64,000 nucleotides of DNA, taken from Candidatus Palauibacter sp. Lineage in GTDB: Bacteria; Gemmatimonadota; Gemmatimonadetes; Palauibacterales; Palauibacteraceae. The translations under genes were made by a program, and so were the position numbers. Positions 1-64,000 of the stretch are shown here, piece after piece. The stretch is from positions 417,011 through 481,010 of the forward strand of contig NZ_OZ244149.1 in the NCBI RefSeq assembly GCF_965216145.1, in the 5' to 3' direction. Position 1 is the stretch's first letter; each line of letters starts with the position of its first letter. Under the pieces are notes generated by a model that had not been told where the DNA came from, did not search any database, and worked only from the letters and a program-made list of their open reading frames with translations.

Positions 1-2799
1 CCGGTGGGCGTGGCGCTGCACGGCGACGTGGGCGCGTTCACGAAGGACGAACGGGAGCGTCTGCTACGCGCCTTCGGCGAACGCGCCGACGAGATCAGGG
101 TCTGGGACTGGCCCGAGGCGGCGCTCACCTCTCTGGTCGACCGGTACACCCCGGGGATCCTCGCAGCCTATCTCCGGGAAGATGACCGAAGCGAGGGAAC
201 GCAAGAGGTCGCCTATCTGCTGCTCACCGCCTTGTCACGCACTTCCGTCCCCCTGCCCCTGGATACGGGACTGGTCGCGACGGTCCGGGATGGCTCTTGG
301 CGATCTCATGTAAGGAGCATGTCCCTGCGCGCGCTCCTTCGCCGCCGAGAACACGACCCCTCATGCCTCCCAGACCTGATGAGCCTGCTTGACGATCTGC
401 GGGGCGGGCGGGTGAAGGACCGCAATCACGAACTACTGGGACTGCTGCTGTGGTATCTCTATCCAGACCAGATCGGTCCGGGGAGCGTGTGGGACTACCT
501 GCTCCCCGACGACGTGCCGCTCGGTGGCTCCTACGGCTTCTTCTGGCGGAGTCAGCTCGTCGACAAAACGGGAGATGACGCGCCCGCGCTGGTCGACGCA
601 CTCTACGAGCGGGGGACGGGATGGCTCGAGACGGGTCCCTACGACGCGATGTCCCGGGTCGTGCACAAGCTGGTTCAGCGGGCGTTGCGCGTCAGCGGGG
701 ATGTTGCCGACACCGAGCGAGTCCTCAACTGGCTGGAGTTGATCGGTTTCGAGGCGTTCGTGTCGGGACCAAGCTCCGAGGCACTCCGGGCGATTCGCGA
801 ATGGCTCACGGCTCGTCCCGACATGCAGAAGCAACTCGCGCTTAACGGTCTCGGTCGGCATGGCGGACGCGAGAACTACCGCCCTTGGGCGTGGAGCGTC
901 CGATGGGCGGAGTTCGGTGCCGCCGCACCGGGCCAAGGATCTCCGGCGCTGCGGACGGACGCGGAGCAGCTTGCGATGCCGCCGCCCGAGCCCATCGTCA
1001 CGACCGTGCGGGAGGAGGCGGCGGAATACGTAACCGCAGCGGAACGCGAGAAGGCCGACGTCGTTTCAGCGGTGCGCGACCAACGGGGACAGTTGCCAGA
1101 CGGGAAGTGCGCGCCAGCATTGCTTGACCGGCTTGCGTCGGCGTACCACGACACCTTCCACGACCAACCCGGCGCGGATCCCGAGTCCCGCCTGCTGGGG
1201 CTTCTCGATGGAGATCGGGGAATGGTTCGGGCGGCCTTTTCCGGGTTCCGTCGCGTACTCGAGCGGGACGACCTGCCGAGTCTGCGAGAGATCATCAGGC
1301 TCGACGAGGACAATCGGAGGTCGTTCTTCGCGCTTCCTTTGCTCGCGGGGCTCGACCTGCTCGGATCCACGGCGCTCCAAGGTCGGGACGCGGCAACTGT
1401 CCTCCGGGCCATCGGCATCTACTACGTCACGCCCGTCAACCCGAACCAGCTGGCGCACCCGGCGTGGTACGACGCAATCCGTCAGACACACCCGGACCTG
1501 GTCGCCGAAGTCCTGGTCAAGGTCACCCGCTCTCGGATCCGCAGGAAGGAGGACTGCCATTATCTCTGGCGTCTGGCGCGCGACCCGGCCTACCGGAAAG
1601 TGACTCGGATCGCGGCTCCTAAGCTGTGGCGCGGATTCCCCACCAAGTGTACTGAACCGCAGATTCTGGCGCTGCGAGAACTCCTGCGGGCCGGAGTTCG
1701 CTGGGAGGCGGACGGGATCGAGGAGGCCCTGCGACGCCGGATCGATACCGATCTGGACGTGGCGCAGCGCGCATTGTGGCTCTCCGCCGGACTGTTGGTA
1801 TCGCCCGTGGAGTACGCACCGCTCGTCGTCTCTTTCGTGCAGGAAGGAGAGGAAGCGCGCGGACGCCACATCGTGGACTTTCTGGCCCCTGCGGACGACG
1901 GGTATCGGCTGCCGATGCCTTCGGGCACACGCGAGCTGCGATCTCTGATCACCCTCGTCGGACGCCGGTACGAACCGTGGGTCAGCGAGGCCAAGAGATC
2001 GAGCCCCTGGACGGACGGGAGCCGAATGAAGGCGGAGCAGCTCATTCACCGCTGGACACGCAGACTCGCCGCACGCACGGACGATGCGTCCGTCGCCGCC
2101 CTCGAAGCGTTGGTGTCGGACGCCTCGCTCAAACCGTGGCAGACGATGCTACGACGGGCCGGGGACGCGCAGATCGTAGCGCGCCGCAGCGCGACATTCG
2201 CCACCCCCAACCTTGCCGCCGTCCAGAGAAACTTGTCCGGCGGACCGCCCGCGAGCGCCGCCGATCTTACTGCCTTCGTCGCAGTCGCGTTCGAGGAAAT
2301 CGGGGAGCACCTCCGGCATGGAGACACCGACAGGTGGCGGCAATTCTGGGACGAACCGATCAGTTCCGCCGACAAGCAGCCCAAGCACGAGAACTTCTGT
2401 CGAGACCGGCTTCTCGACGCGCTACGACCGAAGCTCCCGCCCGGGGTGGACGCCCGTCGCGAGGGAAACTACGCCGAGGACAGGCGGGCGGACATCCGTG
2501 TTTCGTACGGCGGTTTCGCCATCCCCGTCGAGATCAAGAAGAACCGCTATCGGAAACTCTGGAGCGCGGCGAGCGATCAACTGGTGGCGAAATACGCACG
2601 CGATCCTGAGTCGGACGGATACGGCATCTACCTCGTACTTTGGTTGGAGCGGGAACGTACGCCGGTTCCACCGTCCGGCCCGCGACCCAAGACTCCCGAC
2701 GAGCTTCGGGATCGTCTAGAGACAGGTCTCGCCGACCGTGACCGCGTCAAGGTAAGCGTGGTTGTACTGGACGTCAGCCGCCGTGAAACGGCCAAGTAA
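1..2799 (+). CDS. Large hypothetical protein, 5' partial (>930 aa), with C-terminal PD-(D/E)xK nuclease-like motif
   Basis: ORF track 4..2799; frame is open to the window edge, so the gene probably starts upstream. No P-loop in the visible part. C-terminal segment RREGNYAEDRRADIRVSYGGFAIPVEIKK has the E ... D-hydrophobic ... E-x-K spacing of a restriction-endonuclease-like fold. Confidence 0.6.
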   Translation, partial: PVGVALHGDVGAFTKDERERLLRAFGERADEIRVWDWPEAALTSLVDRYTPGILAAYLREDDRSEGTQEVAYLLLTALSRTSVPLPLDTGLVATVRDGSWRSHVRSMSLRALLRRREHDPSCLPDLMSLLDDLRGGRVKDRNHELLGLLLWYLYPDQIGPGSVWDYLLPDDVPLGGSYGFFWRSQLVDKTGDDAPALVDALYERGTGWLETGPYDAMSRVVHKLVQRALRVSGDVADTERVLNWLELIGFEAFVSGPSSEALRAIREWLTARPDMQKQLALNGLGRHGGRENYRPWAWSVRWAEFGAAAPGQGSPALRTDAEQLAMPPPEPIVTTVREEAAEYVTAAEREKADVVSAVRDQRGQLPDGKCAPALLDRLASAYHDTFHDQPGADPESRLLGLLDGDRGMVRAAFSGFRRVLERDDLPSLREIIRLDEDNRRSFFALPLLAGLDLLGSTALQGRDAATVLRAIGIYYVTPVNPNQLAHPAWYDAIRQTHPDLVAEVLVKVTRSRIRRKEDCHYLWRLARDPAYRKVTRIAAPKLWRGFPTKCTEPQILALRELLRAGVRWEADGIEEALRRRIDTDLDVAQRALWLSAGLLVSPVEYAPLVVSFVQEGEEARGRHIVDFLAPADDGYRLPMPSGTRELRSLITLVGRRYEPWVSEAKRSSPWTDGSRMKAEQLIHRWTRRLAARTDDASVAALEALVSDASLKPWQTMLRRAGDAQIVARRSATFATPNLAAVQRNLSGGPPASAADLTAFVAVAFEEIGEHLRHGDTDRWRQFWDEPISSADKQPKHENFCRDRLLDALRPKLPPGVDARREGNYAEDRRADIRVSYGGFAIPVEIKKNRYRKLWSAASDQLVAKYARDPESDGYGIYLVLWLERERTPVPPSGPRPKTPDELRDRLETGLADRDRVKVSVVVLDVSRRETAK

Positions 2800-2878
2800 G
2801 GAAGGACCGAGAGATGAGGACTCCCGGAGACGAGCGTGAACGAGGCGCGGGACGTGAAGACGAGCATGGAGTCCCGCG

Positions 2879-3889
2879 TTGAGCGGCACCGATCGCCAGT
2901 GTCCGCTGTGTCTTCGGCAATGCGGAGGCGGCGGAGGTGAGTGGGGATATTGGTTTGATTGCGAAACGTGCGGGAAGTTCAGCGTCGAGCAGTACCTCAG
3001 GGCCAGCGACGCGACCAATGGTCTGACGGTTACACAGCGGTCCTGGCTGTCGCACTTCGCGCGGACGAAGTGGGACCTCCACGAGTCGTTGCCGAAGAGG
3101 GTTCCCGGCACCACTCCGGAGCCGACCCCTGCCGTGATCGACCGCAAGCTCGTGGAACAAGCCCGAAACGGAGACTTGGCCGTAACCCGTGCGCAGCAGG
3201 CGGCGAACGCGATCAGGCACATTGGAGATCGAGTCCTCGAGGGAGGAGGCGCCATCACTCTCCGATATGGCTCACCCAAGTTCGCAGCGGTCATCGGTGC
3301 TCCGAACTCCGGTAGTGCGCGGGAACTCATGGGCGAACTCGCCGCGGCGGACAGGGTCAAATGGAATGAACCGCCATACTTCCAAGGCGGCGAGGAACCG
3401 TATGCCAGTGCGGACCTTACGCTCACAGGCTGGGAGCAGTACGAGGAGATGAAGCACGGTTCGCTCGATGGAGGGTACGGATTCTTCGCGTGGCAATTCG
3501 GCGGCACAAGAACCGAGCCCATTTTCAAGGATGTCCTCAAGCCGGTCTTCAGGAAGCGGGGCTATCCGCTACGGGATATGAAGGATCTCTCCCAGCCCGG
3601 CCTGATCGACAACATCATGCAGGACCGGATCCGGGGCGCCTCGTTCGTCATCGTCGACCTGACCGACGGCAACCGCGGGTGCTACTGGGAGGGGGGCTTT
3701 GCACAGGCTCTCGAGAAGCCGGTCGTGTACATCTGCCATCAGGAAGCGTTCCACGACCCGGCCACGAAGCCGCACTTCGACACGAACCATTACACGGTCA
3801 TCTTCTGGGGTGCCGACAAGCCGAACGAGGAATTCGTCGAGGAGCTTATCGCGACGCTGCGGCGGCACCCCGGCGGACTGGATCTTTGA
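2879..3889 (+). CDS. Zinc-ribbon protein with C-terminal nucleoside 2-deoxyribosyltransferase-like (SLOG superfamily) domain
   Basis: N-terminal four-Cys ribbon (CPLC ... CETC). C-terminal FVIVDLTDGNRGCYWEGGFAQALEKPVVYICHQ matches the D..G...E.G.A.a..KPv signature of nucleoside deoxyribosyltransferase-like domains. Alternative (TTG) start per ORF track; 80 nt downstream of the preceding gene on the same strand. Confidence 0.6.
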   Translation: MSGTDRQCPLCLRQCGGGGGEWGYWFDCETCGKFSVEQYLRASDATNGLTVTQRSWLSHFARTKWDLHESLPKRVPGTTPEPTPAVIDRKLVEQARNGDLAVTRAQQAANAIRHIGDRVLEGGGAITLRYGSPKFAAVIGAPNSGSARELMGELAAADRVKWNEPPYFQGGEEPYASADLTLTGWEQYEEMKHGSLDGGYGFFAWQFGGTRTEPIFKDVLKPVFRKRGYPLRDMKDLSQPGLIDNIMQDRIRGASFVIVDLTDGNRGCYWEGGFAQALEKPVVYICHQEAFHDPATKPHFDTNHYTVIFWGADKPNEEFVEELIATLRRHPGGLDL

Positions 3890-4194
3890 CCGGGTTCATC
3901 GCCATGGACTGGTTGAGCGTCGGTCAGCGGACGGATGTGCTCGACTGCGGCGGCAACCGGTACGCGCAATCGACCGGCCAAGTGCGGTTCAACGTGGGGG
4001 TGAAGGCGGACTCGGAAACGGTCACGCGGTAACGGTGAACGCGGCGCTGCGCCGGGAGGAGCTGCTGCGCCCGTTGAGCGCGCCGTGGCTGACGTGTTAC
4101 TCTACCGGTGTGCCGCAAGCGGAGATCGCGGAAGCAGCGGAAAGATGGGTCAATCTGCCGGGTGAACCGATGAACAGAGAAGGGAACGTCACAG

Positions 4195-4419
4195 ATGCGT
4201 AATCCACCAACATCTAGTTACGACATTGTTAGTGGTACATTCGATCTTTCTATCGACGGAAGCACCGTAACCGTAAAGGGCGATATCAGCAGTACCTACA
4301 ACACGGCCCTTATCCCCATAAATGTATCGTTCGATGTGGACAACAACCCTATGGACTATTCACTACGGGAGTTGGGCAAAATGGCCATCGTGCAGCACTT
4401 TCAAAAGAATGAGAGTTGA
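4195..4419 (+). CDS. Small hypothetical protein (74 aa) in an AT-rich patch
   Basis: ORF in a locally AT-rich segment that contrasts with the GC-rich surroundings; no recognisable motif. Could be non-coding. Confidence 0.3.
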   Translation: MRNPPTSSYDIVSGTFDLSIDGSTVTVKGDISSTYNTALIPINVSFDVDNNPMDYSLRELGKMAIVQHFQKNES

Positions 4420-4517
4420 GGTCAATTGAGGTCCAAGCTCCACTAGTTGAAGACAACCACTTACATAGGGTGTGTAAATTGGCGACCCGTCCAAAAAGCC
4501 GGGAACACCTCAGGATT

Positions 4518-5354
4518 CTATCCGAGGCTGTCGCGCAGGATTCTCTCCAATTCGTCAACTACGGCCCGCATGTGCAGCTTGTCTTCCGGGCGCTCTTCAC
4601 TATTGCGTATCGTATCGACGACATTTGACCATGTCTTATGGATTTCGGGCAATCTGAGCATCTTGGGATCCGCATTTAGTGCTACGTGTAGCAGCTCTTC
4701 CGCGCGAGTAAGGTCGAAAGCGTCATACGCATTAATTTTTTTGATACAGGCAAGATGCTCATTGGGGAAGTCCAACATCTGATAAAGATTATCAATATCT
4801 CTTGACAGATAAGCAGTATCCTGAAGAGCGCTTACAACTTGCTCTGCGATGTCCGACATGTTTGACTGGTGTCGGATCGCGATGGCCTCCTCAACGGCGT
4901 TGGCCAAATTGTCCCGAATCCACTCGTACCGTTCTTCGCTACTTCGCCCGGGAGGATCGTAACACTTCACCACACGGGAAAGATCTTCATGTGCGCCGAC
5001 AGCGATCCTGAACGGATTCGGACCCCTTGCGGCCACATGTCCATCCCGGTTTCGCAGGCCGTGGATGCGAATCCCGACGACGCCCATCCCATCCTTCCAG
5101 GACTTCTCAATCTCGTATTCGACCCATGGCCGTCCGGTGGTGTGGGTTCCCACCAAGACCACCGTGCAGGAGCGTGCTCGCATCTGGTCGACGATCCACG
5201 CCCTGATGGCCGGAGCACCCTGACGCGTCAATTCCTCCCAACTGGTATCCGTCGCCGGTCTGTTTCCCTCAACCACGCCGATGTTCCGAACCGTCGCCGC
5301 TCGCCAGCGGTCGGTTTCGTAGTTAAAGCTGTAGAACACCCTTCGCTTTAGCAT
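4518..5354 (-). CDS. TIR-like domain protein (DUF1863 / ThsB-like) with AT-rich C-terminal helical extension
   Basis: Start set at the internal ATG (MLKRRVFYSFNYETDRW...), residue 94 of ORF 4518..5633. N-terminal VFYSFNYETD ... CTVVLVGTHTTGRPWVEYEIEKSW ... GVVGIRIHGL fits the flavodoxin-like TIR/DUF1863 pattern. Confidence 0.65.
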   Translation of the reverse strand: MLKRRVFYSFNYETDRWRAATVRNIGVVEGNRPATDTSWEELTRQGAPAIRAWIVDQMRARSCTVVLVGTHTTGRPWVEYEIEKSWKDGMGVVGIRIHGLRNRDGHVAARGPNPFRIAVGAHEDLSRVVKCYDPPGRSSEERYEWIRDNLANAVEEAIAIRHQSNMSDIAEQVVSALQDTAYLSRDIDNLYQMLDFPNEHLACIKKINAYDAFDLTRAEELLHVALNADPKMLRLPEIHKTWSNVVDTIRNSEERPEDKLHMRAVVDELERILRDSLG

Positions 5355-5454
5355 GCCGTTCCTCCACGGCTCCCATCCACTATCACCGGCGACCGCGGGG
5401 GCGACATCGGTCGGAGGAGCGAGAACGAGATAAGATGCAACTCGGACGCCAGTT

Positions 5455-8190
5455 CTATCGCGCGGGCCGGACGCCTCCCTTGCGGCGCAGACCGTAGCCG
5501 ATCCGGAAGACATCCGGGACATCGACGCGGTCATCCCGGAGGCGACGGAAGATACCCAGGGACTCCAAAGCCTCGCGGAGTTCATCGTGGTCATAATCCA
5601 TATGCGGCAGCGGGAGCCGCCACCCGTCTCCACTACCCGCCTGGGCCAGCTGCTTCAAGACGCGTCGCTCACGCCACAGATGAACGACTTCCTCGAAATC
5701 ACACGGAACAACCCGTCCGGAGAGCGGTTGCATCAGCACCTGCACCCATGGATAATCCTCCTGTAGCTCCCGAACCCGCGTCGTGGACGCCTCCCGCACA
5801 CCGTGCTTGATGCTCTGGTAGTGAAGGGCGTAGCCATGATCCGGATGGCGTTCATGAGAATCTTCCGCCGCTGAGCGCAACGCCGTGAGAAACGAGCGCG
5901 GACTGACCTTGCCCCCGGCGTCGGCGAGGTGGTTTGGGATCCATGTGTACGGGTATCCGCGTCTCCGATCAGTGCCCATCCACGGGCCCGCGAATTCGTG
6001 GAACTTGTCGCGCTGGGCCCCCTCGTCGCGGTCGAGCGGATACGGCACTTCGAAGCGCGGTGCCGTATCGTCATCAGTCGTGGACCAGTGTCCGTCCTGC
6101 AAGCGCGGACGGACGAGGTCACCTCGTGGACCGTTGGCCAGGGAATGCCAAAGCAGGCCGTAGAGATCCCGGCGCGGCCAGCTGAGATCGACAGCCGACG
6201 ACAACACTTTCGAAGCGTCCGGAAAGTCCGTGATCCGCCGCTCGTCCACCTGATCAGTTCTCAGGAAGATCTTCGCGCGCAAGCGGCGATACGGACGCAT
6301 GTCGAGGGCGTGCTCCAGCAATCCTCGAATCAGCTCGGACGCAGTCTGCCAGTCGGAGGCGGCGCGATCCAGAGCGTCAAATAGCACGACGGAATACACA
6401 CCCCTTGAGTCCAGTTCGACATCGATAGTCCGCAGGAGGTCGAGGACGACACTCGGGTCATCGAGGACGTACCTCGCGCGTTCAAGCCACGTATCGAACT
6501 GTCGTATCGGATGGTCGGCACCCGCCACCGCGCACGCATGCACGGTTCGCCAGATGATCCGGGGCTCCACGTTGTTGGCGATTAGTCGACAAAGATCGTC
6601 CCTCACCGGATAATCGCCCGGCACATTGGAGACACCGAATCCCGACTCGACGACTGAATCTTCGTTCAAAGGAAAGCCCCGCACCTCTCGCCCCAGCGAG
6701 CGACGAACCTCGGGACTCTGCAGGGCGCGCCACCAGAATGTCTTGCCTGAGCCGCGCATTCCAGTGACGAGCATCGTGTCGGGGTGCATGGCCTTTCGAT
6801 GCGAAGGCGGGATGTACACGGCCGACGACGGGACGGGCTCGCCGTAGCTCGCCGGATCGGGCAGCTCGCTGAACGCGAGGCGCACGGTCTCGGCCCGGGT
6901 CGGGTCGCCGACTGGCTCGGGGCTTCGGTAGAGCAGGTCGAACCGTCGGAGGAACTCCCTGTACGCTTGGGCCACCGTCGTTCGCTCCAGCTTCCGGAGA
7001 GAAATTCCGGCCGCGAACCCTCGTGTCCAATGGATCACCAGCGGATCATGCTGCCCCTCCTCGGACGACAGGTCAGCCGACACCCCCTCATCCGTTTCCC
7101 CGAGATCCACGATCTCGTCCTGCAGGCGATCCCGAAGGAGGATTCGTGCGTTTTCCCGGAACCGTTCGACGTACCGCTCGGTATCCGTCTCGGGCGTCAA
7201 GGCGGAGACGATCGACAGGCGTTCGCGTATCCGGGATGCCATGTTTGTGCGCGCCCAATGATCGAACAGAATCCCGTAGTCCGTCCAATGGCTGTCGGAG
7301 TCGACGGCGAACAGCATCACCTCCGCGTCCAGATCCGTCACCGTTGCCGCCGCAATATCGTGGAGGCCGCTCCGGCTCTCGATGAGCACGACGGTCGGGC
7401 TGAACTCCGTTTCCAGGTTCACCACCAACCGCTTCAAGCGACTCGTCCAAGGATCGATCGCCGTATCCATGTACGTGCGCCCGAGCTTTGCGAGGTATTC
7501 CCCCGGCTTCCTGCCGTGCGCCGGCGCCACCAGCACACGTCCCGGCAAGTCATGAGCCCAAGAGGGCTTCCCCGTCATCCGGCTCACGACATGATCTCCC
7601 TGTCCGACCAATTCTTCGACGAACCAGTCCGTGACGCCGAACTCCGGCTCGGCCGGGGGTTCCAACATGGCCGACGCCAGCCCGGGCGACTCTAGGTCCA
7701 AATCGATGACAAGCACATCCTCCGCCTGCCGGGCGAGGTGCCACGCCAACACCGCCGCCGTCGTGCTGCGCCCCACCCCACCCTTCACCGAGTATAGGAC
7801 GTAGCGGGCCGGGTGGTGTTCGCTCGACGGGTCCGGGACTGTCCACCATTCTTGGCCGACGACGAGCCGGTCGGCCCAATGAACGCCGGGCCTGATCAAC
7901 TGCGCCGTGTCGCCCAGCGTCTCCAGCAACGCGGGATCTACGAAGAGCACTGTCTTCTGCGGCAGGTGTCCGTGGGCCGCGAGCGCATCCGCCAAGCGAC
8001 TCGCCAAGCGGCTCAGCACTTCGCCGAGTTCGCGATCATCCTGGGCTGCTTCCGATACCGATATGCCGACCTTGCCGAAGAGGTTGCGCACGAGGTATAG
8101 CGGCGGTGCGTCGGCTGGGATCTCCATCCCTTCCAGCACCTCCGATACGAGCCGCCGCACTTGGTCGAACGGAACGAAGGTGTCGCTCAT
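5455..8190 (-). CDS. Dual-NTPase protein: ParA/MinD-like domain with deviant Walker A (KGGVGRST) plus a second P-loop NTPase (GMRGSGKT)
   Basis: Start at internal ATG (MSDTFVPF...), which overlaps the stop of the upstream 140-aa gene (ATGA). YSVKGGVGRSTTAAV followed by DVLVIDLDLESPG is ParA/Soj-like; LVTGMRGSGKTFWWRAL with later VVLFDALD gives a second Walker A/B pair. Confidence 0.7.
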   Translation of the reverse strand: MSDTFVPFDQVRRLVSEVLEGMEIPADAPPLYLVRNLFGKVGISVSEAAQDDRELGEVLSRLASRLADALAAHGHLPQKTVLFVDPALLETLGDTAQLIRPGVHWADRLVVGQEWWTVPDPSSEHHPARYVLYSVKGGVGRSTTAAVLAWHLARQAEDVLVIDLDLESPGLASAMLEPPAEPEFGVTDWFVEELVGQGDHVVSRMTGKPSWAHDLPGRVLVAPAHGRKPGEYLAKLGRTYMDTAIDPWTSRLKRLVVNLETEFSPTVVLIESRSGLHDIAAATVTDLDAEVMLFAVDSDSHWTDYGILFDHWARTNMASRIRERLSIVSALTPETDTERYVERFRENARILLRDRLQDEIVDLGETDEGVSADLSSEEGQHDPLVIHWTRGFAAGISLRKLERTTVAQAYREFLRRFDLLYRSPEPVGDPTRAETVRLAFSELPDPASYGEPVPSSAVYIPPSHRKAMHPDTMLVTGMRGSGKTFWWRALQSPEVRRSLGREVRGFPLNEDSVVESGFGVSNVPGDYPVRDDLCRLIANNVEPRIIWRTVHACAVAGADHPIRQFDTWLERARYVLDDPSVVLDLLRTIDVELDSRGVYSVVLFDALDRAASDWQTASELIRGLLEHALDMRPYRRLRAKIFLRTDQVDERRITDFPDASKVLSSAVDLSWPRRDLYGLLWHSLANGPRGDLVRPRLQDGHWSTTDDDTAPRFEVPYPLDRDEGAQRDKFHEFAGPWMGTDRRRGYPYTWIPNHLADAGGKVSPRSFLTALRSAAEDSHERHPDHGYALHYQSIKHGVREASTTRVRELQEDYPWVQVLMQPLSGRVVPCDFEEVVHLWRERRVLKQLAQAGSGDGWRLPLPHMDYDHDELREALESLGIFRRLRDDRVDVPDVFRIGYGLRRKGGVRPAR

Positions 8191-8609
8191 GGCGTCCCTC
8201 CCTGCGCAGCCCATTGAACCATCAGCCGAACCTCTGACGCCGCCCGACGATGCGGCTCGACGTAGGCCTCATCGAAGTTCCCCCGGCTGGCGTAGCGGTT
8301 ATGGTGCGACCAATCGGAGAACGGTTCCCCGCCCGGAAGCTGCGCAAGCAGCGCGCCCGCGCCTCGCTGCGCCGCGAACTGGTCGAACACGTTCCACAGT
8401 TCCTCGATATGTACGCGATGCGCCCGCTCTTCCGGCGCGCCGTCGGGGCGAACGAGCATACCAAGATTCTGCATGAGCGACTTCAGGCCGCACTCGGCGC
8501 TGAACCCGTACAACTGATCCGCGTTGGCCCAGCGACGCGCGGCCGACAGGTACTCGGCATCTTCCCAGTGTCGCTCGTGCGCGTCCTCGAAGTCCGCCGC
8601 GTAGATCAT
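8187..8609 (-). CDS. Hypothetical protein (140 aa), translationally coupled to the dual-NTPase gene
   Basis: Clean ORF starting MIYAADFEDAHERH; stop overlaps the downstream start. N-terminus resembles the methyltransferase C-terminal tail and the 65-aa orphan ORF. Contains RAHRVH, a weak R-x4-H HEPN-like hint only. Confidence 0.55.
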   Translation of the reverse strand: MIYAADFEDAHERHWEDAEYLSAARRWANADQLYGFSAECGLKSLMQNLGMLVRPDGAPEERAHRVHIEELWNVFDQFAAQRGAGALLAQLPGGEPFSDWSHHNRYASRGNFDEAYVEPHRRAASEVRLMVQWAAQGGTP

Positions 8610-8803
8610 GCTAGCTCATGGCCCCGCGCAGCGCGCGTCGTGTTCAGATCCATCAGACGAGCGAGCACCTCATTGCGCACGTCGCCCGGCGGTCGGGTCA
8701 ATAGGGTGTAAGTGCCATGAGGCGGCGACCTTCCGTGGCGCTCATGAGCGTCCGTGAAGTCAGCCGGATGGATCACGAGTCCCCGGCAAGAATAGATCGG
8801 CAA
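8606..8803 (-). pseudogene. Orphan 65-codon ORF: probable remnant of a gene 3' end, homologous to the methyltransferase C-terminus
   Basis: Translation ...HPADFTDAHERHGRSPPHGTYTLLTRPPGDVRNEVLARLMDLN aligns with the methyltransferase C-terminus ...HETDEDERRRARAPHRYRWPNEVRDEVLARLMALN. Alternative start, no upstream context; lies in the 418-nt gap after the truncated ATPase. Confidence 0.3.
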
Positions 8804-9027
8804 TCCGCATGTTCACCCTCCATGGTCGGCTCGTCGCCGTCTGCGGTGCGGTTTCGGCGGTCATGCATGATACTGTGGCGCTCCAAGTTAGACGCCGGAG
8901 CGGTTTCTTGCTCCACCGCAGCCTCGCACGGCTACTGCGGGACATCGCAAGAGGTCGTGTCGATCGACCCTCTTCCGAGAGCTCCGCGGCGGAACTCCGT
9001 CCGGTGAGCGTCCGTTTCCTAAGGGGG

Positions 9028-9822
9028 TCACGGCTGTTCTTGAGGGGGTGTAGCGCTTTCGGCAGCACAGGCGATGGCGTCAAGCTTCTCGCTCACTTCC
9101 GGATCGACATCCGCAGGCGGCATGTGGCCGACGAGCCGGTAGAAGTTGCCCTTCGGCATGAGGTTTGGCAGGCCCAGCTTCGAGAAGTACGCGGTGAGCA
9201 GCGGCTTCAGGAACTCCGTGCTCACCTTCAGGTCGGCGCCCCACGGCGACGGCTTCCCGAGACGCCGCACGTTCACGGCGCCCTCGTCGAGCCGGGTCTC
9301 GGCCGCAGCCAGCCCCGACATCGGCGGCAGGAAGGCCATCCTCACGCTCCCCGCCTCGTCGGGGACGGGCATGCGGTCGGGAACGCGATCCTCCGTCAAC
9401 CGCAGCGGACGGCAGTACACCGACTCGTCGTTCGCGTAATCGAACTCGAGCCCGCACGTCCAGGCACGCCCGCGGGTCACCCCCTCGACGATGATGTCGA
9501 TGCGGATGTTCCTCGTTTGCTGTTTACCGCCTACGTACCGCACATCTCGCACCCGAAGATCCCGCCACGCGAGCTTAACGCTCGGAATTGGAATGGACAC
9601 GAGATCGCGACGGTTGATGGTCACGCCCGGGCGTTTCTCGGGCGTTCTCTTGCCGGCCCGCTTGGCGTTCCACTGGGTCAGCCCCGTGTGCCACAGGGCG
9701 AGCGCCTGCATGGCGGAGGTCTTGCCCGAATTGTTGGGTCCGATGAAGACGACCGGGCTCCCGAGCTCGACTTCGACGTCTTCGAAGCGCTTGAATCTTC
9801 GAATGGTCAGCTTTGTCAGCAT
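9028..9822 (-). CDS. AAA ATPase N-terminal fragment (AAA_15/AAA_21-like, as in GajA/PtuA/OLD-family ATPases), probably truncated
   Basis: Start at internal ATG (MLTKLTIRRFKRFEDVEVELGSPVVFIGPNNSGKTSAMQAL). Walker A present, but no Walker B, signature or H-loop before the stop at 264 aa. Confidence 0.5.
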   Translation of the reverse strand: MLTKLTIRRFKRFEDVEVELGSPVVFIGPNNSGKTSAMQALALWHTGLTQWNAKRAGKRTPEKRPGVTINRRDLVSIPIPSVKLAWRDLRVRDVRYVGGKQQTRNIRIDIIVEGVTRGRAWTCGLEFDYANDESVYCRPLRLTEDRVPDRMPVPDEAGSVRMAFLPPMSGLAAAETRLDEGAVNVRRLGKPSPWGADLKVSTEFLKPLLTAYFSKLGLPNLMPKGNFYRLVGHMPPADVDPEVSEKLDAIACAAESATPPQEQP

Positions 9823-9901
9823 ACGACGCCACCACTTCCCGTCCGGTCGCTTGCATGCGGCTTCAGCCAGCAGAGCAGCGGAACCGCGCATGGCGCACTG
9901 C

Positions 9902-11272
9902 TCATCTGACCCCCTGGAACTCCGCATCCACTCGTTCCAAGTCACGTCTCAGGTCATTCGCCGCTTGGCGCGCAAGGCGGAGCCGTTCCTTCTGATTCCG
10001 GCACCGTTCGCCCAGTTCCGAATAGCATATGGACAGATTGAGAAGTGACGAGAACAGGCCTTGAGCTGCCGTGTCGACCGCCTTGAGATCTTCCGGCGAA
10101 AAAGGCAGATCGCTTCCGCGCTCACCAAGTTCTTGGCCTTGCCCCGCCAGCTCGCGTAGACGCAGATCGCACTCGTTCGGCGTGCTCTTACCCGCTTCGA
10201 GATCGGAGAGGACGCGGATCACATTTTGCACGAGAGGACGGCTGGCTGAAACAAGTGTCTTGATCTCCCTTAGCATGGGCCCCTTCTTGCCCGTATGCTG
10301 TCGATGGAATTCTCTCCAGTGCCCGTACTGGTGATTCCAAAGAATCGAGACACCATCCCAAACTTCGTCACCGTCCCACGGCATCGGACGACAGGATGGA
10401 TCGAGGCCCGGATCAACCCACTGAGTTCGCGCAATCCAGTTCGCGTGACGAACGTCGTCGTGTCCGCCCGCCACATAGAGGTATACGACGTCTGCTCTAT
10501 GCCCGGACCAAAGCGCCTCAAGTTGAGGACTTCGGTGGTATTCCTCTTCGCGAATCTCCGGAAGAGCCCGACTGATCACGTCCCTAACGCCATCGCGCCC
10601 CGCGTGGCGATCAACTACCAGCACCGCTGAATAACGCTTGGCACCCGCATGACTCACGTCCTCGAGCCGCACGATCTCGTACGGCAGGTCGCCCTTCACC
10701 GGCACTTCGAGGATTGCGTCGGGCGCACGACGCTGGCCACAGGCACACGTCCCGTCGTTACGGAACAGCTTCCCGTCCCGAGGGCAGATCTTCTCGTATG
10801 CGATGAGGAGCCGGGCGCAATCAACCGTATCGACGATGAGGTGTGGGACAGTCGCGTCGCTGGCCGTCTGCGCAAAGTCGCGTCGCGCATCATCCTGAAT
10901 GTCCCCTACGGCCATCAGCACTGCCAAACCGAGGTCCGGTATCGTTCGGAGCTTAGCGAACTGATGAGAAACGATTTTGCTCGTAACCTTCGGGAAGGAA
11001 GGACCCTTCAAGACGAAGCCGGCGGTAACCGGACGACCACGTAGGACGATCCGAGTCGTAACGATGTCGGCGATCTCCGTTGGACCGTGTGGCGTTTCGT
11101 TCGGGTCGAAGAGGATCTCACGAACTGCTGATTCCAGCGCACGTTCGTTCAACCGCCGAACCTCCGCGAGCACGTCGTCAGACACGCCTGTGGCTGGAAT
11201 CCGAACCACCTTGGCGAACTGATCGATTTCACCGAGCGCCACCAAACGGGCCCGGTTCACGCCGATCCCCAT
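9902..11272 (-). CDS. Hypothetical protein (456 aa) with Cys cluster and C-terminal coiled coil; candidate partner of the methyltransferase
   Basis: Start at internal ATG (MGIGVNRARL...), 29 nt after the methyltransferase stop. Contains CPRDGKLFRNDGTCACGQ and a charged C-terminal helical region. No confident family assignment. Confidence 0.5.
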   Translation of the reverse strand: MGIGVNRARLVALGEIDQFAKVVRIPATGVSDDVLAEVRRLNERALESAVREILFDPNETPHGPTEIADIVTTRIVLRGRPVTAGFVLKGPSFPKVTSKIVSHQFAKLRTIPDLGLAVLMAVGDIQDDARRDFAQTASDATVPHLIVDTVDCARLLIAYEKICPRDGKLFRNDGTCACGQRRAPDAILEVPVKGDLPYEIVRLEDVSHAGAKRYSAVLVVDRHAGRDGVRDVISRALPEIREEEYHRSPQLEALWSGHRADVVYLYVAGGHDDVRHANWIARTQWVDPGLDPSCRPMPWDGDEVWDGVSILWNHQYGHWREFHRQHTGKKGPMLREIKTLVSASRPLVQNVIRVLSDLEAGKSTPNECDLRLRELAGQGQELGERGSDLPFSPEDLKAVDTAAQGLFSSLLNLSICYSELGERCRNQKERLRLARQAANDLRRDLERVDAEFQGVR

Positions 11273-11303
11273 CCGGTCGTGAAAGACCTGTTCTGCCTTG
11301 TTC

Positions 11304-14300
11304 TCAAGTCGTTCCTCCCGCCGACAGGTGTTGCGTACCCTGCGCACGTTCGGAATTTAGAGCCATCAGGCGGGCCAACACCTCGTCCCGCACCTCGTTG
11401 GGCCAGCGATATCGATGGGGTGCCCTTGCACGGCGACGCTCATCTTCGTCGGTCTCATGGTTGAGCAGGAACTCGCATCGGGTAGGGATGTCGGACCAGC
11501 CGTACGCATCGAGGACGACCCGATCGATGTCCGCGTGAAGCTCGCGGAGCCTCGATACCGCCGGATCCGTTTCGTTCCGGTCGTGGAACCGGTTGTACGT
11601 CTTGGTCAAGCCCTCCTGGTTGTGAAGCATGAGGTCGCCGCGAAACTCGTAGTATGCCTTGCCGACTCGCTCCCGGACGGGATCTGCATGCCAGTCTGGA
11701 GGAAACGGGAAAGTCTCAAAGCAGTCGGACGGCGTGTACCGCAGCCGTTCCTCAAGCGTCGACCCGAAAAAGCGTGCCCAAACCTCGTGAACGCGGGATT
11801 GAAGGACGCAAAACGCTGCGTAAGTGTCCATGGAAAAAATCACAAGAGTGTTGGCGAAAACCATTCGGGCTGGAAGAAACGCTAATGCCAGATGGGGCGT
11901 GGCACCGCAGTTGACGGCCAACACTCGATTCAAATCCGCGATGGTCGCGTAGAGTCCTGCAGCTTTTTCGGCGTGTTGCCACCAACGCTCTCGACGCACC
12001 TTACGGTTCTGTCGCTCACGGTCGGGCTTCACCTTTTCTTCTAGAATCTGCACTAACTCTGGCCATCGCTCGCGGCACTCGTCCTGCCGACGCTTGCCAA
12101 AGTTGATCACGTAGCGGTGATGCGCTTGCGCGAGGCTCGTGTTGACCTCCTGCCCGCCAATGTAGGGGAAGATCACTTGCGCATTGTGCGGATCCTCAGC
12201 GATAAGCCTCCGCATTTCGGCCAAGGGCGTGGCCACTCCCTTGGTGTCGGTGTCGTCGAACGTGAAGCCCATGCCGAGGACGATGCTCCCCTGAAAGCTC
12301 TGCTCCGCGTTTTCCTTGAGCCGCGGCGGGTCGTCGTTCCCACCTGCGTGGAACAGAAATGCCGTGATCCGTTCGACGGCGGCGTCATCGAGCGATTTCT
12401 GGTGCCCGAACCTCCCTTTCACGATGTGCAGGACGCTGACCACTACAGCCGCAACGCCCGGCCACTTGAAGCGGGTTTGCGCGCGGTAGATCTCTCCGCC
12501 GCGCGTGCAGATCCAGCGGAGGCCCGTGGACCGGGTGTCGCCTTGCGAAATCGTGTTCGTCGCGATGAGGCCCAGCGTGCCTTGTTTGCGCAGCAGGTTG
12601 AACGACCGCCGGAAGAAGTGGGCGACCAAATCCGCGTTGCCGTGGCTCCGCGCGTGCAGTTCCTTGAGCCACAGCGGGTAGCCGGGGACGTTCGAGGCCG
12701 CGACGGTGTTCTTGCCCGCGAACGGCGGGTTCCCGACGAAGGCGTCAAAGCCCGGGTTCCGGCGCTCGAACACCTCCGGGAACTCGATCTCCCAGTGGAA
12801 CGGGGCGAACGGCGTGGTCTCCTTCCGTTTCGCGGCGAGGCGCCCCCCGTGGGAGAGAACGGCGAGGCGTTCCGTATCGCTGTCGCCCAGAAGAGACGCG
12901 AAGTGCTGCCGCCGGCGGGCCTCCCGCTGCCTCGCTCTTGTCTCGAGGAAGAACGCCTCCAGCGCCAGATCGCCGAAGAACCGGACGTCCGTCAGCGCCG
13001 CGTTCGCGTCGTCCAGCTTGTCTCGAAGTTCCCGCTGGTCGATGTCGGGCGGCGCGTCCCTGATCTCCCCGCGTAGCGCGACCACGCGGTCCACTGCGTC
13101 CGAGACCACGGTGTTCAGCTCCAGCTGGGGCGGCAGGGATCCCCTCTTCCAGGTGAAGGCGGCGATCTGCGGCTTCGCCAGGCCGACCAGGGAGTCGCCG
13201 TCGCGGAGGGCGTGGTCCACGAAGGTGAGCGGTTCGTCCTTGGCCAGGGTGGCCAGCCACAACGACATCTTGGCGAGGTCCACCGCCATGGGGTTGCGGT
13301 CCACGCCGTAGAGGCAGCGATGCGCCACGAGACGGCGGGCGAACAGATCTTCGTCCTCCCCGGACGGGAGAGCGGGGAGCGTTCCGTGCATCCGCCATGC
13401 GGTGACGAGATGGTCGCCCAGTTGGCGGCAGGCCTCGACGAGGAAGGCGCCCGAACCCATGGCGGGATCGCAGACCTTGAGATCGAGGATCTGCTCGGCG
13501 CGGGGCGGGCCGCCGTCTCCGAGGCGTTCGAGGATCGGTTCCAGCGCTTGCCGCACGATCGGTTCGGTGAGTTCGCGCGGCGTGTAGTGCGATCCCGAGC
13601 GCCGCCGCGCCTCGCTGGGCTGGAGGATCATCGCGCCGCGCGGCACCAGATCCGGTGTGGCCGCCGCGTCGATGACGTTGTGCAGGGAGGCGTGCGCGTC
13701 GGCGAGCGTTTGCGCCGCGCGGAGGGGCTTGCTCACGGTGGGCGTCAGCTTTCGGCCCGTCCGGTCAAGAATCCATTTCGGGCGATCGACGGGCGCAACA
13801 TCCAAGAGCAGTTCCAGATCCACCGTTGTCGAGGCTCCGAGCTTCTTCTGCGCCTTGACGGCGGCGGACCGGCCCGTCGCGGTCTCCAGCCGGAACCCCA
13901 TCATCGTCTCGTACACGGAGCCGATCTGCTCCACGTCGAGCGCGCGGTACGAGATCCGTTCGCCGTCGAGGACCAGCAGCTTGTCGAGCACCCGGTAGAT
14001 CGTTCCGTCCGGCACCAACGGAACGTCGATCCCCTCGTGCACCTGCGGTGCGCCGCTCCCGCGCCATCCCTCGAGGAACGGGAACCGACTCGGGCTGAAC
14101 AGTTCTCCGCGCCGCGGCGGGAGTCTCATTCCGTCGCACTCCGCCCCGTCGTGGACCATGCGAAACAGCACGACGAGCTGTGCCCACGCCCCGTAGCGCT
14201 GGTCCATCGTGTCCGGGTTGAGCGCCGCGTCCTCCCTCAGCCTCTCGTACAGTCCGCCCAGCGAATAGGAGCCGAGGAAGGTCGCGTCGTCCGACAACAT

Positions 14301-15359
14301 CCCGCGCTCTTCGGCGTAGAGCACGAACACGAGGCGCAGTACGACGGTGAGGAGCGCGCGGTACACGTTGTCCGGATCCTCGTCCAGCGCCTCGCGCAGA
14401 AGCTTACCGTGCGACGCGTCGTGCGCCGCCTGGAAGCCACGCAACAACTCGTGCAGGGCGTGCAGCACCTGCTCGGCCAGCCGCTCGCTGACCACGTTCT
14501 GGTACTTGCGGCTGCTCTCCAGAAGGGCCGCCAGCCGTTGCTCCCGCGGCAGCGCCAGCAGCCGCTTCTCGGAGAGGAGGAGGCGTAGCGCCGCACACAG
14601 CGGGCGGCCCGCCGTGGAGAGCATGTCGCCGACCCGGAAGTCCATCCACCCGGAACTCTCGCCCCGCGGCGCGGACATGAGCCGGATCACGCGTCCGTTG
14701 AAGAGCAGCCCGGCGGGGACCCCGGTGCGGCGCAGCAGCCGTTCCATGCGCCCGTGGGGCGAGGCCTCGAGCCGGCCCGCACCCGTGGCGACGCGATCGA
14801 GGTCCTCCCCGGGGTCGAGGACGGTGACGAGCAGTTGCCACGGCACGCCTCCCTCCGCCGGATCCCGTTCGCGCACGGCGAGGCGGGGCCGCAGCACATC
14901 CCGGTATTCCTGGAGGCTGACCTCCAATTCGGGAGGAATGGGCGAATCGCCTATGCCCGCGTAGCCGCTGGGCGAGAAGCGCCAGCCCAGGACGGATCTC
15001 GCAAACGCTTCGAAGTCGGGCAGGTAGGGTTCGGGTTCTGCCGAGGTGCCGAACGCGCGTTCCCGGACGCACTCGTTCAGAAGCCGCTGTCCCCCGATGT
15101 CCCGCCGGTCAAGCACCGCGCCCGCCTGGACGAGCGCGTGTGCGGACACCACGAGCCCGGTCGGCTGGATGAACCCCAGCCACTCGAGGTGGTCCCGGAC
15201 GTAGGGCGAGGGCTTGGCCACGCGGCTCAGCCGGTCTCGGGCCAGAGATACACGAGTCCGACCGGCTCCACGCGACGCGCCCGCACCCGATAGAAGTCCT
15301 CGATCCGCGCCGGCTCGTCGCGCAGGTCGCGCTCGAACTGCTTGAGCCGGTCCCGCCAC
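11304..15359 (-). CDS. Gamma-class N6-adenine DNA methyltransferase (PglX / type IIG / Eco57I-like), ~1350 aa
   Basis: Motif order X-I-IV: SGSHYTP, then DPAMGSGAFL (SAM-binding motif I), then FVGNPPFAGKN (catalytic NPPF). Long N- and C-terminal extensions. ORF-track start is an alternative codon overlapping the helicase 3' end; the true start may be about 45 codons downstream. Confidence 0.8.
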   Translation of the reverse strand: MAGPAQAVRARPARRAGADRGLLSGAGASRGAGRTRVSLARDRLSRVAKPSPYVRDHLEWLGFIQPTGLVVSAHALVQAGAVLDRRDIGGQRLLNECVRERAFGTSAEPEPYLPDFEAFARSVLGWRFSPSGYAGIGDSPIPPELEVSLQEYRDVLRPRLAVRERDPAEGGVPWQLLVTVLDPGEDLDRVATGAGRLEASPHGRMERLLRRTGVPAGLLFNGRVIRLMSAPRGESSGWMDFRVGDMLSTAGRPLCAALRLLLSEKRLLALPREQRLAALLESSRKYQNVVSERLAEQVLHALHELLRGFQAAHDASHGKLLREALDEDPDNVYRALLTVVLRLVFVLYAEERGMLSDDATFLGSYSLGGLYERLREDAALNPDTMDQRYGAWAQLVVLFRMVHDGAECDGMRLPPRRGELFSPSRFPFLEGWRGSGAPQVHEGIDVPLVPDGTIYRVLDKLLVLDGERISYRALDVEQIGSVYETMMGFRLETATGRSAAVKAQKKLGASTTVDLELLLDVAPVDRPKWILDRTGRKLTPTVSKPLRAAQTLADAHASLHNVIDAAATPDLVPRGAMILQPSEARRRSGSHYTPRELTEPIVRQALEPILERLGDGGPPRAEQILDLKVCDPAMGSGAFLVEACRQLGDHLVTAWRMHGTLPALPSGEDEDLFARRLVAHRCLYGVDRNPMAVDLAKMSLWLATLAKDEPLTFVDHALRDGDSLVGLAKPQIAAFTWKRGSLPPQLELNTVVSDAVDRVVALRGEIRDAPPDIDQRELRDKLDDANAALTDVRFFGDLALEAFFLETRARQREARRRQHFASLLGDSDTERLAVLSHGGRLAAKRKETTPFAPFHWEIEFPEVFERRNPGFDAFVGNPPFAGKNTVAASNVPGYPLWLKELHARSHGNADLVAHFFRRSFNLLRKQGTLGLIATNTISQGDTRSTGLRWICTRGGEIYRAQTRFKWPGVAAVVVSVLHIVKGRFGHQKSLDDAAVERITAFLFHAGGNDDPPRLKENAEQSFQGSIVLGMGFTFDDTDTKGVATPLAEMRRLIAEDPHNAQVIFPYIGGQEVNTSLAQAHHRYVINFGKRRQDECRERWPELVQILEEKVKPDRERQNRKVRRERWWQHAEKAAGLYATIADLNRVLAVNCGATPHLALAFLPARMVFANTLVIFSMDTYAAFCVLQSRVHEVWARFFGSTLEERLRYTPSDCFETFPFPPDWHADPVRERVGKAYYEFRGDLMLHNQEGLTKTYNRFHDRNETDPAVSRLRELHADIDRVVLDAYGWSDIPTRCEFLLNHETDEDERRRARAPHRYRWPNEVRDEVLARLMALNSERAQGTQHLSAGGTT

Positions 15360-18300
15360 GAGCGGATGTTGGCCCGAAGCTGCTTCCGGTCCTCGTCGTC
15401 GAGGGCGAGCGTGAGCTGGGGTTCCTTCTCGTGCCGCTGCAGCTCCTTCTCGACGCGATCCCGCTGGCGAGTCAGGGTCTCGCGCAGCTCCCCCGCCTCC
15501 CGCTCACCGCGCTCGCTGAGACGCTCGGCCGCCTTCTTCGCCAACTCCTCCGCTCTGGGTTCCAACTGGGGTCTCAAGTCGCCGATGTCTGCGGGGGCCG
15601 CGGCGAGCAGCCGTTCCCGCACGGTCTCGCTCGGCTGCGACACCCGTTCCGAGTCGAGCACCCGGTCGAGCAGGGCCAGCGTCTTCCGCTCCGCGTCCGC
15701 CCGGTATCGCTCCAGCGGGCCCTGGCGGCGTTCGGGGTCCGTCCAGCGGGCCGTCACCGTAACGATCTCCTCGTGCAGGCGCTCCGCGCGTCGGCCGTAT
15801 AGCGACAGGCGCCCCAGCAGCACGACCCGGGGGATGGAGTCGGCCACCTGCGCGAGACAGGCCCGCGACAGGTCGTGGTGCACGAAGCCCTGCGCCCGGA
15901 ACCGGGCCAAGAGGCGCTGCGCGACCCGCTGTTCAAGGTGCAGGTGCACGACATCGTCCGTCAGTTCGCCCGGATCCTCGAACACGACCGGGCGGACGGG
16001 CGCCTCCCGCCGCCACTCCACGATCTTCTGATCCCGCTTCATCGGTGCGCGCAGCGTGTCGAGGGTCGACGCCCACGAGGGGTCCGCCGCCACCCGTCCG
16101 TCGAGGGCCGGGAACGACCACACCGCCCGCCCGTTCTCGTCGCGCGCCTCCCTCAGCGGCGCCGCGTTCTGAAGCCCCAGCGAGCACGACAGCGCCCTGC
16201 GGAATGCCTCAGGACCGAACCGCACCCACTCGCGCGACTTCTCGAGCAGGTTCCGGCAGCGCTCGATCTGATCCTCAAGATCGCTTTGCCGCTCGCGCGC
16301 CGACTCGAACTCGTCCGCCACGCGGCGCTTGCGGTCCGCCTCCAGATCCATCCCCGCCAGCGTCTCGGCGAGCCCCGTGGCATCACGGCGCCGAATCCCC
16401 TGCTTGAGCCGCTTCTCGATGTCCTCCTCGATCACCTTCGAGAGGCTGCCCAGCTCCCGGCGGATGGTCTCGGTCTTCCTCACCAGCACCTCGAGCACCC
16501 GGTCTTCGTGACGCTGGGGCAGGGTGAAGTAGTGGCAGCGCACTTCGTCCGCGGGCTGGAGCTTGCGGTCGATCCGCCCGTTGCGCTGCTCGATCCGGCC
16601 GGGGTTCCAGGGCAGGTCGAAGTGGAATAGGTCGGTGCAGTGCGCCTGGAAGTTCAGCCCCTCGCGCGCCGCATCCGTCGCCAGCAGGATGCGCAACGGA
16701 TCCCGCGACGGAGGCGTGTTGAAGCGGCGCTGGATTTCCTTGCGCCGCGCGCCGCTCGTGGCCCCCTCGATCACGGCAATCCGCTCCTCCGCCCTGTCCG
16801 TTCCCGCGATCGCGTGCGACAGCGCGTCCCTGAGGAACCGCTTGGTGCCCTCCACATGCTCGGTGAAGATCAGCACCCGGCGCTCGTTCCAGCGGGGCGT
16901 CCCCACTGCAGGCATTCCAAAGGGCGGAAGTTCGGGACACAGGTTCTCCCGGATCCAATCGAGGAGCGCGCGCGTCTTCGCGTCGGGGTGCGTGCGCGCA
17001 GAGTCCGCGACCTCCTGCATGCGGTCGAGCAGGCGCTGCTCCTTCCGCCACAAGTCCTCGATCCGGGCATCGCGCTTCAACGCCGACTCGGCCTCCCGGT
17101 TGGCGGCCTCGATCTGTGCTTCCTCCGCAGCTTCCTCAGCACCGTCGAGGATCTCGTCGTCCGCCCCCGGTGTCGTCAGGAAATCCTCCGCCAGCGCCCG
17201 GCGCGCCGCTCCGCCGCGAGCGTGCCGCTCGTCGCTTCCCGCGTTGCGGCCGGTCCCGGCCTCCCATTGCCTCTTCACCGTCTTCCGGTGCCGCGCGAGA
17301 CTGATGGCGAACGCCTCGATGGACGACAGCAGGCGCTGTTGAAGGCCGACGACGAGCAATCCCGCCGCCGCCCGCCCCCGGGCCGTCGCGTGGGCGAAGC
17401 GCTGGTCGCGCACGGAGCGGTATTCGTCCAGCAGCCTTGAGAGCACGAGTTCCGGCGCGTCCTCCGGCAGGTTGTCGATGACGACCGGTCTCACGTCCCG
17501 CTTGGGGAAGCCGCCCTGGATCTCGCGGATGTCTTCCTTGAGACGGCGGATCATCACGGCGTCGAGGTCCGTCTTCCCGCGCACCGTCACGCCTCGCGTG
17601 AAGCGGTGCGGGTCGAGCAGTTCCAACAGCGTGGAGAAGCTGTTCGAGTGCCCGTTGTGCGGCGTCGCCGACAGGAAGAGACGATGCTCGAAGCGGTAGC
17701 AGAGGTCGCGAATCGCGCGCGTGAACTTCGACTCGATGCCATACCGCCCGCCGTGGCTTGGGGCGGCGTGATGCGCCTCGTCCAGAATCAGCAGGCTTCC
17801 GGGCGACATCGTTCCGAGCCACTCCCGCATAGGATCCGCGTAGGCGGGATCGGCCAACAGCCGGTGCGAAACGAGGAACCGGCTGTGCGTCCGCCACGGA
17901 TTCACGCCGAAGCCGCGCTCGCGGCGCATCGTCGCCACGTAGTGCCGGTCCAGGATCTGGAACACGAGCCCGAACCGCTCCTCCATCTCCGCCTTCCACT
18001 GCTCCAGCACCGAGGGAGGCGCGGCCACAACGATGGTCTTCGCCTTTCGGCGCAGGAGAAGCTCGCGCGCGATCAGCCCGGCCTCGATCGTCTTGCCCAG
18101 ACCGGTGTCGTCCGCGATGAACAGGTTCACGCGCGGCAGGCGGAGGGCCTTCCTCAGCGGCTCCATCTGGTAGGCGTCTAGGGTGATCCCGGCCCGGAAC
18201 GGCGCCTGAAACAGCGACGGATCGGTCGCGGTCGTGCAGCTCCACCGCAACGTGTTGAGGAAGGCCGCGAAGTACTCCGGCGAGTCGAAGCCGCGCTCCG

Positions 18301-18589
18301 CCAAGTTCTCCCACGGCTCATCATCGAGGATGGCGCGGTCGAGCTCGTACTTCCAGAAGACTTCGAGTTCCTGCCCCTGCGCATCGTCATCCGCGCACGC
18401 CAGCCGGACCCGCGCGGACTCACTGGACTGTCGGCCCCCCGTCACCTCCTCCACCAGCCAGCGCCGTGTACGTACCCGCACCATCTCCCCCACCTCCGGA
18501 TCCCGGCTTGGCAAGCCACGGGAAAGCCGAGGGTCACCGTGGGCGTTAGCTGCGTCATGGGAACCGAGCGGTTCCAGGTCAGGCGTCAT
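15227..18589 (-). CDS. SF2 helicase, SNF2/DEAH-type (DISARM DrmD-like / BREX helicase-like), ~1120 aa
   Basis: Helicase motifs I LFIADDTGLGKT, II LLILDEAHH, III LFLSATPHNG, VI QRNGRIDRKLQ; long C-terminal coiled-coil region. Confidence 0.8.
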   Translation of the reverse strand: MTPDLEPLGSHDAANAHGDPRLSRGLPSRDPEVGEMVRVRTRRWLVEEVTGGRQSSESARVRLACADDDAQGQELEVFWKYELDRAILDDEPWENLAERGFDSPEYFAAFLNTLRWSCTTATDPSLFQAPFRAGITLDAYQMEPLRKALRLPRVNLFIADDTGLGKTIEAGLIARELLLRRKAKTIVVAAPPSVLEQWKAEMEERFGLVFQILDRHYVATMRRERGFGVNPWRTHSRFLVSHRLLADPAYADPMREWLGTMSPGSLLILDEAHHAAPSHGGRYGIESKFTRAIRDLCYRFEHRLFLSATPHNGHSNSFSTLLELLDPHRFTRGVTVRGKTDLDAVMIRRLKEDIREIQGGFPKRDVRPVVIDNLPEDAPELVLSRLLDEYRSVRDQRFAHATARGRAAAGLLVVGLQQRLLSSIEAFAISLARHRKTVKRQWEAGTGRNAGSDERHARGGAARRALAEDFLTTPGADDEILDGAEEAAEEAQIEAANREAESALKRDARIEDLWRKEQRLLDRMQEVADSARTHPDAKTRALLDWIRENLCPELPPFGMPAVGTPRWNERRVLIFTEHVEGTKRFLRDALSHAIAGTDRAEERIAVIEGATSGARRKEIQRRFNTPPSRDPLRILLATDAAREGLNFQAHCTDLFHFDLPWNPGRIEQRNGRIDRKLQPADEVRCHYFTLPQRHEDRVLEVLVRKTETIRRELGSLSKVIEEDIEKRLKQGIRRRDATGLAETLAGMDLEADRKRRVADEFESARERQSDLEDQIERCRNLLEKSREWVRFGPEAFRRALSCSLGLQNAAPLREARDENGRAVWSFPALDGRVAADPSWASTLDTLRAPMKRDQKIVEWRREAPVRPVVFEDPGELTDDVVHLHLEQRVAQRLLARFRAQGFVHHDLSRACLAQVADSIPRVVLLGRLSLYGRRAERLHEEIVTVTARWTDPERRQGPLERYRADAERKTLALLDRVLDSERVSQPSETVRERLLAAAPADIGDLRPQLEPRAEELAKKAAERLSERGEREAGELRETLTRQRDRVEKELQRHEKEPQLTLALDDEDRKQLRANIRSWRDRLKQFERDLRDEPARIEDFYRVRARRVEPVGLVYLWPETG

Positions 18590-18831
18590 GCGGAGCGTCC
18601 AAGGGCACGTACCGGGTCATTCCGGTTGGGCGACAGGATGACCGACACCTCAGCCCTCCGGCAAGCTCTCGCGCGTCCCTCCCGCCGTGCCCTCCCATGT
18701 TGCATACTCGCTCCTCGTAGCCAAGCACCCCGCCTCCGATGCAACCTTTCGGATGTCGCCCGGTTTTCCGCATGATCGTATCGTTCGACCGGCTCGACCT
18801 GTCACCGCGTGCGTCCGTCAAAACGCTTATC
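18590..18831. promoter_or_regulatory. Divergent intergenic region between the helicase operon (-) and the SIR2-like gene (+)
   Basis: About 240 nt non-coding spacer between divergent starts; appears to contain a short inverted repeat (GTTGCAT ... ATGCAAC). No promoter consensus confidently identified. Confidence 0.3.
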
Positions 18832-19875
18832 ATGCATATGCTCACGAAAACTGAACTTACGGGCTCTCCACAAAACGGACGCCCTCACGTTGTCCTTCTC
18901 GGCGCGGGTGCAAGTAGGGCCGCGTTTCCCGATGGGGACCGACACGGCAGATCCATACCCCTAATGTCTGACCTCGCAGACCTCCTCGGATCGCCCTGGA
19001 CCGATCTTGTCGTGCGCGCCAGTCCTCCGGTCAACGGCTTTGAGCGCCAATTCACTTGGCTAAGGGATCAGCATCGTTACACGGATTCTCTCCATGAAAT
19101 AGAGTCCTCCCTTTTTGACTATTTCGTGAACCTCGCTCTACCGGACCACGCAACGATTTATGATCATCTTGTCCTAGGACTTCGCCGGAAGGATGTAATT
19201 GCGACGTTCAACTGGGATCCGTTTCTGCTTCTTGCCCATCGACGCAACAGACTTCCTAATCTGCATCTTCCCGACATCAGGTTCCTTCACGGCTGTGTGC
19301 TGTACGCCAGTTGCATTCAGCATTCTGAAGTGCTTGGCTCACCAGGGGAGATCTGCCCTCGCTGTAACAAACCTCTAACTCGAAGCAGTTTGATCTTTCC
19401 CGTTGAAGACAAGAACTACGTCGACGACCGCTTGATCGCTGAGGATTGGAGGGCGGTGACGGATACACTCCCAAGAGCTTTTCAACTGACCATATTCGGA
19501 TACTCCGGTCCGTCGACGGACTACCAAGCCAAGACGTTGCTCCGAGACGCTTGGGGTGCTTCGGCTACTGACGATTCTTCCATGTCCCCCATACGTCAAT
19601 TCAGCCACCTCGAGATTATCGACACCGTGAAGGGCGGTGAACTGTATGAGCGCTGGAAGGATCTCATTCCTCTCGACCACCTCATGTCGACCGATACGTT
19701 CTGGGATTCCTCGATGGCCAGATGGCCCCGCAGAACCGCGGAGTCTAAGTTGCAGGCGAGCATCTTTGCGCGAATAGTTGAACCCCTCGGTCCGTGTCGC
19801 ACGACGAATCTTGGGGAGCTCCAAGAGTTCCACATGGAGCTTGCAAGAGTGGAGAGGGAGAAGGGTGTGGAGTAA
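18832..19875 (+). CDS. SIR2-like (SIR2_2 / DHS-like NAD-binding) protein, stand-alone
   Basis: Start at internal ATG (MHMLTKTEL...). VVLLGAGAS (Rossmann-like), IATFNWDPFL (TTNYD-like), FLHG (catalytic-His position), IFGYSGPSTD (GYSxxD). Locally lower G+C than the flanks. Confidence 0.6.
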   Translation: MHMLTKTELTGSPQNGRPHVVLLGAGASRAAFPDGDRHGRSIPLMSDLADLLGSPWTDLVVRASPPVNGFERQFTWLRDQHRYTDSLHEIESSLFDYFVNLALPDHATIYDHLVLGLRRKDVIATFNWDPFLLLAHRRNRLPNLHLPDIRFLHGCVLYASCIQHSEVLGSPGEICPRCNKPLTRSSLIFPVEDKNYVDDRLIAEDWRAVTDTLPRAFQLTIFGYSGPSTDYQAKTLLRDAWGASATDDSSMSPIRQFSHLEIIDTVKGGELYERWKDLIPLDHLMSTDTFWDSSMARWPRRTAESKLQASIFARIVEPLGPCRTTNLGELQEFHMELARVEREKGVE

Positions 19876-19907
19876 TATGGGATCGGGGTCGTTCAGCGGT
19901 CTGGTGC

Positions 19908-22900
19908 TCAGCGCGGGCCGACCGTCACCTCGGTGACGCCGGGGGGGACCTCGACGCGCTCGACCGCGCCACCCGGCCACCGGACTTCGACGGCCACCGG
20001 ATCGCCCGAGAGACCCATGATCTGCACCGGGTCGTCGTGCGAGCCCGTGCCGGACCCCGCCCTCACCTCCCGGGCCGGGCCCATGCCATCGGCGTACACC
20101 ACGCGCAGGACGGCCCCGATTCCGTAGCGGTTCCCTCCGGGCCCAGCGAGGCGCACCCGCAAACCCGGCGAGGTTCCGCTGCCCCTGAACAGGCGCGCCG
20201 CTCCACCGTTGATCCCCAGCACGAAATCGAGGCGGCCGTCGCCATCGATGTCCGCGGCGGCGACGCCCCGCTGGTCTCCGTAGACGGCGACCCCGGACTC
20301 CGATCCCGGCACGGGGCGGAACCCGCCGAGCCCGTCCCCCTCCAGCCACAGTCCCCGGCCCGCGTCGTAGCGTGGCGTGTCCTCGTCCGTGGCGAAGAAG
20401 TTCTGGGACAGGAACAGATCCTCGCGGCCGTCCCCGTTGGCGTCGGCCACGAGCAGCCCCATCGAAGGAGCCTGCTGCGCCTCGCGGGGCAGCGGAGCCG
20501 CCTCGAAGCGGGCGCCCCGGTTCAGGAACACCATGTGCCGCAGTTCCGTCGCCTCCAGGCGGCCCTCCGGCCAGGCGCCCAGCGCCTCACCCACGTCCGC
20601 CTCCGCGTAGTCCGCGCGCGTCGGCATGCGCTCGCCCACGGGCGGTATGTGTTCGGCGAGGCGGCCCAGCGCGGCCAGCGGCGCCACCGCGCCCAGGCGT
20701 TCGTCGTGCTGCGCCTCCACCAGGTCGAGGGTGCCGTTGAGGTCCACGTCCCCGAACAACAGTTCCAGCGGTGCCCCGGGCGTCGGCCGGTATTCCGTGT
20801 TGTCTCCCCAGGAGACGGCGACGAGATCCGAGCGGCCGTCCCCGTCGAAGTCGCCCGCGGACACGCCATTCCAGCGGCCGAAATACTCGTGGAGACCCAC
20901 CTCTTCGGTGACGTCGGAGAACCGGCCCCGGTCGTTCCGCAGCAGGCGCACCGGACCCCAGTCGACGGAGACGGCGAGGTCCGGATCCCCGTCCACGTCG
21001 TAGTCGGTGAACACGGCGCCGGTCACCATGCCCAGGCGCTCGAAGACCGCGGCATCCCGTCGGTCCTCCTCGAAGCCGCCGCCCGGACGGCCCCGGAAGA
21101 CCCTGGACGGTCCTGACACCGGGTAGCCGCCCGGCACGACCCTCGCACCGGCGAAGAGGTCCAGCCGTCCGTCGAGGTCGTAGTCGGCGACGGCCAGGAC
21201 GCCCACCGAGGCCGATGTCCCCGGCGCAACGCCGCGGTTGATCGGCGTCACGGCCACGCCCGTCATCGCGGCCCCCGGCCATTCCGCGGACACCACGGCC
21301 GGCACCTGGGTCACCTCGGCGGCCGGCGCCTCGTAGCTCGACAACCCGAGCAGCACCCGGACCGTATCCGCCACGGGCAACGGGATTACCGCGGTCTGGT
21401 CGATGGGCGCCCGCGGCCCGGCCAGCGTCACCCGGACCAGCGTCCCGCCGTCGTTCCGGAACAGCACCGGCGCCGCGTTCGCCCCCGAACCCAGGAGCAG
21501 ATCCGGGTCGCCGTCGCCGTCCAGGTCGTGCCACGCCACGCTCGGCCCCATCCGGGACAGACGCAGCGGCAGGAGCGGCTGCCGGGTCACCTCGGCGAAC
21601 GGCGGCTCGTCGTGGATCGGCCCGAAGCTCTCGTCCAGTTCGAACCACGGCGCCGCGACCGGGGTGGGCGCCGCCGTCCGGGTGCCCGCGACCGCCGCTA
21701 CCCCGGTGCCCGCGGCCGCCCCCGTCCGCGTGGCCGATTCGGGCCCCGAGGCTTCCGCCTCGAACACCTCGTACAGACGGTTGGCGCCGTCGACGCGCAC
21801 CACCGACCGGCCCCCGCCCCGCCAATCCACGCCCAGCGTGCCCTCCAAGGCCTCCCCCATCGCGAACGAGACGAGTTCCTCCGACCCGGACAGATACCCC
21901 CCGCCCGCGGCGATCTCCTTCGTCTGCCGCGGCAGCCCCGGGACCTCCAGCCACACCGTGGCTCCGATCCCGGCCGTATTCGGCGCTTCCCCCCGCAGGC
22001 GGACGGCCAGCCGGGGCGCCGCCGCGTCGTTCCTCAGCAGGAGCGCCGGCTGGTCGAGCCGGTTCACCACCGCGTCCAGATCCCCGTCCCCGTCGAAGTC
22101 CGCCAGCGCTGCCCCGTGCGACACGTCCGGCTCCGGCGCCACGCCCCACGCCCCCCCCACCTCCTCGAACCCCCGACCACCCAGATTCCGGAACGCCACG
22201 TTGAGCAGCGGAAGAGGACGGTACAGGAGCGTGGATTCGCGCTCGCCCGAGAGGCCCGCCTCCCGGATGCGGATCTGGGTGTCCGCGTCCATCAGGTCCC
22301 GGATGTGGCCGTTCGGGATCAGGAGATCCTCGAACCCATCCAGGTCCACGTCGAGGAAGAGCGCCGACCACGACCACCCGGACGCTTCCACCCCCGCCTG
22401 GCGCCCGACCTCCGCCCACGTCCCGTCCCCCCGGCTCGCCAGCAGCGTGTTGCGGTTCACCTGCTGCGCCCCGGAGGCCTCGCCCGGCGGCGTCTGCACC
22501 ACGCGCGACACCGGATCCTGCGTCTTCCTCGACCTCGAATCGCGAGCCAGCATGTCGAGCACGAACACATCCGCGTCGCCGTCCCGGTCGAAGTCCGCGA
22601 AGTCCACCGCCATGGAGGAGGCGCTCGTCGTGGGCAGGGCGTGGGGAGGCGGCAGGCGGAAGGTGCCGTCCCCCTGGTTGATCCAGAGCCGGTCGGGACT
22701 GTGCAGGTCGTTCGCCACGTAGAGGTCCGGGTCCCCGTCAGCATCCAGATCCCCGAAGCGGGCCGCCAGCCCCCATTCGGTCGGGGCGGCCTCGAGCGGC
22801 GCCCCCTCGGGGTCGAGGAAGGCCCCCGAGGAGAACGGGACGTGCCGGAAGCGGCCGCCGCCCTCGTTCACATAGAGTTCGTCGGACTCCCCCTTCTCGA

Positions 22901-23678
22901 GCCGCACCACGCCGTCCGCCCGCCACGCGAGTTCGTAGTGCTCCGCGAAACGCTCCACCACCTCGAACCCCCGCCCCGCGCGCCGCACCGTATTGGGGAA
23001 GGCGACCTCGTCCCCGGGGAAGAGGTCGAGCACGGAGCGGCTTTTGTAGCGGGTGAGGTAGAGGTCGAGATCCCCGTCGCCGTCCACATCGGCCAGCGCG
23101 CTCGACATCCCCCCGCGCGAGTCCAGCAGCCCCGCGTCGGGCGCCTCCGCGAAACGCCCCTCGCCATCGTTCAGGAACACGGATCTCGGGCCCTCGACGG
23201 AGGTGAGGATGAGATCGTGGTCGCCGTCACCGTCCACGTCGACGAACGTGGCGCCGGTCGAGAAGCGGTCCCCGGCGGCGACGCCGCTCTCGACGGCCTC
23301 CTCCCGAAACCGCCAGTCCCCGAGATTGATGTAGAGGGCGTTGGGACCTTCCAGGCGCGCGAGGTAGAAGTCCGGCCGGCCGTCCCCGTTCACGTCGCCC
23401 GCGGCCACGCCGGAGCCGTTCCCGCGCATCTGGTTCTCGATGAAGCTCGCGTCCGTGAGCGCGTTGGCGAAGTCCACCCCGGACCACGAGGGCGGAATGG
23501 AGGTGAACCCGGCGTCGCCCCCCTCGACCGCCAGAGGCCGCCAGCGGGCGCCGGACACCTCCGTCCACTCCCCCGGCTGCACGGGGGCGGAGAAATCCGC
23601 CGGACCGCAGGCGGCGATGGCGGCCAGCAGCGCGCATGAGGCGCGACGACGCGCGGCCTGGATTCGTGGGCGGTTCAT
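19908..23678 (-). CDS. FG-GAP/VCBS repeat lipoprotein with C-terminal ASPIC/UnbV domain (CRTAC1 family)
   Basis: Start at internal ATG giving a lipoprotein-type signal (MNRPRIQAARRRASCALLAAIAACG). Many DxDGDGxxD repeats (DVNGDGRPDFYLA, DVDGDGDHDLIL, DLDADGDPDLYV) and the C-terminal WPGG...VEV signature. Confidence 0.75.
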   Translation of the reverse strand: MNRPRIQAARRRASCALLAAIAACGPADFSAPVQPGEWTEVSGARWRPLAVEGGDAGFTSIPPSWSGVDFANALTDASFIENQMRGNGSGVAAGDVNGDGRPDFYLARLEGPNALYINLGDWRFREEAVESGVAAGDRFSTGATFVDVDGDGDHDLILTSVEGPRSVFLNDGEGRFAEAPDAGLLDSRGGMSSALADVDGDGDLDLYLTRYKSRSVLDLFPGDEVAFPNTVRRAGRGFEVVERFAEHYELAWRADGVVRLEKGESDELYVNEGGGRFRHVPFSSGAFLDPEGAPLEAAPTEWGLAARFGDLDADGDPDLYVANDLHSPDRLWINQGDGTFRLPPPHALPTTSASSMAVDFADFDRDGDADVFVLDMLARDSRSRKTQDPVSRVVQTPPGEASGAQQVNRNTLLASRGDGTWAEVGRQAGVEASGWSWSALFLDVDLDGFEDLLIPNGHIRDLMDADTQIRIREAGLSGERESTLLYRPLPLLNVAFRNLGGRGFEEVGGAWGVAPEPDVSHGAALADFDGDGDLDAVVNRLDQPALLLRNDAAAPRLAVRLRGEAPNTAGIGATVWLEVPGLPRQTKEIAAGGGYLSGSEELVSFAMGEALEGTLGVDWRGGGRSVVRVDGANRLYEVFEAEASGPESATRTGAAAGTGVAAVAGTRTAAPTPVAAPWFELDESFGPIHDEPPFAEVTRQPLLPLRLSRMGPSVAWHDLDGDGDPDLLLGSGANAAPVLFRNDGGTLVRVTLAGPRAPIDQTAVIPLPVADTVRVLLGLSSYEAPAAEVTQVPAVVSAEWPGAAMTGVAVTPINRGVAPGTSASVGVLAVADYDLDGRLDLFAGARVVPGGYPVSGPSRVFRGRPGGGFEEDRRDAAVFERLGMVTGAVFTDYDVDGDPDLAVSVDWGPVRLLRNDRGRFSDVTEEVGLHEYFGRWNGVSAGDFDGDGRSDLVAVSWGDNTEYRPTPGAPLELLFGDVDLNGTLDLVEAQHDERLGAVAPLAALGRLAEHIPPVGERMPTRADYAEADVGEALGAWPEGRLEATELRHMVFLNRGARFEAAPLPREAQQAPSMGLLVADANGDGREDLFLSQNFFATDEDTPRYDAGRGLWLEGDGLGGFRPVPGSESGVAVYGDQRGVAAADIDGDGRLDFVLGINGGAARLFRGSGTSPGLRVRLAGPGGNRYGIGAVLRVVYADGMGPAREVRAGSGTGSHDDPVQIMGLSGDPVAVEVRWPGGAVERVEVPPGVTEVTVGPR

Positions 23679-23694
23679 GAAGCGGGAAAGACGC

Positions 23695-24330
23695 TCAGAA
23701 TCCGGAGAGGATGGCATCCGCACGGCCGACCAGGGCCCGGTTCAGCGACAGCCACGTCTCCACCGTGGTCGGGTCCGCCCAGCCGGAGGCGGCAGCCGCC
23801 ACCAGCCCCGAGGTTTGGGGCCACGGGCGGCCCTCGGCGAACTCCCGCACGTCCTCGAAGGCGGAGAACACGGTGGGATCCACCTCGGCCCCGATCGAGG
23901 TGAGACGGTTGGACACGGCGCGCCACTCCGCGCGCGTTGCCGCGTCCACGGCGAGCTGGGGCAGGCGCACAGCGCCCGCCAGCGAACCCGTCAGCGGGCC
24001 GGCGGAGCCGTCGGCGGCCCCGGGAACGACCCAGGTCACGATCTGTCCCTCGAGCCCGAACCGCCTGAACTCCTGCAGCCGGTAGAAGAGGGCGAGCGCG
24101 AGTTCCCGCTGCAGCCGGGCCGCCTCGTCCGCCGCCTCCGTGAGCCGCCCGAGTCGCCGGCCCTGCCGCTCGGCCATGCCCGCCAGGATGTCCGCCGCCG
24201 CGTCGCCATCGCCCGCAGGCCCCCCACCGGGCCCACCCAATGCGACCCCCGCGACGCCGCCCAGGACGAGGCCCATCAGGAGACCCGCCGCCGCGGCCCG
24301 AACCGGCTTCGCCGAAACACGCCACGTCAT
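23695..24330 (-). CDS. Hypothetical membrane-anchored protein
   Basis: Start at internal ATG (MTWRVSAKPVRAAAAGLLMGLVLGGVAGVALGG), which overlaps the stop of the upstream gene (ATGA). Hydrophobic N-terminal segment then a helical region. Confidence 0.45.
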   Translation of the reverse strand: MTWRVSAKPVRAAAAGLLMGLVLGGVAGVALGGPGGGPAGDGDAAADILAGMAERQGRRLGRLTEAADEAARLQRELALALFYRLQEFRRFGLEGQIVTWVVPGAADGSAGPLTGSLAGAVRLPQLAVDAATRAEWRAVSNRLTSIGAEVDPTVFSAFEDVREFAEGRPWPQTSGLVAAAASGWADPTTVETWLSLNRALVGRADAILSGF

Positions 24331-25448
24331 CGCCGGTTGTGGTGCTCGTCGTAGTGTTTGCCGAGCCAATCCTCGCCGTAGTCGTTGCCGGGGTCGCGCA
24401 TGATGCTGTGCACATGGTTGGCGGCGCCGCCGTCCCCGACGCCGCGCTCGACGATGTACTCGATGAGGACGGAGGGTCCGTGGACACGGTAGTAGTAGCG
24501 TGCGGACACGTCATCCACGGGCCCGATCCACGCGAAATGCAGGGCATCCAGGCCGTCCGCACGGATCTTCTCGAGCTGGGTCTCCGCCGCACCGTGATCC
24601 GCGTTGGCCACATACTCCTCCACGAGCTCCCACAGAAGGGCATGCTGAGTTTCGGAGAGCGCGGACGCCGGGAGACCGGCGAACGCGTTCAGGTTCCCTT
24701 TCCGGCCGGGCCCGGTGAGCACGTCGCGGGGGATGTCTTCCCCGAGGACCGCCCGCGCGCGCTGGTCGCCATCCAGCGCCTGCAGCAGCCGCCAGCCCCG
24801 TTCGCCCTCGTTGGCGAGCACCCGCCAGCCGGCGTCGAGCCCGTGAAGAATTTCGTGCGGCTCCGCTCCCAGGAAGAGCGGCGTGAAGCTGATCCGGCCG
24901 TCCGCCACCGTGAAGTTGGCCGCCAGGTGGTGACCCGAGATCTGCCAGCCCCAGTTGGCTTCCTCGCCGGGGCGGCCGAAGAAGGAGATCCAGTAGTTGG
25001 CCGATGTCCAGCTCTCGACGAGGTCCGACGGGAGCCGTCGCTCGCCGCTCGCCACGGCCGCCGTCGCTTCTTCGTGCAGCATTTCATCCAGGCGCACGAC
25101 CCCGGCCATCTTCTGGTATCCCTGGCTGCTCGTCGACGCACGCAGGAGGTCGTGCAGCCGTCTTCGTTGGAGGTCGGTGAAGTCGCCGATCCGCGCCCCG
25201 CTCCGCGCCACGATGCTGGCCGGCAGGTTGCTCCAACTGGTGCGGGCCGTGTCGGCCTCGAAGGGGAATTGCGCGGCCGCACGCTGCGCCGGAGACAGCG
25301 AGGCGAGGAACTCCCGAGCCGCCTCGGTCATGCGCGCGGGCGACAATTCGGCTTCGATGGCCACTCCCGCCCTGGCGGGCCGCGCTTCCGCCTCTCCGCC
25401 ACAGGCGGCCAGCAGCCCGGCGACGACAACACCCTGCAACGTCGACAT
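24327..25448 (-). CDS. Secreted lipoprotein of unknown function (possibly DUF3500-like)
   Basis: Start at internal ATG (MSTLQGVVVAGLLAACGGEA, lipobox-like); the 775-codon ORF in the track is an upstream extension. Family name is from memory, not verified. Confidence 0.55.
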   Translation of the reverse strand: MSTLQGVVVAGLLAACGGEAEARPARAGVAIEAELSPARMTEAAREFLASLSPAQRAAAQFPFEADTARTSWSNLPASIVARSGARIGDFTDLQRRRLHDLLRASTSSQGYQKMAGVVRLDEMLHEEATAAVASGERRLPSDLVESWTSANYWISFFGRPGEEANWGWQISGHHLAANFTVADGRISFTPLFLGAEPHEILHGLDAGWRVLANEGERGWRLLQALDGDQRARAVLGEDIPRDVLTGPGRKGNLNAFAGLPASALSETQHALLWELVEEYVANADHGAAETQLEKIRADGLDALHFAWIGPVDDVSARYYYRVHGPSVLIEYIVERGVGDGGAANHVHSIMRDPGNDYGEDWLGKHYDEHHNRR

Positions 25449-25637
25449 GATCCGGCGGGGGCCGGCGGCGCTCCGACCGTTCACTGAATCCCTCCTCCCA
25501 AGTGTGGCTTCCGGCGAGGCCGGAGTCTCCGAATCGGGTTCCCGAACGTAACCCGCCCGGGGGCATGCGTACATCGTTGGCAGGGTCTTAGGTTGCAACC
25601 CCATCCCCGGAAGAAGGCCACCGGAAGGAGGCGCCCC

Positions 25638-27377
25638 ATGGTCTTGCACGGCACACGTCTCAACGCACTCCGATTCGTCACCGTGGTCCTCGGTGTCGGC
25701 ACCCTCTCGCTCCCGACACCGACGAGCGCCCAGGAGACCGCGCCCGCCATCGAATCGATCACGGGGGCCGACCTTCGCGCCGACCTCTTCTTCCTGGCCG
25801 GAGACGAGATGCGCGGCCGCCTCGCCGGCTCGCCCGAGGGCCGCCTCGCGAGCGCCTTCATCAAGTCGCGCTTCGAGCGGCTCGGGCTCACGCCGGCTGC
25901 CCCCGGTGGCTCCTACTACCACTCCTTCAACGTCGTCCAGGCCGAGGTCGGGGAGGACAACCGCCTGGCCGTCGAGTACGACGACGGGCGGGTGATCTCG
26001 AAGGAGCGCGGCCAGGAGTTCTACCCCCTGCGAGAGAGCGGGAGCGGCACGGCCGGCGGGCAGGTCGTGTTCGCCGGCTTCGGGATCTCCGCGCCGGAAC
26101 TGGGCCACGACGACTACGGTGCCGGCGTGGCGGGCAACGTCGTCCTCATCCTCGATCACGAACCGGAAGAGACGGACCCCGAGAGCGCCTTCGATGGCCT
26201 CGTCACTTCGGAGGCCTCCGCCGCCTACCGGAAGCTCGCCGCCGCGCAGGAGGCCGGGGCGGTCGCCGCCCTCCTGGTGACGGACGTCCACAACCACCCC
26301 GAACCCGGCAACTTCAGCGCCGAGGCCGCCGGCTACTGGCCCGAGACCGTCCGCCGCGGGGGACGCTACACACTCGAGAGCCGCCTGAACCGGATCCGCA
26401 TCCCCGCCGTCCGCATCTCGACGGCGCTGGCGGAGAGTCTCGTCGAGGGCACCGGTCGCACGCTGGCGGAGCTGGCGCGCGGCGCGGAGGCGGCGGGAGG
26501 CGCCGCACCCGTTTCCCTCCCCGGTCTCGAGGTGATGGTCTCGGCGGACGTGCGACGGGAGGTCCACACCGCACGCAACGTAGTCGGCCTCATCGAAGGC
26601 TCGGACCCGGAGCTCAGGGACGAGTGGGTCATCGTGTGCGCGCACTTCGACCACGACGGCGCCGAGGGCGCGATGATCTACAACGGCGCGGACGACGATG
26701 GCTCGGGCACCGTGGCGCTGATCGAGATCGCCGAGGCCTACGCCGAGGCCGCGCGCATGGGCGAGGGCCCCCGCCGCTCGGTCCTGCTCGCGGCGTGGGA
26801 CTTCGAGGAGAAGGGACTGCTGGGCGCGTGGGCCTACGTCGAGAACCCGCTACATCCTCTCGACAAGACGGTGGCCGTCCTCAACATGGACATGATCGGG
26901 CGCAACGAGGAGGTCGTCGTGGGAGGCGGCCGCCGCTTCCGGGGGCTCGACATCCAGTCGGCCGGATCCAACGCCAACGCGATCAACATCCTCGGGACCA
27001 CCCGGAGCGACGACCTGCTGTCCGAGGTCCAGCGAGCCAACGCCGAGACGGGCCTCGATCTGCGCTTCCGCTACGACAACCACCCGATCCAGCTCCTGCG
27101 CCGCAGCGACCACTGGCCGTTCATGCAGGTGGGCGTCCCCGCGCTCTTCTATCACACGGGGCTGCACCCGGACTACCACCGCCAGGACGATATCCCCGAG
27201 CGCATCAACTACGAGAAGCTGGAGAAGGTGGCCCGGCTCGTGTACCAGACGAGCTGGAGCCTGGCCCAGCGGCCAAGCGGACCGGCGAGGATCAGCATGT
27301 CACCTCCCGCGACCTGTCCATCACGTCGACGATGTCCGGCGCCTCGGCAAGGTACTCCTTCTTTGCCCTGGCAATGA
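25638..27377 (+). CDS. M28 family zinc aminopeptidase with PA domain
   Basis: Start at internal ATG (MVLHGTRLNALRFVTVVLG, signal-like). HFDH ... GADDDGSG ... EEKGLLGA ... NMDMIG are M28 metal-binding/catalytic motifs. Confidence 0.75.
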   Translation: MVLHGTRLNALRFVTVVLGVGTLSLPTPTSAQETAPAIESITGADLRADLFFLAGDEMRGRLAGSPEGRLASAFIKSRFERLGLTPAAPGGSYYHSFNVVQAEVGEDNRLAVEYDDGRVISKERGQEFYPLRESGSGTAGGQVVFAGFGISAPELGHDDYGAGVAGNVVLILDHEPEETDPESAFDGLVTSEASAAYRKLAAAQEAGAVAALLVTDVHNHPEPGNFSAEAAGYWPETVRRGGRYTLESRLNRIRIPAVRISTALAESLVEGTGRTLAELARGAEAAGGAAPVSLPGLEVMVSADVRREVHTARNVVGLIEGSDPELRDEWVIVCAHFDHDGAEGAMIYNGADDDGSGTVALIEIAEAYAEAARMGEGPRRSVLLAAWDFEEKGLLGAWAYVENPLHPLDKTVAVLNMDMIGRNEEVVVGGGRRFRGLDIQSAGSNANAINILGTTRSDDLLSEVQRANAETGLDLRFRYDNHPIQLLRRSDHWPFMQVGVPALFYHTGLHPDYHRQDDIPERINYEKLEKVARLVYQTSWSLAQRPSGPARISMSPPATCPSRRRCPAPRQGTPSLPWQ

Positions 27378-28077
27378 TGTAGTCCGGAACCCCGTGCATC
27401 GCCTCGGCGATCGGGCCGGCGACGGCCGCGAGGGTGTCGGAGTCGCCGCCCAGGGATATCGCGTTGCGCACCGCGTCTTCAAAGCTCTCCGCTTCCAGTG
27501 CGCAGGTAATCGCTTCCGGGACCGTCCCCTGGCACGTCACATCGAAATGATAGCCGGGCCGGATCTCGTCCACGGACCGCGAGAGGTCGTATCCGAACTC
27601 ATCCACAATCTTCGCGCGGATCTCGGCGGGACTCCTGCCCCGGAGCGCAAGCCAGATGGCGCGGGTGGTCGCCCGCGCACCCTTCAGACCCTCGGAGTGA
27701 TTGTGCGTGACCTCCGTGACCCGATCCGAGGCCGCGAGCGCGTCCTGGATCGTTCGACCGCGGTTCAGAAATGCGGCGGGCGAGACCCGCATGGCCGCCC
27801 CGTTCCCGTAGCTCCCGTAGGCTTCGGGATCCGCCTCATGGATCCAGCGACGGAAGAAGCCTCCATAGCCACGCCCGGGATGACGCCTGCACCACCGCTG
27901 CAGGGTGGAGGCGGCGGGCAGGTCGTCCAGCAGAATCTCCGCCACGGCGGCCGTGCAGACCGAATCGTCGGTATAGCGGCAGTGCGGTCCGAAGAACTCG
28001 AACGCCTTCGTCTTGATCTTCTTCCCTCGCCCCTCGTACACCGACCCCACAATGTCTCCGATGATCGCTCCCCACAC
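27292..28077 (-). CDS. ADP-ribosylglycohydrolase family protein (DraG/ARH-like)
   Basis: N-terminal GAIIGDIVGSVYE, then YGNGAAMR and C-terminal GGDSDT. 3' end overlaps the convergent M28 gene by about 86 nt. Confidence 0.7.
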   Translation of the reverse strand: MWGAIIGDIVGSVYEGRGKKIKTKAFEFFGPHCRYTDDSVCTAAVAEILLDDLPAASTLQRWCRRHPGRGYGGFFRRWIHEADPEAYGSYGNGAAMRVSPAAFLNRGRTIQDALAASDRVTEVTHNHSEGLKGARATTRAIWLALRGRSPAEIRAKIVDEFGYDLSRSVDEIRPGYHFDVTCQGTVPEAITCALEAESFEDAVRNAISLGGDSDTLAAVAGPIAEAMHGVPDYIIARAKKEYLAEAPDIVDVMDRSREVTC

Positions 28078-28084
28078 GGCGCGA

Positions 28085-30652
28085 CTACTCCCCGGCCCCG
28101 CTTCGACCGCCTTCCGTCGTCGTGTGGGCGTCGGCCTCCCCTGCCCCCTTCACGTAGCGGTCGAACCAGCCGATCCAGCGCGCCCACATGTCGAGGTTGT
28201 TCTCGATCGCGCGCGGCGTGTGCGACTCGAAGGGATACTCGAACAGGGCGGCGGTCTTCCCGAGCCCGGTAAGGGCCTGGATCATTCGCCTCGACTGTAT
28301 GGGATACGTGCCCGAGTTGTTGTCGTCCGCCCCGTGGTACATGAGGAGCGGGGTGTTGATCTGGTCCGCCTTGAAGAAGGGGGACATCTCCATGTACACG
28401 TGCGGCGCCGCCCAGATGTCGCGCGGCTCGGCCTGGAACCCCATCGGCGTGAGCGACCGGTTGTAGGCGCCGTCCCCCGCGATCCCCGCCTTGAAGAAGG
28501 GCGTGTGCGCGAGGAAGTTCGCGGTCGCGAAGGCGCCGTAGCTGTGGCCCCCGTGCCCGATCCGGTCCATGTCGACCACGTCGAGGCCGTCGACGGCGCG
28601 GATCGCGGCGTACATCCCGTCGACCATGTTCGAGATGTAGTAGTCGTTGTAGTTCTGCCCCACGATCGGGATATCCGGATAGACCAGCGCGTACCCCTGG
28701 GTGAGCCAGATGTCGGACCAGCGCAGCCACGTCAGGTTCGTGTACGCGTTGTGGTTCCGGGCGCGGATCGTCGCGTTGTCGAAGTCGTCCTCGCTCCGGT
28801 ATTCGCGCGGATAGGTCCAGAAGATGGCGGGCACCTTCGTCCCCTCGACGTAGTCCACCGGCAACGACACCCGCCCCTGGATCTCCAGGCCGTCGCGACG
28901 GGTGAACTCGAAGTCGATGCGGCGCGCGGCGGTCAACCGAGGGAACGGATCCACATTCCGCGTCAGATTCTCCATGCCGCCGTCCCGGGTCCACATGTGG
29001 CTGTCCGGGAACATGTTCTTCCCCTCCCGGCTCACGATCATGCGCTCCAAGTCGGCGTCGAGCGGCACCAACGGCTGATCGAAGCTGTCGCGCGAGCCCT
29101 CGAACAACCGCTCCGTGGCTCCATCCGCAATCGACAGGCGGTCGACGAAAGGCTGCGGCCGGAAGTCCTCCTTCAAACCGTCGCCACGCAGGTAGGCGCT
29201 CTCCCCGCCGGAGGACATCCACGCGTACTCGATCCCGTTCCCGGTCCGGGCCGTGAGGAGGTCGCCCGGCAGTTCGACCGCGTCTCCGGGGTCGTGGAAC
29301 GGGACGAGGGTGCTTCCCTCCGCGTCGCCCTCCCCCAGCGCGTAATGCACCAGCGCGGCCTCGCCGTCCCGGCGCACCGAGGCGAAGGCGTGGCCGCCGT
29401 CCGCGGAATAGGTGACGCCCGAGATCCGGTCATCGCTCGCCGCCACCTCCTCCGCGTCTCCGTCGCCGAACGGGGCGCGCAGCAGCATGATGCGGTCGGG
29501 GCGATCGTCCTCCCCCTCCTCGTCCTCCCCCTCTTCGGCTTCCGCGCGGTGCAGGTAGGAGATCCCGCTCCCGTCCGGACGCCACACCCGGTCTCGCGGT
29601 CCGTTGTCCGGGCCGCCGCCGGAGCCTTCGCGCAGTTCGCGCTCCTCGAGCGTGGCGAGCATGTCGCCGCTCTCCACCTCCAACACCTCGGTCACGCGCG
29701 GGAATCCTGTGTAGCTCGCGATGTAGGAGAAGGGGCGCGCCAGGCGCGTCGCCATCACGTGACGTCCGTCGGGGCTCATCGACAGCGATTCGTACATGCC
29801 CGGCTCGCCGATAGCCCGCGCGGGCCGGCCGGGCGCCAACTCGACGATCTGGCTCCGCGTGTAGTACTCGAACAGATCGCCGGCGTGCGCGTCCTCGAGC
29901 AGGAAGGGCATCGTGCGCGTCGGCGTGGCCGTCGCGCGCGTGTGACGGATGGTCGGGCCCGAGGGCAGCCCGGGAGGCGGAGGCGGGGGTCCGCGGTCCG
30001 CCGGCGCCGCGAGCGTGAGGATCGAGCCCGCCGGCGTCCACTGCAGCATCCTCGAAGGCGCCGATCCCTGTCCCCGTGACGAAGTCCCGATCGTCGCGAT
30101 CACCCGCGCGTCGCCGGCCGGCGTCACGCTGCCGTCGCTCGTGTCGGCGATCCAGACTTCGGTGCGTTCCTCGAGGTGCGCGAGGAAGGCGAGCCGGGAA
30201 CCGTCCGGCGACCACATGAGGTCGCTCACGAAGATGCCTTCGGGCAGTTGCACGTCGGTGAAGGCGCGCGCGCTCAGCGAGTAGAAGCGAAAGCCGTACA
30301 GGCCGTAGATGTCGAGGTGCCATGGCCGGTCGGTGCGCGCCCGGATCTCCAGCATCCCGAGGCGCAGCGTCTCCTCCCCCACCTCCGCGAGCGTCGAAAG
30401 CTCCGTCGAGAGCGGGACGACGAAGTGGTCGCCGTCCGGACTGATGTGGTCCAGCGTGGCGAAGTTCGGGTCGGTCGCGAACAGATCCTGGACGGTCTGG
30501 CCCGGGAGGATGTAGCCGGACGGGATGTCCAGTTCCGGCGCCTCTTCGGACGCGTTCTGGGCGGCGAGCGGCGACGCCGCGGACCCGTAGGACACAGCGA
30601 TCGCCAGCAACAGCGCCGGCAGCACGGAACGAAGACGGCGGAAGACCCTCAT
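28085..30652 (-). CDS. S9 family serine peptidase (prolyl oligopeptidase / DPP-like) with N-terminal beta-propeller
   Basis: Start at internal ATG (MRVFRRLRSVLPALLLAIAVSYG, signal). Catalytic GGHSYGAF (GxSxG nucleophile elbow) and C-terminal His region. Confidence 0.8.
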   Translation of the reverse strand: MRVFRRLRSVLPALLLAIAVSYGSAASPLAAQNASEEAPELDIPSGYILPGQTVQDLFATDPNFATLDHISPDGDHFVVPLSTELSTLAEVGEETLRLGMLEIRARTDRPWHLDIYGLYGFRFYSLSARAFTDVQLPEGIFVSDLMWSPDGSRLAFLAHLEERTEVWIADTSDGSVTPAGDARVIATIGTSSRGQGSAPSRMLQWTPAGSILTLAAPADRGPPPPPPGLPSGPTIRHTRATATPTRTMPFLLEDAHAGDLFEYYTRSQIVELAPGRPARAIGEPGMYESLSMSPDGRHVMATRLARPFSYIASYTGFPRVTEVLEVESGDMLATLEERELREGSGGGPDNGPRDRVWRPDGSGISYLHRAEAEEGEDEEGEDDRPDRIMLLRAPFGDGDAEEVAASDDRISGVTYSADGGHAFASVRRDGEAALVHYALGEGDAEGSTLVPFHDPGDAVELPGDLLTARTGNGIEYAWMSSGGESAYLRGDGLKEDFRPQPFVDRLSIADGATERLFEGSRDSFDQPLVPLDADLERMIVSREGKNMFPDSHMWTRDGGMENLTRNVDPFPRLTAARRIDFEFTRRDGLEIQGRVSLPVDYVEGTKVPAIFWTYPREYRSEDDFDNATIRARNHNAYTNLTWLRWSDIWLTQGYALVYPDIPIVGQNYNDYYISNMVDGMYAAIRAVDGLDVVDMDRIGHGGHSYGAFATANFLAHTPFFKAGIAGDGAYNRSLTPMGFQAEPRDIWAAPHVYMEMSPFFKADQINTPLLMYHGADDNNSGTYPIQSRRMIQALTGLGKTAALFEYPFESHTPRAIENNLDMWARWIGWFDRYVKGAGEADAHTTTEGGRSGAGE

Positions 30653-30770
30653 GGTCTGGCTCCTGGGCGAGGTGGGAGGCCTGAAGGCCCAAGCTGGACC
30701 GCGCGAACGACCCTCCGCAAGCGGCACTCCTGCGCCGAGATTCGACCGCGCTGCGGATGAGGGGCAGCGG

Positions 30771-32018
30771 TCAGTTGTTCTCTGCTTCTTGCTGGACTCT
30801 CTGAAGAATCGCCCGATCGAGTACGGAGCGAACGGTCGGGCTGACGCCTCTGAGCTGGATCGCCGCCATGAATCGGAGCGCCCCGATCCGCACGAAGAGC
30901 TTGCCCAGGAACTCGTCAGCGAAACTGCTCGAAATCACCGAAATGCCGTCAAAGTCGACGTTGATGGGGTAGCTCGGATACATCGCCAGCAGGTTCTCGA
31001 TCTTCGTCCGCGCTGACCTCCCGGAGAACCTCGATCCGACCGAGCCGACTTCCTTTGTCACAACGAAGTTGAGGACGTCGTCTGTCTCATCTTCGTAGCG
31101 AAGTTCCACGTAGTCGGCTGAATCAAACCGATCTCTATCCTCAAGGGCCTGCCACAGCGCCTCCGGCTCCGAGTAGTCGAGCCGAACGACGACGAGAGTG
31201 CCGACTACGGGGATCGTTTCGTCGCGGGAGCCGGACTCGGAACCGATGCTTGCGTAACCGGAGTGAATCGCAAAGCTGCCCGTACCCACGCGCGACGCCT
31301 GTTGAGTACCGAACAGACCGTGTCCCATCCCGGCTTCTGTGCTGGTGATTCCGCGCTCGATGGAGAGTCCGAGGGCCTCTGCGTCGGACAGTCCGGGCCT
31401 CGTCGTTCTCATGGTTTGGGGGATTCCTCTTCCTGCATCGGCGACGACGAACTCCACCTGCTGCCTTGTCGGGTATTGACTCAGTTGAACAAAGCCGCCC
31501 TGTGGAGAGTCGGCGTGCCGGAGCACGTTGTCCGCGATCTCGAACACGGCCCACTCGAACGCCGCGAGATCGCGGCGCGTCAAGCCTGCCGGAGAGGAGA
31601 GAACCGCGTCGACGATTTGGCGTACGATGTTCTCCTGTTCCTCAGGGGAGCTAAAGCGCCTTGCAGGCATGACGTCCGTCGGTTGCCACGTCGATCCTTC
31701 GAACTTCCGGGAAGTTGCAAGGTGCGCCCAGTTGGCGTTGGCAAACAGGCGTCTCAACTTCCCTTCTGTGGGGCGAATCAAGGTTAGGTCGACATCCCGT
31801 TCATCCCGCAGTCGGGCACAGATTGCGAGCAAGGCGCACATCGGAGCGGGGAATGCGCTGGTAGTGGCGGAAAAGTCCAGCGTGATGTCCGCGAACCCCT
31901 TCTCTTCCGTAGCTTGGTGTATCGCGGCGAGAAGACGCCGGAACGAACCGAGCGTGAGGTCGCCGGCGATCTTAATGAGACCGCCATCGCGATTGACTCG
32001 TAGATTGCCAGGGTTCAT
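30771..32018 (-). CDS. STAS-like / GHKL ATPase (anti-sigma regulatory-factor-like) / C-terminal STAS-like (DUF4325-type) protein
   Basis: N-terminal STAS-like LIKIAGDLTLGSFRRLLAAIH; central FEIADNVLRHADSPQGGFVQ ... VADAGRGIP is HATPase_c-like; C-terminal VDFDGISVISSSFADEFLGKLF. Somewhat lower G+C than neighbours. Confidence 0.5.
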   Translation of the reverse strand: MNPGNLRVNRDGGLIKIAGDLTLGSFRRLLAAIHQATEEKGFADITLDFSATTSAFPAPMCALLAICARLRDERDVDLTLIRPTEGKLRRLFANANWAHLATSRKFEGSTWQPTDVMPARRFSSPEEQENIVRQIVDAVLSSPAGLTRRDLAAFEWAVFEIADNVLRHADSPQGGFVQLSQYPTRQQVEFVVADAGRGIPQTMRTTRPGLSDAEALGLSIERGITSTEAGMGHGLFGTQQASRVGTGSFAIHSGYASIGSESGSRDETIPVVGTLVVVRLDYSEPEALWQALEDRDRFDSADYVELRYEDETDDVLNFVVTKEVGSVGSRFSGRSARTKIENLLAMYPSYPINVDFDGISVISSSFADEFLGKLFVRIGALRFMAAIQLRGVSPTVRSVLDRAILQRVQQEAENN

Positions 32019-32130
32019 GACACCAGTGTCGGGAAGGGTCGGGGGTCAGGGCGCCGCGCGGGCTCGACCGGCTGCAAAACTCGGGACCGCTCTCGTTTGG
32101 GTCAATCTCTTGCACGGAAGCCGTGACAGG

Positions 32131-32628
32131 ATGGACATGAAGAACTTGGGGAAGGCTGGCGCATGTCTCGCCCTCTGGGCGGGTGTTGGCTGTCAGGCGA
32201 ACGCGGCGGCGCTCTCGGAAGCCCGTGCCGCCTCGATCCGCGACAGCGTGGCGACCGCGATGGACACGTTCCGGGAGATCGGGTCGGGCCCGGACCCCTC
32301 GGCGGTCGCCGGCCTCTATTCCGAATCGCCGACCTTCCGCTTCTACGAGAACGGGGAGCTGCGCTACCGCTCGGCGGCCGACGTGCGCGCCGCACTCGAG
32401 GGTCTTCCCCCGAGCATGCGGATCTCGACCGAATACTCGGACACGGACATCGAGGCGCTGGCGCCGGGACTCGCGCTCGTCCGGTCCCTGTTCGAGAGCA
32501 CGATCGAGGGCGAGGGCGGGTTCGAGTTCGGCTACGGCGGGGCCGTGACGATGCTGTGGACCCACGAGCCCGGGGGCTGGCGCATCCTGAGCGGCCATAC
32601 TTCCGCGCCGGTCCCGCGCGGAGGGTAG
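32131..32628 (+). CDS. NTF2-like / SnoaL-like (DUF4440-type) lipoprotein
   Basis: Start at internal ATG (MDMKNLGKAGACLALWAGVGCQA). Length and hydrophobic pattern fit the NTF2 fold. Confidence 0.5.
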   Translation: MDMKNLGKAGACLALWAGVGCQANAAALSEARAASIRDSVATAMDTFREIGSGPDPSAVAGLYSESPTFRFYENGELRYRSAADVRAALEGLPPSMRISTEYSDTDIEALAPGLALVRSLFESTIEGEGGFEFGYGGAVTMLWTHEPGGWRILSGHTSAPVPRGG

Positions 32629-32648
32629 CGGCCCGTGGCGAGCCGGGA

Positions 32649-33209
32649 GTGATCGCGACGGAAGCGGGCGATGGCCCCCGGGAAGCCGTCGAGTCGCTCT
32701 TTCAGCGGGGGATGGGCGCACGGCGGGAAGGCCGCCCGGACGAGGCCATACGCCACATGAAGGCGGCGGTCGCACTGGCCCGGCGGCACGACGATCCCGT
32801 GGCGCTCGCCCGCGCCCTGCACGGTCGGGCGAACGTGGAGCGCGACCGGGGGCGGCGCGACCTCGCCCTTCGGCTCTATCGGGAAGCCATCCCGCTCTGC
32901 CGGCAGGGGGACGATCCGCTCGCCCTCGCCCACACCGTGCGCCACCTCGGCGATGTCCTCCGCGAGCTGGGCGACCTCACGGAGGCGGAGCCGTGCTACG
33001 CGGAGGCGCTGGCCCTCTACCGGGCGCACCCGTCGCCGCCCACGCTCGACCTCGCCAACGCCGTGCGGCGGATGGCCATCCTCAGGGAGGCGCTCGGCGA
33101 GAACGAGCACGCCCGGGCGCTGTGGCGGGAGGCCGGCGCGCTGTACCGCGAGGTCGGCATCGAAGCCGGCGTGTCGGAGAGTTCGGCCCACCTCGAACGG
33201 CTCGGCTGA
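32649..33209 (+). CDS. TPR-like helical repeat protein
   Basis: Repeated A/L-rich helix pairs (ALARALHGRANVERDRGRRDLALRLYREA, LALAHTVRHLGDVLRELGDLTEAEPCYAEALALY). Start uncertain: GTG at 32649 or ATG at 32712. Confidence 0.45.
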   Translation: MIATEAGDGPREAVESLFQRGMGARREGRPDEAIRHMKAAVALARRHDDPVALARALHGRANVERDRGRRDLALRLYREAIPLCRQGDDPLALAHTVRHLGDVLRELGDLTEAEPCYAEALALYRAHPSPPTLDLANAVRRMAILREALGENEHARALWREAGALYREVGIEAGVSESSAHLERLG

Positions 33210-33286
33210 CGCGCCGCCCGTCTTGCCAGATCGGCACGTTTGGACCACCGTGATTCAGAAGGGCGGTTGTCATCCGCCATCGGGAA

Positions 33287-34672
33287 ATGTCGAAGGAGGA
33301 CTCGCAAATGCTTCGGAATCACGGGCTGAACCGTCGGGCGTTTCTCAGGAGCACCGGAGCCACCGCCGTACTGGGCGCCGTCGGCGCGCGTTCGGCGCTG
33401 GCGAGCGAGGTGGCCGCGACGAAGGCGGCCGCGACCGGGTTCGGCCCCTCCCGCGCAGACTTCGACTTCGATGAGATCTACGACCGCCGCGGCAGCGACT
33501 GCGTCAAGTGGGACCGCGCGATCGAACAGTTCGGCCCGGAGATCGAGGTCGGCATGGGCATCGCCGACATGGACTTCCGCGCCGCGCCATGCATCACGCA
33601 GGCGATCGCAGAACGCTGCGGCCATGAGAACTGGGGCTACCAGCACCGCGACAGCTCGTTCACGGACGCCGTCGTGGCCTGGAACCAGCGCCGCTACGAC
33701 CTCGACATCGACCCCTCGAGCATCGTCTGGACGTCGGGCGTCCACCCCGGGATCATCGCCGGACTTCACACCTTCGCCCCTCCCGGCAGCCGGGTCCTCA
33801 TGACGACCCCCACCTACAACGGCTTCTACTCGGACCTGCGCTTCACGCGCACGATCGCCGAAGACAGCCAGATGAAGGTCGTTGACGGCCGCTACGAGAT
33901 CGACTGGGAGGACTTCGAGCGCCGGGTGCAGCGGGTGCACGCCTTCATCCTCTGCAATCCCCAGAACCCGACCGGGAACTGCTGGTCGGCGGAAGACATG
34001 ACCCGGATGGGCGAAATCTGTCTCGAGCACCGGGTCCCGGTGCTTTCCGACGAAATCCACTGTGATTTCGTGATGAAGGGACAGAAGTACACGCCGTTCG
34101 CCAGCCTCGACCGGAGGATCGCCGACAACAGCGTCACCTTCAAATCCAACAGCAAGACCTTCAGCCTCGCCGCGAACAAGGTCGCCTGGTACTTCTCGAC
34201 GAACCCCGCCTTCATGGAGCGCCTGCGCCCGTACACGCGCGCGGATCTGAGCACGATCGGCATGGTCGCCGCCCGCGCCGCCAACAACGAGGGCGAGGAA
34301 TGGCTCGACCAGCTCCTCGTCTACCTCGACGGCAACCACGACTTCACGGAGTCCTACATCGGCGAGAAGATGCCCAGCGTAGAGTACACGAAGGCGCAGG
34401 GCACCTTCCTCGCGTGGCTCGACATGAGCGGGCTGATGGACCGCATCGACGCGCAGGGGCAGGCGGACTACGAGAATCGCACGGCTGCGCAGCCGGTCGA
34501 TCCCGAGACGATCCTGCAGCGCTGGCTGGCCGAGAACGCACGCATCTATCTCAACAACGGGCCCAGCTACGGGACCGGCGGGGAGGGGCACATGCGGATG
34601 AACATCGCGACCTCGCGGCAACTCGTGCAGCGCGCCCTCGACAACCTGTCCGGCGCCATCGCGGCTCTCTAG
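33287..34672 (+). CDS. PLP-dependent aminotransferase class I/II, MalY/PatB-type C-S lyase; Tat-type signal
   Basis: N-terminal NRRAFLRSTGATAVLGAVGA (twin-arginine-like). Fold-type I pattern including FKSNSKTFSLA (PLP-lysine region) and CNPQNPTG. Confidence 0.75.
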   Translation: MSKEDSQMLRNHGLNRRAFLRSTGATAVLGAVGARSALASEVAATKAAATGFGPSRADFDFDEIYDRRGSDCVKWDRAIEQFGPEIEVGMGIADMDFRAAPCITQAIAERCGHENWGYQHRDSSFTDAVVAWNQRRYDLDIDPSSIVWTSGVHPGIIAGLHTFAPPGSRVLMTTPTYNGFYSDLRFTRTIAEDSQMKVVDGRYEIDWEDFERRVQRVHAFILCNPQNPTGNCWSAEDMTRMGEICLEHRVPVLSDEIHCDFVMKGQKYTPFASLDRRIADNSVTFKSNSKTFSLAANKVAWYFSTNPAFMERLRPYTRADLSTIGMVAARAANNEGEEWLDQLLVYLDGNHDFTESYIGEKMPSVEYTKAQGTFLAWLDMSGLMDRIDAQGQADYENRTAAQPVDPETILQRWLAENARIYLNNGPSYGTGGEGHMRMNIATSRQLVQRALDNLSGAIAAL

Positions 34673-34706
34673 AGCGCGGCACCATAGACGGATTTGGGAG
34701 CCTGAC

Positions 34707-35120
34707 ATGACGCGCGCCGTCGCCTCGTTCGACGTCAAGGGATGGGACCAGGGCGAACCCGAGTCGGAAGCCGGAGGCCCCACCCTCTCGAGTGCGGTGG
34801 TCCGCAAGCAGTTCGACGGGGACCTGGTCGCCGAGAGCGAAGCCCGGCTGATGATGTGCCAAGCCGACACGAGCGACATCTCGGCGGGCGCGGGCTACAT
34901 CGCCAGCGAGGTCGTGCGGGGGACGCTCGCGGGGAAACAGGGCACGTTCGTGATGCAGCACTGGGGCCTGAGCGCGGACGGGCGCGAGCGAACGGGCGGG
35001 CACGTCGTTCCCGGCTCCGGCACCGGGGATCTGAAGGGGCTGACGGGCTCGGTCGAGATCTCGGTCGACGGCGCCGGCACGCACACCCTCACGATCGACT
35101 ACGAACTCCCGGACGGTTGA
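34707..35120 (+). CDS. DUF3224 domain protein
   Basis: FDVKGWDQ ... GTFVMQHWG ... VVPGSGTGDLKGLTGS pattern typical of this family. Confidence 0.55.
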   Translation: MTRAVASFDVKGWDQGEPESEAGGPTLSSAVVRKQFDGDLVAESEARLMMCQADTSDISAGAGYIASEVVRGTLAGKQGTFVMQHWGLSADGRERTGGHVVPGSGTGDLKGLTGSVEISVDGAGTHTLTIDYELPDG

Positions 35121-35199
35121 CGACGGCTCCGGGTTTCGGCACCGTAACTTCCACGCCGGTCGAGGTGCGCCGGCGTTTCTTCCTGAGAGGGATAGTACG

Positions 35200-36798
35200 A
35201 TGAAAAGATGGTCCATGGTCCTGACGGCGTTCCTCCTCGTCGCGACGCTTTCGATCGTTCCCGGGAGTGTCGAAGCGCAGTTCGACGAGGTCGGGTCGAT
35301 CGACTTCCCGACCTCCGCCACCGGCGAAGCGCAGGAGCATTTCCTTCGCGGCGTCGCGATCCTGCACAGCTTCGGATGGAAGCAGGCCCGCGAGCAGTTC
35401 CACGCGGCGCAGGAACTCGATCCCGACTTCGCGATGGCCTACTGGGGCGAGTCGCTGGCGTACAATCACCCGCTCGTCTCGCAGATGGACGCGACGGATC
35501 CGCGCGAGGCGCTGCAGAGGTTGGGGGCGACCCCGGCGGAGCGTATGGTGAAGGCGCCGACGGATCGTGAGAAGGGGTTCCTGAAGGCGGTCGAAATCCT
35601 GTGGGGCGAGGCGGACCACACGGAGCGGCGCGTCGGGTACATGGAGGCGATGCGCGAGCTGTACGAGGCCTATCCCGAGGATCCCGAAATCGCCGCCTTC
35701 TACGCGCTCTCGCTGCTCGGCGCGACCGCGGCGACGCGAGATCTGAGCCAGCGCTGGAATGTCATGGCCGGCACGATCGCGCTCAAGATGTTCAACCAGA
35801 ATCCGATGCACCCGGGCGCGGCGCACTACACGATCCACTCGTTCGACAACCCGATCATGGCGCCGCTCGCGCTGGACGCGGCCTACGCCTTCGCCGACAT
35901 CGCGCCGGCCGTCTCGCACGCCCGCCACATGCCGACGCACATCTTCATCCAGCACGGGATGTGGGACCGGGTGTCCGGCAACAACCAGTCGGCCTACGGC
36001 GTCGCCCAGGAGTTGTGGCAGCCGGGCGACCCGGTGGGTGACGCCGTGCACGCGCTCGACTGGGGGCAGTACGGTGACCTGCAGCGGGGCGACTACGCCA
36101 AGGCGCAGCTCTGGATGGACCGTCTCGGCGACATGGTCGACAACGAGGGGTTCGGGACGGCGAGCGGCGCACGCGGCGCCGCCGGGATCGCGCGGGCTCA
36201 GGGCGCGGTCTCGCTGCTCAAGGCGCGCTACATCGTCGACACCGAGGAGTGGGAGGTGCAGCCGATCACCGAGGACTCGCCGGCGCACGAACTCCTCGCC
36301 ACGGGGCTCAGCGCTCACCGCACGGGCGACCAGTTGATCGTCACCGAGGCGGAAGCCGCGCTCGGGGAGCTGTCCGACGGCAGCGGCTACACGCACGTGA
36401 TGCACAAGCAGATCGGCGCGCTCCGGCACGCCGCGATGGGCCACCCGGGCGTGGCGATCGGCCTCATGGATGAAGCCGAGGCCGAGGTCATGACCATGGC
36501 GCCGCCGCGCGGTTCGGCGAGCCCGGTCAAGCCGCTGCACGAACTGTACGGCGAGGTGCTTCTGGACCTCGACATGCCGGCGGAGGCGATCGAGAAGTTC
36601 GAGACGTCGCTGCTCCGCATGCCGAACCGGCCGCGGTCCCTGCTCGGTCTGGCCCGCGCGCACGCGGCCAACGGCGATGCGGCGCTGGCCGCCGAGTTCT
36701 ATGCGAAGGTCGCCGACCTCTGGCAGGGCCATGCACACGCCGGCCTGCGTGAGGCGGAGGACTTCCTGGCGCAGTCCATGAACGAGGGGAACCGCTAG
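35200..36798 (+). CDS. Secreted hypothetical protein (helical, possibly TPR-like)
   Basis: Signal-like N-terminus MKRWSMVLTAFLLVATLSIVPGSVEA; long clean ORF; no catalytic motif recognised. Confidence 0.6.
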   Translation: MKRWSMVLTAFLLVATLSIVPGSVEAQFDEVGSIDFPTSATGEAQEHFLRGVAILHSFGWKQAREQFHAAQELDPDFAMAYWGESLAYNHPLVSQMDATDPREALQRLGATPAERMVKAPTDREKGFLKAVEILWGEADHTERRVGYMEAMRELYEAYPEDPEIAAFYALSLLGATAATRDLSQRWNVMAGTIALKMFNQNPMHPGAAHYTIHSFDNPIMAPLALDAAYAFADIAPAVSHARHMPTHIFIQHGMWDRVSGNNQSAYGVAQELWQPGDPVGDAVHALDWGQYGDLQRGDYAKAQLWMDRLGDMVDNEGFGTASGARGAAGIARAQGAVSLLKARYIVDTEEWEVQPITEDSPAHELLATGLSAHRTGDQLIVTEAEAALGELSDGSGYTHVMHKQIGALRHAAMGHPGVAIGLMDEAEAEVMTMAPPRGSASPVKPLHELYGEVLLDLDMPAEAIEKFETSLLRMPNRPRSLLGLARAHAANGDAALAAEFYAKVADLWQGHAHAGLREAEDFLAQSMNEGNR

Positions 36799-36830
36799 TC
36801 GCTCCCCGCCGTCGGCGACGGCGAAGACCA

Positions 36831-36870
36831 GGCCCCGGGGCGCGAGCGACGGCTTCGCGTCCCGGGGCCG
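36831..36870. terminator. GC-rich hairpin between convergent genes (candidate bidirectional terminator)
   Basis: Inverted repeat approximately CCGGGGCGCGA ... TCGCGTCCCGG in the 79-nt gap between convergent gene ends. No clear U-tract, so factor-dependent or weak intrinsic. Confidence 0.3.
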
Positions 36871-36877
36871 CGGTCCA

Positions 36878-37897
36878 TCAGTAGATCGCGAGCAGATCCA
36901 GCACCGGGACACCCATGAGGGCCGAACGGCCCGTCCTGACCTGTACCAGGATGTCGAGGGTCTGGAGGGGCCGGAGGTCCTCGGCCGCCGCCAGCAGTTG
37001 CGCGGGGACCGCCACGTAGACGAGACCATCCCCGGGATCGGGCGCCCTCGCGAGCAGGAACGGTTCCCCCTCGTAGAAATCGATCCGCTCGGGCTCGGCC
37101 CGCTCCAGAGACAGGAACTGGACCGCCCACCGGAGCCTCGCTCCCGCGTAGTCATCCGGGTTCGCGCGCAGGGCGGCGGCCGAGACCCCGGCCACGACCG
37201 AGTCCGGATCCGCCGTCACCAACTGCTCGGAGGGGGCCCAGCCTTCGACGCGCACCCGCGTCCAGCCGCTCCGGCGCTCGACGACCGTGACGGGAGTCCC
37301 CGTCTCCACCGTCACGATCGTCCGCCCCTCCGGCGCCGCGTACAGGACGAGCGCGGCCTCGCCCGCCGTGATTTCGCTCCCCGGGGCGACGAGCGGAGGC
37401 GGTCGGCCGACCTCGCTCTCCGGCGGAGCGAAGGATGTCGCCGGCGCCCCGAGCGCGGCGTCCCGCACCCAGCCCGTTCGACGGACGCGGCTCCACTCCT
37501 CCCGGTCTTCCACCCGGTCCACCAGGAACCCCTCGAGAAGCAGCCCGGTCACGGGCCCGGAAGGCTCGTCCCTGAGCGGTTCGCCGCCCCGCGTGGCGAT
37601 GAGCCCGTTGTGACCCTCGCGCGTGGACGCGGCGATCGCGGCGGATGGAACCCAGCCTTCGATGTCGACTTCCGCCCAGGACCCGTCGGTGCGGCGGACC
37701 ACGACCCGCGTGCCCCGATTCAGCTCGGCGAGCCGCAGGCCGTCGGCCGTCTTCCGGAACGTCTCGCTCTCGAGGACAACCTCACGCACCTGCCCGGACA
37801 TCTGAAACGGCAGGCAGAGCAGCGCCGCCGGGAGGAGGATTCCCGGCCGCAAGCGATTGCAACGAGACGTTTTTCTGGTAAGGACCCCGTCCGCCAC
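36878..37897 (-). CDS. Secreted protein with repeated SH3b-like modules
   Basis: Signal-like N-terminus; two similar segments (RTDGSWAEVDIEGWVPSAAI and RRSGWTRVRVEGWAPSEQL) typical of bacterial SH3-like domains. Confidence 0.5.
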   Translation of the reverse strand: MADGVLTRKTSRCNRLRPGILLPAALLCLPFQMSGQVREVVLESETFRKTADGLRLAELNRGTRVVVRRTDGSWAEVDIEGWVPSAAIAASTREGHNGLIATRGGEPLRDEPSGPVTGLLLEGFLVDRVEDREEWSRVRRTGWVRDAALGAPATSFAPPESEVGRPPPLVAPGSEITAGEAALVLYAAPEGRTIVTVETGTPVTVVERRSGWTRVRVEGWAPSEQLVTADPDSVVAGVSAAALRANPDDYAGARLRWAVQFLSLERAEPERIDFYEGEPFLLARAPDPGDGLVYVAVPAQLLAAAEDLRPLQTLDILVQVRTGRSALMGVPVLDLLAIY

Positions 37898-37989
37898 CTA
37901 CATTCCCCGCGCCGCGACCCCGTCGTGAGATCGAGATCTCTCTGATTCAGGAACCTGCTCGTCGAATATATGGAAGCCGCGTCAAACCA

Positions 37990-38745
37990 GTGTCAAACAG
38001 ATTGAACCTCCGCCGACGCAGCCGCCCGGTCACCGGCCTCTTCGTCATCGGGCTGGCAGCGCTCGCGTCCTACCCCGCGGCCCTCGAAGCTCAGGCCGAG
38101 CGCATCGACTCGCCATTCCGCTGGCGCGAGAAGGGCTTCCGCGTCGGCCTGTTCGGGGGATACCACGCGGCGAACCGGGGCCGGCTCGAGTTCGGCCAGG
38201 GGCCGACGAGCGTGGCCGGCGCCAAGATGCGCGTACGCGCGTCGAGCCCGCTGTCGCTCGAACTCGGCGCCACCTACGGCGCCGCGAGCCGCTGGACGCT
38301 GGACGTCACCGGGGAGGGCGGGCCCGCGATCGTGGACACGGTCGCAGCGGGGTGGCTGCGGGCCGACGCCGGGGCGCAGATCGGCCTCACCGGAGCACGG
38401 ACCTGGAACGGCATCCACCCCTACGGGATGATCGGAGGGGGGTTGGTGTTCGGCGTCAACGAGGGCGCTTCGGAGGCCCTCGCCGATCAGGCGCTCGAGC
38501 CGTTCCGTTACGACATCTCCACGGCGCCCCACATCTACGTCGGGCTCGGGTTCGAGATCTTTCCCTCGGAGAAGATCGGCATCGGGTTCGAGATCCGGGA
38601 CTACCTCGTCCGCGTCACCGCCCCGGAAGGGTATCTCTTCTCCGGGACCCTCGATCTGTTCGAGGCGTCTGGCGCCCCCGCGCCGGAGGGGACGGTGTGG
38701 GGTCACAACCCGGAGTTCGGCATCTCCATCTGGTACTACTTCTAA
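37990..38745 (+). CDS. Outer-membrane beta-barrel protein
   Basis: Signal peptide, alternating hydrophobic beta-strand pattern, aromatic C-terminus (WYYF). Confidence 0.5.
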   Translation: MSNRLNLRRRSRPVTGLFVIGLAALASYPAALEAQAERIDSPFRWREKGFRVGLFGGYHAANRGRLEFGQGPTSVAGAKMRVRASSPLSLELGATYGAASRWTLDVTGEGGPAIVDTVAAGWLRADAGAQIGLTGARTWNGIHPYGMIGGGLVFGVNEGASEALADQALEPFRYDISTAPHIYVGLGFEIFPSEKIGIGFEIRDYLVRVTAPEGYLFSGTLDLFEASGAPAPEGTVWGHNPEFGISIWYYF

Positions 38746-38815
38746 CCTTCTGGCGCCGAGGCCCGGCGGGAAGGCACCCGCCGTCGAGACGCGGCGGACC
38801 CGGGAGCGGGCGAGC

Positions 38816-40069
38816 ATGAGCGACGCGGACTGGATCTCCTTCGAAGAGGCGCGTGGTCGCGTCCTCGCGGCCGTCTCGCCTCTCGGGACCGAGCGCGTGG
38901 CGCTGCCCGATGCGTTGGGCCGCGCCCTCGGCCGTCGCGTCTCCGCCGTCGTCGCGCATCCTCCGTGGGACAACAGCGCCATGGACGGCTTCGCCGTGCG
39001 ATCGGACGACGTCCAGGGCGCGAGTCCGGAGCGGCCGGTCGTCCTCCCCATCTCCGACGATATCCCGGCCGGGGCCTTCCCTCGAGGACCGCTCGAGCCC
39101 GGCTCGGCCGCGCGCGTGATGACGGGCGCACCGGTCCCCGCGGGCGCGACGGGCGTGGTTCGTGTCGAGCACACGGATGGAGGCCCCGGACGGAGCGTGC
39201 GGATCTTCGACGACGCGGACGCTGCGCGGCACATCCGCTTGCTCGGTGAGGATGTGGAGGCGGGCGACACGCTCGTGGATCGGGGCGAAGAGGTCGGACC
39301 GGCGGCGCTCGCGCTGCTGGCCACGGCCGGCCTTCGAGAGGTTGAAGTGGGGCGCCGCCCCCGCGTCGCGGTGCTCGCCAACGGAGACGAACTGGCGGAC
39401 CTGGACGAATTCGAGGAGGTACTCGCCAGCCGCCGAATCCTGAATTCGAACAGCTACGCGCTGGCGGCCCAACTCGCAGCCTCGGGGGCCGAACCGGTAT
39501 CACTCGGCATCGCGCGCGACGATCCCGCTGACCTGCGGCGATGCCTGGAGCGGGCCGACGATTGCGACGGGATCGTCTCCGCCGCGGGAGTGAGCGTCGG
39601 CGAACACGATTACGTGAAGCAGGTGCTCGACGAACTGGGCTTCGATCGCTCGTTCTGGCGCCTCCAAATGCGGCCCGGCAGCGCGACGGTCTTCGGTACG
39701 CTGGGCGGGCGGCCCCTCTGGGGGGTCCCGGGCAACCCGGCCTCCGCGCTCGTCACCTTCGAGACGCTGGTGCGTCCGGCCGTGCGGAAGATGGCCGGCT
39801 TCGCGCGGCCCTGCCGCCGGCCGATCACGTGCATCGCGGCGCGGGATGTCCGCGGCCCGAGAGATGTGGTCTCGTTCCTGCGCGTGCTCGTCGAGGCGAC
39901 CCCGTCCGGCGAACTCGTCGCTCGCCCGAGCGGGCCGCAGGGGTCGGGCAACCTGAGCTCGATGCTGGCCGACGGACTGCTCGCGCTGCCGCTCGGCACG
40001 GACGTGGTCCGAGCGGGCGAGCGGGCGCTGGTGATTCCCCTGCGGGAGTGGGCGAGTCCGCCCGGCTGA
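38816..40069 (+). CDS. moeA: Molybdopterin molybdenumtransferase MoeA
   Basis: MoeA N-terminal pattern (SPLGTERVALPDALGR ... SAMDGFAV), MoCF-binding core (GDELADLD ... SGGVSVGEHDY) and C-terminal domain. Confidence 0.8.
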   Translation: MSDADWISFEEARGRVLAAVSPLGTERVALPDALGRALGRRVSAVVAHPPWDNSAMDGFAVRSDDVQGASPERPVVLPISDDIPAGAFPRGPLEPGSAARVMTGAPVPAGATGVVRVEHTDGGPGRSVRIFDDADAARHIRLLGEDVEAGDTLVDRGEEVGPAALALLATAGLREVEVGRRPRVAVLANGDELADLDEFEEVLASRRILNSNSYALAAQLAASGAEPVSLGIARDDPADLRRCLERADDCDGIVSAAGVSVGEHDYVKQVLDELGFDRSFWRLQMRPGSATVFGTLGGRPLWGVPGNPASALVTFETLVRPAVRKMAGFARPCRRPITCIAARDVRGPRDVVSFLRVLVEATPSGELVARPSGPQGSGNLSSMLADGLLALPLGTDVVRAGERALVIPLREWASPPG

Positions 40070-40102
40070 GGCGGTTTGTAGCGGGGCCGTCGGGGCGCCG
40101 GG

Positions 40103-41176
40103 TCAGACCCGGATGACCGCCGCCGCCATCGTGTAGCCTCCGCCGATCGACGTGAGCAGGATCGTGGCCGGATCGGGCACAGGCCCGTGCTTGCCGCGGA
40201 GGACCTCGTCGAGCGTGATGGCCACCGTCGAAGCCGACATGTTGCCGTAATCGGCGATGTTGTGGACGACCCGCCCATTCGGAAGTTCGAGCTTCTGCTC
40301 GAGCCCGCGTGTGATCCGCATGTTCGCCTGGTGCGGAATCACGAAGTCCACGGCCGACCAGTCCAGGCCCGCCCTCTCGAGCGCCTGCTCGCCGACGTCG
40401 GCCATCTTCATGATCGCGTTTCTCACGATGCGAGGACCGCCGTCCATATGAAGGATCGGGATCCGGTCATCGTCCCGCCGCCAGCCCTGTCCCGCCAGAT
40501 ACAGCGGATCGCGGGCGAACTCGCCCGATGAGGCCGGAGGCCCGAGGACGCCCCGGTCGCCTTCACAGCGCTCGAGCACGGCCGCCCCCGCCCCGTCGCC
40601 GAAGAGCACCGCGGTTCGAACGTCGGTGTAATTCACGAGCCGGGTGAGAGCGTCGCCCGAAATAACGAGAACCCGCTCCGCCATGCCGCTCACGATGGCC
40701 GACCAGCCCGCGCCGACGCCGTACACGAAGCCGGCGCAGGCGGCATTGATCGTGAACCCGCCCAACTGCGGGTTCCCCATCTTCGTCGCCACCGTGCACG
40801 CCATGTTCGGCACTTCGTCGGACGGCGACACGGTCGCGACGTACAGCAGGTCGATCTCGTCCGGTTCGCGTCCAGCCGCCTCCAGCGCGGCGAGTCCCGC
40901 GCGGGCGCACATGTCTTCGGTTGTCACGTCGCTTTCCGGCGGGATCCGCCGGCGTGACCTGATTCCGGTCACCTGGCGTGCCCACTGATCGAACACCTCG
41001 GGAGCCGAGAGCCCGTTGGCCCCTTCGATGCCTCGAAGCGCGGATCGGGCCTGCTCGACATCGAACGACGCGCACAGGGTGCCCATCTCGAAGAGCTGGA
41101 AGTTGTTCACGGCGTCGGGCGGCAGGTAACTCCCGGTCCCCGTTACCGCGGCAGTGACTCTGGCTGCCAAGGGCAC
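40103..41176 (-). CDS. 3-oxoacyl-ACP synthase III family (FabH-like KAS III)
   Basis: Catalytic triad context: INAACAGFVYG (Cys), VIPHQANMRI (His), and Asn region near the C-terminus. Confidence 0.75.
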   Translation of the reverse strand: MPLAARVTAAVTGTGSYLPPDAVNNFQLFEMGTLCASFDVEQARSALRGIEGANGLSAPEVFDQWARQVTGIRSRRRIPPESDVTTEDMCARAGLAALEAAGREPDEIDLLYVATVSPSDEVPNMACTVATKMGNPQLGGFTINAACAGFVYGVGAGWSAIVSGMAERVLVISGDALTRLVNYTDVRTAVLFGDGAGAAVLERCEGDRGVLGPPASSGEFARDPLYLAGQGWRRDDDRIPILHMDGGPRIVRNAIMKMADVGEQALERAGLDWSAVDFVIPHQANMRITRGLEQKLELPNGRVVHNIADYGNMSASTVAITLDEVLRGKHGPVPDPATILLTSIGGGYTMAAAVIRV

Positions 41177-41272
41177 ACCTTCCCCGGTGGATTGGGAGTT
41201 GGATTGGAGAGTCCGGGAGTATAGGCGGGGACGGGGAGCGTTGCCAACCCGCCCGGCTGGACCCTCGAGGGT

Positions 41273-41953
41273 CTAGGGGAGGGACCCGGCCATGAGGAAT
41301 CGTTCGGCTGCCGAGCGGGCGGCCGCGGCCAGCGCTTCCGTCGGACAGGGGCGGGCCGGCAGCGCCCGCGCGCACTCACGGACGGCCGCGCGGGACCAGC
41401 AATCCGCCGGCTGGCCGCCGCCGCACTCTCGCACGAGGAGCTTCACGCTGGCCGGAAGGCGGAGCACCGCGTCGCTGTCCAGTTCCTCGGACAGGGCGTA
41501 GCGGACCAGCTCCTCGGCGGGGCCCAGTTCGACCCCGGCGTCGAGCAGCTCCTCGAGAGAGACGACGACGATCGCGAAGTCGTCCGGGCGATCGCGCCCG
41601 AGCGTGGTCAGGAGCCCGCGCGCCACCCCGCGGCGCAGCGCATCGGCCGCCTTCTCGAGCGCGATCGGCTCGGCGCCGGGACCCACGACTGCCACCGCGG
41701 CCCGTAGTTCGTCGGCGAACGCGTTCACCGCAGCGAGGACGACCTCCGGGGCCATCCGCTTGGCGACGCCCTCCATGGCCTTGTCGATGAGGAGGCTGCG
41801 GGGGAGCCCGTCGCGCACGCCGGCCTCGATGACGGAGAGGGTACGGGCCGCGTAGACCGCGCCGAGGTGCTGGCTGAAGCGGGCTCGCGCGTCCTGCCCC
41901 GCCAGCGGGCCCGCCACCAGCAGCGCCGCGACGAGGAGCAGGGCCTTGGCCAC
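41273..41953 (-). CDS. Hypothetical secreted protein
   Basis: Signal-like MAKALLLVAALLVAGPLAGQ; helical; no family recognised. Confidence 0.45.
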   Translation of the reverse strand: MAKALLLVAALLVAGPLAGQDARARFSQHLGAVYAARTLSVIEAGVRDGLPRSLLIDKAMEGVAKRMAPEVVLAAVNAFADELRAAVAVVGPGAEPIALEKAADALRRGVARGLLTTLGRDRPDDFAIVVVSLEELLDAGVELGPAEELVRYALSEELDSDAVLRLPASVKLLVRECGGGQPADCWSRAAVRECARALPARPCPTEALAAAARSAAERFLMAGSLP

Positions 41954-41959
41954 GAGCTG

Positions 41960-42601
41960 CTAGGGAGCCAGCGAGCGGGCGCCCGCGCCGCCCGTGATGG
42001 CGATGACGGCGTTCTGGTTGCCGTATCCGTCTTCCACATAGCGTTCCGCGTGTGGATCGGTCATCCAGGTCTCGCCGTCCACGAGGAACATGTACTTGTG
42101 CACCCCCGGCGGAAGCCGGACACGGCCGGACCACAGGCCGGTCCCGTAGGGGTCGGCCAGCGCGATCTCCGGCTGCCAGTCGTTGAAATCGCCGGCCACG
42201 TAGACCGACGTCGCCCCCGGCGCCTCGAGGCGGAACTGCACGTAGTGCACCTCTTCGCTGACGAGCGTCGCGGCCGCGCCCGCGGGCTCCGAGAGCACGT
42301 TTTCGCGCGGCAGGAACAGGAAGGTGGCCAGCGCGGCGGCAGCCGCGAGCCCGAGCCACGGTCGCACCCGTACGGAACGGGGATGGACCCACCAGTCGAC
42401 GAGACCGGACCAGGGACGCCGGTCCTCGGCCCGGATCGCGTCGAGCACCCTCGACTCGAGCCCGACCGGGGCACCTTCAACTCCCGAATCTCGGACGTCC
42501 GAGAGGAAGAGGTCCCAGCGCTCGGCCTCCCGCGCAACATCGGGCGGGAGTTCCGAACGGTCCATTCCCCCGTCCAGATACAGATTCAGATCGTCTCTCA
42601 T
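41960..42601 (-). CDS. Anti-sigma factor with C-terminal glycogen-binding (AMPK-CBM/CBM48-like) domain
   Basis: Start overlaps the stop of the upstream ECF sigma gene; central transmembrane segment; C-terminal VYVAGDFNDWQP ... GVHKYMFLVDG. Confidence 0.5.
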   Translation of the reverse strand: MRDDLNLYLDGGMDRSELPPDVAREAERWDLFLSDVRDSGVEGAPVGLESRVLDAIRAEDRRPWSGLVDWWVHPRSVRVRPWLGLAAAAALATFLFLPRENVLSEPAGAAATLVSEEVHYVQFRLEAPGATSVYVAGDFNDWQPEIALADPYGTGLWSGRVRLPPGVHKYMFLVDGETWMTDPHAERYVEDGYGNQNAVIAITGGAGARSLAP

Positions 42602-43113
42602 CGGTAATCCTCTAACAGCACCTGTAACTGATCCCGCGCCCGGTGCACGCGCATCTTCAGCGCGGACACGGAGACTTCCAGTTTCTCAGCCATCTCTTCG
42701 TACGACCAGCCCTCGACGTGCTTCAGGACGAAGGCTTCGCGCTGTTCATCGCTCAGCGACTGCAACGCCCGGTAGATCTGTTCCCGGATCTCCGCCCGTT
42801 CGGCTCTCGCCTCCGGGAGACCCCGCGTCGCGGTCAGGGGACCGACCGATTCCAGGGAGACTTCCCTCTTCGCCCGACCCTTCAACTGATCCTTGCACAG
42901 GTTCACGGTGATTCGAAACAGCCAGCCTCCCACGCGCTCCGGATCACGGCACCGGTCGAGCCGACGGAAACCCCGGATGAAAGTGCGCTGCACGACATCC
43001 GCGGCGTCGTCCGCACGGCCGGTCATCCGCTCCGCGTAGCGGTACAACACATCCTTGTACCGCCGGACGAGAATCCCGTAGGCCTCGCGGTCGCCTGCCA
43101 GAACGGCCGACAC
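42598..43113 (-). CDS. RNA polymerase sigma-70 factor, ECF subfamily
   Basis: Region 2 (YKDVLYRYAERMTGRADDAADVVQRTFIRGFRRL) and region 4 (SDEQREAFVLKHVEGWSYEEMAEKLEVSVSALKMRVHRARDQL). Confidence 0.8.
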   Translation of the reverse strand: MSAVLAGDREAYGILVRRYKDVLYRYAERMTGRADDAADVVQRTFIRGFRRLDRCRDPERVGGWLFRITVNLCKDQLKGRAKREVSLESVGPLTATRGLPEARAERAEIREQIYRALQSLSDEQREAFVLKHVEGWSYEEMAEKLEVSVSALKMRVHRARDQLQVLLEDYR

Positions 43114-43313
43114 CGTTTCCGCGTCGCTCGGCTCCTCGCGGGCAATCCGACCCTCCCGCCCGACCCGAAAGATCTTCTCTTCGGGAATAAGACGACCTCT
43201 ACCGCGTTACGGTCACTCGCTTCGATCATCGGCCCCGGGGCGGCGTCCCCTCGAGACCCCGAACCTGCAGCGAGAACTTAGCGGAGGCGGGGTTCCCCAA
43301 CTACCTTGCGCGC

Positions 43314-44456
43314 GTGAACGCCGGGAACCATGCCACCCACGAGAGCCGCGATGCCGCGACGCGGGCGGCACCGGATCTGTCCGGTCTCCCCACCCCGGCG
43401 CTCCTCCTCGATCTCGATGTTCTCGAGAACAATCTCCGGGTCATGCAGGAGCGCGCGGACGCACTCGGCGTCCGGCTTCGCCCCCATGTGAAGACGCACA
43501 AGTGCGTGGAGATCGCCGAACGGCAGCGCGCCGGGGCGGCGAGGGGAATCACCGTGTCCACGCTGGCGGAGGCCCGGGTCTTCGCGGAGGCGGGGTTCGA
43601 CGACATCCTCTGGGCCTTCCCGCTCAACCTGTCCCGGGTCGGCGAGGCGGCGGAACTCTCCCGTGAGATCGAACTGGGCGTGACGGTGGACTCGCACGCG
43701 GCGGTGGCCGCGCTCGAGACGGCCGCCGCGCGCTTCTCCGTCTGGCTCGAGATCGACTGCGGCTACGGCCGTTCGGGAGTCCCCCACGACAGCGACCGAG
43801 TCGTGGAGGTGGCGGCACGGATCGCGCGCGCGGACAGGCTCACGCTGCGCGGCTGCCTGACCCACGCGGGCCACACTTACGCGGCGGACTCACCCGCCGC
43901 GATCGCGGCGGTGGCGGAAGAGGAGCGGCAAGCCATGGTCGACGCGGGGCGGGCACTCCGCGCGGCGGGGATCGAACCCGGCACGCTGTCGCTCGGATCC
44001 ACGCCCGGGATGAGCCGGGTCGAGACGCTGGCGGGGGTCGACGAGGCGCGGCCGGGCAACTACGCCCTCTACGACTATTCGCAGACGCGCCTGGGCTCGT
44101 GCTCGGTGCGGGACTGCGCGGTCACGGTACTGTCGACTGTCGTCTCCGCCGGGGGCGGATCGAGCGGATCGATCGCCGACTGCGGGGCGCTCGCGCTCTC
44201 GAAGGATCTCGGACCCGACGACCCGCCGCACTACGGGCGGCTCTTTCTCGACCTCGCGGGAGGCGAACTCGGGGACGACCGCGTGACGTCGGTGAGCCAG
44301 GAACACGGGCGCATCTCCGGCCGGTCCGCGGTGGGGGAGAAGATCCGGGTGCTGCCGAATCACGCCTGCCTGACCGTCGCGCAATTCGATCACTTCGATG
44401 TCGTGCGCGGGCGTCGGGTGGTCGACGGCTGGAAGATCAGGCGAACGCGCGACTGA
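43314..44456 (+). CDS. Alanine racemase-domain protein (D-serine deaminase-like / D-threonine aldolase family)
   Basis: RLRPHVKTHKC (PLP-lysine motif of fold-type III enzymes) and overall length. Confidence 0.6.
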   Translation: MNAGNHATHESRDAATRAAPDLSGLPTPALLLDLDVLENNLRVMQERADALGVRLRPHVKTHKCVEIAERQRAGAARGITVSTLAEARVFAEAGFDDILWAFPLNLSRVGEAAELSREIELGVTVDSHAAVAALETAAARFSVWLEIDCGYGRSGVPHDSDRVVEVAARIARADRLTLRGCLTHAGHTYAADSPAAIAAVAEEERQAMVDAGRALRAAGIEPGTLSLGSTPGMSRVETLAGVDEARPGNYALYDYSQTRLGSCSVRDCAVTVLSTVVSAGGGSSGSIADCGALALSKDLGPDDPPHYGRLFLDLAGGELGDDRVTSVSQEHGRISGRSAVGEKIRVLPNHACLTVAQFDHFDVVRGRRVVDGWKIRRTRD

Positions 44457-44495
44457 GCGAGTCGGGCCGGGATCGCGGGTGGAGGGCGGTCCGGG

Positions 44496-45536
44496 TCAGG
44501 GCGCGCGGCCGAGCGCGATGAGCTGCGCGAGGATCGAGACCGCGATCTGCTCGGGTGTGCGGGCGCCGATGTCGAGCCCCACCGGGCCATGTATGCGGTC
44601 GCACGCGGCCTCGTCCAGCCCGCGCGCGCGCAGCGCTTCCCGGCGCTTGCGCTGCGTCCGTCGTCCCCCGAGCAGACCGACGTAGCCGCAGCGCGAGGCG
44701 AGCGCGCTCTCGAGCGCGGGTTCGTCCAGCTTGGCGTCGTGCGTGAGGGTGACGACGCTCGTGCGGGGGTCGAGATCGAGCGCCTCCAGCGCCTCGTCCG
44801 GCCAGCGGGCGTCGAGCGCGGCGGCCCCGGGGAAGCGCTCCGGCCGCAGGAACGCCTCACGCGGGTCGACGACCAGGACCTCGAAGCCGGTTCGGGCGGC
44901 CATGGCGCAGAGCGCGTGAGCGATGGGCGTCGCCCCCACGATGACGAGGCGCGGCGGCGGGACGAAGGACTCGACGAAGACGGCGCTCTCCGGGTCGCCG
45001 CGCACGAGTTCGACGACCTGCGCGTCCGACCGGTCGAGCCATTCGTTGACGCGGGAGCGGGCCCGTCGGTCGAACTCCGCGGATCCCAGCGTTCCCAGCG
45101 ACCTGTCGGCCTCGAGGAGGAGGTGCCGCGAGCGCGTCGACGCCGCGGCGCCGGTGAGGAGGACGCTCGGTGCGCCGGCCTCCTGGAGCTGCCACAGCCG
45201 GTGCCAGACGGGGTCACCGGGATCGTACGGGTCGAGGAGTACGTCGATCTCCCCGCCGCAGGAGAGGCCGACGCCCGCGGCCATCTCGTCGGTGATCCCG
45301 TAGGTGACGGTGGCCGGCGCGCCGCCGCCCAGCAGCGCGGTGAGCCGTTCGTGAAGGTCGCCCTCGACACAGCCGCTGGAGATCGAGCCGGCGAGTTCCC
45401 CGGTCCCGGAGATGGCGAACCGCGCGCCCGGTGGCCGCGGGGCCGACCGGCGCACCGCGATCAGCGTCGCGATGGCGATCGGATCGCCCCGCCCGGCCCA
45501 GCGCGTGATGTCCTCGCGTACGTCCCGTAGACTCAT
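44496..45536 (-). CDS. XdhC/CoxI family accessory protein
   Basis: Start at internal ATG (MSLRDVREDITRW...). N-terminal XdhC_CoxI pattern plus Rossmann-like VIVGATPIAHALCAMAARTGFEVLVVDPRE. Confidence 0.65.
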   Translation of the reverse strand: MSLRDVREDITRWAGRGDPIAIATLIAVRRSAPRPPGARFAISGTGELAGSISSGCVEGDLHERLTALLGGGAPATVTYGITDEMAAGVGLSCGGEIDVLLDPYDPGDPVWHRLWQLQEAGAPSVLLTGAAASTRSRHLLLEADRSLGTLGSAEFDRRARSRVNEWLDRSDAQVVELVRGDPESAVFVESFVPPPRLVIVGATPIAHALCAMAARTGFEVLVVDPREAFLRPERFPGAAALDARWPDEALEALDLDPRTSVVTLTHDAKLDEPALESALASRCGYVGLLGGRRTQRKRREALRARGLDEAACDRIHGPVGLDIGARTPEQIAVSILAQLIALGRAP

Positions 45537-45555
45537 GGCGACCGAAGGCGGGTGG

Positions 45556-46539
45556 CTACCCGCCCTGACGGACCTCGCGAACCGCCTCGGTGAGTGCGGG
45601 CAGAATCTCGAACACGTCGCCCACCAATCCGTAGTCGGCCACGCCGAAGATGGGGGCGTCGGCATCGCGATTGATCGCGACGATGATCTTCGCGGTGCGC
45701 ATGCCCGCCAGATGCTGGATCGCCCCGCTGATCCCGACCGCGAAATAGAGATTGGGGGAGACGGTCTTCCCGGTCTGCCCCACCTGCTCGCCGTGCGGCC
45801 GCCACCCCGCGTCCACGACGGCCCGGCTGGCGCCGAGCGCCGCCTCGTCGCCCAGCGCGTCCACGAGTCCCTCGAGGAGCGGCCAGTTCTCGGGGCCCTG
45901 CATGCCGCGCCCGCCCGAGACGATGATCGTCGCTTCGCTCACATCGAGGCGGTCGCGATCGCCCTGCTCGGCGGCGACGGTGCGCACGCGCCCCTCGATC
46001 CCGCCGAGATCGAGCGCGGAGATCTCCCCCGCCGCGGCCTGTTCGACGGGGGCGAAGACGTTGGCCCGAATCGTCATCACGGCCGGTCCCTCGCCGAACC
46101 TGAGGGTGGCGATCGCCTTCCCTGCGTACATCGGGCGCCGGACGACGATCTCGCCGTCTTCCAGCCGGCAGTCGATGACCTCCGACGCGACCCCCCGCCC
46201 GAGGCGGGCGCCGACCCGTGGAGCGACATCCTTTCCCTGTGCGGTGGCGGCGAAGATGACCGCCCCGTAGTCCCCGGCCTCCACGAGGCGGGCCACGACC
46301 TTCGCGGCGATGTCCGGCTGGCAGAGCGCGAGATCGTCAGATTCCCCGACGAAGATGCGGTCGGCGCCCAGGCCGGCGAGCGGCGCAGCCGCCGCCTCCG
46401 TGCCCTCGGGGCCGAGCGCGACCGCGTGCGCTTCGCCGCCGAGTTCGTCGGCGAGCCTGCGCGCCAGCGCCACCGCCTCCTGCGACGGGCGTCCAGCCGA
46501 CCCTTCCCGGATCTCGGCGTAGGCGAGCACATCCGACAT
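45556..46539 (-). CDS. etfA: Electron transfer flavoprotein alpha subunit
   Basis: Start at internal ATG ([13 protein letters not shown]...), overlapping the etfB stop. FAD-binding C-terminal region (IVSGGRG ... SRAVVDAGW ... QVGQTGK ... [16 protein letters not shown]). Confidence 0.8.
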
Positions 46540-47288
46540 CAGAGCACCCCGGCTTCCTCGCGCAGCGCGCGCACGAGTTCGGGCACCGCGTCCGCCCCTT
46601 CGCCCACGATGCGGCCGGCCGCCGGGGCCGGCGGCTCCTCCAGACGCACGAAGTCGATCGTGGGCGCGCGGAGCGTGACCTCCCGCTCCTCGAGCGGCTT
46701 CCGCTTCGCCGCCATGATCCCCTTGAGGCTCGGATAGCGCGGCTCGTTCAGCCCCTTCTGCGTCGACACGACGGCGGGCAGCGTGAACTCGAGCACCTCG
46801 TGTCCGCCCTCGACCTCGCGGCGGGCCCTCGCCTCCCGTCCCTCGATCTCCAGACCGACGACGACGGTCGCGCACGGGAGTTCGAGGAATTCGGCCACCA
46901 TCTGGGGGACCTGCATGTTGTCGTCATCGATCGCCTGCTTCCCGAACAGGACCAGATCGTACTCGCGGCCGCGGATCTCGTCCGCCAGCGCGCGCGCCAC
47001 CGGCAGCGCGTCGTGCGAACCCTCGCAGCTGAGGAGCACCCCTTCATCGGCTCCCATGGCGAGCGCCTGTCGGATCGACTCGGCGCTCTGCGGCGGCCCG
47101 AGCGCAATGACGGTCACCCTGCCCTCCCCCGCCTCTTCCCTGCGGCGGATGGCATCCTCGAGCGCGAACTCGTCGTAGGGGTTCACGACGTATTTCACCC
47201 CGGCCGGGTCCAGCCCCGTCCCATCCGGGGTCACGCGCACCCGGGTCGCCGAGTCCGGGACGCGCTTCATGCAGACGATCGTGTTCAT
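46539..47288 (-). CDS. etfB: Electron transfer flavoprotein beta subunit
   Basis: MNTIVCMKRVPD ... VNPYDEFALE ... characteristic EtfB N-terminus; immediately upstream of etfA. Confidence 0.8.
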   Translation of the reverse strand: MNTIVCMKRVPDSATRVRVTPDGTGLDPAGVKYVVNPYDEFALEDAIRRREEAGEGRVTVIALGPPQSAESIRQALAMGADEGVLLSCEGSHDALPVARALADEIRGREYDLVLFGKQAIDDDNMQVPQMVAEFLELPCATVVVGLEIEGREARARREVEGGHEVLEFTLPAVVSTQKGLNEPRYPSLKGIMAAKRKPLEEREVTLRAPTIDFVRLEEPPAPAAGRIVGEGADAVPELVRALREEAGVL

Positions 47289-47308
47289 CGCGTCTTTATC
47301 GTTTCGCG

Positions 47309-47893
47309 TCAGGCGTTCTGGTAGGTCTCGATTTCTTCGTTGCGGAGGGCACAGATGCGAAACGCGATGATGTCGACGAGGGCGTCGGTGACGTCCCGCT
47401 GGCGGTGGATCGTGGCCCGTTCGTGCTCCGACCGGGGCCGCGCCTCGCGAAGCTTCACGAGCCGCGTACCCAACCAGTCGAGGAAGTCGTGCGCCACGTC
47501 GCGGCGTTCACGGTCGCGATCCGGTTCCCCGTTCGGGGCCCTCGGAAGGAAGGCGTCGATCAGTGTGAGCAGTCCGGGAAAGACCATCTCGGTGAGTTCC
47601 TCGTCTCCGACGAGTTCCTCCTCGGTGATCTCCTCCCAACTCATCTCGTTCCAGTACAGTTCGCAGGCTTCTTCGAACAGATGCCGGCGCACCTCGGGGG
47701 GCGTTCTTCGCAGGACGAGGTCGCCCGGCCCGAGCCTTCGGCCGACGACTTTGCGAATCCCGCGGATGCGTTCCCGGACGAGGGTCCGGCCGGCCAGGGC
47801 GAGGGCGTCGTCCCCTGGATCCTCGGGCGAGGTTCGGGCTTGCGTTGCGTTGTTCACGGGGCCGAAGATGCGATGGCCACGGTGAAGGAACAA
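47309..47893 (-). CDS. Hypothetical protein
   Basis: ORF of 194 codons divergent from the ECF sigma gene; no motif recognised; start uncertain. Confidence 0.4.
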   Translation of the reverse strand: MFLHRGHRIFGPVNNATQARTSPEDPGDDALALAGRTLVRERIRGIRKVVGRRLGPGDLVLRRTPPEVRRHLFEEACELYWNEMSWEEITEEELVGDEELTEMVFPGLLTLIDAFLPRAPNGEPDRDRERRDVAHDFLDWLGTRLVKLREARPRSEHERATIHRQRDVTDALVDIIAFRICALRNEEIETYQNA

Positions 47894-47958
47894 GCACCGC
47901 GCCGGACGATGCGGGGGGCGGTTGCAACGGCCGGTATCGAGGGAGTGTTACCCAAGCG

Positions 47959-48612
47959 ATGGTGACGCCTTTGGCGGAGGACACGCGAACGCATACACAT
48001 CGACCGGCCGCCGGGACCCGCTCCGGCGCCGGGCCTGATGAGCAGACGGACCCCGGGGCGGACGAGCCCGGCCTCGTGGAGGCCGTGCAGGCGGGCGATG
48101 TGGAGGCGTTCTCGCGGTTCGTGACGCGGTATGCGGATCCGGCGTACGCCGTGGCGCTTTCGATCCTGCGTCAGGAACAGGACGCGGAAGACGCGGTGCA
48201 GGCCGCGTTCATCCGCGCGCTGGAGAGAATCGGGCAGTTGCGGCCGGGGAGTCGCTTCGGCCCGTGGTTTTATCGTGTGCTGCGGAGTACGTGTCTTAAT
48301 CTCCGGCGGCGCGAGATGCTGCGGACGCACTCGGAACTCACGGACACCGCGGCGTCGCGGGACGATCCGCACCGGGAGTTCGAACGAAGTCACGCCCGGG
48401 GCCGAGTGCTCGAGGCGCTGGAACGGCTTCCGGAGCGGCAGCGGACGGCGGTCATGATGTACGACCTGGAGGGATACGATCACGCCGAAATCGCCGGGAT
48501 CCTCGGGATCGCGGTGGGCACGTCGAGGGCGAACCTTCATCACGGGAGGCACGCGCTGCGCCGAGTTCTGGGCGAGAGTGCGTCTCCTACCGAAGGAGCA
48601 GAAGATGAGTAG
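47959..48612 (+). CDS. RNA polymerase sigma-70 factor, ECF subfamily
   Basis: Start at internal ATG (MVTPLAEDT...). Region 2 (VTRYADPAYAVALSILRQEQDAEDAVQAAFIRA) and region 4 (RQRTAVMMYDLEGYDHAEIAGILGIAVGTSRANLHHGRHALR). Confidence 0.75.
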   Translation: MVTPLAEDTRTHTHRPAAGTRSGAGPDEQTDPGADEPGLVEAVQAGDVEAFSRFVTRYADPAYAVALSILRQEQDAEDAVQAAFIRALERIGQLRPGSRFGPWFYRVLRSTCLNLRRREMLRTHSELTDTAASRDDPHREFERSHARGRVLEALERLPERQRTAVMMYDLEGYDHAEIAGILGIAVGTSRANLHHGRHALRRVLGESASPTEGAEDE

Positions 48613-49009
48613 CACGAATCACGGGCGATCCGGCGGGCGGCGACCCGCCTGGCCCGCATACCTCGAGCCGCTGCGGCCGGACCAACTCACGCGGCGCCGG
48701 CTGCGCCGGAACGTGATGGCCGCGGCGGGGGCGCTGCTGGAGCGACGGCCGCTCTCGTGGATCGACATCACCGCCAGTTGGTCGGCGGCTCTGACACCGA
48801 TCGCGGCGGGCCTGCTGGTCGCCGCCGGGGTGCTGGCCTATCGCGCCTCGGGACCGGCCGCACCGGCGGTCGTCGCAGAAGCGGAGGCGGAGTCGGTCGG
48901 GCTGGTGCGCTCGCTGGCGCCGGACGCAGAGGCGCCGCCCGCGTTGCTGATCGACCTCGTAGAGCCGAGCCGGGACGCGGTGCTCACGGCCGCGCTCATC
49001 AACCCCTAG
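48605..49009 (+). CDS. Putative membrane anti-sigma factor
   Basis: Start overlaps the sigma gene stop; one hydrophobic helix (LTPIAAGLLVAAGVLAY); position conserved for anti-sigma partners. Confidence 0.45.
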   Translation: MSSTNHGRSGGRRPAWPAYLEPLRPDQLTRRRLRRNVMAAAGALLERRPLSWIDITASWSAALTPIAAGLLVAAGVLAYRASGPAAPAVVAEAEAESVGLVRSLAPDAEAPPALLIDLVEPSRDAVLTAALINP

Positions 49010-49040
49010 CACGCTGAAACGCGATTACGGCCGGGTGCGT

Positions 49041-49502
49041 ATGGACACTTCAAGATTCCGGGCGATGCTGCTGCTGGGCGTCATCTTCGCGGCGGGCGCC
49101 GTGGTCGGCGTCGCGGTCGACCGGCTCGATCTCTTCACTGGCGGAGCCGCGGCCGATGAGCCGGCGGACACCGCCACTTCCGAGTCGGAGGAAAGTGACG
49201 GAGAGCGGCGCGGACGGCAGACGACGATCGAGGCCTTCGCGGACGAACTCGGCCTCACGGCCGATCAGCGGACGCAGATCGAGGCTTACCTGGACCATTT
49301 CCGGGGGGGTGCGAGGATGCTGCAGCAGGAGGTCCGCCCGCGGTACCGCGCACTCATGGATTCGGTCCGGACGGAGATCGAATCGGTGCTCACCGACGAG
49401 CAGGTCGAGGGGTACCGGGAACTGCTGAGGCAGCGCTACAGCGGTGGACGGGAGCGAGAGCCCGGTCGGTCGGGCAACGAGAACCCGGAGTCGGACAGCT
49501 GA
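49041..49502 (+). CDS. Periplasmic LTXXQ-motif protein (Spy/CpxP-like)
   Basis: Signal-like N-terminus plus two LTXXQ-type motifs (LTADQRTQIEAY, LTDEQVEGYREL). Confidence 0.5.
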   Translation: MDTSRFRAMLLLGVIFAAGAVVGVAVDRLDLFTGGAAADEPADTATSESEESDGERRGRQTTIEAFADELGLTADQRTQIEAYLDHFRGGARMLQQEVRPRYRALMDSVRTEIESVLTDEQVEGYRELLRQRYSGGREREPGRSGNENPESDS

Positions 49503-49551
49503 GAGACGGCTGACACTGCGAAAAACCAGCCCCTCCGGGGGCGAGGAAACG

Positions 49552-50910
49552 ATGATCACTCTACATAGATCGGGACCCGAAGGCCGGCGCTGCGCCGGTC
49601 TTCGTCGATGGGGGTTCGCCCTGCTGCCGGGGATTCTGTTCGCCTCGGCCATGCCAACCGGGACGGCCGTCGCGCAGGTACAGGCGACCGACGACGTCCG
49701 CGCGATCACGGTCGACGAGGCCGTGGAGATCGCACTCCGCCGCAACCCCACGCTGCTTCAGGCCTACTCGTCGATCGAGATGGCGGAGCACAACCGGCTG
49801 AGCGCCTTTGGTTCGTTGCTGCCGTCGCTCAACATGAGCTTCGGCTATCAGAATTCGTCCACGGGCCGCCTCGATCCGCTCGGCGAGGGGATCGTGGCGA
49901 CGAGCTACTCCACGCGGCTCAACGCCTCCTACAACCTGTTCAACGGCTGGAGCCGCTTCACGGACCTCAAGGGCGCGCGGCTCGGCGTCGTCGAGCAGAA
50001 CGCCCGCTACCGCGAGGTCGAGTTTCAGGTCATCCAGCAGGTGAAGCAGGAGTACGCGGCGACCGTGGCCGCGCGTGAACTCGTCGCGGTCGAGGAACGC
50101 CGCGTCCAGCGGGCGGCCGACCAGCTCGAATTCGTGCGGCAGCAGCTGGAACTGGGGCGGGCGACGCGCTCGGACTCCCTTCGCTCTCAGGTTGATCTCA
50201 ACAACGCGCGACTCGCGCTCCTCAACGCGGAGAACGACGTGCGCACGACGATCTTCCGGCTCGCGGCAGTCGTGGGGTCGGAGACGCTGATCGGACCGAC
50301 CGCCGAGGCGGAACTCGCCGGGACGCCGATCCCCTACACCCGCGACGAGCTGTTCGCGATGGCGGATGTGACGGCGCCCGCCCTGCAGGCCGCCTCCGCG
50401 GCCGTCGAGGCCGCCGAGGCGTCGGTATCAAGCGCGCGCTCCAGCTACCTGCCCTCGATCAACGTCGGCGGCGGCTGGGGCTGGTCGAACCAGGAGTTCC
50501 CCCCGAGCAATCGCTCGTGGCAGTTCTCGTTGAGCGGCTCCTACCCGCTCTTCAACGGCTTCCAGCGCGAGACCCAGGTGTTCCGGGCCCGGTCGCAGGC
50601 GGACCAGGCCCAACAGTCGGAGCGGGCGGCCCGGCTCAACCTGAGTTCGCAACTCGACGCGGCGTACGCGACATCCCAGTCCGCCCTCGCGGGCGTGGAC
50701 CTCGCGGCACAGAACGTCGAACTCAGCGAGGAGAGCCTGCGGGTGGTCCAGGAACGGTACCGGCTCGGTCTCGCCACCATCCTCGAACTGCAGGACGCGC
50801 AGATCACGCTCACGCAGGCGGAGGTCGACCTCGTCACGCGGCGCTTCGAGTATGAGGTCGCGGTCTCGGCGATCGAAGCCCTTCTCGGCCGGAGACTCGA
50901 CCAGCCGTAA
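49552..50910 (+). CDS. TolC-family outer-membrane efflux protein
   Basis: Start at internal ATG (MITLHRSGPEGRR...). Signal peptide and two repeated helical/beta halves with typical TolC patterns (SYLPSINVGGGWGW ... LFNGFQRE). Confidence 0.7.
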   Translation: MITLHRSGPEGRRCAGLRRWGFALLPGILFASAMPTGTAVAQVQATDDVRAITVDEAVEIALRRNPTLLQAYSSIEMAEHNRLSAFGSLLPSLNMSFGYQNSSTGRLDPLGEGIVATSYSTRLNASYNLFNGWSRFTDLKGARLGVVEQNARYREVEFQVIQQVKQEYAATVAARELVAVEERRVQRAADQLEFVRQQLELGRATRSDSLRSQVDLNNARLALLNAENDVRTTIFRLAAVVGSETLIGPTAEAELAGTPIPYTRDELFAMADVTAPALQAASAAVEAAEASVSSARSSYLPSINVGGGWGWSNQEFPPSNRSWQFSLSGSYPLFNGFQRETQVFRARSQADQAQQSERAARLNLSSQLDAAYATSQSALAGVDLAAQNVELSEESLRVVQERYRLGLATILELQDAQITLTQAEVDLVTRRFEYEVAVSAIEALLGRRLDQP

Positions 50911-51050
50911 CGAGCGGTCCGGCCGAACGGACCGCGGACGGCCGAACTGTTCAACGTCCCGCTGGCTCCGGGTGTCGTGTCAAGCGTGTTCGTCGGCACC
51001 CGCAGCCGCCGGATTGTCTTGAAGTTTACCTGACACGAGACGAGATCCCG

Positions 51051-52523
51051 ATGTCCATGACGCAACGCTGCTCCCGGCGCTCCGCGCCCCTTGCCGCGGT
51101 CTTCGGCGCCCTGGCCGTCGTGGCCTCGGGTTGCGCGATCGGCGAGGCCAACGAGCCTGAGCAGACCCTCCAGGCGCTGAGCGCGTCCCGCCAGACGATC
51201 ATCTCGAGCGTCGAGGCGACGGGCACGATCGAGCCGATCCGCGTGATCGAGGTCAAGTCGCAGGCGGGTGGCGAGGTGCTCGAACTTCCCGTCGAACTTG
51301 GTGACAACGTCGAGCAGGGAACGCTCCTCGTGCGGATCGATCCACGCGACGTGAACAACGCGTTCGCCCAGGCGGAAGCGGACCTCGACGTGGCTCTGGC
51401 GCAGAACGAGGTCGCGCAGCTGCAGCTGGAACGCATCACCACGCTGCACGATTCGGACATCGTCACGGCGGAGGAACTCGAGAACGCGACGCTCTCGGCG
51501 GCCACCGCGAGAGCCTCGCTCGTGCGCGCCCGGACGAACCTCGAGCTCGCGGAGGACAAGCTCGACGACGTCACGCTGCGGGCACCGATCACCGGGACGA
51601 TCGTGGAACGGACGCTCGAAGAGGGTCAGGTCGTCACGGGGACGCGTGATCTGACGGGTGGCACGGTGCTCATGCGCATGGCCGACCTCAACGAGGTGCA
51701 GGTGCGCACGCTCGTGGATGAGACGGACATCGGGCGCCTCGAGCGGGGGCTCCCGGCCAACATCACGGTCGAAGCCTACCCCAACCGGACGTTCCGGGGA
51801 TCGGTCCTAAAGATCGAACCGCAAGCCGTCGTCGAGCAGAACGTGACCATGTTCGCGGTGTTGACGCGGATCTCGAACGATGAGGATCTGCTGCGGCCGG
51901 GGATGAACGCGGATGTCGAGGTCGTGATCGGGCGCCAGGAAGGCGTGCTGGCCGTCGCGAACAGCGGGATCAAGTCCCAGCAGGAGGCCGCCCAGATTGT
52001 CCGCGCCCTCGAGATCGACGCCGATGTGAACGCCCTCATCACCGATCTCCGCGAGCAGAATCGGCCGCCGGAGCCCCTGGAGACGGCGGACGGAACGACG
52101 GCCGAGGCGGACGGCGAGGCCGAGGAGGAACCCGAGATCGGCGGCGTGCCGATGTCCGAGTTCCAGTCGATGTCGCAGCAGGAGCGGATGCGGGTGATCC
52201 AGAACCTGTCCGCGGAAGACCGCGGCCGCCTGATGCAGCAGTTCCGCGGCGGCGGGCCCGGTGGGGCCGGCGGCGGGGCCGGCGACCCCCGGCGACGGCC
52301 GGATGAGCCGCGGCCCGCGTTCGTGTTCAAGTACGACGAGATGGGCGCCCTCACCGTCAAGGCCGTCATGATCGGGCTCAGCGACTTCGACCACACACAG
52401 ATCGTGCAGGGACTCGAGGAGGGCGAGGAGATCGTGGCGGTTCCCCTCTCCCTCATCCAGCAGCAGGAGTTCCTGAATCGGATCCGCAGCAGGTCGGCGC
52501 TGCCGGGCGTCGGCGGAAGGTGA
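51051..52523 (+). CDS. Efflux transporter periplasmic adaptor subunit (HlyD/MFP family)
   Basis: Lipoprotein-like N-terminus, ATGTIEPIRVIEVKSQAGGEV (barrel-sandwich hybrid), coiled-coil hairpin, RAPITGTIVER. Confidence 0.75.
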   Translation: MSMTQRCSRRSAPLAAVFGALAVVASGCAIGEANEPEQTLQALSASRQTIISSVEATGTIEPIRVIEVKSQAGGEVLELPVELGDNVEQGTLLVRIDPRDVNNAFAQAEADLDVALAQNEVAQLQLERITTLHDSDIVTAEELENATLSAATARASLVRARTNLELAEDKLDDVTLRAPITGTIVERTLEEGQVVTGTRDLTGGTVLMRMADLNEVQVRTLVDETDIGRLERGLPANITVEAYPNRTFRGSVLKIEPQAVVEQNVTMFAVLTRISNDEDLLRPGMNADVEVVIGRQEGVLAVANSGIKSQQEAAQIVRALEIDADVNALITDLREQNRPPEPLETADGTTAEADGEAEEEPEIGGVPMSEFQSMSQQERMRVIQNLSAEDRGRLMQQFRGGGPGGAGGGAGDPRRRPDEPRPAFVFKYDEMGALTVKAVMIGLSDFDHTQIVQGLEEGEEIVAVPLSLIQQQEFLNRIRSRSALPGVGGR

Positions 52524-52533
52524 CGAGGACCGC

Positions 52534-53745
52534 ATGATCTTCTTCGAGGTGCTTCGCGTGGCCATGGACGCGATCCGGGCCAACAAGCTGCGCTCGTTCC
52601 TGACGATGCTCGGGATCGTCATCGGCGTGGGGGCCGTCATCACGATGGTGGCGCTCGGCGAGGGCGCACAGCGTCAGGTCGAGCAGCAGATCGCCTCCCT
52701 GGGGACGAACGTGCTCACGGTTCGCGCCGGACAGGGGATGTTCCGCGGCGTACGGGGCGGCTCGAGTTCGCGCCTCACGGCCGACGACGTGGAAGCGGTG
52801 CGAAACGGGGCCCCCGCGCTGGTCCAGATCGCGCCCGAGATGCAGGGGCAGTTGCAGGTTCAGTACGGACGCAACAACGCGAACGTCCGCATCCTCGGCA
52901 CGACGCCGAACTATGCCGAAGTCGGCAACTATACGGTCGCCCTGGGCAGGTTCTTCGACGAATCGGAGAACCAGGGACGGCGGAGGGTCGCGGTGCTCGG
53001 GGGGGCGGTTCCGACAGTCCTGGGCACGGACCCGGCCGAACTCGTCGGCCGCTCGATCTCGATCCGGAACATCAGGTTCGAGGTCGTGGGCGTTCTGGAG
53101 GAGAAGGGCGGGCAGAGCTGGTTCAACGAAGACGAGCAGATCTTCGTCCCGCTCCAGACGGCGCAGTTCCGGCTCCTCGGGACGGACCGGGTGAACCAGT
53201 TCAAGGTCGTCGTCGAGAGCGAGGCCGCGATTCCCATCGCGATGGTGCAGATCGAGGACGTGCTCCGGCGAGAGCACCGTCTGCCCCTCGGGCGGGCGAA
53301 CGATTTCTTCATCTCCGACAGCGCGCAGTTTCTCCAGGCGGCGGAGGAAACGACCCAGACCTTCACCATGCTGCTGGCGGGCATCGCCGCCGTCAGTCTT
53401 CTCGTCGGCGGGATCGGCATCATGAACATCATGCTGGTGTCGGTCACCGAGCGGACGAAGGAGATCGGCGTCCGCAAGGCGCTCGGCGCCACGCGGAGCG
53501 CGGTCATGCTCCAGTTCCTGTTCGAAGCCACCACGCTCTGCGTGACGGGCGGGATCCTGGGCGTCGGCTTCGCGTACGGCGCGGCGGAGATCCTCTCGCG
53601 CTCGGCCGGCTGGACGATGGCGATCGCTCCGGAGGCGATCGGGCTTGCGGTGGTGTTCGCGGCCGTGGTCGGCGTGTTCTTCGGCATCTGGCCGGCTCGC
53701 CGCGCCGCGCGGCTCGATCCGATCGTGGCGCTGCGGTACGAATAG
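52534..53745 (+). CDS. ABC transporter permease (MacB-like periplasmic domain + FtsX)
   Basis: N-terminal transmembrane helix, periplasmic core, C-terminal FtsX four-helix region (GIGIMNIMLVSVTERTKEIGVRKALGA). No ATPase gene adjacent. Confidence 0.8.
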   Translation: MIFFEVLRVAMDAIRANKLRSFLTMLGIVIGVGAVITMVALGEGAQRQVEQQIASLGTNVLTVRAGQGMFRGVRGGSSSRLTADDVEAVRNGAPALVQIAPEMQGQLQVQYGRNNANVRILGTTPNYAEVGNYTVALGRFFDESENQGRRRVAVLGGAVPTVLGTDPAELVGRSISIRNIRFEVVGVLEEKGGQSWFNEDEQIFVPLQTAQFRLLGTDRVNQFKVVVESEAAIPIAMVQIEDVLRREHRLPLGRANDFFISDSAQFLQAAEETTQTFTMLLAGIAAVSLLVGGIGIMNIMLVSVTERTKEIGVRKALGATRSAVMLQFLFEATTLCVTGGILGVGFAYGAAEILSRSAGWTMAIAPEAIGLAVVFAAVVGVFFGIWPARRAARLDPIVALRYE

Positions 53746-53896
53746 CCCGCTTCCCGCGCCGCTTCTTCCGGCCACCTCTCCCCGCGGCGGGATTGGCGGT
53801 ACGTCGCGGGCGGACGTATGGTCCCGGCGTGAGCCCTGACACCCGCGCGGGCCTTGCCCCGGGGTGTTTATTCAACCCGGTCCCGGACGCAATCGA

Positions 53897-54406
53897 ATGA
53901 GCGTTCCGCTGAGAGAACTGCCCGACACCGCCCGTCTCTGGATCTACGGGACGGACCGTCCGCTGTCGGACGGGGAGCGCGAGGCGCTCGTGGGCGACCT
54001 GCGCGCGTTCGTCGACGTGTGGACGGCCCACGGGGCGGCGCTCCGCGCCGGCGTGGAGTGGGTCGAGGGGCGCTTCGCGGTCATCGCCGTGGACGAGGCT
54101 TCGGCGCCGGCCTCGGGGTGCTCGATCGATGCCATGGTGCGGCGGCTCGCCGCGCTCGAGGCGCGGCTCGCCTGCTCGCTGCTCGACGGCACGCGCGTGT
54201 TTTATCGCGGCGAGTCCGGCGAGATCGTGGGGTGCGCCCGGGCCGCGTTCCGGGCCCGGGCGGCGGCCGGCCAGGTCGACGATTCGACCGCGGTCTTCGA
54301 TCCCACCATCGAGACGCTCGCGGAACTGCGTGCGGGCGACCTGGAGCGGCCGGCCTCCCGCTCCTGGCATCGACGGCTCGTGGACCGGCCGGACGGACGG
54401 TCCTGA
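53897..54406 (+). CDS. Hypothetical protein
   Basis: Start at internal ATG (MSVPLRELPD...); clean ORF directly upstream of the patatin-like gene; no family recognised. Confidence 0.45.
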   Translation: MSVPLRELPDTARLWIYGTDRPLSDGEREALVGDLRAFVDVWTAHGAALRAGVEWVEGRFAVIAVDEASAPASGCSIDAMVRRLAALEARLACSLLDGTRVFYRGESGEIVGCARAAFRARAAAGQVDDSTAVFDPTIETLAELRAGDLERPASRSWHRRLVDRPDGRS

Positions 54407-54419
54407 TCCGGGGACCGGT

Positions 54420-55580
54420 GTGACGGGAGGTCCGGGGGGGAGCGCACCGGGCTCGGCGGAGGGGAAGCTGGCCTTCGCCCTCTCCGGGGGAGGTGCCCGG
54501 GCCGCCTACCAGACCGGAGTCCTGTGCCACATCGGCGAGCGGCTGCCCAGGCTGCAGATCCCCCTTCTCACCGGCGTCTCGGCGGGCGCGATCAACGTCG
54601 GGTTCCTCGCCTCCTATCGTGGCGACTTCCGGCAGGCGACGCGGGCCTTGAAGCGGCGCTGGCTGTCGCTGACGACCGAGGAAGTGCTGCGGACGAACCC
54701 GACTTCGCTCCTGAAGGTGGGGATCCGGCTCGGCGGTTCGCTTCTCGGGGGCGGGATCGGACTGAGTCCGCAGTTTCGGAGCCTCGTGGACACCGCGCCG
54801 CTGCGTGAGTTCATCGAGCGCAACCTCGTCGTCGGGGCCATCGGGGAGCGGATAGCGGCGGGCTACGTCGAGGCGATCGGTCTCACGGCGATGTCCTACC
54901 AGACGGGGCGTACCGTGCTCTTCCTCCAGGGGGAATCGAGCGCGCGGCCGTGGCCCGCCACCGCGCGCAACCGGCTCGTGCGGACCGACATCTCGGTCGA
55001 CCACATCCTCGCCTCCGCGTCGATCCCGCTCGTGTTCCCAGCCGTCAAACTGGGGCAGCAGTACTACGGGGACGGCAGCTTTCGCACCGCGGCGCCGCTG
55101 GCGCCCGCCATCCACATGGGCGCGGATCGCATCTTCACGATTTCGGCGCGTTATCGGCGCTCGGAACTGGAGACGAGGCGACCGGACATGGCCGGCTACC
55201 CGCCCCCGGCGCGCGTGCTCGGCCTGCTTCTCAACTCGGTCTTTCTCGACACACTCGACTGGGACGCGGCGGCGTTACGCAGAATCAATCATCTCATCGA
55301 CAGCCTTCCGCCCGAAGTGGCGGAGGAGCAGGGTCTGCGCCACGTCGACCTGCTCATCCTCAGACCCTCCCGCGACATCGGGAGACTCGCACGCCAGTTC
55401 GAGATCGAACTGCCCCCGGCGCTGAGGTTCCTGGTGCGCGGCCTCGGAACGCCACGGGCGAAGAACGCGGATTTCCTCAGCTATCTCCTGTTCGAGAGCG
55501 AATACGTCCGAGCGCTCGTCGAACTCGGGGAAGCCGACGCGGAATCGAACTGGGACCGCATCGAGTCGTTCCTCACCTGA
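54420..55580 (+). CDS. Patatin-like phospholipase
   Basis: LSGGGARAAYQTG (oxyanion Gly-rich), GVSAGA (GxSxG serine), YYGDGS (catalytic Asp of the DG dyad). Start is a GTG by residue arithmetic, 14 nt after the upstream stop. Confidence 0.7.
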   Translation: MTGGPGGSAPGSAEGKLAFALSGGGARAAYQTGVLCHIGERLPRLQIPLLTGVSAGAINVGFLASYRGDFRQATRALKRRWLSLTTEEVLRTNPTSLLKVGIRLGGSLLGGGIGLSPQFRSLVDTAPLREFIERNLVVGAIGERIAAGYVEAIGLTAMSYQTGRTVLFLQGESSARPWPATARNRLVRTDISVDHILASASIPLVFPAVKLGQQYYGDGSFRTAAPLAPAIHMGADRIFTISARYRRSELETRRPDMAGYPPPARVLGLLLNSVFLDTLDWDAAALRRINHLIDSLPPEVAEEQGLRHVDLLILRPSRDIGRLARQFEIELPPALRFLVRGLGTPRAKNADFLSYLLFESEYVRALVELGEADAESNWDRIESFLT

Positions 55581-55588
55581 CCGTGCAC

Positions 55589-56698
55589 GTGAAGATCGTC
55601 CATTTCGCCGACCTTCACCTTGACTCTCCCTTCGCCTGGTGCGAGGCGAGCGGGGACGTGGCCCGTCGGCGGCGCGAGGCGCTGCGCGAGACGCTCCTCG
55701 CGATCACGGCTCTTGCGAGGGATACAGATGCCGACGCGCTCCTCTGCGGCGGCGATCTGTACGAACACGACCGCGTGACGCTGGACACGGAGAAGTTCCT
55801 CCGGCAGACGTTCGCCGGTCTCGACCCGATGCCCGTCTACATCGCTCCGGGCAATCACGACTGGTACGGGCCGACGAGCCTCTATGCGACGGAGGAGTGG
55901 AGCAGCAACGTCCACATCTTTCGCGAAGCGGTTCTGCGCCCCGTCCCGGTCGCACCCGGGATCACGCTCTGGGGCGGCGCGCACTGCGCCCCCGCGAATA
56001 CGGACAACTTTCTCGGCGGCGGCTTCCGGGTGGAGGGGCCGGGCGTCCATCTCGCGCTCTTCCACGGCGCGGAACAGTCGTGGCTCGCCGCGCAGGGAGA
56101 GGGGAAGGTGCCGCACGCCCCCTTCGACACGGCGGACATCCGGACGGCGGGCCTCGACCACGCGTTCCTCGGCCACTATCACCGGCCCGCGGACGGCGCA
56201 CACCACACCTATCCGGGCAATCCCGATCCCCTGCAGTTCGGAGAGGACGGGGAGCGCGGGGCCGTCGTGGCGACGTTCACGGCGGAGGGCGCGGTGGAGT
56301 GCGAACGTCGTGTCGTCGCGATGACGCACGTCCACGACCTCGCACTCGACGTCACGGAGTTCACGAGCCGACAGCAGATTCGAGACACCCTGCGCGAGGT
56401 CGCCGCGGGCCGGGGCGGTCTCGCGCGCCTTACGGTGACCGGGGACCTCGAACCCTCGCTCGATCTTCAGGAGGAAACGATCCGGGAACAGTTGCTCGAG
56501 ACCTTCGAGGCCGTCCAGATCCGAAAATCGGGTCTGCACCTGGCGTACGACCTGGATCAGATCCGCGAGGAACCCACCGTGCGGGGCCAGTTCGTGAGAG
56601 ATGTGATCGGGGCGGATCTGCCGGAGGACGAACGACGCCGCGTGTTGAGGATGGGACTCCGAGCCCTCGACGGGCGGGACGATCTGGAGGTGCTCTGA
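55589..56698 (+). CDS. Metallophosphoesterase, SbcD/Mre11-like nuclease subunit
   Basis: KIVHFADLHLD, GGDLYEH, IAPGNHD, FHGA, GHYHR are calcineurin-like phosphoesterase motifs. GTG start just after the patatin stop. Confidence 0.7.
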   Translation: MKIVHFADLHLDSPFAWCEASGDVARRRREALRETLLAITALARDTDADALLCGGDLYEHDRVTLDTEKFLRQTFAGLDPMPVYIAPGNHDWYGPTSLYATEEWSSNVHIFREAVLRPVPVAPGITLWGGAHCAPANTDNFLGGGFRVEGPGVHLALFHGAEQSWLAAQGEGKVPHAPFDTADIRTAGLDHAFLGHYHRPADGAHHTYPGNPDPLQFGEDGERGAVVATFTAEGAVECERRVVAMTHVHDLALDVTEFTSRQQIRDTLREVAAGRGGLARLTVTGDLEPSLDLQEETIREQLLETFEAVQIRKSGLHLAYDLDQIREEPTVRGQFVRDVIGADLPEDERRRVLRMGLRALDGRDDLEVL

Positions 56699-56701
56699 GC
56701 C

Positions 56702-59587
56702 GTGCGTTTCGAGTCTGTCGTAGCGTACGCCTTCGGCCCCCTGCGGGACGAGAGCCTCGAGTTCGCGCCGGGCATGAACGTCGTCTACGGTCCCAACGAG
56801 GCGGGGAAATCCTCCTGGCACGCCGCGGTCTACGCCGGCCTGTGCGGGATGCGGAGGCGGCGGGGAATGCCGCGCAGGGACGAGAAGGTCTTCGCGGAAC
56901 GGCACAGGCCCTGGGGGGGCGACGGATGGGAGGTGGGGGCCGTCATCGCGCTGGAGGACGGACGGCGCGTCGAGTTGCGGCATGATCTCGCGGGCAGGGT
57001 CGACAGCAGCGCGCGGGATGCGAGCGTCGCGGGCCGCGACTACTCGAGCGAGATCATCCACGAGGGCGCGCCCGATGGCTCGCGCTGGCTGGGACTCAAC
57101 CGCCGCTCGTTCCTTCACACGGCCTGTGTACGGCAGGCGGACATCCTCAGGGTGCGGGACGACCCCCTGTCCCTTCAGGAGGACATGCAGCGCGCCGCTG
57201 CCACGGCCGGGGCGGATGCGACGGCCGCCGCGGCGCTTCAGCGGCTCGATGACTACCTGAGGGACCGGGTCGGCTCGACACGGGCGCCGACGAAGCCGCT
57301 GGTGAGGACCGAACGGGAAACCGACGACGCGCGCGCGGCGCTCGAGACCGCGCAGGAGGCCCATCGCGACTACCTGCGGCGGCGTGTGCAGGTGGAGGAT
57401 CAGGAGCAAGCGGCCAGGGAGGCGGAACTGCGGGTCGAGGCCATGCACGCCGCGCTCGCCGATGCTGAAGCGAACGCGCTCGCCGAACGGCTGGGAGACG
57501 CGCGAGCGCTCGATGAACAGTTTCCGGAGGGCGTGCCTCACCCGCTGCCCGATGGCGGCGTACTGCACAGGAGAGTCATCGAAACGCTGACGACGTGGAG
57601 TAACCGGCCGGTATTGCAGGAGCTGGCGGGGCCCTCGGCGCAGGAACTGGCGGAGAGGATCAACCGGGCCCACCGCGGGCTCCTCGCGGCACGCGCCGCG
57701 GTGGCGGAAGCCGGGGCGCTCGACATCGAGCGCCGCGTCGCGCGGGCACATGAGCTGGGGGCTCTCTTCCCGGCGGGCGCTCCGCGCACCTCCGCCGCCG
57801 AGGAAGCGCACGCGAGCCTGGTTCGGGACGCGCTCAACGCCTGGGAGTCGCTACCATCCCTCCGGGAGCCGGACGGGCCGGACGTCGAGCAACTCGAATT
57901 CAGCCTGGCTGATTTCGACAAGAAGCGTCGGGGGGGCGGCGGCGCATCGGGGGCGCGACGATCCGGATCACATCTCCTCGCCTGCGGTGTCGCTGCAGTG
58001 GTGGGGATCGTCGCGGCCCTGCTGCTGCCCGATTTGCGGGTCGTGGGTCTGACCCTGGCCGCCACCGGGGCCGCGGCGTTCCTCTGGCTCCGGTTCGTGG
58101 ACTCGCGGCCCGGCGGGGCGGACATCGCTCTCGTGCTCGAGACGCAACGCGACGCCATGGCGCGCAGTCTCGCGGTGCGCCGCACCGAACAGGCTGGCTA
58201 CGAAGCCGCACTCGAGCGCAGAGCCGCGCTGATCGAGCAACTGGTCGACAACGGCGCGCTCGACAACGGCGCGGGATCGGAGCCGGAGACGGTCGTCCGA
58301 AGGCTGCGCGAGTGGGAGGCGTCGTGGCGCGATGAGAAGCTGGCGCGTGCCCAGTTGGGCCTCGAGTGGGACGAGCTTCAGGGACTGCTGGGCGGGTCGT
58401 CGCTGGAGGAACTCGTCGCGGAGGCCGGTCGACTCCGGGAAGAAGCCGATGGCCTCAGCGCATCCGCGGACGAATCCCGGCTGGACGAACCGCGGGCACG
58501 AAGCGTATCCGCGCGTGAACTCGCCGAGATGGAGCAGCACGTCGACGACGAACTCCGCGGGTGGCAGGAAGAACGAGCCGAACGCCTCGCGGCGGAAGCC
58601 CGGCACCGCCTGGACACCGAGCGGGTCGCCGCCGCCACGGAGACGCTGCGAGCGACCGCCGCGCGGATCGGCGTGACGGGCGACGACCCGGAAGAGCTGG
58701 CCGACGCGCTCGAGGTGTGGCGGGCAGGCCGGGAACGAGCCCTGGGGGAAGCCGGACGGCGCAGTGAATCGTGGGACCGGCTACAGCAGCTGCTCGGCGA
58801 CCGAACGCTGGATGAGTTCGCCGCGGAGGCGGAGCGGCTCCGCGCCCGCGCGGACCGGCTGGCGCACGAGGTGGGGCCGCGCGCGCTTGCCATGGCCCGC
58901 GAAAGCGGGCCCACGGCCGAGAGACTGGAAGCTCTTCGTTCGACAGCGGAGGCCGCGCGCTCGGAGGTGGACAGAGCGCACGGCCAGCTCACGGAACGCG
59001 AGCAGAACCTCCCCCGCGTGGCGGACGCCGAAGACGCTCTGGCTGCGGTCGAGCGCGAACAGGCCCGCGTTGGGCGACTCAAGCGCACACTGGACAGCAC
59101 GATCGCCTTCCTGCGGGAGGCGGAGGAACGCGTCCTCCGTGACATCGCGCCGATCCTCACGAGCACGATCCTCGAATGGCTTCCCGGGGTGACGGAAGGA
59201 CGCTATACGGGCTGTCGCATCGACCCCGAGTCCCTGCTCGTGGAGGTCCGCACGAACCGGGGACGCTGGCGTGCCGCCGAGCTGCTGTCGCACGGGACGG
59301 CCGAGCAGATCTATCTGCTCCTCAGGTTCGCACTCTCCCGCCATCTCACCGGGACGGGCGAGACCTGTCCTCTGATCCTCGACGATGTCGTGGGCGCGTC
59401 GGACGCGGAACGCAAGGAGGCGATGCTCCGGACGCTGCGCGCGGTCGGGGAATCGACCCAGGTCATCCTCTTCACCCATGAGGACGATGTCCGGGACTGG
59501 GCCAGGCGGAACCTCCACGCCCCGCGCAACCGTCTAATCGAACTCGCGGGACCCCGGCCGCACGCCGAGGAGCGGCCGGCTACCTGA
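56702..59587 (+). CDS. SbcC/Rad50-like (YhaN-like) AAA ATPase with long coiled coil
   Basis: N-terminal Walker A (VVYGPNEAGKSS), C-terminal AEQIYLLLRFAL (signature-like), LILDDV (Walker B), FTHE (H-loop). Central hydrophobic hairpin is unusual for SbcC. Confidence 0.7.
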   Translation: MRFESVVAYAFGPLRDESLEFAPGMNVVYGPNEAGKSSWHAAVYAGLCGMRRRRGMPRRDEKVFAERHRPWGGDGWEVGAVIALEDGRRVELRHDLAGRVDSSARDASVAGRDYSSEIIHEGAPDGSRWLGLNRRSFLHTACVRQADILRVRDDPLSLQEDMQRAAATAGADATAAAALQRLDDYLRDRVGSTRAPTKPLVRTERETDDARAALETAQEAHRDYLRRRVQVEDQEQAAREAELRVEAMHAALADAEANALAERLGDARALDEQFPEGVPHPLPDGGVLHRRVIETLTTWSNRPVLQELAGPSAQELAERINRAHRGLLAARAAVAEAGALDIERRVARAHELGALFPAGAPRTSAAEEAHASLVRDALNAWESLPSLREPDGPDVEQLEFSLADFDKKRRGGGGASGARRSGSHLLACGVAAVVGIVAALLLPDLRVVGLTLAATGAAAFLWLRFVDSRPGGADIALVLETQRDAMARSLAVRRTEQAGYEAALERRAALIEQLVDNGALDNGAGSEPETVVRRLREWEASWRDEKLARAQLGLEWDELQGLLGGSSLEELVAEAGRLREEADGLSASADESRLDEPRARSVSARELAEMEQHVDDELRGWQEERAERLAAEARHRLDTERVAAATETLRATAARIGVTGDDPEELADALEVWRAGRERALGEAGRRSESWDRLQQLLGDRTLDEFAAEAERLRARADRLAHEVGPRALAMARESGPTAERLEALRSTAEAARSEVDRAHGQLTEREQNLPRVADAEDALAAVEREQARVGRLKRTLDSTIAFLREAEERVLRDIAPILTSTILEWLPGVTEGRYTGCRIDPESLLVEVRTNRGRWRAAELLSHGTAEQIYLLLRFALSRHLTGTGETCPLILDDVVGASDAERKEAMLRTLRAVGESTQVILFTHEDDVRDWARRNLHAPRNRLIELAGPRPHAEERPAT

Positions 59588-60581
59588 ACGCCTTCGAGCT
59601 CGTGGAGTGGCCCGGGTCCACCTTCGCACTCGGGTCCATGTAGTGCACCGCGTTGTTGACGGCGATGGCGGCCTCGCCGAAGCCGGTGGAGATGAGTTCC
59701 AGCTTGCCCTCGTAGGTGGCGATGTCTCCCGCCGCGTACACCCCCGGGATGTTCGTCCGCATGCGCGAGTCGACCAGGATCGCATTCTTTTGGAGTTCGA
59801 GTCCCCATTCGGCGATCGGACCGATGTTGGGGACGAACCCGATGAGGGCGATGATCTCGTCCACTTCGAGCCGGACCGTTTCCTTCGTCTTCGTGTGCTG
59901 GAGCGTCGCGGCCTCGACCCGGTCGCTCCCGTGGATCTCCGTCACGGTGTGGAAGGTCCGGAGCTCCAACTCGCCCCTCTCGTGCGCCCCCTCGACCTGC
60001 GCCACCGTACGCTCGTGCGCGCGATACCGGTCCGAGCGGTGAATGTGGGTCAGCTCGCCGGCGATCTCGCGCAGCGCCCAACTCCAGTCGAAGGCGGAAT
60101 CGCCCCCACCCACGAGGAGGACCCTCTTCCCGCGGCATGATTCGGGGTCCTTCACATGGGCGGTCAGCCCCCGCTTCCAGAACTCGTCCCAGCCCGGCAC
60201 GGCCAGGGTCCGGCTCCTGAAGGCGCCCTTCCCCCCGGCGATGACGACGGTCCGCGTTGGACGCGGTCCTTCATCCGTGCGAAGGTCGAACGATTCGTTT
60301 CCGGGATTCAGGGCGAGCACGCGTTCTTCGAGGCAGACTTCCGCGTTGAACTGCATCGCCTGCGTCACGAGATCCCGCGCCAGATCCTTGGCCAGGATCC
60401 GTGGGAACCCGGCCACGTCAAAGACGTTCTTCTCGGGATAGAGAGCGGTCAACTGACCGCCGAGTTCGGGCAGAACGTCGATGATACGGGCCGACACACC
60501 CCGCATTCCGGCGTAGAACAACCCGTAGAGACCGGTCGGGCCCCCTCCGATGATTGTGATATCGACCGTTTCGTTGCGCAC
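59580..60581 (-). CDS. FAD-dependent ferredoxin-NADP+ reductase type 2 / thioredoxin-reductase-like oxidoreductase
   Basis: ITIIGGGPTGLY (FAD), VLLVGGGDSAFDW (NAD(P)H), GVYAAGDIAT. Confidence 0.75.
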   Translation of the reverse strand: MRNETVDITIIGGGPTGLYGLFYAGMRGVSARIIDVLPELGGQLTALYPEKNVFDVAGFPRILAKDLARDLVTQAMQFNAEVCLEERVLALNPGNESFDLRTDEGPRPTRTVVIAGGKGAFRSRTLAVPGWDEFWKRGLTAHVKDPESCRGKRVLLVGGGDSAFDWSWALREIAGELTHIHRSDRYRAHERTVAQVEGAHERGELELRTFHTVTEIHGSDRVEAATLQHTKTKETVRLEVDEIIALIGFVPNIGPIAEWGLELQKNAILVDSRMRTNIPGVYAAGDIATYEGKLELISTGFGEAAIAVNNAVHYMDPSAKVDPGHSTSSKAFR

Positions 60582-60611
60582 GCCGTCGTTGTCCCCGCCA
60601 TCCGGAACCGG

Positions 60612-61244
60612 TCACGCCACGCTATTCCATTTGCGGCGCAGACAGTGCGTCCCGTAATCGATGATCGCCCACACGGAGGTGACCCCGACGAGGAGCACGA
60701 GTGCCGGAACATATCGGGGGTCGAAGATCAGAGCGAGAAGCGTAAGGAACTGCAGTCCCGTGGCGATCTTGCCCGGCCAGCGTGGTCTGAAGGGGATGAT
60801 GAGAGACACCAGGCGAGCGAGAAAGTATGACCCGGCAGTGTACAGGTCCCTCAGGATCAGGATGAGGAATGACGCCCCGTCGAGTCCGCCCGAGGCGAGG
60901 AAACCCGCAAGCGCGAGGAGGACGAACAGCTTGTCGCAGAGCGGATCGAGCAGGAGTCCGATCTGCGAGCGGGTCCCGCTGACGCGGGCGATGAACCCAT
61001 CCAGGACATCGGTCGCGCCGGCCGTGCCCACGAGCACGGCCATGAGCCCGGGGTCCGTCACCACGGTGAACGCGAGTCCGAGCGGAATGCGACTCAGCGA
61101 CATGAGATTGGAGAGGGTCAGGAACCCCGGGTCGTGCGTCTGTATCGGAATCCTCCGCTTCCTGGTCTCCAAGCCTTCCGGGTCACCGGGAAGATGCACG
61201 TTGCGGGGGCGCGTCTCCAGTGCTCGCGCAACTCTACCCACCAC
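60612..61244 (-). CDS. CDP-alcohol phosphatidyltransferase family protein (PgsA-like)
   Basis: DVLDGFIARVSGTRSQIGLLLDPLCDK matches the D-G-x2-A-R-x8-G-x3-D-x3-D motif; multiple transmembrane helices. N-terminus probably shorter than the ORF. Confidence 0.7.
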   Translation of the reverse strand: MVGRVARALETRPRNVHLPGDPEGLETRKRRIPIQTHDPGFLTLSNLMSLSRIPLGLAFTVVTDPGLMAVLVGTAGATDVLDGFIARVSGTRSQIGLLLDPLCDKLFVLLALAGFLASGGLDGASFLILILRDLYTAGSYFLARLVSLIIPFRPRWPGKIATGLQFLTLLALIFDPRYVPALVLLVGVTSVWAIIDYGTHCLRRKWNSVA

Positions 61245-61271
61245 CCCCCGGGCACCCGGCGGCGAATCCGA

Positions 61272-61646
61272 TTACGCCGGGAGTTCCGCGTTCTCGGCCT
61301 CGATTTCCGACCCGCCCGGTCGCGGGTCGAGCATGACGAGATCCTCGACGACGACGTCCACGGTCGGAATCGCGATCCCGTCCCGTTCGAAGGATCCGTA
61401 TTCGAGGTGGCCTTCAACGTACAGCCGCGATCCCTTGCGAACGTATTCCCCGACCGTCTCCGCCTGCTTCCGCCAGAAGGTGAGACGGTGCCAGTCGGTG
61501 CGACGCCGGGTCTCCCCGTTCGCTCGAAAGATACGGTTCGTCGCGAGTGAGAGGTGTGCGACCGGGGTGCCGGAGGTCGTCTCGCGGACATCGGGGTCGC
61601 TCCCGGCGTTACCTACCAGGATGACCCGGTTCACGGTTCTCGACAT
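61272..61646 (-). CDS. ssb: Single-stranded DNA-binding protein
   Basis: MSRTVNRVILVGNAGSDPDVRETTSGTPVAHLSLATNR ... DWHRLTFW ... YVRKGSRLYVEGHLEY: OB-fold SSB pattern. Confidence 0.75.
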   Translation of the reverse strand: MSRTVNRVILVGNAGSDPDVRETTSGTPVAHLSLATNRIFRANGETRRRTDWHRLTFWRKQAETVGEYVRKGSRLYVEGHLEYGSFERDGIAIPTVDVVVEDLVMLDPRPGGSEIEAENAELPA

Positions 61647-61795
61647 GCCTGCCTTCTCCCTTCGTGTTCATGGACGGGTGTTGGGGGACGTGCCAGTATC
61701 CGGTCTGGACGACGGGCTCCCAAGGCCGACACCTCCACCGGACGAGGTGGTGGATCGGATCTTGACGTCATCGTCGCAAGTGGATCTGCTCAGGG

Positions 61796-62776
61796 ATGGT
61801 CGACATCGATTCTCGTTCCAGATTGGCGCGGGGCCGGGCCCGGACGGGCTTCCTCCTGATCGGCGGCGGCGCGCTGCTGGCGGGAGCCGTCTTCTCCAGC
61901 GACCTCATCGTTCGCTGGAGTCTCGAAGGGTCGCGCATCACCGTGCTGGCGCACTCGGCGGCGGGACTCTCGCCAGGTTCGACCGTCTGGGTGGCGGGGC
62001 GACCGGTGGGGCGCGTCTCATCCATCTCCTTCCGCCCGCTCGACGCGAGCCCCCATGAGCCGACGCAGGCGCATGTCGTGGTCGAGGCCGTGATCGAACG
62101 GGTGGCCGTGCCGATCCTTCGAGAGGACGCCACGGCCGAGGTGCGGGCGTCCGACCCTCTCGCGTCGGCGATCGTGACCATCGATCCGGGGAGCGGATCC
62201 GCGCCGCCCTGGAACTTCTCCGATACGCTCCGCGCGGCGGGGCCGCCGCTCGACACCGAAGCCGTCCTCGCACGCGCGGACACGCTGGCGATGGCGGTGC
62301 GATCGCTCGAGGCTCTCGCGGCGGAGGCCGGGAAAGCGATCACGTCGGGTCGCGGCTCACTTGCGCGCCTGCGCGAGGAGCCCGAGACGCTGGAGGGGCT
62401 GAGGCGCGAGTTCGGAACGCTGCGAGAACTTCTCGAAGGCGACCTCTCACGGTCTTCGCTGGCTCGGCTCGTGACGGACACGCTCGTGGGGGCGGCCACC
62501 GACCGGGTCGGCGAACGGCTCGCGGCGTGGGACGCGTCCCCGGAGCGTTGGGCTTCGCGCCGCAGCATCGAGACGGCCGCGGCGGCCGTCGAGGCGATGG
62601 GAACCCGTCTTGCGTCGCTCGCGCAGCGGATCGAGCGGGGGGAAGGCACGGTGGGGCGCGCGCTGATGGACGGCGAAATCCGCCGGCAGGTCGACGCCCT
62701 GCGCGCCACGGTCGCCGCCCTCGCCGAGGAGTTGAAGTACAGCCCGTCGCGGTGGCTGCGCGTCCGGGTCTTCTAG
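61796..62776 (+). CDS. MlaD/MCE-family protein
   Basis: N-terminal membrane anchor (FLLIGGGALLAGAVF), MCE-like beta region (VWVAGRPVGRVSSISF), long helical C-terminus. Confidence 0.55.
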   Translation: MVDIDSRSRLARGRARTGFLLIGGGALLAGAVFSSDLIVRWSLEGSRITVLAHSAAGLSPGSTVWVAGRPVGRVSSISFRPLDASPHEPTQAHVVVEAVIERVAVPILREDATAEVRASDPLASAIVTIDPGSGSAPPWNFSDTLRAAGPPLDTEAVLARADTLAMAVRSLEALAAEAGKAITSGRGSLARLREEPETLEGLRREFGTLRELLEGDLSRSSLARLVTDTLVGAATDRVGERLAAWDASPERWASRRSIETAAAAVEAMGTRLASLAQRIERGEGTVGRALMDGEIRRQVDALRATVAALAEELKYSPSRWLRVRVF

Positions 62777-63305
62777 CGGCCCGTCAGCTTCTCCGGCTCG
62801 GCAGCGCGCCATGCACGGCGAACTTCAGGAGTTCGGTCGTACGGCCACGCCTTCGCCGGACGGCGATGACGATGTGATCGACGACCTGGTCGCGGTCCTC
62901 GAGCGACACGGCGACATCGACGGATCCATCCGCCGCCGTGATCCGCGTACGGATGGCGCGACCCGGCTCGGCGTCCGCCGCGCGGGCCGGGTTCCGGCAC
63001 AGCGTGCGGGAGGAGCGGCGTCCCCCCGGTACCGGGCACGACAACTTCAACAGCCGGAACCAGTCCGGCTGATAGCTTATACGCCACAGATTGCCGAGCT
63101 GGTCGAGTCCTCTTCCCTCGCGATTGTGTCTGGCCATCGGGCGCTCGACGGTGAGAGTTGACTTGCGGGCGGTCGCTTGACCCTGTCAGGCGGCCCCATT
63201 ATGGTCGTCAGGTCCGCCCCGGACCACATCCCCTGGCTGTAGCTGCCGGCAGTACCTCACGACCGCAATCCGGCTCACTCACGCTCCCACTCTCTCTTCC
63301 GGAGG
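62777..63305 (+). promoter_or_regulatory. Probable long 5' leader/regulatory region of rho
   Basis: About 530 nt without a convincing protein-coding ORF directly upstream of rho; rho genes commonly carry long autoregulatory leaders. Confidence 0.3.
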
Positions 63306-64000
63306 ATGGCGTTGGATATCGCCGAACTCAAATCGAAGTCGATCGGCGAGCTTCATGACCTGGCCGAAGAACTCGACCTTCTCAACTTCTCGGGTCTTCG
63401 CAAGCAGGACCTGATCTTCCGAATCGAGCAGAACCTGCTCGATTCGGATGTCGTCCTCCGCGGCGAGGGCGTACTCGAGATCCTGCCGGAAGGCTACGGA
63501 TTCCTCCGGAGCCAGGACTGGAACTATCTGTACGGGCCGGATGACATCTACGTCTCCCCCTCGCAGATCAAACGTTTCGACATGCGGACGGGAGACACGA
63601 TCCAGGGCCGGGTCCGGCCGCCGAAGGAAGGAGAGAGGTATCTCGCCCTCCTCAAGGTGGAGACGCTCAACGGCGTGGATCCGGACAAGGCGAAACACCG
63701 CATCGCATTCGACAACCTGCGGCCCCGCTACCCCGAGGAGAGGCTCGTTCTCGAGAGCGAGGACGGCGATGTGTCGATGCGGATTCTCGATCTCATCGCG
63801 CCCATCGGGAGGGGGCAGCGGAGCCTGATCGTGTCTCCGCCGAAGGCCGGGAAGACGATCCTCCTCCAGAAGATCGCGAACGCCATCGTCGCGAACCAGC
63901 CGGACGCGAAGGTGATCGTGCTTCTCATCGACGAGAGGCCCGAAGAGGTCACGGACATGGAGGAGAACGTCCCGGCCGAGATCATCTCCTCGACCTTCGA
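63306..64000 (+). CDS. rho: Transcription termination factor Rho (3' partial)
   Basis: Translated directly from the sequence (not in the ORF track because it runs off the window end): MALDIAELKSKSIGELHDLAEEL ... GVLEILPEGYGFLRS ... GPDDIYVSPSQIKRFDMRTGDTIQGRVRPPKEGERYLALLKV ... PIGRGQRSLIVSPPKAGKT ... LLIDERPEEV; near-collinear with E. coli Rho N-terminal, CSD and P-loop. Confidence 0.85.
   Translation, partial: MALDIAELKSKSIGELHDLAEELDLLNFSGLRKQDLIFRIEQNLLDSDVVLRGEGVLEILPEGYGFLRSQDWNYLYGPDDIYVSPSQIKRFDMRTGDTIQGRVRPPKEGERYLALLKVETLNGVDPDKAKHRIAFDNLRPRYPEERLVLESEDGDVSMRILDLIAPIGRGQRSLIVSPPKAGKTILLQKIANAIVANQPDAKVIVLLIDERPEEVTDMEENVPAEIISSTF

What the first reader, a model, noticed from the sequence alone, without database searches (positions are those of the whole stretch)
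1..3889. Giant protein with C-terminal PD-(D/E)xK-like motif followed by a Zn-ribbon / nucleoside-deoxyribosyltransferase-like protein
A protein of more than 930 aa (5' end off-window) ends in a restriction-endonuclease-like E...D...E-I-K motif and is followed after 80 nt by a protein combining a four-Cys zinc ribbon with a SLOG/nucleoside 2-deoxyribosyltransferase-like domain (D..G...E.G.A...KPV with a conserved Glu). SLOG/NDT-like domains are known nucleotide-processing or NADase effector modules in conflict systems; this pairing is not a named system to my knowledge.
Basis: partly seen in the sequence, partly recalled or inferred. Interest (0 to 1): 0.75.

Follow-up and report, generated by a model that had tools for sequence, protein, structure and literature searches.

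The report
Known-type phage sensor plus unrelated neighbour
The big protein is a diverged member of a known family of bacterial phage sensors (Erebus/Avs10) that carries its own DNA-cutting domain. The small protein after it belongs to a large, unstudied family that turns up in many different defence islands and is not a regular partner of the sensor.

Summary
Window 1-2799 (+) is the last 932 codons of a 1305-aa protein, and 2879-3889 (+) encodes a 336-aa protein after a 79-nt spacer.

The large protein is a diverged relative of the NACHT antiphage protein EruA (Erebus), now grouped as Avs10, a sensor of phage major capsid protein. Its C-terminal domain models as a PD-(D/E)xK nuclease with invariant E, D, ExK and Q residues. 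Its conserved partner is an upstream AAA_14/DUF4143 ATPase (PADLOC PDC-S01), which lies off-window.

The second protein has a zinc ribbon, a winged-helix-like middle and an NDT/TIR-like domain with an invariant Glu. Its family is large: 1,834 50%-identity clusters at E<=1e-30.

The pairing is not a general system:
- 0 of 40 Erebus-like loci carry this family downstream.
- 1 of 80 species-representative loci of the family has the NACHT gene.
- One relative kept an intact second gene after losing the NACHT gene.
- The closest NACHT relative has a SIR2 gene in that slot.

Both genes sit among cassettes embedded in a class 1 DISARM locus of a Candidatus Palauibacter genome. The most likely reading is two independent defence modules. 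The second is an uncharacterised candidate.

The parts
1..2799 (+). 3' 2.8 kb (932 codons plus stop) of a 1305-aa Erebus(EruA)/Avs10-like NACHT STAND gene. The first 373 codons, which hold the P-loop NTPase, lie off-window.
   Evidence: NCBIfam NF058535 EruA: E=1.8e-124 for the fragment and 767 bits, E=4e-230, for full-length P0053. P0053 was located on the same 4.32-Mb contig. The fragment is 53% identical to the L001 orthologue, which matches the EruA profile 1-1318/1318.
1..2150 (+). Helical sensor region of the NACHT protein. It is highly divergent between otherwise similar loci, giving a mosaic pattern.
   Evidence: DNA identity to L001 is 52-67% here against 75-95% downstream. dS is 1.54 here, 0.53 for the nuclease domain and 0.31 for the next gene. 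L171 is 89% identical from 1254 to 4506 but only 65% in 1-603.
2332..2796 (+). C-terminal PD-(D/E)xK (restriction-endonuclease-fold) domain, the presumed effector. Motif residues are E797 (nt 2389), D831 (2491), E844-x-K846 (2530-2538) and Q860 (2578).
2800..2878 (.). 79-nt spacer between the two genes. It is conserved with the flanking genes within the lineage.
   Evidence: Sequence. It is 71-93% identical to L001. L086 retains it together with a ~190-nt remnant of the NACHT 3' end. No sigma-70-like promoter or intrinsic terminator was detected, which is uninformative for this phylum.
2879..3889 (+). Gene for a 336-aa protein ('fam2') built of a zinc ribbon, a winged-helix-like domain and an NDT/TIR-like domain. 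TTG start.
   Evidence: 40 homologues. 209 loci among GTDB species representatives. 1,834 50%-identity clusters at E<=1e-30. AF2 pLDDT 85.8. dN/dS 0.23-0.28.
2879..2989 (+). Four-Cys zinc ribbon (C8, C11, C28, C31). It is absent from the short ~225-245-aa forms of the family.
   Evidence: The CPxC...CxxCG consensus is seen. The model shows four short strands at residues 4-36. There is a weak match to the LysW zinc ribbon. Short forms are listed.
3131..3463 (+). Middle helical/winged-helix-like domain (residues ~85-195). This may be the sensor or an oligomerisation module.
   Evidence: Secondary structure is. Foldseek matches plant O-methyltransferases, which combine a wHTH with a Rossmann domain, at E~1e-2. 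This is an inference, not a firm assignment.
3464..3868 (+). NDT/TIR-like flavodoxin-fold domain with invariant D244, N245, D260, N265, G267, E271 (nt 3689-3691), H299 and D301. This is the presumed N-glycosidase or NADase catalytic domain.
   Evidence: PF05014: E=0.004, 17.7 bits, for residues 243-289, and 29 of 30 family members match. The PADLOC TIR effector PDLC00733 matches at E=3e-4 and down to 3.7e-10 for relatives. Foldseek finds SARM1 TIR at E=6e-4 and NDT, DNPH1 and MilB at E 4e-3 to 1e-2.

Best explanation
The interval holds two separate defence modules that sit next to each other as cassettes inside a class 1 DISARM locus of a Candidatus Palauibacter (Gemmatimonadota) genome.

Module 1 is the 3' part of an Erebus(EruA)/Avs10-type NACHT STAND protein.
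- By homology, its helical sensor binds a phage protein. For characterised Avs10 members that protein is the major capsid protein.
- Binding drives NTP-dependent oligomerisation.
- Oligomerisation switches on the protein's own C-terminal PD-(D/E)xK nuclease, which cuts DNA and aborts infection.
- Its conserved operon partner is the upstream AAA_14/DUF4143 ATPase (PADLOC candidate PDC-S01), which is off-window.

Module 2 is a self-contained protein with a zinc ribbon, a winged-helix-like middle and an NDT/TIR-like domain. It belongs to a large uncharacterised family that inserts into many kinds of defence loci.
- The most likely mechanism is that the N-terminal modules sense a phage cue or control assembly.
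- The C-terminal domain, with its invariant Glu, would then hydrolyse an N-glycosidic bond of NAD+ or a (deoxy)nucleotide and deplete it.

What is shown: the homology, the folds, the conserved residues and the gene-neighbourhood statistics. What is inferred: the trigger, the substrates and the antiphage activity.
For: Module 1.
- The EruA profile match is end to end. The L001 orthologue scores 857 bits over 1-1318/1318. P0053 scores 767 bits. The window fragment gives E=1.8e-124.
- The Walker A and B residues G41, G44, G46, K47, D88, D91 and E92 are invariant.
- The literature groups Erebus, Hypnos and bNACHT64 as Avs10, a capsid-protein sensor whose toxicity needs its effector domain (PMC13581612).
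- The PDC-S01 ATPase (E=1e-125) overlaps the NACHT start in 45 of 69 loci, and also in L001, L002, L083, L084, L169 and L171.

Independence of module 2.
- 0 of 40 Erebus-like loci with at least 1 kb downstream carry fam2.
- Only L003 among 80 GTDB fam2 loci has the NACHT gene.
- Plasmid-borne EruA-like genes stand alone.
- L086 lost the ATPase and the NACHT gene, leaving a ~190-nt 3' remnant. It kept an intact fam2 with dN/dS 0.25.
- L169/L170 carry the NACHT closest to the window's (67% identity). A 588-aa SIR2_2 protein occupies the fam2 slot there.
- L003 has an extra, divergent fam2 copy inserted in between.

Defence role of fam2.
- About a third of its same-strand neighbours are RM or defence genes. 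These include HsdS, HsdR and HsdM, MmeI/DrmMI-like methyltransferases and HEC-01-like ATPases.
- L085 lies beside DarT and a Macro-domain gene.
- The window locus lies between DrmMI/DrmD and DrmA/B/C.
- No conserved metabolic neighbour was found.
Against: Within the Palauibacter-like lineage the adjacency recurs.
- It was read directly in four loci: the window, L001, L003 and L171. Matching contig lengths suggest two more (P0009/P0044, P0010/P0050), but those contexts were not read.
- The genes are on the same strand, 61-80 nt apart where measured (window, L001, L171). In L003 a second, divergent fam2 copy lies between them.
- The nuclease domain, the spacer and fam2 form one high-identity block, so co-transcription and cooperation are not excluded.
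- The alternative occupant of the slot is a SIR2 protein, another NAD+-type effector domain. This could hint at a swappable partner.

The NACHT protein scores below NCBIfam's equivalog cut-off (767-857 bits against 1000). It is only ~26-35% identical to the plasmid-borne proteobacterial EruA-like proteins found here, so the trigger may differ.

No experiment supports antiphage activity for fam2. Its substrate cannot be read from sequence.
Confidence: 0.68

Rival explanations
1. The ATPase, the NACHT-nuclease protein and fam2 form one three-gene system in this lineage. In this reading fam2, or the SIR2 protein that replaces it in a sister locus, is a second, trans-acting NAD+/nucleotide-degrading effector or helper that the activated NACHT oligomer recruits.
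For: - The adjacency is same-strand with a 61-80-nt spacer where measured, read directly in four related loci. Matching contig lengths suggest two more.
- The nuclease domain, spacer and fam2 are co-inherited as one block of 75-95% identity, ending exactly at the fam2 stop codon.
- A SIR2_2 protein sits in the same slot beside the closest NACHT relative. This would be an effector-type swap.
- No terminator was detected in the spacer.
Against: - 0 of 40 Erebus-like loci elsewhere have fam2, and 79 of 80 fam2 loci lack the NACHT gene.
- L086 keeps an intact fam2 under purifying selection after the NACHT gene was deleted.
- The NACHT protein already has its own intact nuclease effector.
- No fusion of the fam2 domain to a STAND protein was found among 109 relatives.
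- The locus is a known hot spot for unrelated embedded cassettes.
Confidence: 0.15
2. fam2 is not an effector but a regulator or sensor. The winged-helix domain would bind DNA. The NDT/SLOG-like domain would bind a nucleotide ligand. Together they would control expression of whichever defence genes lie nearby, in the manner of BrxR/CapW-type regulators.
For: - The middle domain is winged-helix-like.
- The family associates with many different defence systems rather than one partner.
- Related Rossmann-like SLOG domains act as ligand sensors. This point rests on my own knowledge of Thoeris ThsA.
Against: - The full NDT/DNPH1-type catalytic motif, with invariant Glu, Asp, Asn and HxD residues, is conserved across the family. 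That is more than ligand binding usually requires.
- The gene lies downstream of or inside operons, not upstream and divergent.
- No HTH family reached E<=1 in Pfam.
- Many loci have only housekeeping neighbours with nothing obvious to regulate.
Confidence: 0.1
3. fam2 is an ordinary nucleoside-salvage 2'-deoxyribosyltransferase that merely happens to lie next to defence genes.
For: - There are weak PF05014 matches.
- JGI annotates some relatives as nucleoside 2-deoxyribosyltransferase.
- Some loci have housekeeping neighbours such as RNR small chain, ThiC and ETF.
Against: - No metabolic neighbour is conserved.
- The zinc ribbon and winged-helix additions are foreign to salvage NDTs.
- The gene recurs inside type I RM, DISARM/type IIG and HEC-01 contexts and next to IS elements or integrases.
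- Distribution is patchy: 209 loci in about 100,000 species representatives.
- Scores fall below the Pfam gathering threshold.
Confidence: 0.03

Closest known systems
Erebus (EruA) / Hypnos (HyoA) / bNACHT64, grouped as Avs10 (van den Berg et al. 2024; Kibby et al. 2023; Lee et al. Nature 2026, PMC13581612)
   Same: - The match to NCBIfam NF058535 (EruA) is end to end. There is a weaker match to NF058534 (HyoA).
- The order of parts is the same: N-terminal P-loop NACHT, a long helical sensor and the same C-terminal domain. The profile is matched to its last position.
- It lies in a defence island.
   Different: - It scores 767-857 bits, below the 1000-bit equivalog cut-off.
- It is ~26-35% identical to the plasmid-borne proteobacterial EruA-like proteins found here.
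- The window protein lacks profile positions ~643-730.
- It is preceded by a PDC-S01 ATPase, which the Pantoea and Vibrio plasmid copies lack.
- The trigger is untested here.
- Equating EruA with Erebus and HyoA with Hypnos is my inference from the names. The original Erebus paper was not available.
PADLOC candidate PDC-S01 (AAA_14/DUF4143 ATPase)
   Same: The gene just upstream of the NACHT gene, off-window, matches PDLC04791 at E=1e-125.
   Different: PADLOC lists it as a single-gene candidate. Here it overlaps the start codon of an Erebus-like NACHT gene in 45 of 69 loci, which suggests a two-gene unit.
NDT-like and TIR effectors of defence systems (Retron-Eco1/Ec86 NDT-like effector; TIR NADases such as SARM1, ThsB and SPARTA TIR-APAZ)
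   Same: - The fold is flavodoxin-like, with a Glu in the G-x3-E-x-G motif.
- Foldseek matches SARM1 TIR, NDT, DNPH1 and SPARTA TIR.
- There is a weak match to a PADLOC TIR effector model.
   Different: - No retron RT, Argonaute or Thoeris partner is conserved next to it.
- No Pfam TIR model matches.
- The zinc-ribbon plus winged-helix N-terminal architecture is not that of these effectors.
Swarozyc (DUF4062 TIR-like NADase with an HTH/winged AUX domain; bioRxiv 10.64898/2026.05.01.722283)
   Same: Both are single polypeptides that combine a TIR/NDT-like catalytic domain having a conserved Glu with a winged-helix-type accessory domain. Both have a patchy, island-associated distribution.
   Different: - The domain order is reversed: the catalytic domain is C-terminal here.
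- No DUF4062 hit appears in Pfam at E<=1.
- A zinc ribbon is present.
- Neither a portal trigger nor NADase activity has been shown.
Effectors embedded in restriction-type operons (PrrC in type Ic RM loci, from my own knowledge; Hma/DISARM-embedded candidates such as PADLOC HEC-01)
   Same: - fam2 sits between hsdM and hsdS/hsdR in L005, L006, L009 and L054.
- It sits between a DrmMI/type IIG-like methyltransferase and a HEC-01B-like ATPase in L026 and L028. In L011, L014 and L036 a HEC-01B-like ATPase gene likewise follows it directly.
- The window cassette lies between DrmMI/DrmD and DrmA/B/C, next to a HEC-01A-like ATPase.
   Different: There is no sequence relation to PrrC. fam2 itself matches no HEC or PDC model.

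Membership tests
Erebus (EruA) / Avs10 NACHT STAND | Full-length homology to the EruA profile (NF058535) | tested here: met
   P0053 gives E=4.3e-230. The L001 orthologue is matched over 1-1318/1318. The window fragment gives E=1.8e-124 against profile 730-1318.
Erebus (EruA) / Avs10 NACHT STAND | Score above NCBIfam's curated equivalog cut-off (1000 bits) | tested here: not met
   P0053 scores 767 bits and L001 857 bits. Plasmid copies score 772-777 bits and P0159 scores 969 bits. The protein is a diverged relative, not an equivalog.
Erebus (EruA) / Avs10 NACHT STAND | Intact P-loop NTPase (Walker A GxxGxGK[ST], Walker B hhhhD..DE) | tested here: met
   G41, G44, G46, K47, D88, D91 and E92 of P0053 are invariant in 43 sequences. 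This region is off-window.
Erebus (EruA) / Avs10 NACHT STAND | Activation by phage major capsid protein, and antiphage activity | not testable with these tools
   Known only for tested Avs10 homologues (PMC13581612).
PD-(D/E)xK nuclease superfamily | Restriction-endonuclease alpha/beta core fold | tested here: met
PD-(D/E)xK nuclease superfamily | Conserved catalytic D...(D/E)xK, with an upstream E and a downstream Q | tested here: met
   E797, E844, K846 and Q860 are invariant and D831 is at least 90% conserved. All are invariant in A3.
Nucleoside 2-deoxyribosyltransferase / DNPH1 (PF05014) | Pfam gathering score | tested here: not met
   The window protein scores 17.7 bits against a cut-off of 28.8. 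29 of 30 relatives match at E<=0.01, with best E 3.4e-6. This is a superfamily-level relation only.
Nucleoside 2-deoxyribosyltransferase / DNPH1 (PF05014) | Catalytic Glu in the G-x3-E-x-G...KP motif | tested here: met
   G267, E271, G273 and A275 are invariant. K280, P281 and V282 are at least 90% conserved.
Nucleoside 2-deoxyribosyltransferase / DNPH1 (PF05014) | Housekeeping salvage context | tested here: not met
   No metabolic neighbour is conserved, and RM or defence genes recur.
TIR-domain NADases | TIR fold | tested here: met
   Foldseek finds SARM1 TIR at E 6e-4 to 3e-3 with target TM 0.61-0.66. It also finds MyD88, RPP1 and SPARTA TIR.
TIR-domain NADases | Match to a Pfam TIR model (PF01582, PF13676, PF08937) | tested here: not met
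   None at E<=1. Only the PADLOC TIR effector PDLC00733 matches, at E=3e-4.
SLOG / LOG | Sequence or fold match to SLOG or LOG domains | tested here: not met
   No SLOG or LOG family appears in Pfam at E<=1. None appears among the top 50 Foldseek PDB matches.
Swarozyc (DUF4062) | DUF4062 domain | tested here: not met
   No DUF4062 hit in Pfam at E<=1. The resemblance is in architecture only.
   0 of 40 NACHT loci and 1 of 80 fam2 loci show it. L086 and L169 break the pair.

The most novel reading that the evidence does not exclude
In the Palauibacter lineage the Erebus/Avs10-like NACHT-nuclease sensor may have acquired a swappable downstream partner. That partner is either the zinc-ribbon/winged-helix/NDT-TIR-like protein or, in a sister locus, a SIR2 protein. 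It would act as a second, trans-activated NAD+/nucleotide-degrading effector. This would be a bacterial sensor-plus-helper arrangement within a three-gene PDC-S01/NACHT/effector system.
Probability: 0.13. Interest if true: 0.65.

Novelty: new variant of a known kind. Interest (0 to 1): 0.4.

Why it matters
The first protein adds a Gemmatimonadota branch to a known family of capsid-sensing bacterial NLR-like receptors. It also points to two features of that family I did not find in the main text of the Avs10 paper:
- a tightly coupled upstream DUF4143 ATPase (PDC-S01) in about two thirds of loci;
- strong mosaicism of the sensor region between otherwise near-identical loci, as expected for an arms-race receptor.

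The second protein is the more useful lead. It represents a large family, with at least 1,800 50%-identity clusters spread across many phyla. The family combines a TIR/NDT-like catalytic domain with zinc-ribbon and winged-helix modules. It has no model of its own in Pfam, NCBIfam or PADLOC. It repeatedly lodges inside restriction-type and DISARM loci.

If it is a stand-alone defence protein, it would extend the set of NAD+/nucleotide-depleting immune effectors. It is small enough to test directly.

Tried and rejected
Steps that led nowhere.
- Exact-sequence look-ups of ORF2 and of the NCBI-truncated P0007 found no contig. The contig was reached through P0053 instead.
- Literature searches for 'EruA', 'HyoA', 'Eru' and 'Hyo' found nothing relevant. 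Guessing that the names abbreviate Erebus and Hypnos led to the Avs10 paper.
- The original Erebus paper, the published Kibby paper and the Nature supplements are not held. I therefore could not confirm the gene content of canonical Erebus or the annotated effector of Avs10.
- Pfam, PHROGs and PADLOC gave nothing for the NACHT fragment.
- A profile search of PDB sequences with the fam2 alignment gave only noise.
- The promoter and terminator scan found nothing on either strand.

Ideas considered and rejected.
- fam2 as a ThsA-like partner of the nearby ThsB-like TIR. That TIR gene belongs to the convergent PDC-M28 operon, and no TIR neighbour recurs across fam2 loci.
- The SIR2 protein of L169 as a relative of fam2. 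hmmsearch with all filters off found no hit.
- fam2 as a housekeeping NDT (see rivals).

Full report
**What is there.** The window comes from a 4.32-Mb contig of Candidatus Palauibacter sp. (Gemmatimonadota). Window base 1 corresponds to position 11120 of locus L002. An ORF open from base 1 to the stop at 2797-2799 gives 932 codons. After a 79-nt spacer, a 336-codon ORF runs from a TTG at 2879 to 3889. Both are real genes. The first is the C-terminal 932 aa of the 1305-aa protein P0053. The second has 40 homologues, the best at 87% identity over its full length. Public gene calls shorten the second gene to 186 or 251 aa. The TTG start restores a zinc ribbon that is conserved in homologues.

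**The large protein.**
- Pfam, PHROGs and PADLOC (2023) find nothing in the fragment.
- NCBIfam matches it to NF058535, 'NACHT domain-containing antiphage protein EruA'. The fragment gives E=1.8e-124 and aligns to the last profile position.
- Full-length P0053 scores 767 bits. Its orthologue in a related genome (L001, 53% identical) scores 857 bits over profile 1-1318/1318.
- Both scores are below the curated 1000-bit equivalog cut-off, as are the copies on Pantoea and Vibrio plasmids. It is a diverged relative.
- I inferred that EruA and HyoA abbreviate Erebus and Hypnos. The literature groups Erebus, Hypnos and bNACHT64 as Avs10, a STAND family that senses the phage major capsid protein and whose toxicity requires its effector domain (PMC13581612).
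- The off-window N-terminus carries invariant Walker A and B residues.

**The C-terminal motif.**
- I predicted the last 233 residues with a 44-sequence alignment. The model has pLDDT 82.3 and pTM 0.76.
- Foldseek against the PDB was weak, with best E=0.063. Even so, it listed Can2, Hjc, PspGI, NucS and PaqCI.
- E797, D831, E844, K846 and Q860 are invariant or nearly so.
This domain is the natural effector, because no domain precedes the NTPase.

**The second protein ('fam2').**
- The AF2 model has pLDDT 85.8. It shows a four-stranded zinc ribbon (residues 4-36), a helical/winged-helix-like middle and a C-terminal alpha/beta domain.
- Foldseek places the C-terminal domain with SARM1 TIR (E=6e-4) and other TIRs. 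It also matches nucleoside 2'-deoxyribosyltransferases, DNPH1 and MilB.
- PF05014 matches weakly, at 17.7 bits against a cut-off of 28.8, but does so in 29 of 30 relatives.
- A PADLOC TIR-effector model also matches weakly.
- The residues G267-x3-E271-x-G273 and K280-P-V, together with D244, N245, D260, N265, H299 and D301, are conserved.
- No SLOG, LOG or DUF4062 match appeared.
- The family is large. It has 209 loci among about 100,000 species representatives found with two peptide patterns. It has 1,834 50%-identity clusters at E<=1e-30 and 6,149 at E<=1e-10.
- It occurs in a long form (~315-340 aa) and a short form that lacks the zinc ribbon (~225-245 aa). No fusion to a STAND protein was found.

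**Is the pair a system?**

From the fam2 side:
- Of 80 species-representative loci, only L003 (a Gemmatimonadota MAG) has an Erebus-like neighbour.
- Elsewhere fam2 lies between hsdM and hsdS/hsdR, beside HEC-01-like AAA_15/21 ATPases, beside MmeI/DrmMI-like methyltransferases, or beside unrelated housekeeping genes.

From the NACHT side:
- Among 82 Erebus-like loci, 0 of the 40 with at least 1 kb downstream carry fam2.
- In contrast, 45 of 69 have an AAA_14/DUF4143 ATPase overlapping the NACHT start.
- That ATPase is the PADLOC candidate PDC-S01 (E=1e-125).

Within the Palauibacter-like lineage the adjacency does recur:
- It was read directly in the window, L001, L003 and L171. Matching contig lengths suggest two further contigs.
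- The nuclease domain, the spacer and fam2 form one block of 75-95% DNA identity that ends exactly at the fam2 stop codon.

But the pair is also broken within that lineage:
- L086 has lost the ATPase and the NACHT gene, keeping only a ~190-nt 3' remnant and the spacer. Its fam2 ORF is intact, with dN/dS 0.25, the same as in the other pairs.
- L169/L170 carry the NACHT closest to the window's (67% identity). They have a 588-aa SIR2_2 protein in the fam2 slot, and homology ends ~100 nt before the NACHT stop.
- L003 has a second, divergent fam2 copy inserted in between.

**The setting.** The whole region is a class 1 DISARM locus. DrmD (window 15230-18589) and DrmMI (11307-15221) lie on the minus strand. 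DrmA, DrmB and DrmC lie to the left of the window. About 14 kb of cassettes are embedded between DrmMI and DrmA:
- an unknown 456-aa gene with an AAA fragment;
- PDC-M28A, a fused PDC-M28B/C and a ThsB-like TIR;
- the plus-strand PDC-S01/NACHT/fam2 set;
- a HEC-01A-like ATPase.

Related genomes carry different cassette sets in the same slot.

**Conclusion.** The best reading, with confidence about 0.68, is two independent modules. The first is an Erebus/Avs10-like NACHT-nuclease sensor with its PDC-S01 ATPase partner. The second is a self-contained zinc-ribbon/winged-helix/NDT-TIR-like protein that is a plausible but untested stand-alone defence effector. Cooperation restricted to this lineage cannot be excluded (about 0.15). 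A regulatory role for fam2 is possible (about 0.1). A housekeeping role is unlikely.

**Other observations.**
- Synonymous divergence between the window and L001 is 1.54 in the sensor, 0.53 in the nuclease domain and 0.31 in fam2.
- L171 is 99.7% identical in fam2 but only ~65% identical in DNA in the sensor.
- Together these indicate recombination, or sensor swapping, inside the NACHT gene.

**Limits.**
- The trigger, the substrates and the antiphage activity are all inferred.
- Equating EruA with Erebus rests on the names.
- The winged-helix assignment is tentative.
- The original Erebus paper and the Avs10 supplements were not available.

Noticed in passing
window 4518-18589 (minus strand) plus L002 1228-8482: A class 1 DISARM system is split by ~14 kb of embedded cassettes. 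DrmD lies at 15230-18589 and DrmMI at 11307-15221. DrmA, DrmB and DrmC and a HEC-01A-like ATPase lie to the left of the window (L002). Related genomes (L086, L169, L171) carry different cassettes in the same slot.
   Followed up: partly
window 4518-8609 (minus strand): This looks like an operon of PDC-M28A (8187-8609), a fused PDC-M28B/C protein with a KGGVGR-type ATPase (5455-8214) and a ThsB-like TIR protein (4518-5354 as called in ENA; the longest ORF runs to 5633). It may be a PDC-M28 variant with a TIR effector. No ThsA is nearby.
   Followed up: no
L002 8718-10004 (just left of the window); L083, L084, L087-L166: The AAA_14/DUF4143 ATPase (PADLOC single-gene candidate PDC-S01) overlaps the start codon of Erebus-like NACHT genes in 45 of 69 loci. 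This suggests a conserved two-gene unit. The main text of the Avs10 paper does not mention it.
   Followed up: partly
window 1-2150 versus 2158-3889: Divergence is mosaic. The NACHT sensor region is far more diverged (dS 1.54; 52-67% DNA identity to L001; ~65% to L171) than the nuclease domain and fam2 (dS 0.53 and 0.31; L171 fam2 is 99.7% identical). This indicates recombination or sensor swapping within the gene.
   Followed up: partly
L169 9363-11129 (and L170): A 588-aa SIR2_2 protein occupies the position of fam2, downstream of the NACHT gene most similar to the window's. It has no detectable similarity to fam2.
   Followed up: partly
L003 8992-9921: A second, divergent fam2 paralogue (309 aa) is inserted between the NACHT gene and the fam2 orthologue.
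   Followed up: no
window 2879-3889: Public gene calls truncate this gene to 186 aa (ENA) and 251 aa (NCBI). Only the TTG start at 2879 gives the 336-aa product with the conserved zinc ribbon.
   Followed up: yes
P0053 residues ~666-683 (window about 880-930): The window's NACHT protein lacks EruA profile positions ~643-730. This is a ~60-aa deletion in the sensor relative to L001. The protein is 1305 aa against the usual ~1350-1365.
   Followed up: no
window 3890-4517: This is a lower-GC stretch (0.57 for 4001-6000) with small ORFs. A 74-aa ORF at 4195-4419 is almost identical in L171, where IS elements are inserted right after it at window position ~4505. Its function is unknown.
   Followed up: partly
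L005, L006, L009, L054; L011, L014, L026, L028, L036: fam2 members are embedded inside type I RM operons (hsdM-fam2-hsdS...hsdR, with a YgjP-like gene). Short-form fam2 genes are followed directly by HEC-01B-like ATPase genes. In L026 and L028 a DrmMI/type IIG-like methyltransferase gene also lies directly upstream.
   Followed up: partly

What the first reader, a model, noticed from the sequence alone, without database searches (positions are those of the whole stretch)
4190..4930. AT-rich mosaic: small ORF plus the C-terminal half of the TIR-like gene
A run of several hundred nucleotides is conspicuously AT-richer than the rest of the window. It covers the 74-aa ORF and the 3' third of the TIR-like gene, while that gene's TIR-coding 5' part is GC-rich. 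This suggests a recently swapped C-terminal domain or an inserted foreign segment.
Basis: seen in the sequence. Interest (0 to 1): 0.45.

Follow-up and report, generated by a model that had tools for sequence, protein, structure and literature searches.

The report
AT-rich add-on domain plus junction filler
The AT-rich stretch is real but is two unrelated things lying side by side: an old, conserved extra helical domain on the end of a phage-defence TIR gene, and a strain-specific scrap of filler DNA, holding an orphan small ORF, between two converging defence operons.

Summary
Window 4190-4930 has GC 0.48 against 0.68 for the window, the lowest stretch in 64 kb. It has two causes.

(1) 4518-4865 encodes residues 164-278 of a 278-aa ThsB-like TIR protein (5354..4518, minus strand). 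This is a confidently predicted helix bundle that more than 2,300 homologues of about 165 aa lack. Five other lineages carry it, always in the same operon (PDC-M28A, fused M28B/C ATPase, then TIR). It is under purifying selection, and it is AT-shifted in all of them. It is therefore an old, clade-wide fusion, not a recent swap in this genome. One relative, L004, does show homologous exchange with a breakpoint at the domain border. The usual partner of this TIR family, the PDC-M50A membrane protein (70 of 80 loci), is absent here. The only other relatives of the domain are an N-terminal add-on of a Menshen NsnA protein and two stand-alone genes. I infer a sensor or regulatory module.

(2) 3892-4517 is variable filler between two convergent defence systems. 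It holds a decayed lipoprotein-gene remnant and a unique AT-rich 370 bp with an orphan 74-aa ORF. A near-identical strain has an IS3 element inserted there.

Interest is modest.

The parts
4150..4930 (.). AT-rich zone, the lowest-GC stretch of the 64-kb window. It is a composite of the two items below.
   Evidence: GC 0.48 against 0.678 (about -4.4 SD). Boundaries come from 100-bp windows.
4518..5354 (-). Gene for a 278-aa ThsB-like TIR protein with a C-terminal helical add-on (CTD). It is the last gene of the PDC-M28-like operon.
   Evidence: ATG at 5354 follows a GGAGGA site. It equals P0001, 'TIR domain-containing protein, Candidatus Palauibacter sp.'. Pfam ThsB_TIR scores 84.9 bits; PADLOC ThsB1 1.2e-58 and PDC-M50B 4.3e-55 over aa 3-163.
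4866..5354 (-). TIR-like domain, aa 1-163 (GC 0.60, GC3 0.70).
   Evidence: It gives a full-length match to the ThsB models. The fold matches EcThsB 8wcf (E 8.7e-14, 38% id, TM 0.88). Y8 and E81 are nearly invariant in 43 homologues.
4518..4865 (-). CTD, aa 164-278: a helix bundle of five main helices (plus one four-residue helix), with no Pfam family. GC 0.475, GC3 0.52.
   Evidence: The model has pLDDT 94. The last TIR helix continues into it. It is conserved in P0002-P0006. dN/dS is 0.09-0.48. GC3 z = -6.2 against the amino-acid-matched expectation. A profile search of 1.84 billion proteins finds only 3 further credible relatives.
4701..4865 (-). CTD-a (aa 164-218): the AT-richest core (GC 0.42, GC3 0.44), and the tract exchanged by recombination in relative L004.
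   Evidence: The breakpoint is at about 4863-4866, and Fisher p = 1.3e-13 for the change of quartet topology.
4195..4419 (+). Orphan 74-aa ORF, convergent with the TIR gene. Its coding status is unproven.
   Evidence: The only relative among 5.8 billion proteins is a 99% copy in L008. There are no Pfam, PADLOC or NCBIfam hits. GC3 is 0.54 (z = -4.9). It is the only open frame of the six.
4420..4517 (.). 98-bp spacer between the ORF and the TIR stop codon. It is the insertion site of an IS3-family element (with a nested IS110) in the near-identical strain L008, at 4504-4506.
   Evidence: the flanks overlap by 3 bp (AAC) and the IS ends read TGAGGTGGTC...GACCACCTCA.
3892..4127 (+). Decayed remnant of an NlpB-like lipoprotein gene (GC normal). 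The gene is intact (164 aa) next to the TIR gene in relative L001.
   Evidence: tblastn gives 43% identity over 42 aa (E 2e-10), plus a weak (E 0.037), collinear, frame-shifted second match. The L001 protein hits Pfam Lipoprotein_18. Homology of the 336-aa gene to L092 and L093 ends at 3891.
2879..3889 (+). 336-aa gene with an N-terminal Cys-rich motif and a weak nucleoside-deoxyribosyltransferase/TIR-like C-terminus. It is a regular companion of the DUF8371 system. Its composition is normal.
5455..8214 (-). 919-aa fusion of PDC-M28B (KGGVGR-motif ParA/MinD-like ATPase) and PDC-M28C (Sll1717-type P-loop ATPase).
   Evidence: PADLOC M28B 3e-119 (aa 14-428) and M28C 9.8e-162 (aa 442-918). NCBIfam NF047398 and NF047389.
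8187..8609 (-). PDC-M28A, 140 aa, the first gene of the operon.
   Evidence: PADLOC 5e-48.
4..2799 (+). 3' part of a DUF8371 gene (cut by the window start), the convergent neighbouring system.
   Evidence: Homologous to the PF28130 proteins of L001, L003 and L008.

Best explanation
The AT-rich zone is a composite of two adjacent features with separate histories.

(A) 4518-4865 encodes a helical C-terminal domain (CTD) of about 115 aa.
- It was fused once, at the base of a small clade, onto a ThsB-like TIR protein of the widespread PDC-M50B family.
- In this clade the TIR gene sits as the last gene of a PDC-M28-like operon (M28A, fused M28B/C double ATPase, TIR::CTD).
- The clade has lost the small membrane protein, PDC-M50A, that normally accompanies this TIR family.
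- About half of the GC deficit comes from the domain's amino-acid make-up (low GC2). The other half comes from AT-biased synonymous sites, a bias shared to different degrees by all clade members. The bias is either a residue of a lower-GC origin or is actively maintained.
- Inferred function: the CTD is a sensor or regulatory module that gates the TIR enzyme within the M28 system. It would be analogous to the optional N-terminal 'sensor' domains of Menshen NsnA, one of which is its only fused homologue.

(B) 3892-4517 is non-conserved filler at the point where two convergent defence operons meet.
- It consists of a pseudogene remnant and a unique AT-rich 370 bp with an orphan 74-aa ORF.
- This junction is rearranged between strains and is hit by an IS element in one of them.

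Shown: composition, gene structure, conservation, selection, synteny, recombination and fold. Inferred: the single-fusion scenario, the loss of M50A, and the function of the CTD.
For: Composition:
- The zone is the lowest-GC stretch of the window.

Domain limits and fold:
- The ThsB models cover aa 3-163.
- The CTD model has pLDDT 94, and a continuous helix (aa 139-192) joins TIR and CTD.

Rarity and conservation of the CTD:
- 2,336 homologues are found. Only P0001-P0006 carry the extension.
- All 80 genome loci have fewer than 20 extra residues.
- All CTD-bearing genes lie after M28A and M28BC and form one clade.
- The CTD is AT-shifted in all lineages (GC 0.47-0.56 against 0.59-0.64 for the TIR part).
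- GC3 z-scores are -6.2, -5.8, -3.4, -2.4 and -2.2. The expected GC from amino acids alone is 0.56.
- dN/dS is 0.09-0.48.
- The identity profile of the window against its relatives shows no break at the junction.

Evolutionary context:
- PDC-M50A lies next to the short TIR in 70 of 80 loci and is absent from the window.
- The order M28A-M28BC-M50A-TIR occurs in Longimicrobiales MAGs L016, L042 and L084. L025 has a truncated M50A.

Relatives of the CTD:
- The N-terminus of P0123 is homologous (E 7e-13). P0123 is NsnA within an NsnABC (Menshen) system.
- PMC12065111 proposes that NsnA N-terminal add-ons, including all-helical ones, are infection sensors.
- ThsB proteins act as infection sensors (PMC11312562).

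Filler:
- Homology to relatives stops at 4518 on one side and 3891 on the other.
- L003 has 15 bp between the two genes.
- A lipoprotein-gene remnant is present.
- The ORF is an orphan.
- L008 has an IS insertion there.
Against: - The strict co-occurrence with M28A/BC fits an adaptor role equally well.
- The persistence of low GC3 despite saturated synonymous divergence within the clade is not obviously explained by slow amelioration alone. The homologous module in NsnA is not AT-rich (GC3 0.79), so the source of the bias is unresolved.
- The clade is small (six sequences, all from metagenomes), so the 'single fusion' rests on a neighbour-joining tree without support values.
- Whether the 74-aa ORF is translated is unknown.
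Confidence: 0.72

Rival explanations
1. One foreign AT-rich block (about 4150-4930) was recently inserted. It replaced the end of a normal 165-aa TIR gene and created a read-through fusion.
For: The AT-rich composition is continuous across the ORF, the spacer and the gene's 3' end. Most homologues end at about 165 aa.
Against: The part inside the gene is homologous and collinear in L001-L005 at 56-88% DNA identity. Homology ends at the stop codon, 4518, and the part outside the gene is not shared. The CTD is under purifying selection and folds confidently. No repeats or mobility genes flank the zone in the window.
Confidence: 0.03
2. The CTD is chiefly a docking or adaptor domain that tethers the TIR enzyme to the M28B/C double ATPase. 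It would replace the lost M50A partner, making TIR the effector of the M28 system rather than a sensor.
For: TIR::CTD co-occurs with M28A/BC in all eight CTD-bearing loci found (the window and L001-L008, though L006 and L007 duplicate L005 and L008 nearly duplicates the window), and M50A is lost. A rigid helical connector joins TIR and CTD. M28 and M50 gene sets already sit in one operon in relatives.
Against: Homologous modules occur without any M28 genes: on NsnA in a Menshen system and as stand-alone genes. In L025 a short TIR follows M28BC with a truncated M50A and without any CTD. The CTD evolves faster than the TIR domain, and part of it was exchanged between alleles, as expected of a specificity module.
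Confidence: 0.3
3. The low GC of the CTD is just a by-product of its amino-acid composition (a helical domain rich in D, E, K, N, I and L) and carries no historical or functional signal.
For: GC2 is 0.31 against 0.49 in the TIR part. Amino-acid-matched resampling lowers the expected GC from 0.64 to 0.56.
Against: Observed GC is 0.475 and GC3 is 0.52 against 0.76 expected (z = -6.2). A GC3 deficit is present in all five lineages tested.
Confidence: 0.1
4. The AT-rich synonymous sites and spacer are maintained by selection at the DNA or RNA level. Possible reasons are termination or collision control between convergent transcripts, binding of a nucleoid-associated silencer, or slow translation of the linker helix.
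For: The GC3 deficit persists although synonymous divergence within the clade is saturated. The most AT-rich tract lies at the 3' end of a convergent gene pair.
Against: No terminator-like, promoter-like or Rfam element is found in 2700-5600. The size of the deficit varies widely between lineages. The neighbours downstream differ in every relative.
Confidence: 0.12
5. The 74-aa ORF is a real small gene of foreign origin, for example a regulator or immunity factor for a neighbouring defence gene, rather than a chance ORF in filler DNA.
For: It is the only open frame of six in this stretch, its GC3 > GC1 > GC2 order is that of coding DNA, and a weak AAGGGA site lies 9 nt upstream of the ATG. It is retained in L008.
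Against: It has no homologue beyond a 99% copy in 5.8 billion proteins and no family hit. It is absent from all other loci with the same flanking genes. Only one substitution separates the two copies, so selection cannot be tested.
Confidence: 0.3

Closest known systems
Thoeris ThsB TIR proteins (Pfam PF08937; solved EcThsB 8wcf, BcThsB 6lhy)
   Same: Residues 1-163 match the family HMMs end to end and match the fold of 8wcf (38% id, TM 0.88). Tyr8 and Glu81 are conserved, as in the Tyr/Glu active site described for the ThsB class linked to TM-macro effectors.
   Different: No ThsA effector (SIR2-SLOG or TM-macro) is adjacent. A 115-aa helical domain is fused C-terminally. The gene is embedded in an ATPase operon.
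PADLOC candidate system PDC-M50 (M50A small membrane protein plus M50B TIR)
   Same: The TIR domain matches M50B at 4.3e-55. 70 of 80 of the closest genome homologues have M50A alongside.
   Different: M50A is absent from the whole window. The TIR carries the CTD instead and follows M28B/C.
PADLOC candidate system PDC-M28 (A, B, C)
   Same: All three models match strongly and in order.
   Different: B and C are fused into one 919-aa protein, and a fourth gene (TIR::CTD) is appended. The system has no published mechanism (no paper found).
Optional N-terminal 'sensor' domains of Menshen NsnA (Type II Menshen, PMC12065111)
   Same: The only fused homologue of the CTD (P0123, E 7e-13) carries it at this position in an NsnABC system. 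That paper lists all-helical NsnA-N domains and proposes that they sense infection.
   Different: Here the module is C-terminal to a TIR enzyme, not N-terminal to a ParB/DUF262 domain. I could not check identity with any named NsnA-N family.
Variable junctions and 'gene graveyards' of defence islands
   Same: The filler lies between two convergent defence operons. It differs between strains, holds a pseudogene remnant and an orphan ORF, and is hit by an IS element in one strain.
   Different: Nothing notable. This part is ordinary.

Membership tests
ThsB_TIR / TIR-like domain (PF08937) | Sequence match above the curated Pfam threshold | tested here: met
   84.9 bits against a cut-off of 21.2, aa 7-101. 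PADLOC ThsB1 1.2e-58 over aa 3-163.
ThsB_TIR / TIR-like domain (PF08937) | Flavodoxin-like TIR fold resembling solved ThsB structures | tested here: met
   Foldseek hits 8wcf (E 8.7e-14, TMt 0.88), 9b7d and 6lhy (E about 1e-7). The model has pLDDT 88.5.
ThsB_TIR / TIR-like domain (PF08937) | Conserved catalytic glutamate (plus Tyr in the TM-macro-linked class) | tested here: inconclusive
   Y8 and E81 are nearly invariant in 43 homologues. Their equivalence to Y8/E89 of EcThsB2 (PMC11204291) is inferred from position and was not superposed.
ThsB_TIR / TIR-like domain (PF08937) | NAD+ cleavage or signal synthesis | not testable with these tools
   This needs a biochemical assay.
Thoeris system | Adjacent ThsA effector (SIR2-SLOG or TM-macro) | tested here: not met
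   No ThsA, SIR2 or Macro hit among the neighbouring genes in PADLOC or Pfam.
PDC-M50 (PADLOC candidate) | M50B TIR component | tested here: met
   PDLC04688 4.3e-55.
PDC-M50 (PADLOC candidate) | M50A membrane protein encoded alongside | tested here: not met
   tblastn of the L016 M50A against the whole window gives no hit at E <= 1. It is present in 70 of 80 other loci.
PDC-M28 (PADLOC candidate) | A, B and C components in one operon | tested here: met
   M28A 5e-48, M28B 3e-119, M28C 9.8e-162. B and C are fused, and A overlaps BC by 28 nt.
PDC-M28 (PADLOC candidate) | Demonstrated anti-phage activity | not testable with these tools
   No paper mentions PDC-M28.
Menshen NsnA-N accessory (sensor) domains | Sequence homology of the CTD to an NsnA N-terminal add-on | tested here: met
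   Profile hit to P0123 aa 6-97, E 7.3e-13 in 1.84 billion proteins. P0123 aa 105-468 matches NsnA at 3.8e-114, with NsnB and NsnC downstream.
Menshen NsnA-N accessory (sensor) domains | Located in an NsnABC system | tested here: not met
   The window gene is in an M28 operon, and no Nsn hits appear among the neighbours scanned.
   This row is marked 'not met' for the CTD half, 4518-4865, which is present in all five related lineages. For the other half, 3892-4517, the feature is met: that segment is found only in the window and in the near-identical L008.
   No significant direct or inverted repeats, and no paralogous copy in the window. The IS is present only in L008.

The most novel reading that the evidence does not exclude
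The CTD founds an undescribed family of small helical infection-sensing or regulatory modules that is shuffled between unrelated defence enzymes (a ThsB-like TIR here, Menshen NsnA elsewhere). The operon M28A, M28B/C, TIR::CTD would then be a distinct four-domain defence system. In it, a Thoeris-type TIR has been cut loose from its membrane effector and wired to a KGGVGR/Sll1717 double ATPase. The exchange of a CTD tract exactly at the domain border (seen in L004) would be the way its specificity is renewed.
Probability: 0.3. Interest if true: 0.55.

Novelty: new variant of a known kind. Interest (0 to 1): 0.35.

Why it matters
- As a compositional anomaly it is mostly ordinary. Defence islands are mosaics, and junctions between operons collect debris.
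- It does point to an unannotated, very rare helical domain: six TIR-fused members and three other credible relatives in a library of 1.84 billion representative proteins.
- That domain marks a rewiring event. A TIR of the common two-gene PDC-M50 type lost its membrane partner and became part of an uncharacterised double-ATPase system (PDC-M28).
- Natural intermediates of this series exist (M28 with M50A and TIR; M28 with truncated M50A and TIR; M28 with TIR::CTD). They give a concrete set of constructs for testing how bacterial TIR enzymes are coupled to sensors and effectors.
- It also cautions that a sharp GC step inside a gene can be an old, stable property of a domain rather than a sign of recent transfer.

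Tried and rejected
Searches that found nothing:
- BLAST of 4100-5000 against plasmid and phage collections: no match.
- Rfam at a permissive threshold: only one sub-threshold chance hit. Promoter and terminator scans: zero sites.
- Repeat search and self-BLAST of the spacer: nothing beyond chance. I therefore dropped the idea of a MITE or IS remnant, apart from three TGAGGT motifs.
- Metagenome scan for further CTD loci: alignment A3 was too diverse to use, and A2 found none.
- Literature searches for PDC-M28, PDC-M50 and KGGVGR: nothing relevant.

Ideas I dropped:
- I first read the 89% against 99.97% identity to L008 as a recombination joint at 4505. Finer analysis showed about 100% identity from about 2250 onward, with the break inside the DUF8371 gene instead.
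- I considered that the window/L003 allele of the CTD-a tract was imported. The distances fit L004 as the recombinant instead.
- P0126, a eukaryote-like coiled-coil repeat protein, was discarded as a spurious profile hit.
Full report
OBSERVATION

The window averages GC 0.678. The stretch 4190-4930 has GC 0.482. Among all 741-bp windows (mean 0.678, SD 0.045) the minimum, 0.478, starts at 4131. Only one other place in the window (about 18.7-19.9 kb) drops below 0.55. In 100-bp steps the fall begins at about 4150 and the recovery comes at about 4870-4950. The anomaly is real and is the strongest in the window.

GENE STRUCTURE

The organism is a Gemmatimonadota MAG. The protein is identical to an NCBI entry named 'TIR domain-containing protein [Candidatus Palauibacter sp.]'.

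The maximal ORF 4518..5633 (371 aa) overstates the gene. The real start is the ATG at 5354, five bases after GGAGGA, which gives 278 aa.

Upstream on the same (minus) strand lie two genes:
- A 919-aa protein that is a fusion of PADLOC PDC-M28B (3e-119; NCBIfam KGGVGR-motif AAA ATPase) and PDC-M28C (9.8e-162; Sll1717-type P-loop ATPase).
- A 140-aa PDC-M28A (5e-48).

On the plus strand, converging on the TIR gene, lie:
- The end of a DUF8371 gene (4..2799).
- A 336-aa gene (2879-3889).
- The 74-aa ORF (4195-4419).

The first 19-20 kb of the window are a stack of defence-type genes with GC 0.57-0.69, against about 0.69-0.74 further on. They include an AAA_15 ATPase, an MmeI-like methyltransferase and an SNF2 helicase.

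THE GENE HALF OF THE ZONE

Domain limits and fold:
- ThsB/TIR models cover residues 3-163 end to end (PADLOC ThsB1 1.2e-58; Pfam ThsB_TIR 84.9 bits).
- Residues 164-278 (window 4518-4865) match no Pfam, NCBIfam or PADLOC model.
- GC3 along the gene drops from 0.70-0.80 to 0.37-0.60 at residues about 161-170.
- A model of residues 162-278 alone is confident (pLDDT 94, pTM 0.84): a bundle of five main helices plus one four-residue helix.
- In the full-length model (pLDDT 88.5) the last TIR helix runs on without a break (aa 139-192) into the bundle.
- The TIR part superposes on the crystal structure of EcThsB (8wcf: E 8.7e-14, 38% identity, TM 0.88) and on other ThsB structures.
- Tyr8 and Glu81 are nearly invariant among 43 homologues. 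They resemble the Tyr/Glu active site described for the ThsB class linked to TM-macro effectors (PMC11204291).

Is the C-terminal domain a recent swap? The evidence says no for this genome:
- Of 2,336 homologues, nearly all are 160-170 aa. Only six (P0001-P0006, 50-85% identical) carry the extension. P0006 is full length once a GTG start is used.
- All six lie after M28A and M28BC in their contigs.
- In a neighbour-joining tree of TIR domains they form one clade.
- In each of them the CTD DNA is AT-shifted relative to the TIR part: GC 0.47-0.56 against 0.59-0.64.
- Resampling codons from the operon's own usage, amino acid by amino acid, predicts GC 0.56 and GC3 0.76 for the window's CTD. The observed values are 0.475 and 0.52 (z = -6.2). 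So roughly half of the deficit is amino-acid content and half is synonymous.
- The synonymous deficit recurs in L003 (z = -5.8), L005 (-3.4), L001 (-2.4) and L002 (-2.2).
- dN/dS of the CTD is 0.09-0.48.
- The window's divergence from each relative is congruent between TIR and CTD, with the CTD simply faster.

- At depth, the CTD is an accretion on a family that lacks it. All 80 genome loci recovered have fewer than 20 extra residues.
- The domain border is a recombination joint in a relative. Among window, L003, L004 and L001, L004 sides with window/L003 at 60 sites against 6 upstream of 4866, but with L001 at 23 against 6 in 4865-4700. In the quartet counts, the topology window+L003 | L004+L001 is backed by 37 of 39 informative sites in the CTD, against 28 of 101 upstream (Fisher p = 1.3e-13). 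The distances indicate that L004, not the window, is the recombinant.

The exchanged tract (aa 164-218, window 4701-4865) is also the AT-richest core: GC 0.42 in the window, 0.46 in L003 and 0.49-0.54 in the others.

WHERE THE TIR CAME FROM

In 70 of the 80 genome loci the short TIR is flanked by a membrane protein of about 140 aa that matches PDC-M50A (1e-40). The family is therefore the TIR component of the two-gene candidate system PDC-M50. The window has no M50A anywhere.

In the Longimicrobiales MAGs L016, L042 and L084 the order is M28A-M28BC-M50A-TIR, with gaps of tens of bases. In L025, M50A is truncated to 56 codons.

The window clade (M28A-M28BC-TIR::CTD) looks like the end of this series. 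That ordering is inferred, not shown.

WHAT THE CTD MIGHT DO

A profile of the six CTDs, searched against 1.84 billion representative proteins, found only four hits beyond the family itself:
- P0123 (E 7e-13), where the module is N-terminal.
- P0124 and P0125, two stand-alone proteins of 105-119 aa.
- P0126, a spurious coiled-coil hit.

P0123 is NsnA of a Menshen system: NsnA 3.8e-114 over aa 105-468, followed by NsnB and NsnC. PMC12065111 reports that 23% of NsnA proteins carry optional N-terminal domains, including all-helical ones, and proposes that they are extra infection sensors. ThsB proteins are themselves the infection sensors of Thoeris (PMC11312562).

The CTD occurs on two unrelated defence enzymes, evolves faster than the TIR domain, and has undergone allelic exchange. 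On these grounds I favour a sensor or regulatory module that gates the TIR. A docking role towards M28B/C is the main rival, supported by the strict co-occurrence with M28.

The NsnA-borne module is not AT-rich (GC3 0.79). The stand-alone P0125 gene is AT-shifted (GC 0.58 in a 0.68 locus). The source of the bias is unresolved.

THE NON-GENE HALF OF THE ZONE

Extent of the filler:
- Homology of all relatives ends at the TIR stop codon, 4518.
- Homology of the 336-aa gene to its relatives (L092, L093) ends at 3891.
- In L003 the DUF8371 gene and the TIR gene are 15 bp apart.
- In L001 the gap holds a 164-aa NlpB-like lipoprotein gene and a 67-aa gene.
- So 3892-4517 is strain-specific filler.

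Contents of the filler:
- Its first part (3892-4127, normal GC) is a frame-shifted remnant of that lipoprotein gene: 43% identity over 42 aa (E 2e-10), plus a weak (E 0.037) collinear second match.
- The AT-rich 4150-4517 is unique. It has no repeat, no paralogue, and no plasmid or phage match.
- The 74-aa ORF has only a 99% copy in L008 among 5.8 billion proteins. Its coding status cannot be decided from the sequence.

L008, from another metagenome, is about 100% identical to the window from about 2250 to 11548. It carries an IS3-family element with a nested IS110 inserted at window 4504-4506, twelve bases past the TIR stop. The junction therefore tolerates insertions.

VERDICT

It is wrong on recency and on there being a single event.

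The gene half is a new variant of a known kind: a ThsB-like TIR with an undescribed helical module inside an uncharacterised candidate system. The other half is ordinary defence-island debris. Interest is modest (0.35).

Noticed in passing
window 4504-4506; L008 7211-10080: A near-identical strain (L008) has an IS3-family element, itself interrupted by an IS110, inserted 12 nt past the TIR stop codon with a 3-bp duplication (AAC). The target, ACCTCAGG, and two TGAGGTC motifs at 4416-4435 resemble the IS ends (TGAGGTGGTC). This may indicate insertion next to end-like sequences.
   Followed up: partly
window 1-2250 versus 2250-11548 (L008 2553-17124): The window and L008 are about 100% identical from about 2250 onward but only 55-70% identical over the body of the DUF8371 gene. 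This is a sharp allelic replacement inside that gene which keeps its last ~180 codons.
   Followed up: partly
L025 5824-5994; L016, L042 and L084 about 5570-6004: In Longimicrobiales MAGs the PDC-M28 and PDC-M50 gene sets form one operon-like array (M28A-M28BC-M50A-TIR). In L025, M50A is truncated to 56 codons, a possible intermediate towards the window's architecture.
   Followed up: partly
window 5455-8214: PDC-M28B and PDC-M28C, separate models in PADLOC, are fused into one protein of 909-939 aa here and in all relatives examined. M28A overlaps its start by 28 nt.
   Followed up: no
window 2879-3889; L092, L093, L008: The 336-aa gene has an N-terminal CxxC...CxxC motif and a weak nucleoside 2-deoxyribosyltransferase/TIR-like C-terminus. 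In all four loci examined it follows the AAA_14/DUF4143 ATPase and DUF8371 pair, so it may be a third component of that system. In L092 it abuts an integrase and mobilisation module.
   Followed up: partly
window 5601-6558: Within the M28B/C gene, quartet sites favour window+L001 against L003+L004 (45 of 73). This is a different topology from both the TIR and the CTD, so the whole operon is a recombination mosaic among related strains.
   Followed up: partly
window 18600-19950: This is the second lowest-GC stretch of the window (about 0.53-0.57). It includes a 378-aa ORF (18739-19875, plus strand) with no Pfam hit, at the border between the lower-GC defence island and the GC 0.70-0.74 region beyond.
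   Followed up: no
L005 9734-10549 (also L006 and L007): The database protein P0006 (182 aa) is a mis-called start. The gene is full length (TIR plus CTD) from a GTG about 270 nt upstream.
   Followed up: yes
L011 10001-10644: A stand-alone CTD-like gene (105 aa) overlaps a 109-aa gene of unknown family by 4 nt. Both have GC 0.58 in a 0.68 genome that also carries a homologue of the 336-aa gene. It is a possible free-living form, or donor, of the module.
   Followed up: no

Follow-up and report, generated by a model that had tools for sequence, protein, structure and literature searches.

Candidate defence system PDC-M28 in fused-gene form beside a ThsB-family TIR gene in Candidatus Palauibacter

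Where a row of DISARM genes (DrmD-DrmMI) ends on the Candidatus Palauibacter (Gemmatimonadota) chromosome lies a three-gene locus that is a new variant of the catalogued candidate PDC-M28 rather than an unknown system. Our best explanation, to which we give a probability of about 50% with its mechanism included, is a PDC-M28 in which M28B and M28C are fused and to whose 3' end a co-inherited ThsB-family TIR gene has been added. What each part is can be taken as near certain, and the whole locus is likely to be an anti-phage system; for a functional coupling of the TIR protein to M28 the odds are just short of even. The features within the window (the whole 64 kb stretch of DNA that was analysed) are:

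9902..18589, minus strand: context upstream of gene A and co-directional with it, namely a 481-aa gene, DrmMI and DrmD
15227..18589, minus strand: DISARM DrmD (PADLOC, E = 0)
11304..15359, minus strand: DISARM DrmMI (PADLOC, E = 0)
8187..8609, minus strand: gene A, 140-aa HEPN-fold protein (profile match to PADLOC PDC-M28A)
5455..8190, minus strand: gene B, 911-aa fusion of PDC-M28B and PDC-M28C (PADLOC profiles)
7816..8190, minus strand: conserved N-terminal region, B residues 1-125, inside the PADLOC M28B model
7252..7812, minus strand: ParA/MinD-like (SIMIBI) KGGVGR-variant domain, B residues 127-313 (NCBIfam NF047398)
5461..6891, minus strand: ORC/Cdc6-STAND-like AAA+ ATPase and C-terminal helical region (PDC-M28C), B residues 434-910
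5355..5454, minus strand: B-C intergenic spacer, 100 nt
4518..5354, minus strand: gene C, 278-aa ThsB-family TIR protein with an extra C-terminal domain (Pfam, PADLOC)
4866..5348, minus strand: TIR domain, C residues 3-163 (ThsB1 and PDC-M50B profiles)
4521..4856, minus strand: soluble helical C-terminal domain, 112 aa, C residues 167-278, very rare and GC-poor

The ORF calls place the three co-directional genes on the minus strand from 8609 to 4518 in the order A, B, C. The ATG of gene B overlaps the TGA stop of gene A (ATGA) within GCCATGAGC, and gene C starts 100 nt past the gene B stop with a GGAGG Shine-Dalgarno sequence 8 nt 5' of its ATG; an earlier note on this DNA had described this overlap and gap, and both were confirmed. 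In the B-C spacer a sigma-70 and intrinsic-terminator heuristic, which is not tuned to the host phylum, found no terminator-like and no minus-strand promoter-like site. That A, B and C are genuine genes and no chance product of a GC-rich genome follows from their relatives in the protein database (246 for A, 74 scored for B and 2336 for C) and from the synteny elsewhere of the core that A and B form.

PDC-M28 is a phage defence candidate in PADLOC-DB v2. Payne et al. 2024 (bioRxiv 10.1101/2024.01.29.577857) list it, having found it by "guilt-by-embedding" in BREX/DISARM/RM loci, and counted it in 121 cassettes; their experiments concerned HEC systems only and they assigned PDC-M28 no mechanism. 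All three of its protein families match here, with E values from 5e-48 to 1e-161: gene A matches PDC-M28A (E = 5e-48), and the M28B and M28C profiles span residues 6-420 (E = 3e-119) and 434-910 (E = 9.6e-162) of gene B. The earlier proposal of an undescribed module thus falls for the core, which is already catalogued, and stands for the link between fused M28 and TIR and for the C-terminal domain of the TIR protein, which are new. The gene order M28A>M28B>M28C and the embedding in DISARM, BREX or RM loci are shared with PDC-M28, but in the window M28B and M28C are joined end-to-end in one 911-aa polypeptide, followed by a TIR gene, whereas most related loci have them as two overlapping genes. 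The fused form of B makes up one main clade.

The core (A, M28B and M28C) was syntenic in about 75 of 82 loci from other species, counted at species level, in Gemmatimonadota, Acidobacteriota, Bacteroidota, Bacillota, Pseudomonadota, Chloroflexota, Planctomycetota, Nitrospirota, Spirochaetota, Verrucomicrobiota and Myxococcota. Plasmids carry it too (25 of them, conjugative Enterobacter IncF plasmids included), and the majority of copies are chromosomal. Its patchy, island-like distribution, together with the DISARM embedding described below, agrees with how Payne et al. found PDC-M28.

We assigned gene A a HEPN fold. In its protein the canonical Rx4-6H motif is missing from the usual HEPN position, and RNase activity is therefore uncertain. 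This sets it apart from AbiV and the minimal HEPN proteins of HEPN-MNT toxins, as do the invariant residues of the A family (R105-Y106, H67, E39 and K43), which mark a distinct subfamily; nor is an MNT or RNA antitoxin evident beside gene A. HEPN proteins are nonetheless common toxins (HEPN-MNT, AbiV), and one could view the locus as a toxin-antitoxin-like addiction module that stabilises mobile elements, with a HEPN toxin held by the ATPases and no primary anti-phage role. The homologues on plasmids, some of these conjugative, lie next to integrases and other TA pairs and would fit such a module, as would the transposases on the flanks of M28 in two loci (L004, L091). We consider it unlikely: most copies are chromosomal, M28 is repeatedly embedded in DISARM operons, and large NTPase sensors typify infection-sensing systems rather than simple TA pairs; moreover, a TA role does not rule out one in abortive infection.

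Gene B contains all the motifs that had been read in it, KGGVGRST (residues 136-143), VLVIDLDLESPG (159-170), GMRGSGKT (477-484) and VVLFDALD (601-608), and the corresponding domain calls, a ParA/MinD-type deviant Walker A, a second P-loop and in gene C a ThsB-like TIR, were borne out. Residues 1-125 gave no sequence match in Pfam or PDB. The following domain matches NF047398 with E = 2.1e-46 and 158.7 bits (cut-off 90) and contains Pfam CbiA and ParA matches; a 'KGGVGR-motif variant AAA ATPase' model already exists in NCBIfam. Its signature lysine, K136, is invariant, and Arg141 replaces the canonical P-loop lysine with at least 90% conservation. The Walker A region resembles ParA, Soj, MinD and Mrp, as a housekeeping partition or cell-division ATPase would, but the match is limited to about 40-60 residues around the P-loop, and for the ParA, MinD and Mrp chains in PDB the similarity is likewise confined to this region. 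The profile check proposed in the earlier note turned up no housekeeping family that fits: the ParA and MinD equivalog models reach 15-32 bits, where the cut-offs are 180-500. With these scores, the arginine in the P-loop and no ParB or MinE neighbour, a housekeeping role for B is effectively refuted; the fusion or coupling of the domain to a STAND-like AAA+ ATPase and a HEPN protein and the patchy phyletic spread also speak against it.

The second half of B was assigned an ORC/STAND-like fold with intact Walker A and B motifs, and residues 434-910 partially match the NCBIfam Sll1717 family. B is not a clear STAND member, because the best matches of this half are archaeal Arch_ATPase-type AAA+ proteins, BrxC or Cdc6. 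It differs from STAND/Avs and TIR-NLR immune ATPases in having no TPR, WD40 or LRR sensor repeats and in its extra ParA-like domain, and the effector domains of the window sit on separate proteins. The earlier note knew of no described system that pairs a TIR with a ParA-like dual-NTPase. Yet a computational study of conflict systems (Kaur, Burroughs, Iyer, Aravind 2020, eLife; PMC7159879) describes MinD/ParA-like SIMIBI domains, predicted to be inactive, as parts of such systems, among them AP-ATPase (STAND) proteins bearing an additional MinD/ParA-like domain where TIR is used as well. Compared by their description, those systems differ in being VMAP-ternary or peptide-processing and found mainly in multicellular bacteria, and the passages concerned describe no HEPN partner.

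The gene C protein belongs to the ThsB TIR family (Pfam PF08937, E = 5.7e-24), and its matches to PADLOC ThsB1 (E = 1.2e-58) and PDC-M50B (E = 4.3e-55) cover residues 3-163 only. A W77-x3-E81-I82 motif, conserved at 90% or more among 120 homologues, places its glutamate at the position of the TIR catalytic Glu. This Glu is shared with Thoeris, but no ThsA (SIR2/SLOG or TM-Macro) was found among the neighbours scanned and the upstream partners are instead a HEPN protein and two NTPase domains. From PDC-M50, a candidate made of a small membrane protein and a ThsB-like TIR, the window differs in that M50A was not found and in that the TIR protein bears the 112-aa domain, absent in M50B. This domain has a GC content of 0.48 against 0.60 in the TIR part, lacks hydrophobic segments, resembles none of M50A, A and B, and is found in no more than four representative clusters out of 1.84 billion proteins: two consist of TIR long forms adjoining M28, and in one it is N-terminal on a GmrSD_N (DUF262) protein. 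Wherever contigs could be checked, TIR proteins bearing it adjoin M28.

As a conserved unit the proposed trio does not hold, because all 61 split-gene loci with downstream sequence carry A, M28B and the M28C ATPase without TIR, and the TIR family also occurs alone or in Thoeris-like loci. The co-occurrence search upheld the core in its approximately 75 loci and a narrower association: the M28-linked TIR occurs only in the main fused-gene clade, where 8 of the 11 assessable loci have it (the window, L001, L002, L004, L006, L007, L085 and L091), co-directional and 17-450 nt downstream. The clade's other members (L005, L011, L090) have lost it, with A and B kept in L005 and L090, and an independently fused M28 (L089) is also without TIR. 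In L004, L006, L007 and L085 a complete M50A and M50B pair directly follows the fused gene, in accordance with TIR usually coming as PDC-M50. The association goes back to essentially one acquisition and its loci are therefore not independent observations.

These data bear on whether the locus is simply two independent neighbours, a self-sufficient PDC-M28 (A and B) and a separate TIR gene, possibly a decaying PDC-M50 or Thoeris-like remnant, sharing a defence island or DISARM-embedded slot. M28 without TIR is the rule, TIR can be lost with A and B remaining, the B-C gap leaves the genes not overlapping, and no shared adaptor domain connects C with A or B. PDC-M50 has a definition of its own, as a two-gene cassette counted 57 times (Payne et al., bioRxiv 10.1101/2024.01.29.577857); M50A and TIR stand amid transposases without M28 in L083, and a TIR family member accompanies TIR_2 and SLOG-like proteins without M28 in L084 and L086. 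Against mere neighbourhood, B-TIR adjacency and orientation are kept through about 45% B divergence and across phyla, with pairwise identities of B and TIR correlated at r = 0.81 (28 pairs). TIR also outlives M50A in two sublineages, L091 and the window's subclade, a pattern not easily squared with an M50 that depends on both genes, and the form with the C-terminal domain is seen only adjoining M28. We regard independent neighbours as possible though doubtful.

The defence-rich setting claimed earlier is real, with DrmMI and DrmD immediately upstream, and the 481-aa gene has 77% identity with its positional counterpart in L002. DISARM embeds or flanks M28 in nine related loci: M28 sits between DrmMI and DrmA in six (L002, L006, L014, L034, L044, L045), directly upstream of DrmD-DrmMI-DrmA in L011 and with DISARM genes on one flank in L004 and L020. 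Such placements, and the co-directional position after DrmD-DrmMI in the window, could suggest that M28, with or without TIR, is an accessory sub-module of DISARM working only with Drm proteins. However, about 85% of M28 loci have no DISARM gene inside 10 kb, plasmid copies are without DISARM, and neither DrmA nor DrmB was found anywhere in the 64 kb window; we hold this to be highly improbable.

Returning to a fused M28 with an added TIR effector, we infer an NTPase-switched abortive-infection system as the likely mechanism. The AAA+/STAND-like module would act as a nucleotide-dependent sensor and switch. In ParA and MinD the signature lysine serves ATP-sandwich dimers; since the KGGVGR domain retains this lysine and probably hydrolyses poorly, it may be a dimerisation or scaffold module and not a partition motor. 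Activation would free or switch on the HEPN protein, likely an RNase-type abortive-infection effector, and in the fused clade the TIR protein would likewise be activated, leading to NAD+ cleavage or signal generation. TIR would have come into the fused clade within a PDC-M50 cassette; in the window's subclade its membrane partner would then have been lost and the C-terminal domain acquired, and this domain may now serve to couple the TIR protein to the M28 ATPase. What is new for the PDC-M28 family is thus a clade-specific, co-inherited link of the fused M28 ATPase with a TIR gene, and the unusual C-terminal domain of the TIR protein in the window's subclade.

The three genes lie co-directionally on the minus strand as the earlier note had described them, and their coordinates, the ATGA overlap, the 100-nt gap and the positions of the four motifs quoted from B (residues 136-143, 159-170, 477-484 and 601-608) were all confirmed:

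8609..8187, minus strand: gene A, 140 aa
8190..5455, minus strand: gene B, 911 aa, whose ATG overlaps the TGA stop of A in GCCATGAGC
5354..4518, minus strand: gene C, 278 aa, 100 nt 3' of B and with a GGAGG ribosome-binding site ahead

A promoter and terminator scan of 4100-9200, which is uninformative for this phylum, returned no terminator and a single promoter-like site on the opposite strand.

The genes had been taken for an undescribed module. Searches with PADLOC-DB v2 showed instead that A and both halves of B match the models of a catalogued candidate defence system, PDC-M28. A corresponds to PDC-M28A (E = 5e-48, residues 4-138 against profile positions 2-136 of 138), the N-terminal half of B to PDC-M28B (residues 6-420, 3e-119) and its C-terminal half to PDC-M28C (residues 434-910, 9.6e-162), the latter two inside one 911-aa ORF that is co-directional with A and overlaps it. 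PDC systems originate in Payne et al. 2024 (bioRxiv 10.1101/2024.01.29.577857), where PDC-M28 is cassette CAS_00115 with 121 occurrences in RefSeq, PDC-M50 is cassette CAS_00164 with 57 occurrences, and the experimental tests were of HEC systems only. Together with this listing, the PADLOC assignments mean that the core of the finding was already catalogued as a candidate. A literature search found no relevant paper naming PDC-M28, PDC-M50 or Sll1717, and for KGGVGR its sole find was an unrelated lectin review. The reference PDC-M28 cassette consists of three separate genes (FAM_01482>>FAM_02546>>FAM_01036) whereas in the window M28B and M28C are fused, an arrangement shared with a main clade of fused genes that makes it a variant architecture of PDC-M28. 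The locus is thus an architectural variant of this candidate, distinguished by the fusion and by a captured and remodelled TIR. From the earlier domain interpretation the ThsB-type TIR, the ParA-like domain and the second P-loop stand; the categorically new module does not.

PDC-M28 is widespread. A single search of 100,044 species-representative genomes, with the B alignment as query, gave 78 loci in at least 11 phyla. In all, the system was found in over 75 loci at species level and on 25 plasmids, where the copies stand alone (two of these plasmids are conjugative or mobilisable Enterobacter plasmids). A cultured-host example is the split-gene cassette of Enterobacter bugandensis plasmid pSurvcare220 (NZ_CP039454.1, 137389-140719). 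In 77 of 82 loci the ATPase genes directly follow A, and M28B and M28C are mostly encoded by two genes that overlap. All-against-all BLAST clustering of the ORFs within 3.5 kb up- and downstream of the split-gene loci gave no conserved fourth gene, the largest clusters near M28 being TIR and DISARM DrmA with 7 loci each. A phage origin was rejected: tblastn of B found no match in 50,697 phage records, and its PHROGs matches reflect the generic ParA P-loop only. Two diverged fused M28 ATPases are encoded in a single genome (L091; P0050 and P0055 on the same 5.9-Mb contig, 54% and 51% identical to B), and the copy we examined lies between IS66 and IS605/TnpB elements.

The predicted fold of A is the four-helix up-down bundle of the HEPN superfamily. 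Its family invariants are D17, N29, D31, E39, C40, K43, H67, W100, R105 and Y106. No Rx4-6H motif was found before or in the last long helix, where Y106 comes after the invariant R105 and positions +5 to +7 hold no histidine; H67 and H120 are conserved at a spacing that is not canonical. Since these invariants form no canonical motif, RNase activity of A is, from its sequence, plausible but not assured. AbiV-family members have likewise been reported to vary at the catalytic motif. The database name of A (8187-8609, minus strand), 'SAM-dependent methyltransferase' in NCBI and UniRef, was rejected and is likely a propagated misannotation, given the predicted HEPN fold and the lack of a match to any methyltransferase family. 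Sequence-profile searches against the PDB gave nothing meaningful for A and matched only the ParA Walker A region of B, so that a fold search was needed.

Residues 127-313 of B match the NCBIfam model 'KGGVGR-motif variant AAA ATPase' at 158.7 bits (cut-off 90). The deviant Walker A of ParA and MinD, KGGxxK[ST], carries two lysines; B differs in that the signature lysine K136 is invariant whereas the P-loop lysine is replaced by Arg141 (KGGVGRST), at least 90% conserved among homologues. The assignment of B to a housekeeping partition or division family, which the earlier note had named as evidence against its reading, is not borne out. The ParA, MinD, RepA and BcsQ equivalogs all fall far below their NCBIfam cut-offs, the curated ParA, MinD and RepA models reaching 15-32 bits against cut-offs of 180-508 over only about 35-45 residues. 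The conserved neighbours of the ParA-like domain are the HEPN protein and the AAA+ ATPase rather than ParB, MinE or MinC, and the flanks of M28 loci are variable and rich in defence and mobile-element genes. The arginine agrees with the MinD/ParA-like domains, predicted inactive and attached to STAND ATPases in conflict systems, that an earlier computational study described (PMC7159879).

The second half of B has the nucleotide-binding, helical and winged-helix modules of a STAND or ORC/Cdc6-like AAA+ protein. In its Walker A (GMRGSGKT) G477, G480, G482 and K483 are invariant, as are the acidic D605 and D608 of its Walker B (VVLFDALD). Residues 597-885 give a sub-threshold NCBIfam match to 'P-loop ATPase, Sll1717 family'. 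Pfam adds only short ParA/CbiA/AAA_31 matches around the first P-loop and weak AAA_16/AAA_22 matches at the second, with none of the repeat families (TPR, WD40, LRR) that form C-terminal sensors in STAND proteins; the last 200 or so residues form helices, with short strands towards the C-terminus. The RefSeq name 'KAP family NTPase' given to an M28C protein on a Thiodictyon plasmid has no Pfam support. Few stretches of the family are as conserved as the extreme C-terminus of B (residues ~890-911; 5455-5520, minus strand; PDVFRxGYGLxRxGGVRP), with P892, D893 and R903 invariant and Y899, G900, G905, G906 and V907 at least 90% conserved.

C belongs to the ThsB family of TIR proteins known from Thoeris. 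It matches Pfam ThsB_TIR (PF08937, 5.7e-24), and its first 163 residues match PADLOC ThsB1 (1.2e-58) and PDC-M50B (4.3e-55). E81, within the W-x3-E-I of the TIR domain, is shared by at least 90% of 120 homologues and occupies what we take to be the catalytic glutamate position of ThsB and TIR proteins. For the ThsA that adjoins ThsB in Thoeris, no match to ThsA, SIR2, SLOG or Macro was found in any neighbour scanned between 4 and 18589.

As to the trio being a conserved unit, the outcome differs between the two gene architectures. With an HMM built from the 120 TIR homologues we found no TIR downstream of M28 in any of the 61 split-gene loci whose sequence runs on for 1 kb or more on that side; L014 carries a distant TIR, 2 kb upstream. 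In the main fused clade a TIR gene follows B in the window and in L001, L002, L004, L006, L007, L085 and L091, and is absent from L005, L011 and L090, while the sequence of L008 ends too early to judge. L089, where the fusion seems to have arisen independently, lacks a TIR. At least 7 further database clusters of fused B possibly share a contig with close TIR matches, which is suggestive only. Over 28 pairs, the pairwise identity of B correlates with that of the TIR domain at r = 0.81, indicating that the two genes were inherited together.

The source of the TIR is apparent from sister loci. In L004, L006, L007 and L085 a protein of about 140 aa with three hydrophobic segments, PDC-M50A (1e-40 to 3e-42), lies between B and a short TIR of 165-170 aa, and in L083 an M50A and TIR pair stands alone amid transposases; the fused clade therefore took up a PDC-M50 cassette. 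Close TIR relatives in L084 and L086 adjoin TIR_2 and SLOG-like (LD_cluster3) genes. M50A lies immediately upstream of the TIR in L004, L006, L085 and L083 but not in the window, where the gap between B and C is only 100 nt and tblastn with four M50A proteins gave a best E of 0.6. L091 has likewise kept its TIR without M50A, as has the subclade of the window (with L001, L002 and the contig of P0006). In this subclade the TIR bears a soluble C-terminal domain of 112 residues (4521-4856, minus strand), which is GC-poor at 0.48 against 0.60 for the TIR part. When 1.84 billion representative proteins were searched exhaustively with HMMER, this domain turned up in four clusters:

clusters 1 and 2: M28-linked TIRs
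cluster 3: a 119-aa stand-alone protein
cluster 4: L088, 8001-9410, where it forms the N-terminus of a GmrSD_N/DUF262 protein and an AAA_15/DUF3696 ATPase lies next to it

Given this last architecture, the domain may be a rare accessory of defence effectors. An adaptor domain common to the TIR and M28 was rejected, since hhalign of the C-terminal domain alignment against the A and B alignments gave probabilities below 1%, and so was a fused remnant of M50A (hhalign probability 0.2%; no hydrophobic segment against three in M50A).

Whether the TIR works together with M28 depends on how this history is read. It can be argued that the two are merely co-resident: the association is of single origin, the TIR was lost repeatedly within the fused clade, and both parent cassettes, PDC-M28 and PDC-M50, are autonomous. 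Against this, the TIR persists after the loss of M50A and the form with the C-terminal domain is associated exclusively with M28, which argues that the TIR was rewired to the ATPase. We put functional coupling at a probability of about 0.45, that is slightly below even. The parts would fit an NTPase-switched abortive-infection design in which the AAA+/STAND-like module of B senses infection and oligomerises, the KGGVGR ParA-like domain would serve for nucleotide-dependent dimerisation or as a scaffold and not as a motor, and the HEPN protein A would act as core effector. The ThsB-type TIR of the fused clade, having kept the glutamate at the catalytic position, would add NAD+ cleavage or signal production. 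A more specific proposal, which we hold to be unlikely, is that the fused ATPase is a single sensor-switch for two trans-acting effectors, the non-canonical HEPN and the ThsB-type TIR. Such a 'split TIR-NLR' would be built on a pseudo-ParA scaffold, its TIR captured from the stand-alone membrane-effector system PDC-M50 and rewired via a new C-terminal docking domain.

The defence-rich setting noted earlier is borne out by two DISARM genes on the same strand, which are followed by a further ORF:

15227..18589, minus strand: DrmD, upstream of the module and co-directional (PADLOC E = 0)
11304..15359, minus strand: DrmMI, upstream of the module and co-directional (PADLOC E = 0)
9902-11347, minus strand: 481-aa ORF adjoining DrmMI, with no Pfam or PADLOC match

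DrmD and DrmMI are the pair expected of class 1 DISARM. A tblastn search with the L002 DrmA found nothing in the 64-kb window, and DrmB is taken as absent solely on finding no DrmB/DUF1998 match among the window ORFs scanned; the DISARM locus looks incomplete, and both genes could lie beyond the left window edge. Past 18.6 kb the window is a housekeeping region. M28 is found between DrmMI and DrmA in L002, L006, L014, L034, L044 and L045, just upstream of DrmD-DrmMI-DrmA in L011, and with DISARM genes on one side in L004 and L020; about 85% of M28 loci have no DISARM nearby. Embedding of this kind is why PDC-M28 was listed as a candidate.

The 481-aa ORF is 77% identical to the gene in the same position in L002, against 63% for B, and is thus more conserved than the M28 ATPase; it is possibly a gene associated with DISARM, or embedded there, that has gone unrecognised. 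Next to it a 305-aa ORF (9028-9945, minus strand) matches ABC-type defence ATPases (the N-termini of AAA_15, GajA, AriA and PtuA) only over residues ~42-104 and probably represents what is left of a truncated gene. In L004 the AAA_15/AAA_23 gene lying upstream of M28 is disrupted in a similar way. That locus is a dense stack of nested candidate systems in which a PDC-M03B (HIRAN-like) gene (9796-10566) directly follows the M28 and M50 block and is itself followed by a PIN/RHH toxin-antitoxin pair and DrmA. On the other side, convergent with the TIR gene, 2879-3889 (plus strand) encodes 336 aa with a Cys-rich zinc-ribbon-like N-terminus and a C-terminal domain weakly resembling nucleoside-2-deoxyribosyltransferase or TIR (Pfam 0.004; PADLOC 'Effector TIR' 3e-4); it was rejected as part of the module because no related M28 locus has a homologue. 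The large protein of 4-2799 (plus strand), truncated at the window edge, shares 52% identity over 962 aa with a 1346-aa DUF8371 protein of L001, whose gene is likewise convergent downstream of the TIR gene and adjoins an AAA_14/DUF4143 ATPase gene. It too was rejected as part of the module, being convergent and recurring in L001 only, and may be another component of the island.

The locus is a good experimental target because homologues exist in cultured hosts and clear point mutants can be named. For PDC-M28, a widespread candidate system, there are now parts that can be tested, namely a candidate effector of HEPN fold, a ParA/MinD-like domain that has arginine in place of the P-loop lysine, and an ORC/STAND-like AAA+ switch. 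The fused clade is a natural experiment in the merging of defence modules, in which a TIR cassette was captured once and co-diverged with the ATPase, its membrane partner was lost twice, and a nearly unique domain was gained in one sublineage. Were the coupling not real, the locus would still illustrate cleanly how defence cassettes nest at a DISARM locus. If it is real, a ThsB-type TIR would have been re-used under a different sensor, and ParA-like pseudo-ATPases, so far noted computationally only, would acquire a role in immunity.
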